From Eledone cirrhosa (taxonomy: Eukaryota), in assembly GCA_964016885.1 (NCBI GenBank), contig CAXHJY010001224.1, forward strand, positions 1 to 38,356: a stretch of 38,356 nucleotides of DNA, read 5' to 3'. This document shows positions 1 through 38,356 of this stretch, in pieces (the stretch's first letter is position 1; each line of letters starts with the position of its first letter). Below the pieces are notes generated by a model. That model was not told where the DNA came from and did no database searches. It was given only the letters and a program-made list of their open reading frames with translations. Made by a program: the position numbers and the translations under genes.

Positions 1-585
1 CATATTTGTGATCCTTAAGAGAGAATTTAGGCGTCAGAGGGACGTACGGGTTAGTGTACTTTTCTATTTCTAAGCTGGTGACTATATCCTTCCCTACTCT
101 ATTTATGTCATTTAGGGTACTAGAGTGGTCTTTTTGTAGTCTTTGTGTAGTTCCTTATAGATGAATTTGTTATACTCACTCGCGTCCATCTTGTACAGCT
201 TTTTGGTTTTGTCGGAGGTGACGAAGAGGTGCGGGACATTCTTGATCTTAGTTATTAGTGTATCAAGGGACGTTAAGAATGGATTGTTGCATTGGTGTTT
301 CTTTCTGAGCTTAACGTTTTTGATCATTTTCAGCAGGTCCTCTTCAAAGGAGTCCAGTAAGGTGTAGTGCGGTGGGTTTCGGTATGTTTTGAAACCATAC
401 CTCTCTTTGGGTTCAGGAAGGTTACGGGTGTTCTTATCCAGGTGGTATGCCTTCCATCTGACTCACCGTATAAACGAATTAGTAGCGTCCATAGCAGTTT
501 AAGGTAGGTTTTTCTGGTGGGTAAGGGGATACACTTGAGAGACATGGGTAACGGTTGGTTCTCCAAGATAATGGCAAATAAGGTG
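1..585 (-). mobile_element. Decayed Penelope-like element (Naiad-type), N-terminal part of the ORF, running off the left edge
   Basis: Frameshifted minus-strand peptide [18 protein letters not shown]...RRVRWKAY...[11 protein letters not shown]...[13 protein letters not shown]...LFVTSDKTKKLYKM..YNKFIYKELHKDYKK. It is homologous to the peptide at 37200-37480, which leads into a PLE RT. The Naiad assignment comes from recalled motifs. Confidence 0.75.
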
Positions 586-594
586 ATATATATG

Positions 595-654
<60 letters not shown>

Positions 655-667
655 TATATAAATATAC

Positions 668-698
<31 letters not shown>

Positions 699-721
699 CA
701 TATATATATATACATATATAC

Positions 722-754
<33 letters not shown>

Positions 755-763
755 CATATATAC

Positions 764-794
<31 letters not shown>

Positions 795-795
<1 letters not shown>

Positions 796-856
796 TTCGT
801 TTCTGAATTTGTTTAGCAAGATTCTTTATCTGAAATGACCCTCCCAAAGTATAACA

Positions 857-860
<4 letters not shown>
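795..860. mobile_element. 66-bp PLE 5'-ORF fragment with an internal inversion
   Basis: 835-860 (+) encodes MTLPKYNNI and 795-834 (-) encodes [14 protein letters not shown]. Both match the start of ORF 17895..18125 (MTLPKYNNI...FHIKNLAKLIHRRY). Confidence 0.7.
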
Positions 861-3372
<2,512 letters not shown>

Positions 3373-5677
3373 ATGTCCATCCGTTTGACGCTATGGATTT
3401 CCACAATGCAAACTGGGAAGCGATCAGTCATGATCTTCCACATGTCGACTGGTCCTTCACGCACACTCATACACCCACTAACATCAAAAAGTCCTGGCAG
3501 ACATTTGTGGACACTGTTACAAACATATGTGCTAAACACACCCCATTAAGAACTATAAACAAATCTATGAGCAGAATCCCTAGAAATAGAAAAACGCTCA
3601 TCAGAAAAATTAAGAGAACGAACAAAAAAATCAAGAAGCTGAAATACTGTCAGCAGCAACACATCAACTTGACTGCCATTTCATCACTAGAGATTAAAAA
3701 ACATAACATCCAAAACAACATAATGTCCCTCATCAACAATCAGAGAAGAGCTGAAGAGGCCTGGGCCATTGAGAAGATCAAACTCAATCCCAAAGTGTTC
3801 TTTTCATTTGCAAAAAAACACAAAATCACTGGCTCTACTGTTGGCCCTCTAATTGATGAAAATGGCACTCTTCAAGACAATGCTAAAACCATGGGTGAGA
3901 TACTGCAGAAACAATACTGCTCTGTTTTCAGCAATCCTGATATGGCCGATCTGGGCTGTATCGGCGATGTTACTCCCCATTACACCTTATCGGACATAAC
4001 GTTTGGCGCCCCTGATGTCTTGGCGGCAATAAAGGAAATCAAGCATAATTCAGCAGTAGGTCCCGATAGGTTCCCTGCTTGTGTCTTGAAGGCGTGTCAA
4101 CACCAACTTGCATCTCCTCTTGCCAATCTGTGGCGGAACTCACTGGATGCTGGATATGTGCCAGAAAACCTTCTATCCCAGTCTGTTGTCCCAGTTTTCA
4201 AAAAGGGAAACAAATCCCTTGCCGTGAATTACCGTCCAATCTCACTCACCTCTCATATCATTAAGGTATTTGAGCGAGTGGTGAGATCGCGAATGACCCA
4301 CTTCCTTGAGAGTAACAATATGCTGAACTCCAACCAGCATGGATTCCGTAATGGAAGGGATTGCCTGACGCAGCTACTGCATCACTTTGATGACATTTTG
4401 AGAGCCTTGGGAGAGGGTTCCAACACTGATGTTATCTACCTTGATTTCAGCAAGGCCTTTGACAGGGTTGATCATAACATTCTACTGAGAAAGCTGTCCA
4501 ATATTGGTGTCACTGGAAAGCTGCTGCAGTGGATCAAGAGCTTCCTGTCAAACAGAACCCAACATGTTGTAGTTGAGGGAGTCAAATCAAGCCCAGCCAA
4601 AGTCAGTAGTGGGGTCCCACAAGGCACTGTGTTGGGCCCACTTCTCTTCATCATCTATATTAATGACATCACTGACATCATCAAACACAGCAACATTAAA
4701 ATTTTCGCTGATGATTCCAAGCTCCAAAAGGTCATCAATGGCGTGGATGACCGGATAAGCCTTCAGTCAGACCTACTGGCTGTTACCCAATGGGCAGAAA
4801 AGAACAACATGTTACTGAACGAAGACAAATTCGAACTGATCCACTTTGGAAAAGAGGATGCTCTGAAACTCCCGTACTCCCTTCCCCCGGGGAAACTCTC
4901 GTGGCATCTAACAACATCAGAGACTTGGGAGTAACCGTGGACAGCAACATAAGCTGGACCACGCATATAAGCAGCAAAGTTGACATGGCCCGCAGAATGT
5001 GTTCCTGGATCCTCAGAACCTTCCAGTCGAGAGATTCCCGCACCATTATCCTTCTCTTCTCTACTTTCGCCCGACCACACCTTGAATACTGTTGTCCACT
5101 GTGGTCTCCCCACACGAAACAAAGTATCATGAAACTTGAAGCTCCTCAAAGGGCAATCACGAAAAAGATAGATGGCATGTCAGACCTTGACTACTGGGGT
5201 CGATTAGAAAACCTGAAACTTTACTCACTCCAACGTCGCCGTGAGCGTTATATTATCTGCATGATGTGGAAAATGTTCCATCATCACTGCCCAAATGATG
5301 TTGGCATCGCCTTCAAGATACACCCAAGGCTTGGGACCCGTGCTATCCGTCCCATTCAAAAATCTAAATCGCAACTCATAACAACAATACGGCACAATTA
5401 TTTCACCTCAATCGGCCCTGCTCTCTTCAACATCACACCAGGACACGTCAAAACAGAAACTGGCCACACAAAATTCAAGAAGTCTTTGGACAAATTCCTC
5501 CAAGTAATCCCGGACAAACCACCCACACCCGGATATGTCTCCGCAAACAGTAATTCTCTTCTCGAATGGGCCATGGTGCCCAAATGCTGAATTGAAAGAC
5601 TTCGCCAGGTGGTGCTATTAAGTTAGACATGGCCTGGGCCAATACTGGCCAAAACATTTCAAAGTTATTCAAAGTTA
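3373..5677 (+). mobile_element. 5'-truncated CR1-group (CR1/Crack/Daphne-like) non-LTR retrotransposon
   Basis: RT motifs [40 protein letters not shown]; C-terminus YSLQRRRERY...[14 protein letters not shown]; short 3' UTR ending in the repeat TTCAAAGTTA. No endonuclease domain is present. Confidence 0.9.
3393..5590 (+). pseudogene. LINE ORF2 reverse transcriptase, truncated, one frameshift near 4885
   Basis: ORFs 3393..4934 and 4790..5590 join at LPYSLP / [15 protein letters not shown] across the run CCCCCGGGG. Confidence 0.85.
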
Positions 5678-6357
<680 letters not shown>

Positions 6358-7010
6358 TGGATGCATTCATGTATATGTGTGTGTCCGCATGTATCTGTGT
6401 GTTTCTAAATATATTGTTAATAACTCCCTCTGGTCGAGTAATCTTTGAAGTGTGGTGACTGCTGGAAAGCTGCCATTACTCATACTTCTCGCCTCCTTCA
6501 CCACCACTTCTACGGCTTCGATATAAATACCCCCTCCGCCTCCGTGGTATTTTCTTCGGGGTTATTAGAGGCTTAGCTCTGTTTCTCGACCGTTATATCG
6601 CGTGACTATCTCCCCCTCCGCCTTTTGGGATTCTTTCTCACGTCGTGTAGACGCGTTCTTGAGGCTAGTAAAATGAGGTATCCTCTTGATAAGTCGGCAG
6701 ACCTCGCAAGGACTCTATATCTTTATGATGTATTGTTTTTCTTTATGCCACGAAACTACGTAGTCGAGGAATCTAGGAGCAGTTTAGGTATGATACATTT
6801 TATTACTAATTATATCTAAATGTTCCTTCTCTCTTCATAATGTATTTTTAACTCTGATACTGGTTCAGTCTGGTTCAACCGGATTGGTCTGTCCCAGTCA
6901 TTCATTGAGCAACATCGGTGAGGTTGGCACCCTTAACTCACGGTTGGGTGTGGATGCATTCATGTATATGTGTGTGTCCGCATGTATCTGTGTGTTTCTA
7001 AATATACTGT

Positions 7011-7012
<2 letters not shown>
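6358..7012 (+). mobile_element. 593-bp non-coding unit with ~62-bp terminal redundancy (retrozyme/pLTR-like monomer)
   Basis: TGGATGCATTCATG...AAATATAYTGTTA is repeated directly at 6358-6419 and 6951-7012; the unit contains a hammerhead motif. Confidence 0.7.
6681..6770 (+). ncRNA. Type I hammerhead ribozyme, U3-A8 core variant, long loop II
   Basis: Stem I TCCTC/GAGGA; core TTGATAA; stem II GT(C)GGCA/TGCCAC; GAA; palindromic helix III ACTACGTAGT; GUC site at 6763-6765. Confidence 0.75.
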
Positions 7013-7052
<40 letters not shown>

Positions 7053-7320
7053 TATACATATATATATATACATATACATATACATATGTATATATATATA
7101 TATATATATACATATACATAGTATTAGTTATACTATTTATGGTTATGTAAACACAAAACCTTAAGCAGTTGTAAGTATTTTACACACACCCTAAATAGTG
7201 GTAGGCAGTAATGTATTACTACCTTATTACCAGTAAGTTAAGTAGCTCAATGTAAAAACATCAGATGATTTACAGAGCAGTTATATGAAATATAAGAATC
7301 AAAGAACTGTTCAAAACATT

Positions 7321-7373
7321 ATTGTGCTTACAGCTGTTTCCTCCAAACCGAGGTTTGGATTCTTCGGAGCAAT
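7321..7373 (-). ncRNA. Type I hammerhead-like motif (CCGAAGA core variant), copy 1
   Basis: Minus strand reads TGCT-CCGAAGA-A-TCCAAACC-TC-GGTTTGGA-G-GAA-ACAGCTGT-A-AGCA; palindromic helix III; GUA site. Confidence 0.65.
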
Positions 7374-8590
7374 TTATTAATGCATGGACAGTTATATGAC
7401 CTCCTTTTCAGCCGAGAGACATACCAATACATATTCAAACATTGATACATATTCAAACATTGTGGGTCAACATTCATTACAGAATTTAGAGTGGCAGTAC
7501 ACACTTCGAGATTACATTTATATTAATAGGTACAGTCAAAAATCAAAGATATAGGTTAAAGTACAACATGAAGATAAGTGGTTATATAGTGCAAATGTTA
7601 TATCTGTGGCACGCATGTGCGTCTTGTTTATATAGTGTGGCAGAGAGATATGTGTGGTAGAGGCACTTAGGTAGGTAAATAAGAGTGTTAGGTTGGTAGA
7701 TCTGGTGGCAAAATCTTTATATGATTGATATAGTCTGTGTGTGGAGAAATATTATAAGCATTAAAGATAGTGCAAGCATTAAAAGTGTTATAAATATTGG
7801 AGATGCACAGCGCAGGGATGTCAAGTAATTCATGTACTTCGGCATTTTCATGGTCAAGGGAGTGTATATTTCGATTATTAATTTAGGGTCTATATTGGGA
7901 CACATTTTAATGGCTAGATATAGAAACCCCAGAGTTACCTCCCCGCATGCATTAACTCCCCTTAGCCACACACACACTTCCGGTATTCAATGGCGTTTCT
8001 CGAAACGTAACAACCTCCTGTATCGAACTAAAGAACACCAGACTACGATCTCTAACTGGATTGTCGTGGATTATGTGAAAGGCATATAATCGAAATATAC
8101 ACTCCCTTGACCATGAAAATGCCGAAGTACATGAATTACTTGACATCCCTGCGCTGTGCATCTCCAATATTTATAACACTTTTAATGCTTGCACTATCTT
8201 TAATGCTTATAATATTTCTCCACACACAGACTATATCAATCATATAAAGATTTTGCCACCAGATCTACCAACCTAACACTCTTATTTACCTACCTAAGTG
8301 CCTCTACCACACATATCTCTCTGCCACACTATATAAACAAGACGCACATGCGTGCCACACATATAACATTTGCACTATATAACCACTTATCTTCATGTTG
8401 TACTTTAACCTATATCTTTGATTTTTGATTGTACCTATTAATATAAATGTAATCTCGAAGTGTGTACTGCCACTCTAAATTCTGTAATGAATGTTGACCC
8501 ACAATGTTTGAATATGTATCAATGTTTGAATATGTATTGGTATGTCTCTCGGCTGAAAAGGAGGTCATATAACTGTCCATGCATTAATAA

Positions 8591-8643
8591 ATTGCTCCGA
8601 AGAATCCAAACCTCGGTTTGAAGGAAACAGCTGTAAGCACAAT
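8591..8643 (+). ncRNA. Type I hammerhead-like motif, inverted copy 2
   Basis: Same motif on the plus strand with one G>A change in stem II (TTTGAAG). Confidence 0.6.
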
Positions 8644-8682
8644 AATGTTTTGAACAGTTCTTTGATTCTTATATTTCATATA

Positions 8683-9475
<793 letters not shown>

Positions 9476-9513
9476 ATATGAAATATAAGAATCAAAGAAC
9501 TGTTCAAAACATT

Positions 9514-9566
9514 ATTGTGCTTACAGCTGTTTCCTCCAAACCGAGGTTTGGATTCTTCGGAGCAAT
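9514..9566 (-). ncRNA. Type I hammerhead-like motif, copy 3
   Basis: Identical to 7321-7373. Confidence 0.65.
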
Positions 9567-10749
9567 TTATTAATGCATGGACAGTTATATGACCTCCTTT
9601 TCAGCCGAGAGACATACCAATACATATTCAAACATTGATACATATTCAAACATTGTGGGTCAACATTCATTACAAAATTTAGAGTGGCAGTACACACTTC
9701 GAGATTACATTTATATTAATAGGTACAATCAAAAATCAAAGATATAGGTTAAAGTACAACATGAAGATAAGTGGTTATATAGTGCAAATGTTATATGTGT
9801 GGCACGCATGTGCGTCTTGTTTATATAGTGTGGCAGAGAGATATGTGTGGTAGAGGCACTTAGGTAGGTAAATAAGAGTGTTAGGTTGGTAGATCTGGTG
9901 GCAAAGTCTTTATATGATTGATGTAGTCTGTGTGTGGAGAAATATTATAAGTATTAAAGATAGTGCAAGCATTAAAAGTCTTATAAGTATTGGAGATGCA
10001 CAACGCAGGGATGTCAAGTAATTCATGTACTTCGGCATTTTCATGGTCAAGGGAGTGTATATTTCGATTATATGCCTTTCACATAATCCACGACAATCCA
10101 GTTAGAGATCGTAGTCTGGTGTTCTTTAGTTCGATACAGGAGGTTGTTACGTTTCGAGAGACGCCATTGAATACCGGAAGTGTGTGTGTGGCTAAGGGGA
10201 GTTAATGCATGCGGGGAGGTAACTCTGGGGTTTCTATATCTAGCCATTAAAATGTGTCCCAATATGGACCCTAAATTCTATGGTGAGGTGCACCTTCCAA
10301 GAGAGACTTTTAAAGCATAAAGTGCACTAACTATAGAGTAGTTTAACTAAATTATGCTGAAGGTGATCATATTATTATTAAGGTGGATTAACCCATCTTA
10401 AGGTGCTACAAATGGAAATTATAGATGATGAGCGAGGATTCTAAATTAATGATCTCTGTGGTTGTAGTCTGCTCATATGACCAGGCGCGGTGATTGCAGG
10501 ATTGCTTCAGGACCCAATGATCTCTGGTAAGATCTGGGTCATCGCTTGCTACATTGGATGTCGAAAGATAATCGTCCCCAGGCAGGCCAAAGGGTGTGTG
10601 TAAAATACTTACAACTGCTTAAGGTTTTGTGTTTACATAACCATAAATAGTATAACTAATACCTATATATATATATCTATACATATATATATATATATAT
10701 ATACATATATAGTTTTAATATAGAATATATATAATTACATATATATACA

Positions 10750-10783
<34 letters not shown>

Positions 10784-10882
10784 ATTACATATATATATAA
10801 TTATATATAAATACATATATATACATATATATATACATATATATATACATATATATATATACATATATATATATACATATAC

Positions 10883-10915
<33 letters not shown>

Positions 10916-11102
10916 CATATATATATTTACATATATATATACATATATATATATACATATATAAATATACATATACATATATATATATACATATATATAT
11001 ATACATATATATATACATATACATATATATATATACATATATATACATATATATATATACACACACACACACATATATATATTTTTATATAAACTCGACG
11101 GT

Positions 11103-11414
11103 GGAAGGTGCAGGGCATTTGGGTCTGGTGTTCGGCTTTCAATCGTAAGGTTTCCGGGGGCATGTATTCTGTGAGCATGACATTTTATTTCATATTGCTC
11201 CAGTCTATTCTGCTGGAACAAATTAAGTTGAATTTCTAACTCAAAGAGCCATCGTTGCTACACGCTGTGTCACACTGAATCTCTCTGTGAAATACGTTAA
11301 CGTTATACGTTTCTCTGGGATATTCAACCACTTACAAGTGCACTTCACAAATTGGCGATTCGGTTCGTCAAACATCTGGAAAACACGTCGTCGGAACCGA
11401 CGGATGTCCAACAA
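11103..11414 (+). mobile_element. Old, diverged tRNA-derived SINE
   Basis: Degenerate tRNA-like head followed by a body (TTTCATATTGCTCCAGTC...CTGTGTCACACTGAATCTC...CGTCGTCGGAACCGACGGA) that resembles, from memory, an abundant octopus SINE. Confidence 0.6.
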
Positions 11415-11480
11415 GCCGAGCATCTGTAGTTTTCGTATACTAAATTACACACAAAAGGCATTGTTCAACTCAAGACTATA

Positions 11481-11575
11481 TAAGACACTTGTTGAAGGTG
11501 CCAGGTAACGGCACTGAACCCAGAACCACTTCACTGCAATACAAACTCTTTCACCACTCAACCATGCGTGCGCCC
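11481..11575 (-). mobile_element. tRNA-derived SINE head fragment
   Basis: Reverse complement reads GGCGCACGCATGGTTGAGTGGTGAAAGAG...GGGTTCAGTGCC...GCACCTTCAACAAGTGTCTT, with A-box-like and B-box-like segments. Confidence 0.6.
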
Positions 11576-11984
11576 TGATTAGATATAAAATAGCAAGGAG
11601 CTTAAAATTTGCTGGCTAATATTAAAAGACCATTTAAGATGTATTTCAAGGCGTGCTTTCTGCATTGCAACGTGACCAAGTTCAACCAAATGTTGTCACT
11701 CCAGTCGTCGTAGTTGTTGTTTCTTCTTTTGCTTCAACAATTTAATACAATTTATAAATGTTCACTTCGCCCTTCACAAACCAATGCTTTTTCATTTTTC
11801 ATTCTCACAGCTAAATACACCAACATTGCTACATGGCTTCGACATTATCAGTAATAGGATAACTCACGAATCCACCATCTTGTTTGATCTCTTGACATGG
11901 AAAACGTGCTTTGCTCGACATTGTGACAAAGAAATTGAAGAAATGATTTATTTAATCGATATTTGAGAACGAAAATTTATTTTT

Positions 11985-12025
<41 letters not shown>

Positions 12026-12214
12026 TAAAATTATTATTTTGTCGTTGAATTGCATGGAATATATTAAAATATTCAGTGGTGTTTGTTTTTGTTACAGACG
12101 CTAAAATATATTGATTAAAATGAAAATCGAGGCTTCTTTGATATATGATTCGTGGACCAATGATCACGAATTTATCGGAGTGTTATGCAATATAAGATAA
12201 AGAACCATGATCAT

Positions 12215-12299
12215 GATATGTATATGTATGTGTAAGTATATATATATATGTATATGTATATGTATGTGTGTACATATATGTATATAATTATATATTTGT

Positions 12300-12367
<68 letters not shown>

Positions 12368-12551
12368 TATACATATATACACACACACACACACATATAT
12401 ATATATACACACACACATATATATATATATACACACACATATATATATACACACACACATATATATATATACACACACACACATATATATATATATACAC
12501 ACACACACATATATATATATGTATATATATAAGTATGTATATTTATGTATG

Positions 12552-12588
<37 letters not shown>
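12215..12588. repeat. Compound (TA)n/(CA)n microsatellite
   Basis: Alternating TATATA and CACACA runs. Confidence 0.95.
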
Positions 12589-12589
<1 letters not shown>

Positions 12590-12848
12590 ACATGCTTCTA
12601 TATTAAAAAATATGATTAACTTTATATCGTAAGGATCGGCGACACATTAGATTTGTCAAAAAGTTCCTAGACAGAGACAAAAAGCTATAAAACTATCAAA
12701 GCTCAGAACAGATCGTAAGCAGGGAATACAGCTATGTATACGCAAAACATAAATGTTCAATAATGGCCTTTTTTCATAGACCATATTCAAGTCTACCGCA
12801 TATGCTACAATATATATATATATATATTATATATATATATATAAATAT

Positions 12849-12878
<30 letters not shown>

Positions 12879-12881
<3 letters not shown>

Positions 12882-13753
12882 TGAAAAAGTTTGTCCTCAT
12901 CAGTGGCCATCCAACCGTCGTAGGCATTTCGTCGCATTAGAGGCCATATACCTCAGGTTGGTGCGAGCAACGGCTAAAAAAAAGTCGTTGGGACACGTAA
13001 ATAAGGGGCACGCTAGGGTAACCGAACAAAATGGTTTAAGCAGCAGAAAGTAATGAAGAAGGAAACAAGTCCCAGATTTCTATGAATATAAATTCGGTGA
13101 AATCGTGAACGAGAGAATAAAGACCATCAAACCTGGTTGAAATGTGAGCAAGGAAGGAATTTCGCACAGGTCTAACGGGAGGAAGAAGGGGTCTGGTCTG
13201 CGAATTCGGTAAACATAAGTTCTGTGAAGTCGCAGACGAGAGAGAGAAAAAAAAATTCATACCGGCTTGGCCAAGTGCCCGCGAGAAAAGGAATACGGAC
13301 AGGTCAAACGGGAAGAAAGGGGAGGAGGAGAGGTAGTGACAGAGAGTGAGTGAATGAAAGGTGAGGAAGAGGCTAACAGAGAGAGAGACTGCTAGAAAGG
13401 GTAAAGACACAAAGAACGAAACAGACTGGTGGCAGCAGAGGAAAAATATATATGTAAATATGATAATAATGGAGCTGCGGCGCTGCAAATGGGTTACATA
13501 TGAAAAAGTTTGTCCTCATCAGTGGCCATCCAACCGTCGTAGGCATTTCGTTGCATTAGAGGCCATATACCTCAGGTTGGTGCGAGCAACGGCTTAAAAA
13601 AAGTCGTTGGGACACGTAAATAAGGGGGACGCTAGGGTAAACGAACAAAATGATTTAAGCAGCAGAAAGTAATGAAGAAAGAAACAAGTCCCAGATTTCT
13701 ATGAATATAAATTCGGTGAAATCGTGAACGAGAGAATAAAGACCATCAAACCT
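12879..13753 (-). repeat. Partial tandem repeat, 619-bp unit, about 1.4 copies
   Basis: ATGAAAAAGTTTGTCC starts at 12881 and 13500; the second copy ends at GACCATCAAACCT (13753). Confidence 0.9.
12896..12961 (-). ncRNA. Candidate hammerhead with permuted strand order (second copy at 13515-13580)
   Basis: Minus strand: CCAACC-TG-AGGTAT-A-TGGCC-TCTAATGCGA-C-GAA-ATGCCT-ACGAC-GGTTGG-AT-GGCCA-CTGATGA-G. All core nucleotides, stem I (TGGCC/GGCCA) and stem III (AGGTAT/ATGCCT) are present; stem II is only 1 bp. Confidence 0.45.
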
Positions 13754-13809
13754 ATATATATATAAATATATATAAATATATATATAAATATATATAAATG
13801 TATATATAA

Positions 13810-13860
<51 letters not shown>

Positions 13861-13959
13861 AATAAATATATATATAAATATATATATAAATATATATATA
13901 AATATATATATAAATATATATAAATATATATATAAATATGTATCTAAATATATATATAA

Positions 13960-14002
<43 letters not shown>

Positions 14003-14278
14003 TATATATAAATAAATATATATATAAATATATATATAAATAAATATATATATATATAAATATATATATATATAAATATATATATTATATAAATATATAT
14101 ATATATAAATATATATATAAATAAATATATATATATATAAATATATAAATATATATATAAATAAATATATATATATATAAATATATATATATATAAATAT
14201 ATATATATATAAATATATATATATATAAATATATATATAAATATATATATATATAAATATATATATAAATAAATATAT
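13754..14278. repeat. (TA)n microsatellite with TAAA variants
   Basis: TATATATAAA units, pure A/T apart from a few bases. Confidence 0.95.
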
Positions 14279-14404
14279 GTAGGAGGTGAGTTTTATTGTA
14301 GTACAATAAAGCAATGCAGATATCGGATAAGAAGCACTCTACAGTTTGTGGGACTGGAGTATGCATAATATAAGATCAAAAGATGGTTAAAGGAGTTCCA
14401 TATA

Positions 14405-14471
14405 TTTTATTATGCGCATTTCAAAAACAAACATCATCAAGCAATAATATTTGTGTTTTCATCAGATAAAA
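14405..14471 (-). ncRNA. Type I hammerhead ribozyme, canonical core
   Basis: Stem I TTTTAT/ATAAAA; CTGATGA; ~15-bp stem II AAACACAAATATTATT/GATGATGTTTGTTTTT with G-U wobbles only on this strand; GAA; palindromic helix III ATGCGCAT; AUA site. Confidence 0.85.
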
Positions 14472-14500
14472 CAGGAGAACATGATATGAAGGCTAAAAAA

Positions 14501-17500
14501 CACTCTGATTTGCCTATCTGCTGGGTCATTTCTATTTTTAGATATTATTCTAATTTCTATGTTGTCTATGTTACCGTCATGTTGTTGTCTAGCATGTTCG
14601 TATAGTACTGACCCGTTTTTTCGTCCTTTTAGTTCCCCCTGTGTTGGTCTATCTTTTCACCTATGCTACGAGCTGTCTCACCTATGTATGTTGTTGTCAT
14701 GTTTCTGCAAGTACCCTCTGTACATCTTATGCTATAGACTACGTTTCTAGTTTTACAGTTTATCCGGCGGTTCACCTTACATATGATACATTTCCTATTG
14801 GTACAGTGGGTTTTCTTAAAAGGGTAGGTTTTGCTGATCAGGGATTTTATGGTGGTTCCTGGATTTTCTACCACCTTTATTTTTAAGTGGGTCTTTCTCA
14901 GGGCCTTTCTACACTGGTTAGCTAATTTCACTCCAGGGGTAGAGTCCACAAACATGACACTCTGGTATCTCTGGTTGTCGTACCATGAGGTGGCTTTCCC
15001 TATCTTATGTCTAGCCCTATCTAAGCTATTCCATGATTTGCTCCTGTATAATGTGCAAATTCCTTTCATGTCCAGTTCTATGAGGGTCTTATACTTTTCC
15101 ATGGCTCCTTCGTATACTCTGACTCTGTCTCTTTGGTTGTAGCCAGAGAACTACATGCGGTTGATGAAGTGTTGGATGTGTCATTCCATTTCTGTTGGGT
15201 CGCACATGCGGGACACATTCTTCATCACTTGTACCAAATCTGCGATCAGAATATTAAACTTAGCACTACTGGACATTGATGAGTTTTTGAGTATCAGGTA
15301 TTTGGAGGCCATGGGTTTAGCATAGTGTGAGTGGAGAATTTGGGCTCTCTCGTCTATAGTGTTAATCCAGAGTTCTGAGTCTAATACAGGTAGTCTATTG
15401 TTAGGGTGTTTGGAAGGGAAGTCGATAGTTACAGTTATACTCTGGTGTATGGAATTAGCTATCTGCTGGATGCTTTCCATCGTGCTACGTTCTAAATCAA
15501 ACTTGTTAGTGGTCTCTAGTGGGGGTGTTATAACTATATTGATATCGTCTACATAACGAGAGTACATGATGAGGTCTATGGAGCTCTCATTAAGGAGATC
15601 TTTAAGTCTCCTTTCCCACCATACCATGAAAAGGTTGGCAACATCACCAGCTATGCTGACGCCGATGGCTGCTCCCTCATTTTGGGTGTAGATCTTCTCG
15701 TTGAACTTAAATATGTGGCCCTTGAGGGTAGTTTTGATACTAGCCCCTATTGCATGTGCGCCATCTTTCTTACCTGATCATTGTTTTGGTGGGTCCGTAT
15801 AGCTTTGGTCCACCCAATCCACCTTCCCATGTGAGTCTTTTTTGCCATTGAGGTTATGGTGGGGGTCTACCTCTTATAGGTCTACTAGGGCAGAAACATC
15901 TAAGGTCATGGCTGTCTAGGTAGTCAGTGTCGTAGGTAAGTCTAAGTAGGAAGCCCAGTTCGTCTGTGTCGACGTCGCAGAACTCCACCTCACTCTCAAT
16001 GATCATCTCCACACATCTTTTCACAGCAAAATCAATGTTAATGGATGGGTACAGTGACACCACATCCATGCTGCCTATTATGCAGTTGGATAGGCTCCTG
16101 TTTTTGTTGCACTCACTGATTCTGCTGAGGAGGTCCTCTGTACTGTCACATACATCTGGGGACATCTTGATTATGGGGCGTATAACCATTGAGAGGAAGT
16201 AGGAGATCCTGTAGTTGCTAGCTATATTAGCTCCGCATAGGGGTCTTGTTGGTGGTCCTGTTGTCGGGTCGTCGACTGTCTTGTGGTCTTTGCGGAGCCC
16301 ATACAAGGGTGATATGCCATTGTTAGACGCCTGGAAGTTGTTGGCAGTGCGTCTGCTTGGCTTTAGGATGTCAGTCCACATCATCATGTGAGCGTTGAGG
16401 ATTTTCTCTCTCCCATCGTGTGTCTGTTGTGCAATTTCGCTCGTGTTGGTGATGTGGGGTTGCATAGCCTCGATGTAGTTCGGCATGCTATCTATTGACA
16501 TTCTACCAGACTTATCCGTGGGTAGACATACTACCTCACCATCCCTTGTGCGCTGCTTGAGGCTAACCATGCCTTTTACAGGTTTCCTCCCAAGTTGTTG
16601 GGCCTCTGGTCTGCTCTGTCTCTTTGTATACCTGTCTACTATTTGTCTAATCTTATTTCTAGCTATGGCGAACTGTGCCTCTGTCTCGTCATCTATTTGT
16701 TGTGGTATGCAAACTCTTTTATTAAAGGGTAACCTCGTAGGATAGATATTACCCATCTTATATGTTTTGTCAGCTGGGTTGAAAAATAGTTTCTCTAAGG
16801 GGTTGTCATTATATCTATCGTCATAGTTGTGTGTGTTGCTATTATTGTTATCATGGTGGTTGTTGTTGTTTCTATCATTAGCATTATTATTATTGTTATG
16901 ATTGCTAGATGTATTGTTGTTTACTTCGCCGTTATTGTTGTTGTTACTGTTATTTCTACCATTGTGGTTGTTACTTTTATTATGTTTCTTGTTTTTGTTG
17001 TGTCTATCATTGATGTTGCTACATGTATTGTTTCCATTATTACCACTGTGGTTATTGTTGTTGTTCGTATTGTTACCGTTATTACTACTGTGGTCGCTGC
17101 TGCTGTGTCTGTGGTTAATGTTTCTATTATTATTATTATTGTGGTTGTTGTTGTTCTGTCTATCGCTAGTATTATCACTACTGTGGTCGCTGCTGCTGTG
17201 TCTGTGGTTAATGTTTCTATTATTATTATTATTATTGTGGTTGTTGTTGTTCTGTCTATCGCTAGTATTATTACCATTATCACTATTTCTCACTTTCCTG
17301 CTATTGTTATAGTTATGGCTGTTATTTCTATACTCAGAGTTATTGTTTATATTACTACTACCGTTATTATTGTTGTTGTTGTTGTTTACCTTTGCATTCC
17401 AACGTATTTTTGTGAAACACTTTTCCAGCTCCGTTTTGCACTCCATAGGGTTAATCTTTTTGTAGATGGCAAATTTTGGTGGTAGCCGCAGGATTTGTTG

Positions 17501-18300
17501 TTCTTGTTCACTGATTAAAGTGTTCCCATAGATATTTACTGTGTGGTCATTGGTAAATTCTTCCGGTAGTTTTACATCAGTCATACGGATATTGTCGATG
17601 TTATCTGGGTATTTTTGAGAATATTCGATTTTCCTTTCTTGTAGTTTTTTCTTAATCATCCATTCTAATTTCTTATTGAAATGCCCATTGCAGTCGTTTC
17701 GAGCGTATTTCGTTTCACGTCGGATGACGCTCGTGAAGTTATCTCTCTCGTTTGCTGTGATGAGATCTCGGATTTCCTTACCGTTAATGCGTTTTTGTCT
17801 GTAAAGTGCGTTGACTTTTGTGTATGTTGTTCTTTTCATATTAACTGTTATTGTGTGTTTTAGTCGTTCGGCTTGTGTTTTGTTCAATAATAAATTATTT
17901 ACTTGTTTTGATATGTTTGTTGTGTATGTTTTGGAGGAAACAGTGTTTTAAGAAGCGGATTTGTTCTGTTGTTATTGTAGTTTTTATATAACAGAAAACA
18001 GTGTCTTTCAATAACCTTTCAGCTTGGCACAAGTTAATGCCATAGCGGCGATGAATTAGTTTCGCGAGGTTTTTTATATGAAATCGTGTGTCGAAACAAA
18101 TATTGTTATACTTGGGGAGGGTCATATTTGTGTAATATTGCCAGAATTAATAACAGAACACACTGACTGTTTGGTTGGTTTTCGCTTCTCGCTTCTGTGT
18201 CTTTCATATCGGTAATCTAACTTACTCGGTCCTCAATGTTGCCATTGACTGACCGACAGTCAAAAATAATACAGATACAATATAGACACAAACACATATA
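14501..18300 (-). mobile_element. Decayed Penelope-like retroelement (RT + C-terminal GIY-YIG endonuclease)
   Basis: Across broken ORFs 17895..18125, 15854..17887, 15181..15627 and 14629..15102: PTDKSGR, LYGLRKDHK, PTRP, GSMDVVSLYPSI, YTQNEGAAIG, RYVDDI, LPVLD, HYAKPMAS, CTNRKCIIC, NVVYSIRC...YIGETARS. Its ends match 31201-31400 and 31831-31898. Confidence 0.92.
16800..17385 (-). repeat. In-frame Asn-rich (AAC/AAT) trinucleotide tract inside the PLE ORF
   Basis: About 190 Asn-rich codons with no stop, including a duplicated SDRQNNNNHNNNNNRNINHRHSSSDHSS block. Confidence 0.9.
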
Positions 18301-18850
<550 letters not shown>

Positions 18851-21800
18851 TATATCTATCTATCTATCTAAGGCGGGTAAAATTCCCGAGATCCATGGAC
18901 GAGTTCTCTCCAGCGGTCTCTGTCCCTCATTATCGCTGCCATGTCCTGCGTCTCCAACAGACCAGTGTCTGTCCTTAGGGCATCAACATATGTTAACCTT
19001 GGTCTTCCTCTTCCAGTGTGTCCATGTAGGGGCTCCCAAAGGAGCACGGAGTGCAATGTCAACTCTGGATGTCGGTGAGCATGTCCAGCCAACCTCAGTC
19101 TCCTCTGTGTCACTTTTGAGCTGACTTTTGGGAGGCTCCCATACAGCTCTGAGTTTTTCATCCTCAGTGTATACTGATTAATGTTCAGAGCCATCCTCAG
19201 CATTCTCGTGTAGCACCCATCCACCATCTGAGTGAGTCTCTTGGTCAGTGTCCAAGTCTCAGACCCATACAGCAGCACAGACTCCACTACAGCAATGAAG
19301 AGGCGGATTTTCAGGTCTCTACGAAGGTCCGACTTCCACACCGATCTCAAGCTGTGGCACGCCGCCCAGGCCTTGCTCTTCCTCTCAACCACATCATCTT
19401 CCGTATTCCCAATCTTTGCTCCCAAATACAGGAAGTCCTCAACCAATTCCAGCGGCTTCCCGCCTACATTAGTGATCCCCTCTGGCTTCTCAACATTCTC
19501 TACCAGATATTTTGTTTTAGTCTCATTCATTCTCAGCCCCACACTCATCGACACAGTCTCAACCTCCCGCATCAAATCCTCTGCCTCCTTCACTGTATTT
19601 GTCACCAAAACTATGTCGTCGGCAAATTCAGCATCCGATACCTTTTTCGCCCCAACTCTCCTGCTCTGAGCCGGTGCTACAGTAAAGCCAGAGTCCTGGT
19701 GTTTCTCCAGTGCAAGGCGCATACAATAGTCCACTACGATGATAAAAAGGTAGGGAGCCAATGTATCTCCCTGGAGCACTCCAGCCAGTATCTCAAAGAA
19801 CTCTGTCATCCCATCAGGTGTAATGACTTGGGCTTTGGTGTTGGTGTAGAGCAGTGATATCAGGTCCACTATCCTCTTGGGGATTCCATAAGCCTGTAAG
19901 ATCTTCATCAGGCAGTAACGGTCCACAGAATCAAAGGCCTTCCTAAAGTCAATGAAAACCATGACCGCAGGAAGGCACTTTGCTCTAGCTCCCTCTAATA
20001 TCCTCCTCAGCATCAGGATGTGACTGGTGGTTGATCTACCCTCTCTGAAGCCGTTCTGGTTGTCCCTGAGCTTCTTCTCCATCTCAGGCTGGATCCTGTT
20101 AAGAATCATCCTGTTGAGGGTCTTTGCCACAAGTGACGTCAGTGAGATCCCCCGGTAGTTGTTGGTGTTAGAGAGATCTCCCTTCTTTGGCACTGGGACG
20201 ATGTTACTGATCCTCCACTGATTCGGGGCAACTCCTTTCTCCAGTGCCCCGTTACAGAACCCCAGGATGATATCATCAAAATCACACCACTTCATCACCT
20301 CTGATGCTACTCCATCTTCTCCATGAGCCTTGCCCTCCTTGATCTTCTTCTTGGCTCTCTGAAGCTCCTCTCTGGTGAAGGGCTCTGTCTCAACATCCAG
20401 TTCCTCAAACAGCCGCCTGATCTCCCCAGTGCTCTGGGCTGTGGAGGGTGGCTCTCCTAGTAGGGTCCTAAAATGGTCTAGCCATTTCCTCTTCCTATCC
20501 TCGGGCCCCGTTCCCTGGATCTGACTCGAACACCTTTTCTTCCTCCCTGTGATCTCGTTGATGATCATCCAGCTCTCCTTACATCCAGATCTGTCAACCG
20601 CTCTCTCCACACTTCTGATCTTCTCTATCAGTGCCTCCTCTCTGACCTCAGTGTAAGCGGTACAGAGCTCTTCCCTCATCACCTCCACAGTCTCCATCCT
20701 CTCCTCCGTAGGATCAGCATAGAATTGGTCCCTGGCAGCTTTCAGGTGTTCTCTGGCTGCACACACTTTTGGGTCTGCAGAGCTGACGTGCTTCCCTTTG
20801 TTCTTTTTCCTCGGCACCAGGGTTTCACTTGCTTTCGCCACTGCATTGGTGAAGTGCCCGTACCTCCTCGTCACACTCTCCTCAGTCCATCCAATCTCTC
20901 TCTCCTCTGACTCTCCACACAGAGCACTAAACCTGTTTCTCACTTCCACTGTGAACCTCTCCTGTAGCTTATCATCTTCCTTGAAAGCTCCCCAGTCATA
21001 GATTGTTCTCCGGGGCTGAGCCTTGCTCTTTCTTAAGCTCACGCGGACCTCACTCATAACAAGCCGGTGGTCACTACCCAGTGTACTGAAATAGCTGTAT
21101 GGTTCCGTGTTCAGAACACTATTCCGCCACTTTTTCCTCACCAGAATGAAATCAATCTGGGACTTGGACAGGTGCATATCTGAGATGTAGGTCCACATCT
21201 TCCCCAGATTCTTCCTAAACCTTAGGTTGGTCGCCATCAAGTTCGCCTCCAGCAGGGTGTCTCTCAGTAGTCTTCCATTTCGGTTGGTGTTGTTATGGAA
21301 GTACCAGCAAGGATCTTCACTGCCCTCCTTACTCAGATGTGCATTGAAGTCCCCCAAAACAAGCAGGATATTGTGTGCCTGAGTGGTGTTGACAGCTCTA
21401 CACACTTCCTCATGGAACTCCTCGGCATTCACATCACTGTCCCCCTCGGTTGGACTATAGGCTGAGATGACTGTCAGTCTTGGGTTTCCATTGAAGGTCA
21501 CCCTCAACACTCGCGGGGAGATAGGCATTATTTCCCTCACCAACAGATTGGTTTTTGCACTGAACACAAAACCCACTCCTCCTACTGCAGCATTTGTTGT
21601 GTTCTTCACTGCCGATGTAGTGATGAGCTGGCTCTTCCTCCCGATCATCACACTCCTCACGGGCTCATCGTGTAGAATCCTGTGTTCTTGGATCGCAAGT
21701 ATCTGTATACCACTCTCCTCGAACAGATGTCCCAACTCCTCTCTCTTCTCCAGCGTTCGAATAGTCCTCACATTCAAAGTGCCCATTTTGATGGCTCTTC

Positions 21801-22177
21801 TGCAGGACAAAACTGCATTCTTTATATTTGTCTCAGAGACAGCTGATCCATCATCCACTGGCCCTCTCTGTGGCTCTAAGCCAGCAGAGTCATAACGACC
21901 AGGCTGCTCCTTGACAGTGTAATTAGGGGCTCTAACCCTAGTGCTGTTAGATCGACTCTCCATATTTCTTTTCAATGGCTGACAATACCTTACCGGCGCC
22001 ACTCGAATAAGGTAGTTATTTAACCCATAAATGGAGCCCTAACAGGTACTACCACCCCGGGCCAGGGCAGACCTGGGAGTCATGACAACTAAGGGGTAAC
22101 TCCATATTCCCCACATCTCCTGAACTCCCGAACTGGAGCCTTGCCACTGGATGTAGTTTAATGTCATACCCAAGACA
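18851..22177 (-). mobile_element. Apparently full-length RTE-clade non-LTR retrotransposon
   Basis: About 210-bp 5' UTR, a single EN+RT ORF, and a stop codon running straight into a (TAGA)n tail; flanked on both sides by TA microsatellite. Confidence 0.9.
18868..21963 (-). CDS. APE endonuclease-reverse transcriptase polyprotein (RTE), uninterrupted
   Basis: EN motifs GTLNVRT, LAIQEHR, YSPT, LGDFNA, QIDFIL, SDHRLV; RT motifs [36 protein letters not shown]; RTE-type C-terminus GRGRPRLTY. The first ATG is at 21963 (the track start at 22002 is GTG). Confidence 0.93.
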
Positions 22178-22215
22178 TATACGTATATATATATACATAT
22201 ATATATACGTATATA

Positions 22216-22249
<34 letters not shown>

Positions 22250-22251
22250 CG

Positions 22252-22283
<32 letters not shown>

Positions 22284-22763
22284 CATATACGTATATATAT
22301 ATATATACATATATATATACGTATATATATATATACATATATATATACGTATATATATATATACATATACGTATATATATATATATACATATATATACAT
22401 ACGTATATATATACATATATATATATACATATATACATATATATATATACGTATATATATATATATATACATACATATACATACATATATATACATATAT
22501 ACATACATATATATACATATATACATATATATACATATGTATACATACCTATATATACATATATACATATATATACATATATATACATACATATATATAC
22601 ATATATACATATATATACATATATATATACATACATATATATACATATATATACATATATACATATATACATATATATACATATATATACACACATATAT
22701 ATATGTATATGTATATATATATGTATATATATGTATATATATATATGTATATGTATATATATG

Positions 22764-22878
22764 TAAGTTGAAAAAAATGAAAACGAAATTTCATTTCTCA
22801 CTCTTAGTATACCACTTACTTAAATGTAAGTATGTATGTATACGTACATACATATATGTATACAGACGTACAGTAGCA

Positions 22879-22928
<50 letters not shown>

Positions 22929-23839
22929 TGTACACATATGCATACAGGTACACATACATATATGCATGCATCAGTTTAGCCGACGTTTATTATAACGCCT
23001 GCTTTGTTCGTTTGTTTGTCAACAAATCGAACAGCCTGAATTTATGCCATACGGTGTTAAGGCAACCACGTCACCTTTTTGTTCAACACTTACACAGGAA
23101 CGATGTACTAGTTTCAAGCTTGTTAGCTATCATCAGCACCGTTTACCCATCTGCCAGATAGTTGAACGTTCGAAAGTATATACTTTCCTTATGAAAATTA
23201 ACGGCTGAGCAGCCTAATTTGCATATTGAGTGAGTTAAATCGGTCAGGCATACCGAAAACGATAAGTTGAAAAAATGAAAACGAAATTTCATTTCTCACT
23301 CTTAGTATGGCACTTACTTAAATGTAAGTATGTATGTATACGTACATACATATATGTATACAGACGTACCATAGCATGCATATATATATATATACACATC
23401 TGCATACAGGTACACATACATATATGCACGCATCAGTTTAGCCGACGTTTATTATAACGCCTGCTTTGTTCGTTTGTTTGTCAACAAATCGAACAGCCTG
23501 AATTTATGCCATACGGTGTTAAGGCAACCACGTCACCTTTTTGTTCAACACTTACACAGGAACGATGTACTAGTTTCAAGCTTGTTAGCTATCATCAGCA
23601 CCGTTTACCCATCTGCCAGATAGTTGAACGTTAGAAAGTATATACTTTCCTTATGAAAATTAACGGCTGAGCAGCCTAATTTGCATATTGAGTGAGTTAA
23701 ATCGGTCAGGCATACCGAAAACGATAAGTTGAAAAAAATGAAAACGAAATTTCATTTCTCACTCTTAGTATGGCACTTTCTTAAATGTAAGTATGTATGT
23801 ATACGTACATACATATATGTATACAGACGTACCGTAGCA

Positions 23840-23884
<45 letters not shown>

Positions 23885-24787
23885 GCATACAGGTACACAT
23901 ACATATATGCACGCATCAGTTTAGCCGACGTTTATTATAACGCCTGCTTTGTTCGTTTGTTTGTCAACAAATCGAACAGCCTGGATTTATGCCATACGGT
24001 GTTAAGGCAACCACGTCACCTTTTTGTTCAACACTTACACAGGAACGATGTACTAGTTTCAAGCTTGCTAGCTATCATCAGCACCGTTTACCCATCTGCC
24101 AGATAGTTGAACGTTCGAAAGGATATACTTTCCTTATGAAAATTAACGGCTGAGAAGCCTAATTTGCATATTGAGTGAGTTAAATCGGTCAGGCATACCG
24201 AAAACGTTAAGTTGAAAAAATGAAAACGAAATTTCATTTCTCACTCTTAGTATGGCACTTACTTAAATGTAAGTATGTATGTATACGTACATACATATAT
24301 GTATACAGACGTACCGTAGCATGCATATATATATATATACACATCTGCATACAGGTACACATACATATATGCACGCATCAGTTTAGCCGACGTTTATTAT
24401 AACGCCTGCTTTGTTCGTTTGTTTGTCAACAAATCGAACAGCCTGAATTTATGCCATACGGTGTTAAGGCAACCACGTCACCTTTTTGTTCAACACTTAC
24501 ACAGGAACGATGTACTAGTTTCAAGCTTGTTAGCTATCATCAGCACCGTTTACCCATCTGCCAGATAGTTGAACGTTCGAAAGTATATACTTTCCTTATG
24601 AAAATTAACGGCTGAGCAGCCTAATTTGCATATTGAGTGAGTTAAATCGGTCAGGCATACCGAAAACGATAAGTTGAAAAAAATGAAAACGAAATTTCAT
24701 TTCTCACTCTTAGTATGGCACTTACTTAAATGTAAGTATGTATGTATACGTACATACATATATGTATACAGACGTACCGTAGCATGC

Positions 24788-24821
<34 letters not shown>

Positions 24822-25259
24822 GCATACAGGTACACATACATATATGCACGCATCAGTTTAGCCGACGTTTATTATAACGCCTGCTTTGTTCGTTTGTTTG
24901 TCAACAAATCGAACAGCCTGGATTTATGCCATACGGTGTTAAGGCAACCACGTCACCTTTTTGTTCAACACTTACACAGGAACGATGTACTAGTTTCAAG
25001 CTTGTTAGCTATCATCAGCACCGTTTACCCATCTGCCAGATAGTTGAACGTTCGAAAGGATATACTTTCCTTATGAAAATTAACGGCTGAGAAGCCTAAT
25101 TTGCATATTGAGTGAGTTAAATCGGTCAGGCATACCGCAAACGATAAGTTAAAAAAAATGAAAACGAAATTTCATTTCTCACTCTTAGTATGGCACTTAC
25201 TTAAATGTAAGTATGCATGTATACGTGAATACATATATGTATACAGACGTACAGTAGCA

Positions 25260-25345
<86 letters not shown>

Positions 25346-25414
25346 TATACACATATGCATACAGGTACACATATATATATGCACGCATCAGTTTAGCCGA
25401 CGTTTATTGTAACG
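22764..25414 (-). repeat. Tandem array of ~462-499-bp units (5 full + 1 partial), retrozyme-like
   Basis: Units start at 22764, 23263, 23725, 24208, 24670 and 25145; length differs mainly by an internal (TA)n; one hammerhead motif per full unit. Confidence 0.95.
23099..23143 (-). ncRNA. Type I hammerhead ribozyme (also 23561-23605, 24044-24088, 24506-24550, 24981-25025)
   Basis: Minus strand: AACGGTG-CTGATGA-T-AGCT-AACA-AGCT-T-GAA-ACTAGT-A-CATCGTT; 7-bp stem I with a G-U pair, palindromic minimal helix III, GUA site, U-U at 10.1/11.1. Confidence 0.85.
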
Positions 25415-25446
25415 TATACATACATACTTACATATATATATGTATA

Positions 25447-25497
<51 letters not shown>

Positions 25498-25879
25498 GTA
25501 TATATATATATATATGTATATATATGTATATATATGTATATATATATATATGTATATATATGTATATATAAATATATATGTATATATGTATATATATTTA
25601 TATATGTATATATATTTATATATGTGTATATATGTATATATATGTGTATATATGTATATATATGTATATATATATATGTATATATATATATGTATATATG
25701 TATATGTATATATATGTATATATATGTATATATATGTATATATATGTATATATACGTATATATATATATATACATATATATACATACATATACATACATA
25801 TATATACATATATACATATATATACATATATACATATATATACATACATATACATACATATATATACATATATACATAT

Positions 25880-27765
25880 GGATGTATATATAATGTATTT
25901 TGCAATACACTTTATGCTTAATTAAAAGCATTTTGAAGACCGTAAGCTATTGTTTTAAAGTAGTGACGAATTCACTCACTTTGATCTCAGCAAACAGGGG
26001 AGATAAGCCGACATGACATGTTTCGCTTTTGTTGAAGCTTATCAAGGCCAACTACCCCACCTGTCTACTGAGATCAATGATGTTATAATCTTATAGAGGT
26101 CTAGTAAATAATCAGGAGCTGATTATGCAGAGCGGTTGTTGGTCAGGCAGAAATTAAAAATTAGAATTGGAGCTCTGAAATAGCAATATATATATGGATG
26201 TATATATAATGTATTTTGCAATACACTTTATGCTTAATTAAAAGCATTTTGAAGACCGTAAGCTATTGTTTTAAAGTAGTGACAAATTCACTCACTTTGA
26301 TCTCAGCAAACAGGGGAGATAAGCCGACATGACATGTATCGCTTTTGTTGAAGCTTATCAAGGCCAACTACCTCACCTGTCTACTGAGATCAATGATGTT
26401 ATATTCTTATAGAAATCTAGTAAATAATCAGGAGCTGATTATGCAGAGCGGTTGTTGGTCAGGCAGAAATTAAAAATTAGAATTGGATCTCTGAAATAGC
26501 AATATATATATGGATGTATGTATAATATATTTTGCAATACACTTTATGCTTAATTAAAAGCATTTTGAAGACCGTAAGCTATTGTTTTAAAGTAGTGACA
26601 AATTCACTCACTTTGATCTCAGCAAACAGGGGAGATAAGCCGACATGACATGTTTCGCTTTTGTTGAAGCTTATCAAGGCCAACTACCTCACCTGTCTAC
26701 TGAGATCAATGATGTTATATTCTTATAGAAATCTAGTAAATAATCAGGAGCTGATTATGCAGAGCGGTTGTTGGTCAGGCAGAAATTAAAAATTAGAATT
26801 GGAGCTCTGAAATAGCAATATATATATGGATGTATATATAATGTATTTTGCAATACACTTTATGCTTAATTAAAAGCATTTTGAAGACCGTAAGCTATTG
26901 TTTTAAAGTAGTGAAAAATTCACTCACTTTGATCTCAGCAAACAGGTGAGATAAGCCGACATGACATGTTTCGCTTTTGTTGAAGCTTATCAAGGCCAAC
27001 TACCCCACCTGTCTACTGAGATCAATGATGTTATATTCTTATAGAAATCTAGTAAATAATCAGGAGCTGATTATGCAGAGCGGTTGTTGTTCAGGCAGAA
27101 ATTAAAAATTAGAATTGGAGCTCTGAAATAGCAATATATATATGGATGTATATATAATGTATTTTGCAATACACTTTATGCTTAATTAAAAGCATTTTGA
27201 AGACCGTAATCTATTGTTTTAAAGTAGTGACAAATTCACTCACTTTGATCTCAGCAAACAGGGGAGATAAGCCGACATGACATGTTTCGCTTTTGTTGAA
27301 GCTTATCAAGGCCAACTACCCCACCTGTCTACTGAGATCAATGATGTTATATTCTTATAGAAATCTAGTAAATAATCAGGAGCTGATTATGCAGAGCGGT
27401 TGTTGGTCAGGCAGAAATTAAAAATTAGAATTGGAGCTCTGAAATAGCAATATATATATGGATGTATATATAATGTATTTTGCAATTTTTAATTTCTGCC
27501 TGACCAACAACCGCTCTGCATAATCAGCTCCTGATTATTTACTAGATTTCTATAAGAATATAACATCATTGATCTCAGTAGACACGTCGGGTAGTTGGCC
27601 TTGATAAGCTTCAACAAAAGCGAAACATGTCATGTCGCCTTATCTCCCCTGTTTGCTGAGATCAAAGTGAGTAAATTTGTCACTACTTTAAAACAATAGC
27701 TTTCGGTCTTCAAAATGCTTTTAATTAAGCATAAAGTGTATTGCAAAATAATTATATATACATCC
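25880..27765 (-). repeat. Tandem array of 316-bp units (5 full + stub) ending in an inverted copy, retrozyme/pLTR-like
   Basis: GGATG unit starts at 25880, 26196, 26512, 26828, 27144 and 27460; an inverted near-full unit spans about 27484-27765. Confidence 0.95.
25981..26077 (-). ncRNA. Type I hammerhead ribozyme, U3-A8 variant, long stem I (repeats every 316 bp; inverted copy near 27569-27665 on +)
   Basis: Minus strand: TTGATCTCAGTAGACAGG...GGCC-TTGATAA-GCTT-CAACAA-AAGC-GAA-ACAT-GTC-ATGT-C-GGCT...CCTGTTTGCTGAGATCAA; GUC site; the 18-bp distal stem pairs fully (with G-U) only on the minus strand. Confidence 0.85.
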
Positions 27766-27951
27766 ATATATATACATATATACATATATATACATCCATA
27801 TATATACATATATACATATATATACATACATATACATATATATATATACATATATATACATACATATATACATACATACACATATACATATATATACATA
27901 TATATACATATATATACATATATATACATATATATACATACATATATATAC

Positions 27952-28008
<57 letters not shown>

Positions 28009-28134
28009 TATACATATATACACATATATAAATATATATACATATATAAATATATATACATATATACATATATATATATATACATATATATACATATATA
28101 TACATATATATACAATATATATATATATATATAT

Positions 28135-28165
<31 letters not shown>

Positions 28166-28414
28166 TACATATATATACATATATATATACATATATATAC
28201 ATATATATATACATATATATACATATATATATACATATATATACATATATATATACATATATATACATATATATACATATATATATACATATATACATAT
28301 ATAAACATATATATACATATATATACATATATATACATATATATACATATATATACATATACATATATATACATATATATATATACATATATATACATAT
28401 ATATATATATATAC

Positions 28415-28467
<53 letters not shown>

Positions 28468-28522
28468 CATATATATTCATATACATATATATATATATAT
28501 CTACATATATATATACATATAC

Positions 28523-28554
<32 letters not shown>

Positions 28555-28596
28555 ATATATACATATACATATACACATACATATATACATATACAT

Positions 28597-28631
<35 letters not shown>

Positions 28632-28728
28632 TACGTATACATATATATACATATACATATATATATATATACATATACATATATATATATATACATATAC
28701 ATATATATATACATATATATACATATAC

Positions 28729-28760
<32 letters not shown>

Positions 28761-28788
28761 ATATATACATATACATATATATATATAC

Positions 28789-28846
<58 letters not shown>

Positions 28847-28864
28847 TTATATACATATATATAT
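27766..28864. repeat. Degenerate (TA)n/(TATAC)n microsatellite
   Basis: Low-complexity tract. Confidence 0.95.
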
Positions 28865-29991
28865 ATAGTAGAATAATCGAGTATCGAAAAATCGGCGCAC
28901 GAGTTCACGATAAACAAAATTCGAGATGAGCGGCAGAAGGCTCCATAATTCAGATAAATCAGAGCTATAACTATCGTTAAAATACCGTCACACGTAGAAT
29001 ATGTCTACAATCAACCAAACGACCGAAAAATTGCGATATGGAAGATTCGGGACACTCAGATAAATTATCAATAAATCAATAAATCAAATGAATGTAAAAA
29101 GCATACCCGGACCCACTAGAGAGATGGTATATCTAACTTCCTGGGTTTCTGTAAATCCTTAAACCATCCTCTATCAGCTCACACAAAAATATAAGACTTA
29201 CAGACGACGGGGGACTGGAGTTTACAACTTCAACGAGCTTTAGTCCGAACGAATGAAAAGACAAGACCCAGGCTGAAAATACGCACATGGATTTCAGCAA
29301 GGGAGATAACCTTTATATCCGCAAAAAATATTCGGGAAAATGTGGAATAACACATATCGAATAAGAGTGCTCAATAGACATGTTAAAATAAAAAGGAGCT
29401 ATTCATCATTTAATAGAATCGACAAAAAATGAACAATAAAATTAACTGGTCAATAGCTAGGTCTAGAGCTAAATATAGTAGAATAATCGAGTATCGAAAA
29501 ATCGGCGCACGAGTTCACGATAAACAAAATTCGAGATGAGCGGCAGAGGGCTCCATAATTCAGATAAATCAGAGCTATAACTATCGTTAAAATACCGTCA
29601 CACGTAGAATATGTCTACAATCAACCAAACGACCGAAAAATTGCGATATGGAAGATTCGGGACACTCAGATAAATTATCAATAAATCAATAAATCAAATG
29701 AATGTAAAAAGCATACCCGGACCCACTAGAGAGATGGTATATCTAGCTTCTTGGGTTTCTTTAAATCCTTAAACCGTCCTCTATCAGCTCACACAAAAAT
29801 ATAAGACTTACAGACGGCGGGGGACTGGAGTTTACTTCTTCAACGAGCTTTAGTCCGAACGAATGAAAAGACAAGACCCAGGCTGAAAATACGCACATGG
29901 ATTTCAGCAAGGGAGATAACCTTTATATCCGCAAAAAATATTCGGGAAAATGTGGAATAACACATATCGAATAAGAGTGCTCAATAGACAT
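28865..29991. repeat. Partial tandem repeat, 610-bp unit, about 1.85 copies, unknown family
   Basis: TAGTAGAATAATCGAG at 28866 and 29476; the copies differ by a handful of substitutions. Confidence 0.93.
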
Positions 29992-30500
29992 ATATTTATA
30001 TATATATTTATATATATATATATACACATTTATATATATATATACATATACGTATATATATATATACATATATATATATACATATATATATATACATGTA
30101 TATATATATATTTATATAAATATATACACATTTATATATGTATATACATATACATATATATACATATATATACATACATATATATACATATATATACATA
30201 CATATATATACATATATACATATATATACATATATATACATACATATATATACATATATACATATATATACATATATATACATACATATATATACATATA
30301 TACATATATATACATACATATATATACATATATACATATATACATATATGCATATATATACATATATACATATATATACATATATATACACATATATATA
30401 TATATATGTATATGTATATATATATGTATATATATGTATATATATATATTATTGTATATGTATATATATGTATATATATGTATATATATATATGTGTATA

Positions 30501-30553
<53 letters not shown>

Positions 30554-30554
30554 G

Positions 30555-30610
<56 letters not shown>

Positions 30611-30622
30611 TGTATATATATG

Positions 30623-30669
<47 letters not shown>

Positions 30670-31057
30670 GTATATGTATATATATATGTATATATATGTA
30701 TATATATGTATATATATGTATATATACGTATATATATATATATACATATATATACATACATATACATACATATACATACATATATATACATATATATACA
30801 TACATATACATACATATATATACATATATATACATATATACATATATATACATATATACATATATATACATATATACATATATATATATACATATATACA
30901 TATATATACATACATATACATACATATATATACATATATACATATATATACATACATACATACATACACATATACATATATATACATATATATACATATA
31001 TATACATATATATACATATATATACATATACATACATATATATACATATATATATAC

Positions 31058-31126
<69 letters not shown>

Positions 31127-31200
31127 CATATGTATACATATATATACATATATACACATATATAAATATATATACATATATACATATATATATATATACA
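29992..31200. repeat. Degenerate (TA)n microsatellite
   Basis: C-, G- and C-variant blocks similar to 33700-34660. Confidence 0.95.
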
Positions 31201-31899
31201 TATTGTTATATTTGGGGAGGGTCAAATTTGCGTAATATTGCCAGAATTAATAACAGAACACACTCACTGTTTGGTTGGTTTTCGCTTCTCGCTGTCTTTT
31301 ATATATATATATCTGCGATCTAACTTACTCGGTCCTCAATGTTGCCATTGACTGACCGGCGGTCAAAAATAATACAGATACAATATAGACAAACACATAT
31401 ATATATAGTTTACATAATTTACATAAATCTTTCGTTGCACATCTGCAACATCGTCAGTGGTGTTATATTCATTGTTCCTCCTGTTGTGTTGTATGTCTAC
31501 GCCATTTTTTTTGTTCAGTCTGTCTATATATTTATTTATTTATTTGCTTGTTTGTTTATCTTATTTTATTTTGTCTTCTTTGCGCATGCGTTTGCGTGTG
31601 TGTATAGTGTTATGTGTGATGTGTGACTAGTGTGTATAGTGTTGTGTCTGCTGGGTGACTAGTGTGTGTTTATGTGCTTGTGTATGTATTTATTTATCTT
31701 ATTTTATTTTATTTAATTTACTTATTTATTTATACTTCTCTCAGGTCAGTGTTGTTTGTTTGGGTGTTGTTGTTGTTCCACTCATTCTTTCTGTTTAGCT
31801 TTGGTCTTCTAATTTCTATTTCACTGGCCTCTCTGATTTGCCTATCTGCTGGGTCATTCCTATGTTTAGATATTATTCTAATTTCTATGTTGTCTACGC
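31201..31899 (-). mobile_element. PLE pLTR/tandem-junction fragment of the 14501-18300 family
   Basis: Minus strand runs from the GIY-YIG C-terminus ([26 protein letters not shown]) through a UTR into the 5' leader and the (L/M)TLPKYNN ORF start shared with 18100-18300. Confidence 0.85.
31421..31460 (-). ncRNA. Degenerate hammerhead-like motif in the pLTR
   Basis: CA-CTGACGA-T-GTTGCA-GATG-TGCAAC-GAA-AGATTT-A-TG; good core and stem II, weak stem I, imperfect helix III palindrome. Confidence 0.5.
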
Positions 31900-31955
31900 T
31901 ATATATATACATATATATACATATATATACATATATATACATATATATAATATAT

Positions 31956-31993
<38 letters not shown>

Positions 31994-32080
31994 CATATAT
32001 ATACATATATATATACATATATATACATATATATACATATATATATACATATATATATACATATATATACATATATATAC

Positions 32081-32137
<57 letters not shown>

Positions 32138-32162
32138 ATATATATATATTACATATATATAC

Positions 32163-32219
<57 letters not shown>

Positions 32220-32370
32220 TATACATATATATATATACATATATATACATATATATATATATATATACATATATATATGTATATATATGTATATATATAT
32301 GAATATATATGTATATATATATGTATATATATGTATATATATAGTATGTATATATATGTATATTATATTG

Positions 32371-32437
<67 letters not shown>

Positions 32438-32443
32438 AGTATA

Positions 32444-32493
<50 letters not shown>

Positions 32494-32638
32494 TATACAT
32501 ATATATATATATACATTTATATATACATATATATATATATATACATATATATTAATATACATATATATATTATATACATATATATACATATATATAAACA
32601 TATACATTTATATATATACATAATACATATATATAATA

Positions 32639-32671
<33 letters not shown>

Positions 32672-32797
32672 ACATATACATATATACATATACATATATA
32701 CATATACATATATACATATACATATATACATATACATATATATACATATACATATATATATATATATACATATAACATATATATATTATACATATGC

Positions 32798-32858
<61 letters not shown>

Positions 32859-32879
32859 CATATATGTATATTTATATAC

Positions 32880-32913
<34 letters not shown>

Positions 32914-33044
32914 ACACATTTATATATATATATACATATACATATATATTTATATATATATATACACATTTATATATGTATATACATATACATATATATA
33001 CATATATATATATACGTATATATACATATATATATATATACGTA

Positions 33045-33076
<32 letters not shown>

Positions 33077-33092
33077 CGTATATATATATACG

Positions 33093-33126
<34 letters not shown>

Positions 33127-33260
33127 CGTATATATACATATACGTATATATACATATATATACGTATATATTCATATATATATACGTATATATATATATA
33201 TATATACGTATATATACATATATATATATATACGTATATATATATATATATACATATACG

Positions 33261-33302
<42 letters not shown>

Positions 33303-33454
33303 CGTATATATATATATACATTATATATATATATTACGTATATATATATATACATAATATATATATATACGTATCTATATATATACATATATATATATAT
33401 ACGTATATATATATACATATATATATATACGTATGTATATATATATATACATAT
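31900..33454. repeat. Degenerate (TA)n microsatellite
   Basis: Includes a TACG-variant block similar to 36570-37195. Confidence 0.95.
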
Positions 33455-33532
33455 AACGAAGGAAATGTGGTAAGGAACCAGGTGGACCATAACGCACCAA
33501 AGTACTCAATACTTGGGGTAGTAGAGTGGGTA

Positions 33533-33669
33533 ATAGGAACCAGTAAGATCCCGACAGCTGAGCTCAAGCCGTTTCGACGGCTAATTCTGGACTAAACAAA
33601 TATTTTTTAGTCCAGAATTAGCCGTCGAAACGGCTTGAGCTCAGCTGTCGGGGTCTTACTGGTTCCTAT
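33533..33669. repeat. Near-perfect 137-bp palindrome (fold-back)
   Basis: Arms 33533-33596 and 33606-33669 are reverse complements with one mismatch; the centre AAATATTT is also palindromic. Confidence 0.95.
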
Positions 33670-34042
33670 ATATACATATATATATATACGTATATATATA
33701 TATATATACATATATATACATACATATATATACATATATACATATATATACATATATATACATACATATATATACATATATACATATATATACATATATA
33801 TACATACATATATATACATATATACATATATATACATACATATATATACATATATACATATATACATATATATACATATATACATATATATACATATATT
33901 TACACATATATATATATATATGTATATGTATATATATATGTATATATATGTATATATATATGTATATGTATATATATGTATATATATGTATATATATATG
34001 TGTGTATATATATGTATATATATATATATATGTATATATATG

Positions 34043-34091
<49 letters not shown>

Positions 34092-34553
34092 GTATATATA
34101 TGTATATATATATATGTATATATATATATGTATATATATATATATGTATATGTATATATATGTATATATATGTATATATATGTATATATATGTAATATAT
34201 ATGTATATATACGTATATATATATACATAATATATACATACATATACATACATATACATACATATATATACATATATATACATACATATACATACATATA
34301 TATACATATATATACATATTACATATATATACATATATACATATATATACATATATACTTATATACTACATACATATATATACATATATACATATATATA
34401 CATACATATACATACATATATATACATATATACATATATATACATACATACATACACATATACATATATATACATATATATACATATATATACATATATA
34501 TACATATATATACATATATATACATATATATACATATACATACATATATATAC

Positions 34554-34600
<47 letters not shown>

Positions 34601-34706
34601 CATATATATATACATATATATACATATATACACATATATAAATATATATACATATATACATATATATATATATACATATATATTCATATATATACATATT
34701 TATACA

Positions 34707-34746
<40 letters not shown>

Positions 34747-35325
34747 CATATATATACATATATATATACATATATATACATATATATATACATATATAAT
34801 ACATATATATATACATATATATACATATATATATACATATATATACATATATATACATATATATACATATATATACATATACATATATATACATATATAT
34901 ATACATATATATATATAGAAACATATATATACATATATATATACATATATTTATATATATACATATATATATACATATATATATATATATACATATATAT
35001 ACATACATATATATACATATATACATATATATACATATATATACATACATATATATACATATATACATATATATACATATATATACATACATATATATAC
35101 ATATATACATATATATACATACATATATATACATATATACATATATACATATATATACATATATACATATATATACATATATTTACACATATATATATAT
35201 ATATGTATATGTATATATATATGTATATATATGTATATATATATGTATATGTATATATATGTATATATATGTATATATATATGTGTGTATATATATGTAT
35301 ATATATATATATATGTATATATATG

Positions 35326-35374
<49 letters not shown>

Positions 35375-35834
35375 GTATATATATGTATATATATATATGT
35401 ATATATATATATGTATATATATATATATGTATATGTATATATATGTATATATATGTATATATATGTATATATATGTATATATATGTATATATACGTATAT
35501 ATATATACATATATATACATACATATACATACATATACATACATATATATACATATATATACATACATATACATACATATATATACATATATATACATAT
35601 ATACATATATATACATATATACATATATATACATATATACTTATATATACATACATATATATACATATATACATATATATACATACATATACATACATAT
35701 ATATACATATATACATATATATACATACATACATACACATATACATATATATACATATATATACATATATATACATATATATACATATATATACATATAT
35801 ATACATATATATACATATACATACATATATATAC

Positions 35835-35881
<47 letters not shown>

Positions 35882-35986
35882 CATATATATATACATATAT
35901 ATACATATATACACATATATAAATATATATACATATATACATATATATATATATACATATATATTCATATATATACATATTTATAC

Positions 35987-36025
<39 letters not shown>

Positions 36026-36271
36026 CATATATATACATATATATATACATATATATACATATATATATACATATATATACATATATATATACATATATAT
36101 ACATATATATATACATATATATACATATATATACATATATATACATATATATACATATACATATATATACATATATATAATACATATATATATATAGAAA
36201 CATATATATACATATATATATACATATATTTATATATATACATATATATATACATATATATATATATATAC

Positions 36272-36320
<49 letters not shown>

Positions 36321-36397
36321 CATATATATACATATATATATATATATACATATATATTCATATACATATATATATATATATTATACATATATATACG
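33670..36397. repeat. Degenerate (TA)n tract containing a ~1.28-kb tandem duplication
   Basis: Rare landmarks recur at a ~1280-bp offset: TTTACAC ~33899/35182, ACTTATA ~34357/35639, TATTCATA 34681/35962, TAGAAAC ~34916/36195. Confidence 0.85.
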
Positions 36398-36683
36398 GAT
36401 TAACAAATAATAGTTAAATGCAGTCCACTTAGGTGAAGTCCAGTTATGTATTCCAGGTAGTGGATGATATTAACGCTTGGCTTGGTTTGACTCAACAAGG
36501 CGTTTTCATAGTGATGCTGCGGGTATGCTGTAATTCCTATGTTGTAAACACTTGGAGTAATAATAATACATTTATATATATATACATATATATATATATA
36601 ATATACATAATACATATACATATATACATATACATATACATATATACATATACATATATACATATACATATATATACATATAC

Positions 36684-36717
<34 letters not shown>

Positions 36718-36743
36718 ATATACATATACATATATATATATAC

Positions 36744-36780
<37 letters not shown>

Positions 36781-37106
36781 CATATATATATAATTTATAT
36801 ACATATATATATATATATTTATATATATATATACACATTTATATATATATATACGTATACATATATATTTATATATATATATACACATTTATATATGTAT
36901 ATACATATACATATATATACATATATATATATACGTATATATACATATATATATATACGTACATATATATATATATATATACGTATATATATTATATATA
37001 CATATATATATATATATACGTATATATATATATATATATACATATACGTATATATACATATACGTATATTACATATATATACGTATATATAATATATATA
37101 TATACG

Positions 37107-37140
<34 letters not shown>

Positions 37141-37197
37141 GTATATATACATATATATATATACGTATATATATATATATACATACCATATATACAT

Positions 37198-38356
37198 CTA
37201 AACAAAGCAGATCGGAATATATGTATGATTTCAATACTTACAAGAATCCACCACACAACTTTTTACTTGAAGACTTCGAGAAAGACCTTTTTAATTTAAT
37301 TAAACACCTCAAATTTAAAAAGTATAAAATCCGTCTTTCAAAAGGACCTTGATTCTACCCTATTGGACCTAAAAAAGTCTAAAAAAATCCATGTCCACTC
37401 GGACAAAACTGGTAACTTGTATCATATGGATATTGAACATTATAATGAGTTCATATATAAAGAACTCAGAAAAAATTATAAAAAATCTAATAATGTGTCA
37501 CTCACCAACATCAACAACAAAACACACAACATAGTAAAAAAACTAAATATTGAAGATAGAACTGAACCTTTGGCATTGAAAAGACCACACTTCAACCTGA
37601 AAGATCACAAATCTAACTTTAACTCTAATCCTTCTATTAGACTTATATGTCCCTCCAAATCAGATATTGGAATAATTAGCAAAAAAATTTTAGATAGAGT
37701 CATCCCACAAATAAGAAAATACGTTATTTTACCACTCTGGAAAACACCTCCCAGGTAATTAATTGGTTTTAAAAATATTAGGTGTAAATCTTCTGCTTCT
37801 TTCCTACAATTTGATATAGATAATTACTATTCTTCTATATCACCCATACTCCTGAACAAAGCATTAATATTTGCTAAAAATAGATCTAATTTAACTTCGG
37901 ATGACATTAACATTATTACACATGCTAGACAAACACTTATTGAATTTCAGAATGAATACTGGGACCAGAACACATACAGTAATCTTTTTGATATTACTAT
38001 GGTTCAAGCGATTCCGCCCAAATTACTGATCTTGTGGGCCTCTTCTCCTTTTCAACATAAATGCCTCTTTTCCCCACCTCAAAGGTGGTTTATATCGTGA
38101 TGACTGTCTTCTTCTTTCTAACAACCTTAGCCTTTCAGAAATCGAAAAAAACAAAAAGCATATTAGAACTTTCCTTAAAGACTATTATAATCTTAATATT
38201 ACTTTTGAAAAAACAGTAAAGTAGTAAATTTCCTAGATATAACTTTAGATTAGCTACGGGTATATACCAACCTTACCATAAACCTAACCAAAACTTACAT
38301 TACATACACTCACAATCTAATCACCCTAAATCTATCCTTAAAAACCCTTTGCATAT
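37198..38356 (+). mobile_element. Decayed Penelope-like element (Naiad-type) RT region, running off the right edge
   Basis: Frameshifted peptides: [97 protein letters not shown]. Confidence 0.88.

Follow-up and report, generated by a model that had tools for sequence, protein, structure and literature searches.

Metazoan non-LTR retrozymes are described as low-GC, non-coding tandem units of 150-450 bp carrying one type I hammerhead each (PMC7229834; bioRxiv 2026.07.22.740005). According to the same sources, retrozyme families consist of many heterogeneous copies, mostly in arrays of no more than seven units, and co-occur with Penelope-like elements (PLEs). An origin of retrozymes from PLEs has been argued, and one of nine predicted Xenopus retrozyme dimers was cleaved in vitro (bioRxiv 2026.07.22.740005). 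Formation of arrays by reverse transcription around a circle is a proposal (PMC7229834), as is the birth of satellites via local multiplication after insertion (bioRxiv 2026.07.22.740005). Mobilization of animal retrozymes by PLEs, and array formation through circle copying versus later local amplification, stand as points that have been proposed and not shown.

PLE insertions are partial tandems, often with an inverted 5'-truncated copy that leads to inverted repeats, and show a bias for (TA)n (Craig et al. 2021, PMC8557442). Non-autonomous elements of Chlamys, for example MRC1, form multicopy head-to-tail insertions (PMC8557442). In AT-rich DNA, both strands are cut, and extended from the same RNA start site, by a purified PLE protein that primes without RNA homology to the cut DNA and does not need hammerhead cleavage (PMC11167929). 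With respect to the ribozyme, hammerheads with a U3-A8 pair are natural and active in vitro according to Perreault et al. 2011, who cite earlier work (PMC3088659), and approximately 1300 matches were reported for Schistosoma, mostly single minimal PLE motifs (Cervera and de la Pena 2014, PMC4209133). A double-hammerhead arrangement has also been described for metazoan type I motifs (PMC4209133).

The window analysed here is a 38,356-nucleotide stretch from Eledone cirrhosa (contig CAXHJY010001224.1). It contains, at a single locus, a tandem array of five exact 316-bp units (25880-27459) arranged head-to-tail and ending in an inverted copy. The features of the locus are as follows, with the hammerhead positions 3, 8, 14, 17 and 1.2 given in hammerhead numbering.

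25415..25879, no strand: left TA-rich microsatellite flank, putative target
25876..25891, no strand: left end within the unit's own (TA)n tract, 4-nt overlap with the flank, putative priming site
25880..26195, minus strand: 316-bp unit, copy 1; U3 at 26045, predicted cleavage after C17 at 26010
26196..26511, minus strand: copy 2; U3 at 26361, A14U at 26338, predicted inactive
26512..26827, minus strand: copy 3; U3 at 26677, C17 at 26642
26828..27143, minus strand: copy 4; U3 at 26993, C17 at 26958, top HH9 match (32 bits)
27144..27459, minus strand: copy 5; U3 at 27309, C17 at 27274
27245..27341, minus strand: hammerhead domain of copy 5 (register identical in every copy)
27341-27324 paired with 27262-27245, minus strand: 18-bp distal stem of copy 5, extending helix I
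within copy 5, minus strand: stem II of 4 bp with a 6-nt loop, proximal stem I of 4 bp
27285-27275, minus strand: helix III of copy 5, near-palindromic, 11 nt
27460..27486, minus strand: partial sixth unit, first 27 bases, stopping at the inversion junction
27484..27486, no strand: 3-nt overlap common to the forward and inverted arms
27484..27765, plus strand: inverted truncated copy of 282 bp, unit offsets 283 to 1
within the inverted copy, plus strand: hammerhead with U3 at 27601, C17 at 27636 and a stem I mismatch at 27638
27754..27806, no strand: right end at the unit's own (TA)n tract, like the left end, 9-nt overlap with the flank
27766..28864, no strand: right TA-rich microsatellite flank, C-rich on the plus strand like the proximal left flank

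TRF analysis of the window reports 25870-27486 with a period of 316, 5.1 copies, 98% matches and 0% indels, and indels are absent across all 1580 bases of the forward units. Thirteen of 316 columns vary among the forward copies, with pairwise differences of 4-7, and the inverted copy differs from the forward majority by 5 substitutions and one deleted base (offset 16). The array has a GC content of 0.34 and its units are non-coding; no open reading frame of at least 120 amino acids is found inside the array, where frames running through TA repeats occur at the edges only. The inversion junction sits in unique sequence. Both array ends fall inside microsatellite, where a target-site duplication cannot be delimited, and the right junction is spanned by a duplicated block of 32 nt. 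The proximal flanks are C-rich on the plus strand at both ends and do not mirror each other. The 30-40 nt tail that is an optional feature of PLEs is absent at the array, both ends of which stop in the (TA)n tract.

Each forward unit encodes on its minus strand a type I hammerhead motif in which U3-A8 replaces C3-G8, together with GAAA and a GUC cleavage site. The stems I, II and III bordering the core are 4, 4 and 4 bp long, helix I is open, and each of the 12 conserved positions in the core is either retained or compensated. The motif is intact in copy 1 and in the consecutive copies 3, 4 and 5, and the core is broken in copy 2, whose hammerhead is predicted to be inactive owing to A14U. The distal stem is paired at 18 of 18 positions in the five forward copies and at 17 of 18 in the inverted copy, and contains two G-U pairs that form only on the minus strand. 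A sequence-only reading of this DNA had proposed five exact-period 316-bp units plus an inverted copy, a type I hammerhead with U3-A8 core and GUC site in each unit, an 18-bp distal stem needing minus-strand G-U pairs, a core mutation in copy 2 (GAAAC to GAUAC) and a stem I mismatch in the inverted copy, which is G1.2C. All of these were borne out.

Among 3000 dinucleotide-shuffled units, 51 match the descriptor and one does so with all three stems of at least 4 bp. Rfam gives no match at gathering score anywhere in the window. All six copies align with the Hammerhead_HH9 model (RF02275), scoring 27.6-32 bits (E 4.7e-5 to 1.2e-3) where its cut-off is 52 bits, and follow it closely in stem II, loop 2 and core. 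The array differs from this family in its sub-threshold score and in a proximal helix I of 4 bp instead of 6; helix I can be drawn as 4 bp or as 6 with a U-U mismatch, and loop 2 resembles that of HH9. Given the U3-A8 core and the lack of any Rfam match at threshold, standard scans miss such families. The 141-nt domain folds with a z-score of -6.4, and the monomer with -7.1 on the minus strand versus -3.5 on the plus strand. Two points count against activity: the predicted catalytic fold lies 5.3-5.7 kcal/mol above the minimum-energy fold in the forward copies and 8.3 kcal/mol above it in the inverted copy, and cleavage occurred in just one of the nine Xenopus dimers (bioRxiv 2026.07.22.740005). 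Helix III has a computed energy of +1.0 kcal/mol as a hairpin and -10.5 kcal/mol as a duplex between two copies. Since it is unstable in the former state and stable in the latter, multimers are predicted to cut as double hammerheads, and this dimer-stable helix III matches the arrangement described for metazoan motifs (PMC4209133). Overall, the units carry a hammerhead motif that is predicted to self-cleave.

The U3-A8 core is an already known natural variant, judging by PMC3088659 and PMC4209133. The array shares the exchange of the 3-8 pair with the Schistosoma motifs and differs from them in presenting it in a hammerhead of canonical size within a tandem family. The sequence-only reading had called this exchange covariation. 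The double change relative to the consensus C3-G8 stands, but the three public sequencing runs with contigs on the unit list no alternative allele reaching 5% at position 3 or 8; as far as these runs reflect it, U3-A8 is fixed in the family instead of covarying, and the term was overstated.

The 316-bp unit represents a large family in public sequencing data. Of 24 public runs, 14 (from 11 studies, none of them an RNA run) match parts of the stretch, and four were compared with one unit. Run X1, which may or may not represent the window's species or source, contains 1558 contigs on one unit, 275 of them at 99% identity or more, 446 at 95-99%, 594 at 90-95% and 243 below 90% and down to 80%, and these include the tandem junction. 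Judged from these contigs, the unit is a large heterogeneous family and not a single-locus curiosity, with the proviso that the species of X1 may differ from that of the window. Summed contig depth is not equivalent to copy number and the contigs are too short to reach flanks. The summed depth of X1 is highest next to the (TA)n tract, as 5'-truncated copies would cause, although fragmented contigs confound this signal, and divergent continuations depart from the unit at 27205-27245. Runs X4 and X5 contain 6 and 12 contigs, respectively, one in each self-closing after 316 bases at a depth below 3; this depth is compatible with trace foreign DNA, and neither host range nor horizontal transfer was derived from them. 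Run X17 consists of Hi-C raw reads sampled at about 1 in 100, yields 0 on the unit and carries no weight. No strand-changing joint is listed in the four runs, whose contigs show presence and not absence.

Variation within the family agrees with a functional minus-strand RNA, with trends that are not significant. After leaving out two sites private to the reference unit, there are 19 family-variable sites. None falls in the 12 core positions (0.72 expected) and one falls in the 44-nt domain (2.65 expected, P 0.24); this lone domain variant disrupts a helix III pair and accounts for about 21% of depth. In the distal stem, four of five family variants preserve the minus-strand pair (P 0.19). A pattern scan of metagenomes gave candidates at 5 loci that were rejected, having a GC content of 0.43-0.64, similarity limited to the pattern and, by eye, no helix III, and viral contigs contain 0 exact matches to the 25-nt core stretch.

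The array is likely a member of the known class of non-LTR retrozymes. It resembles them in its unit of 316 bp, head-to-tail order, number of copies, GC content, single type I hammerhead per unit and absence of coding sequence, and differs from published retrozymes in its U3-A8 core. The earlier proposal that the unit size fits metazoan non-LTR retrozymes is supported on the DNA-testable features of size, lack of coding, GC, hammerhead and family. Each part of the locus has been published (non-LTR retrozymes, U3-A8 cores, inverted 5' copies of PLEs and (TA)n targeting), and the inverted retrozyme copy appears to be undescribed: the main texts of PMC7229834 and bioRxiv 2026.07.22.740005 mention neither an inverted terminal copy nor a (TA)n target, and an inverted copy on a retrozyme array was not found in the literature seen, whose supplementary figures could already show inversions. 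A locus with the inversion signature of PLEs, ends at one priming site and one haplotype is of the type that separates the models proposed for animal retrozymes. As its components are all known, it would confirm expectations and not overturn them.

The anatomy of the array is similar to that of Neptune and Naiad PLEs, which share a tandem body, an inverted 5'-truncated copy, inverted ends and a (TA)n target. In contrast to these elements, the array has no open reading frame (RT, GIY-YIG), lacks the tail and is unmatched to the PLEs of the window. Compared with 17 other window segments, PLEs included, the 316-bp unit shows no similarity above shuffles, so that a mobilizing partner is not in view in the window. 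About 37% of the window is TA tract and the (TA)n target is weak on its own. It does not single out PLEs because two ordinary non-LTR retrotransposons with RT domains, 3365-5684 (plus) and 18855-22184 (minus), are also embedded in TA tracts; the inversion does more. The second of these retrotransposons also encodes an endonuclease and has a 1056-codon open frame.

A broken PLE is present at 14280-18300 on the minus strand. It contains RT motifs, a CxxxxCxxC linker, a VVY...YIG endonuclease with flanking Cys/His and an Asn-rich insert, and fits the Neptune/Nematis type when these motifs are read against PMC8557442. A hammerhead-like motif with a long helix II and a palindromic helix III lies at 14465 within it, and end segments related to this PLE recur, joined, at 31199-31905. 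Frameshifted fragments at 1-587 (minus) and 37187-38356 (plus) resemble, by eye, Penelope-type RT genes, and Pfam finds no significant match in them. For the PLE fragments of the window as a whole, Pfam returns one weak RT match (E 0.003), and it names none of their four homologues.

Three further TA-flanked insertions in the window have an orientation switch or inverted ends (7123-8682, 9475-10660 and 33444-33669). The first two belong to one family with opposed arms, and their far ends have 70 nt in common in inverted orientation. Neither arm of 7123-8682 is contained in the other, each having 160-206 nt that are missing from the other, and this insertion fits two separately primed cDNAs better than a fold-back. 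The short one at 33444-33669 ends in a near-perfect hairpin, its arms 67 nt long and one end carrying roughly 80 nt more, and is compatible with either twin-end priming or fold-back. The sequence-only reading had likened the tandem copies and terminal inversion to the integration structure of PLEs. This likeness is supported by PLE anatomy (PMC8557442), by the three insertions and by the broken Neptune-type PLE.

The copies of the array share one haplotype and differ in a star-like manner. Of the family-variable sites that the inverted copy spans, 18 of 18 are identical in all six, even at 27157 and 27176, where their base is the minority one in X1. The differences that the copies do have all lie outside the family-variable sites. 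Among the 13 variable forward columns, 12 are private to one copy and one is common to copies 2 and 3 (offset 178). The inverted copy shows 6 differences in 283 positions and the forward copies 14 in 1580 (P 0.11, not significant). The shared haplotype together with the star-like differences favours one insertion event, and one template copied several times at once would predict this pattern. A rapid burst of local duplication, or assembly errors appearing as private variants, would look similarly star-like.

Combining these observations, we consider it probable that the array is a non-LTR retrozyme placed in a TA microsatellite by PLE machinery in one event. The arrays would be transcribed from the minus strand (step 1), and the multimers would be cut as double hammerheads into monomers that resist more cutting and can be ligated to 316-nt circles (step 2). 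Both strands of (TA)n DNA would be cut by the GIY-YIG endonuclease of a PLE (step 3). The left 3' end would pair with the AU tract of the RNA, and its extension would cover 5.1 units and pass five cleavage sites (step 4), for which a circle or an uncut multimer is needed as template. A second cDNA of 282 nt would start from the right end, primed likewise at this AU tract (step 5), the two cDNAs would be joined head-to-head over 3 nt (step 6) and the copies would afterwards drift by about 1% each (step 7). We infer all seven steps. The extension of both strands by purified PLE protein counts for this sequence of events, and its homology-free and cleavage-independent priming counts against steps 2, 4 and 5 (PMC11167929).

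In its fully specified form, the mechanism has PLE reverse transcriptase/endonuclease priming both (TA)n ends on a 316-nt circular, dimer-activated U3-A8 RNA, rolling 5.1 and 0.9 times, with the cDNAs joined head-to-head; we put this forward tentatively, as a model whose full conjunction of parts is doubtful. A comparable process is known for LINE-1, whose 5' inversions arise by twin priming, with both target ends primed on the RNA and the cDNAs joined head-to-head via microhomology. The array would differ from LINE-1 in that both primers would use the same repeated AU tract, giving matching inverted ends. If the model is true, arrays with inverted ends would be a direct genomic signature of retrozyme circles being mobilized by PLEs through rolling-circle reverse transcription. 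The many tandem and inverted elements of this genome that have TA flanks would then serve as a natural data set on the origin of PLE inversions.

The origin of the inverted copy is the part of this account where two courses compete. Right-end priming at step 5 is somewhat favoured, and fold-back of the cDNA has a little under an even chance at that step. A complete alternative, in which a single event took place but the 3' end of the cDNA paired 60 nt upstream, was copied back to the (TA)n tract and joined the right flank, agrees with the preferred account in everything except step 5, and at the array itself the two cannot be told apart. Taken as a whole this alternative seems rather unlikely. 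It draws on the 3-nt overlap and the short 60-nt loop at the array and on the insertion at 33444-33669, where the left arm of the near-perfect hairpin includes the whole of the right. However, the sole private base of copy 5 (offset 67) is absent from the inverted copy, a change that may be later, and the forward arm ends 27 nt beyond an AU tract, at which a second primer would lie (chance about 27/316 on that side). The arms of 7123-8682, with the sequence that each holds and the other lacks, would moreover need a pre-existing insert under fold-back. Twin-end priming accounts for the structure of the array and fits this neighbouring insertion better than fold-back does. The earlier proposal of rolling reverse transcription with a fold-back therefore holds in part: one event is favoured by the haplotype, and fold-back is not established because twin-end priming also fits.

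Other alternatives change the number of events or the nature of the unit. A PLE could have inserted a single unit with its inverted arm, the forward unit then being multiplied by unequal crossing-over or slippage. Local multiplication is a general route for the expansion of tandem arrays, it also expects a shared haplotype, and the variant common to the neighbouring copies 2 and 3 would suit it; yet with 12 of 13 columns private and no nested groups it requires a burst right after insertion, and zero indels in 1580 bases and the other elements of the window, which are non-integer tandems (462, 610, ~615-619 and 593 bp) as expected of more-than-unit reverse transcription, also count against it, so that we regard it as unlikely. 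Very unlikely, in our estimate, is that the unit represents a pseudo-LTR belonging to an autonomous PLE, in which case the locus would be a 5'-truncated PLE insertion and no independent retrozyme. U3-A8 cores are known from pseudo-LTRs of Schistosoma PLEs (PMC4209133), Xenopus retrozymes match pseudo-LTRs (bioRxiv 2026.07.22.740005), and the depth peak by the (TA)n tract in X1 with the divergent continuations would indicate an end shared with other elements. Against this, there are five full units without intervening coding sequence, helices II and III are canonical in size, unlike those of minimal PLE hammerheads, contigs of X4 and X5 close at exactly 316 bases and X1 contains the tandem junction. 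The least probable alternative, which we give hardly any weight, takes the array for a DNA satellite whose hammerhead is dead or fortuitous and puts the inversion down to misassembly or to some unrelated rearrangement. The missing Rfam match at gathering score, the distance between catalytic and minimum-energy folds and the liability of TA tracts to mis-joins would be in line with it, but the shuffle control (1 in 3000), the complete or compensated set of 12 core positions, the location of the junction in unique sequence, the 6 own differences of the inverted copy and the flanks that are not mirrored speak against it.

Additional tandem elements surround the array. A second tandem array, made up of five units of about 462 bp with a variable TA tract inside, occupies 22764-25414. 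Its minus strand carries a type I hammerhead of the standard C3-G8 kind (cores at 23136, 23598, 24081, 24543 and 25018), in which stem II has a U-U at its base and helix III is a palindrome of 6 nt; on these features the array is likely another retrozyme family. Tandems of more than one unit are located between TA tracts at 6358-7012, 12876-13753 and 28865-29991, with units of about 593, 615-619 and 610 bp, respectively, and the first contains a weak descriptor match with a U3-A8 core at 6686. Rfam miRNA matches in the window were rejected, as they arise from TA tracts or long hairpins. The TA microsatellites contain regularly spaced C or G and can switch orientation within a tract, from G-rich to C-rich on the plus strand near 25750. 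The G-rich TA motif of 25415-25880 and other tracts corresponds to the first 12 bases of the 316-bp unit, and some TA flank sequence might stem from repeated copying of element ends.
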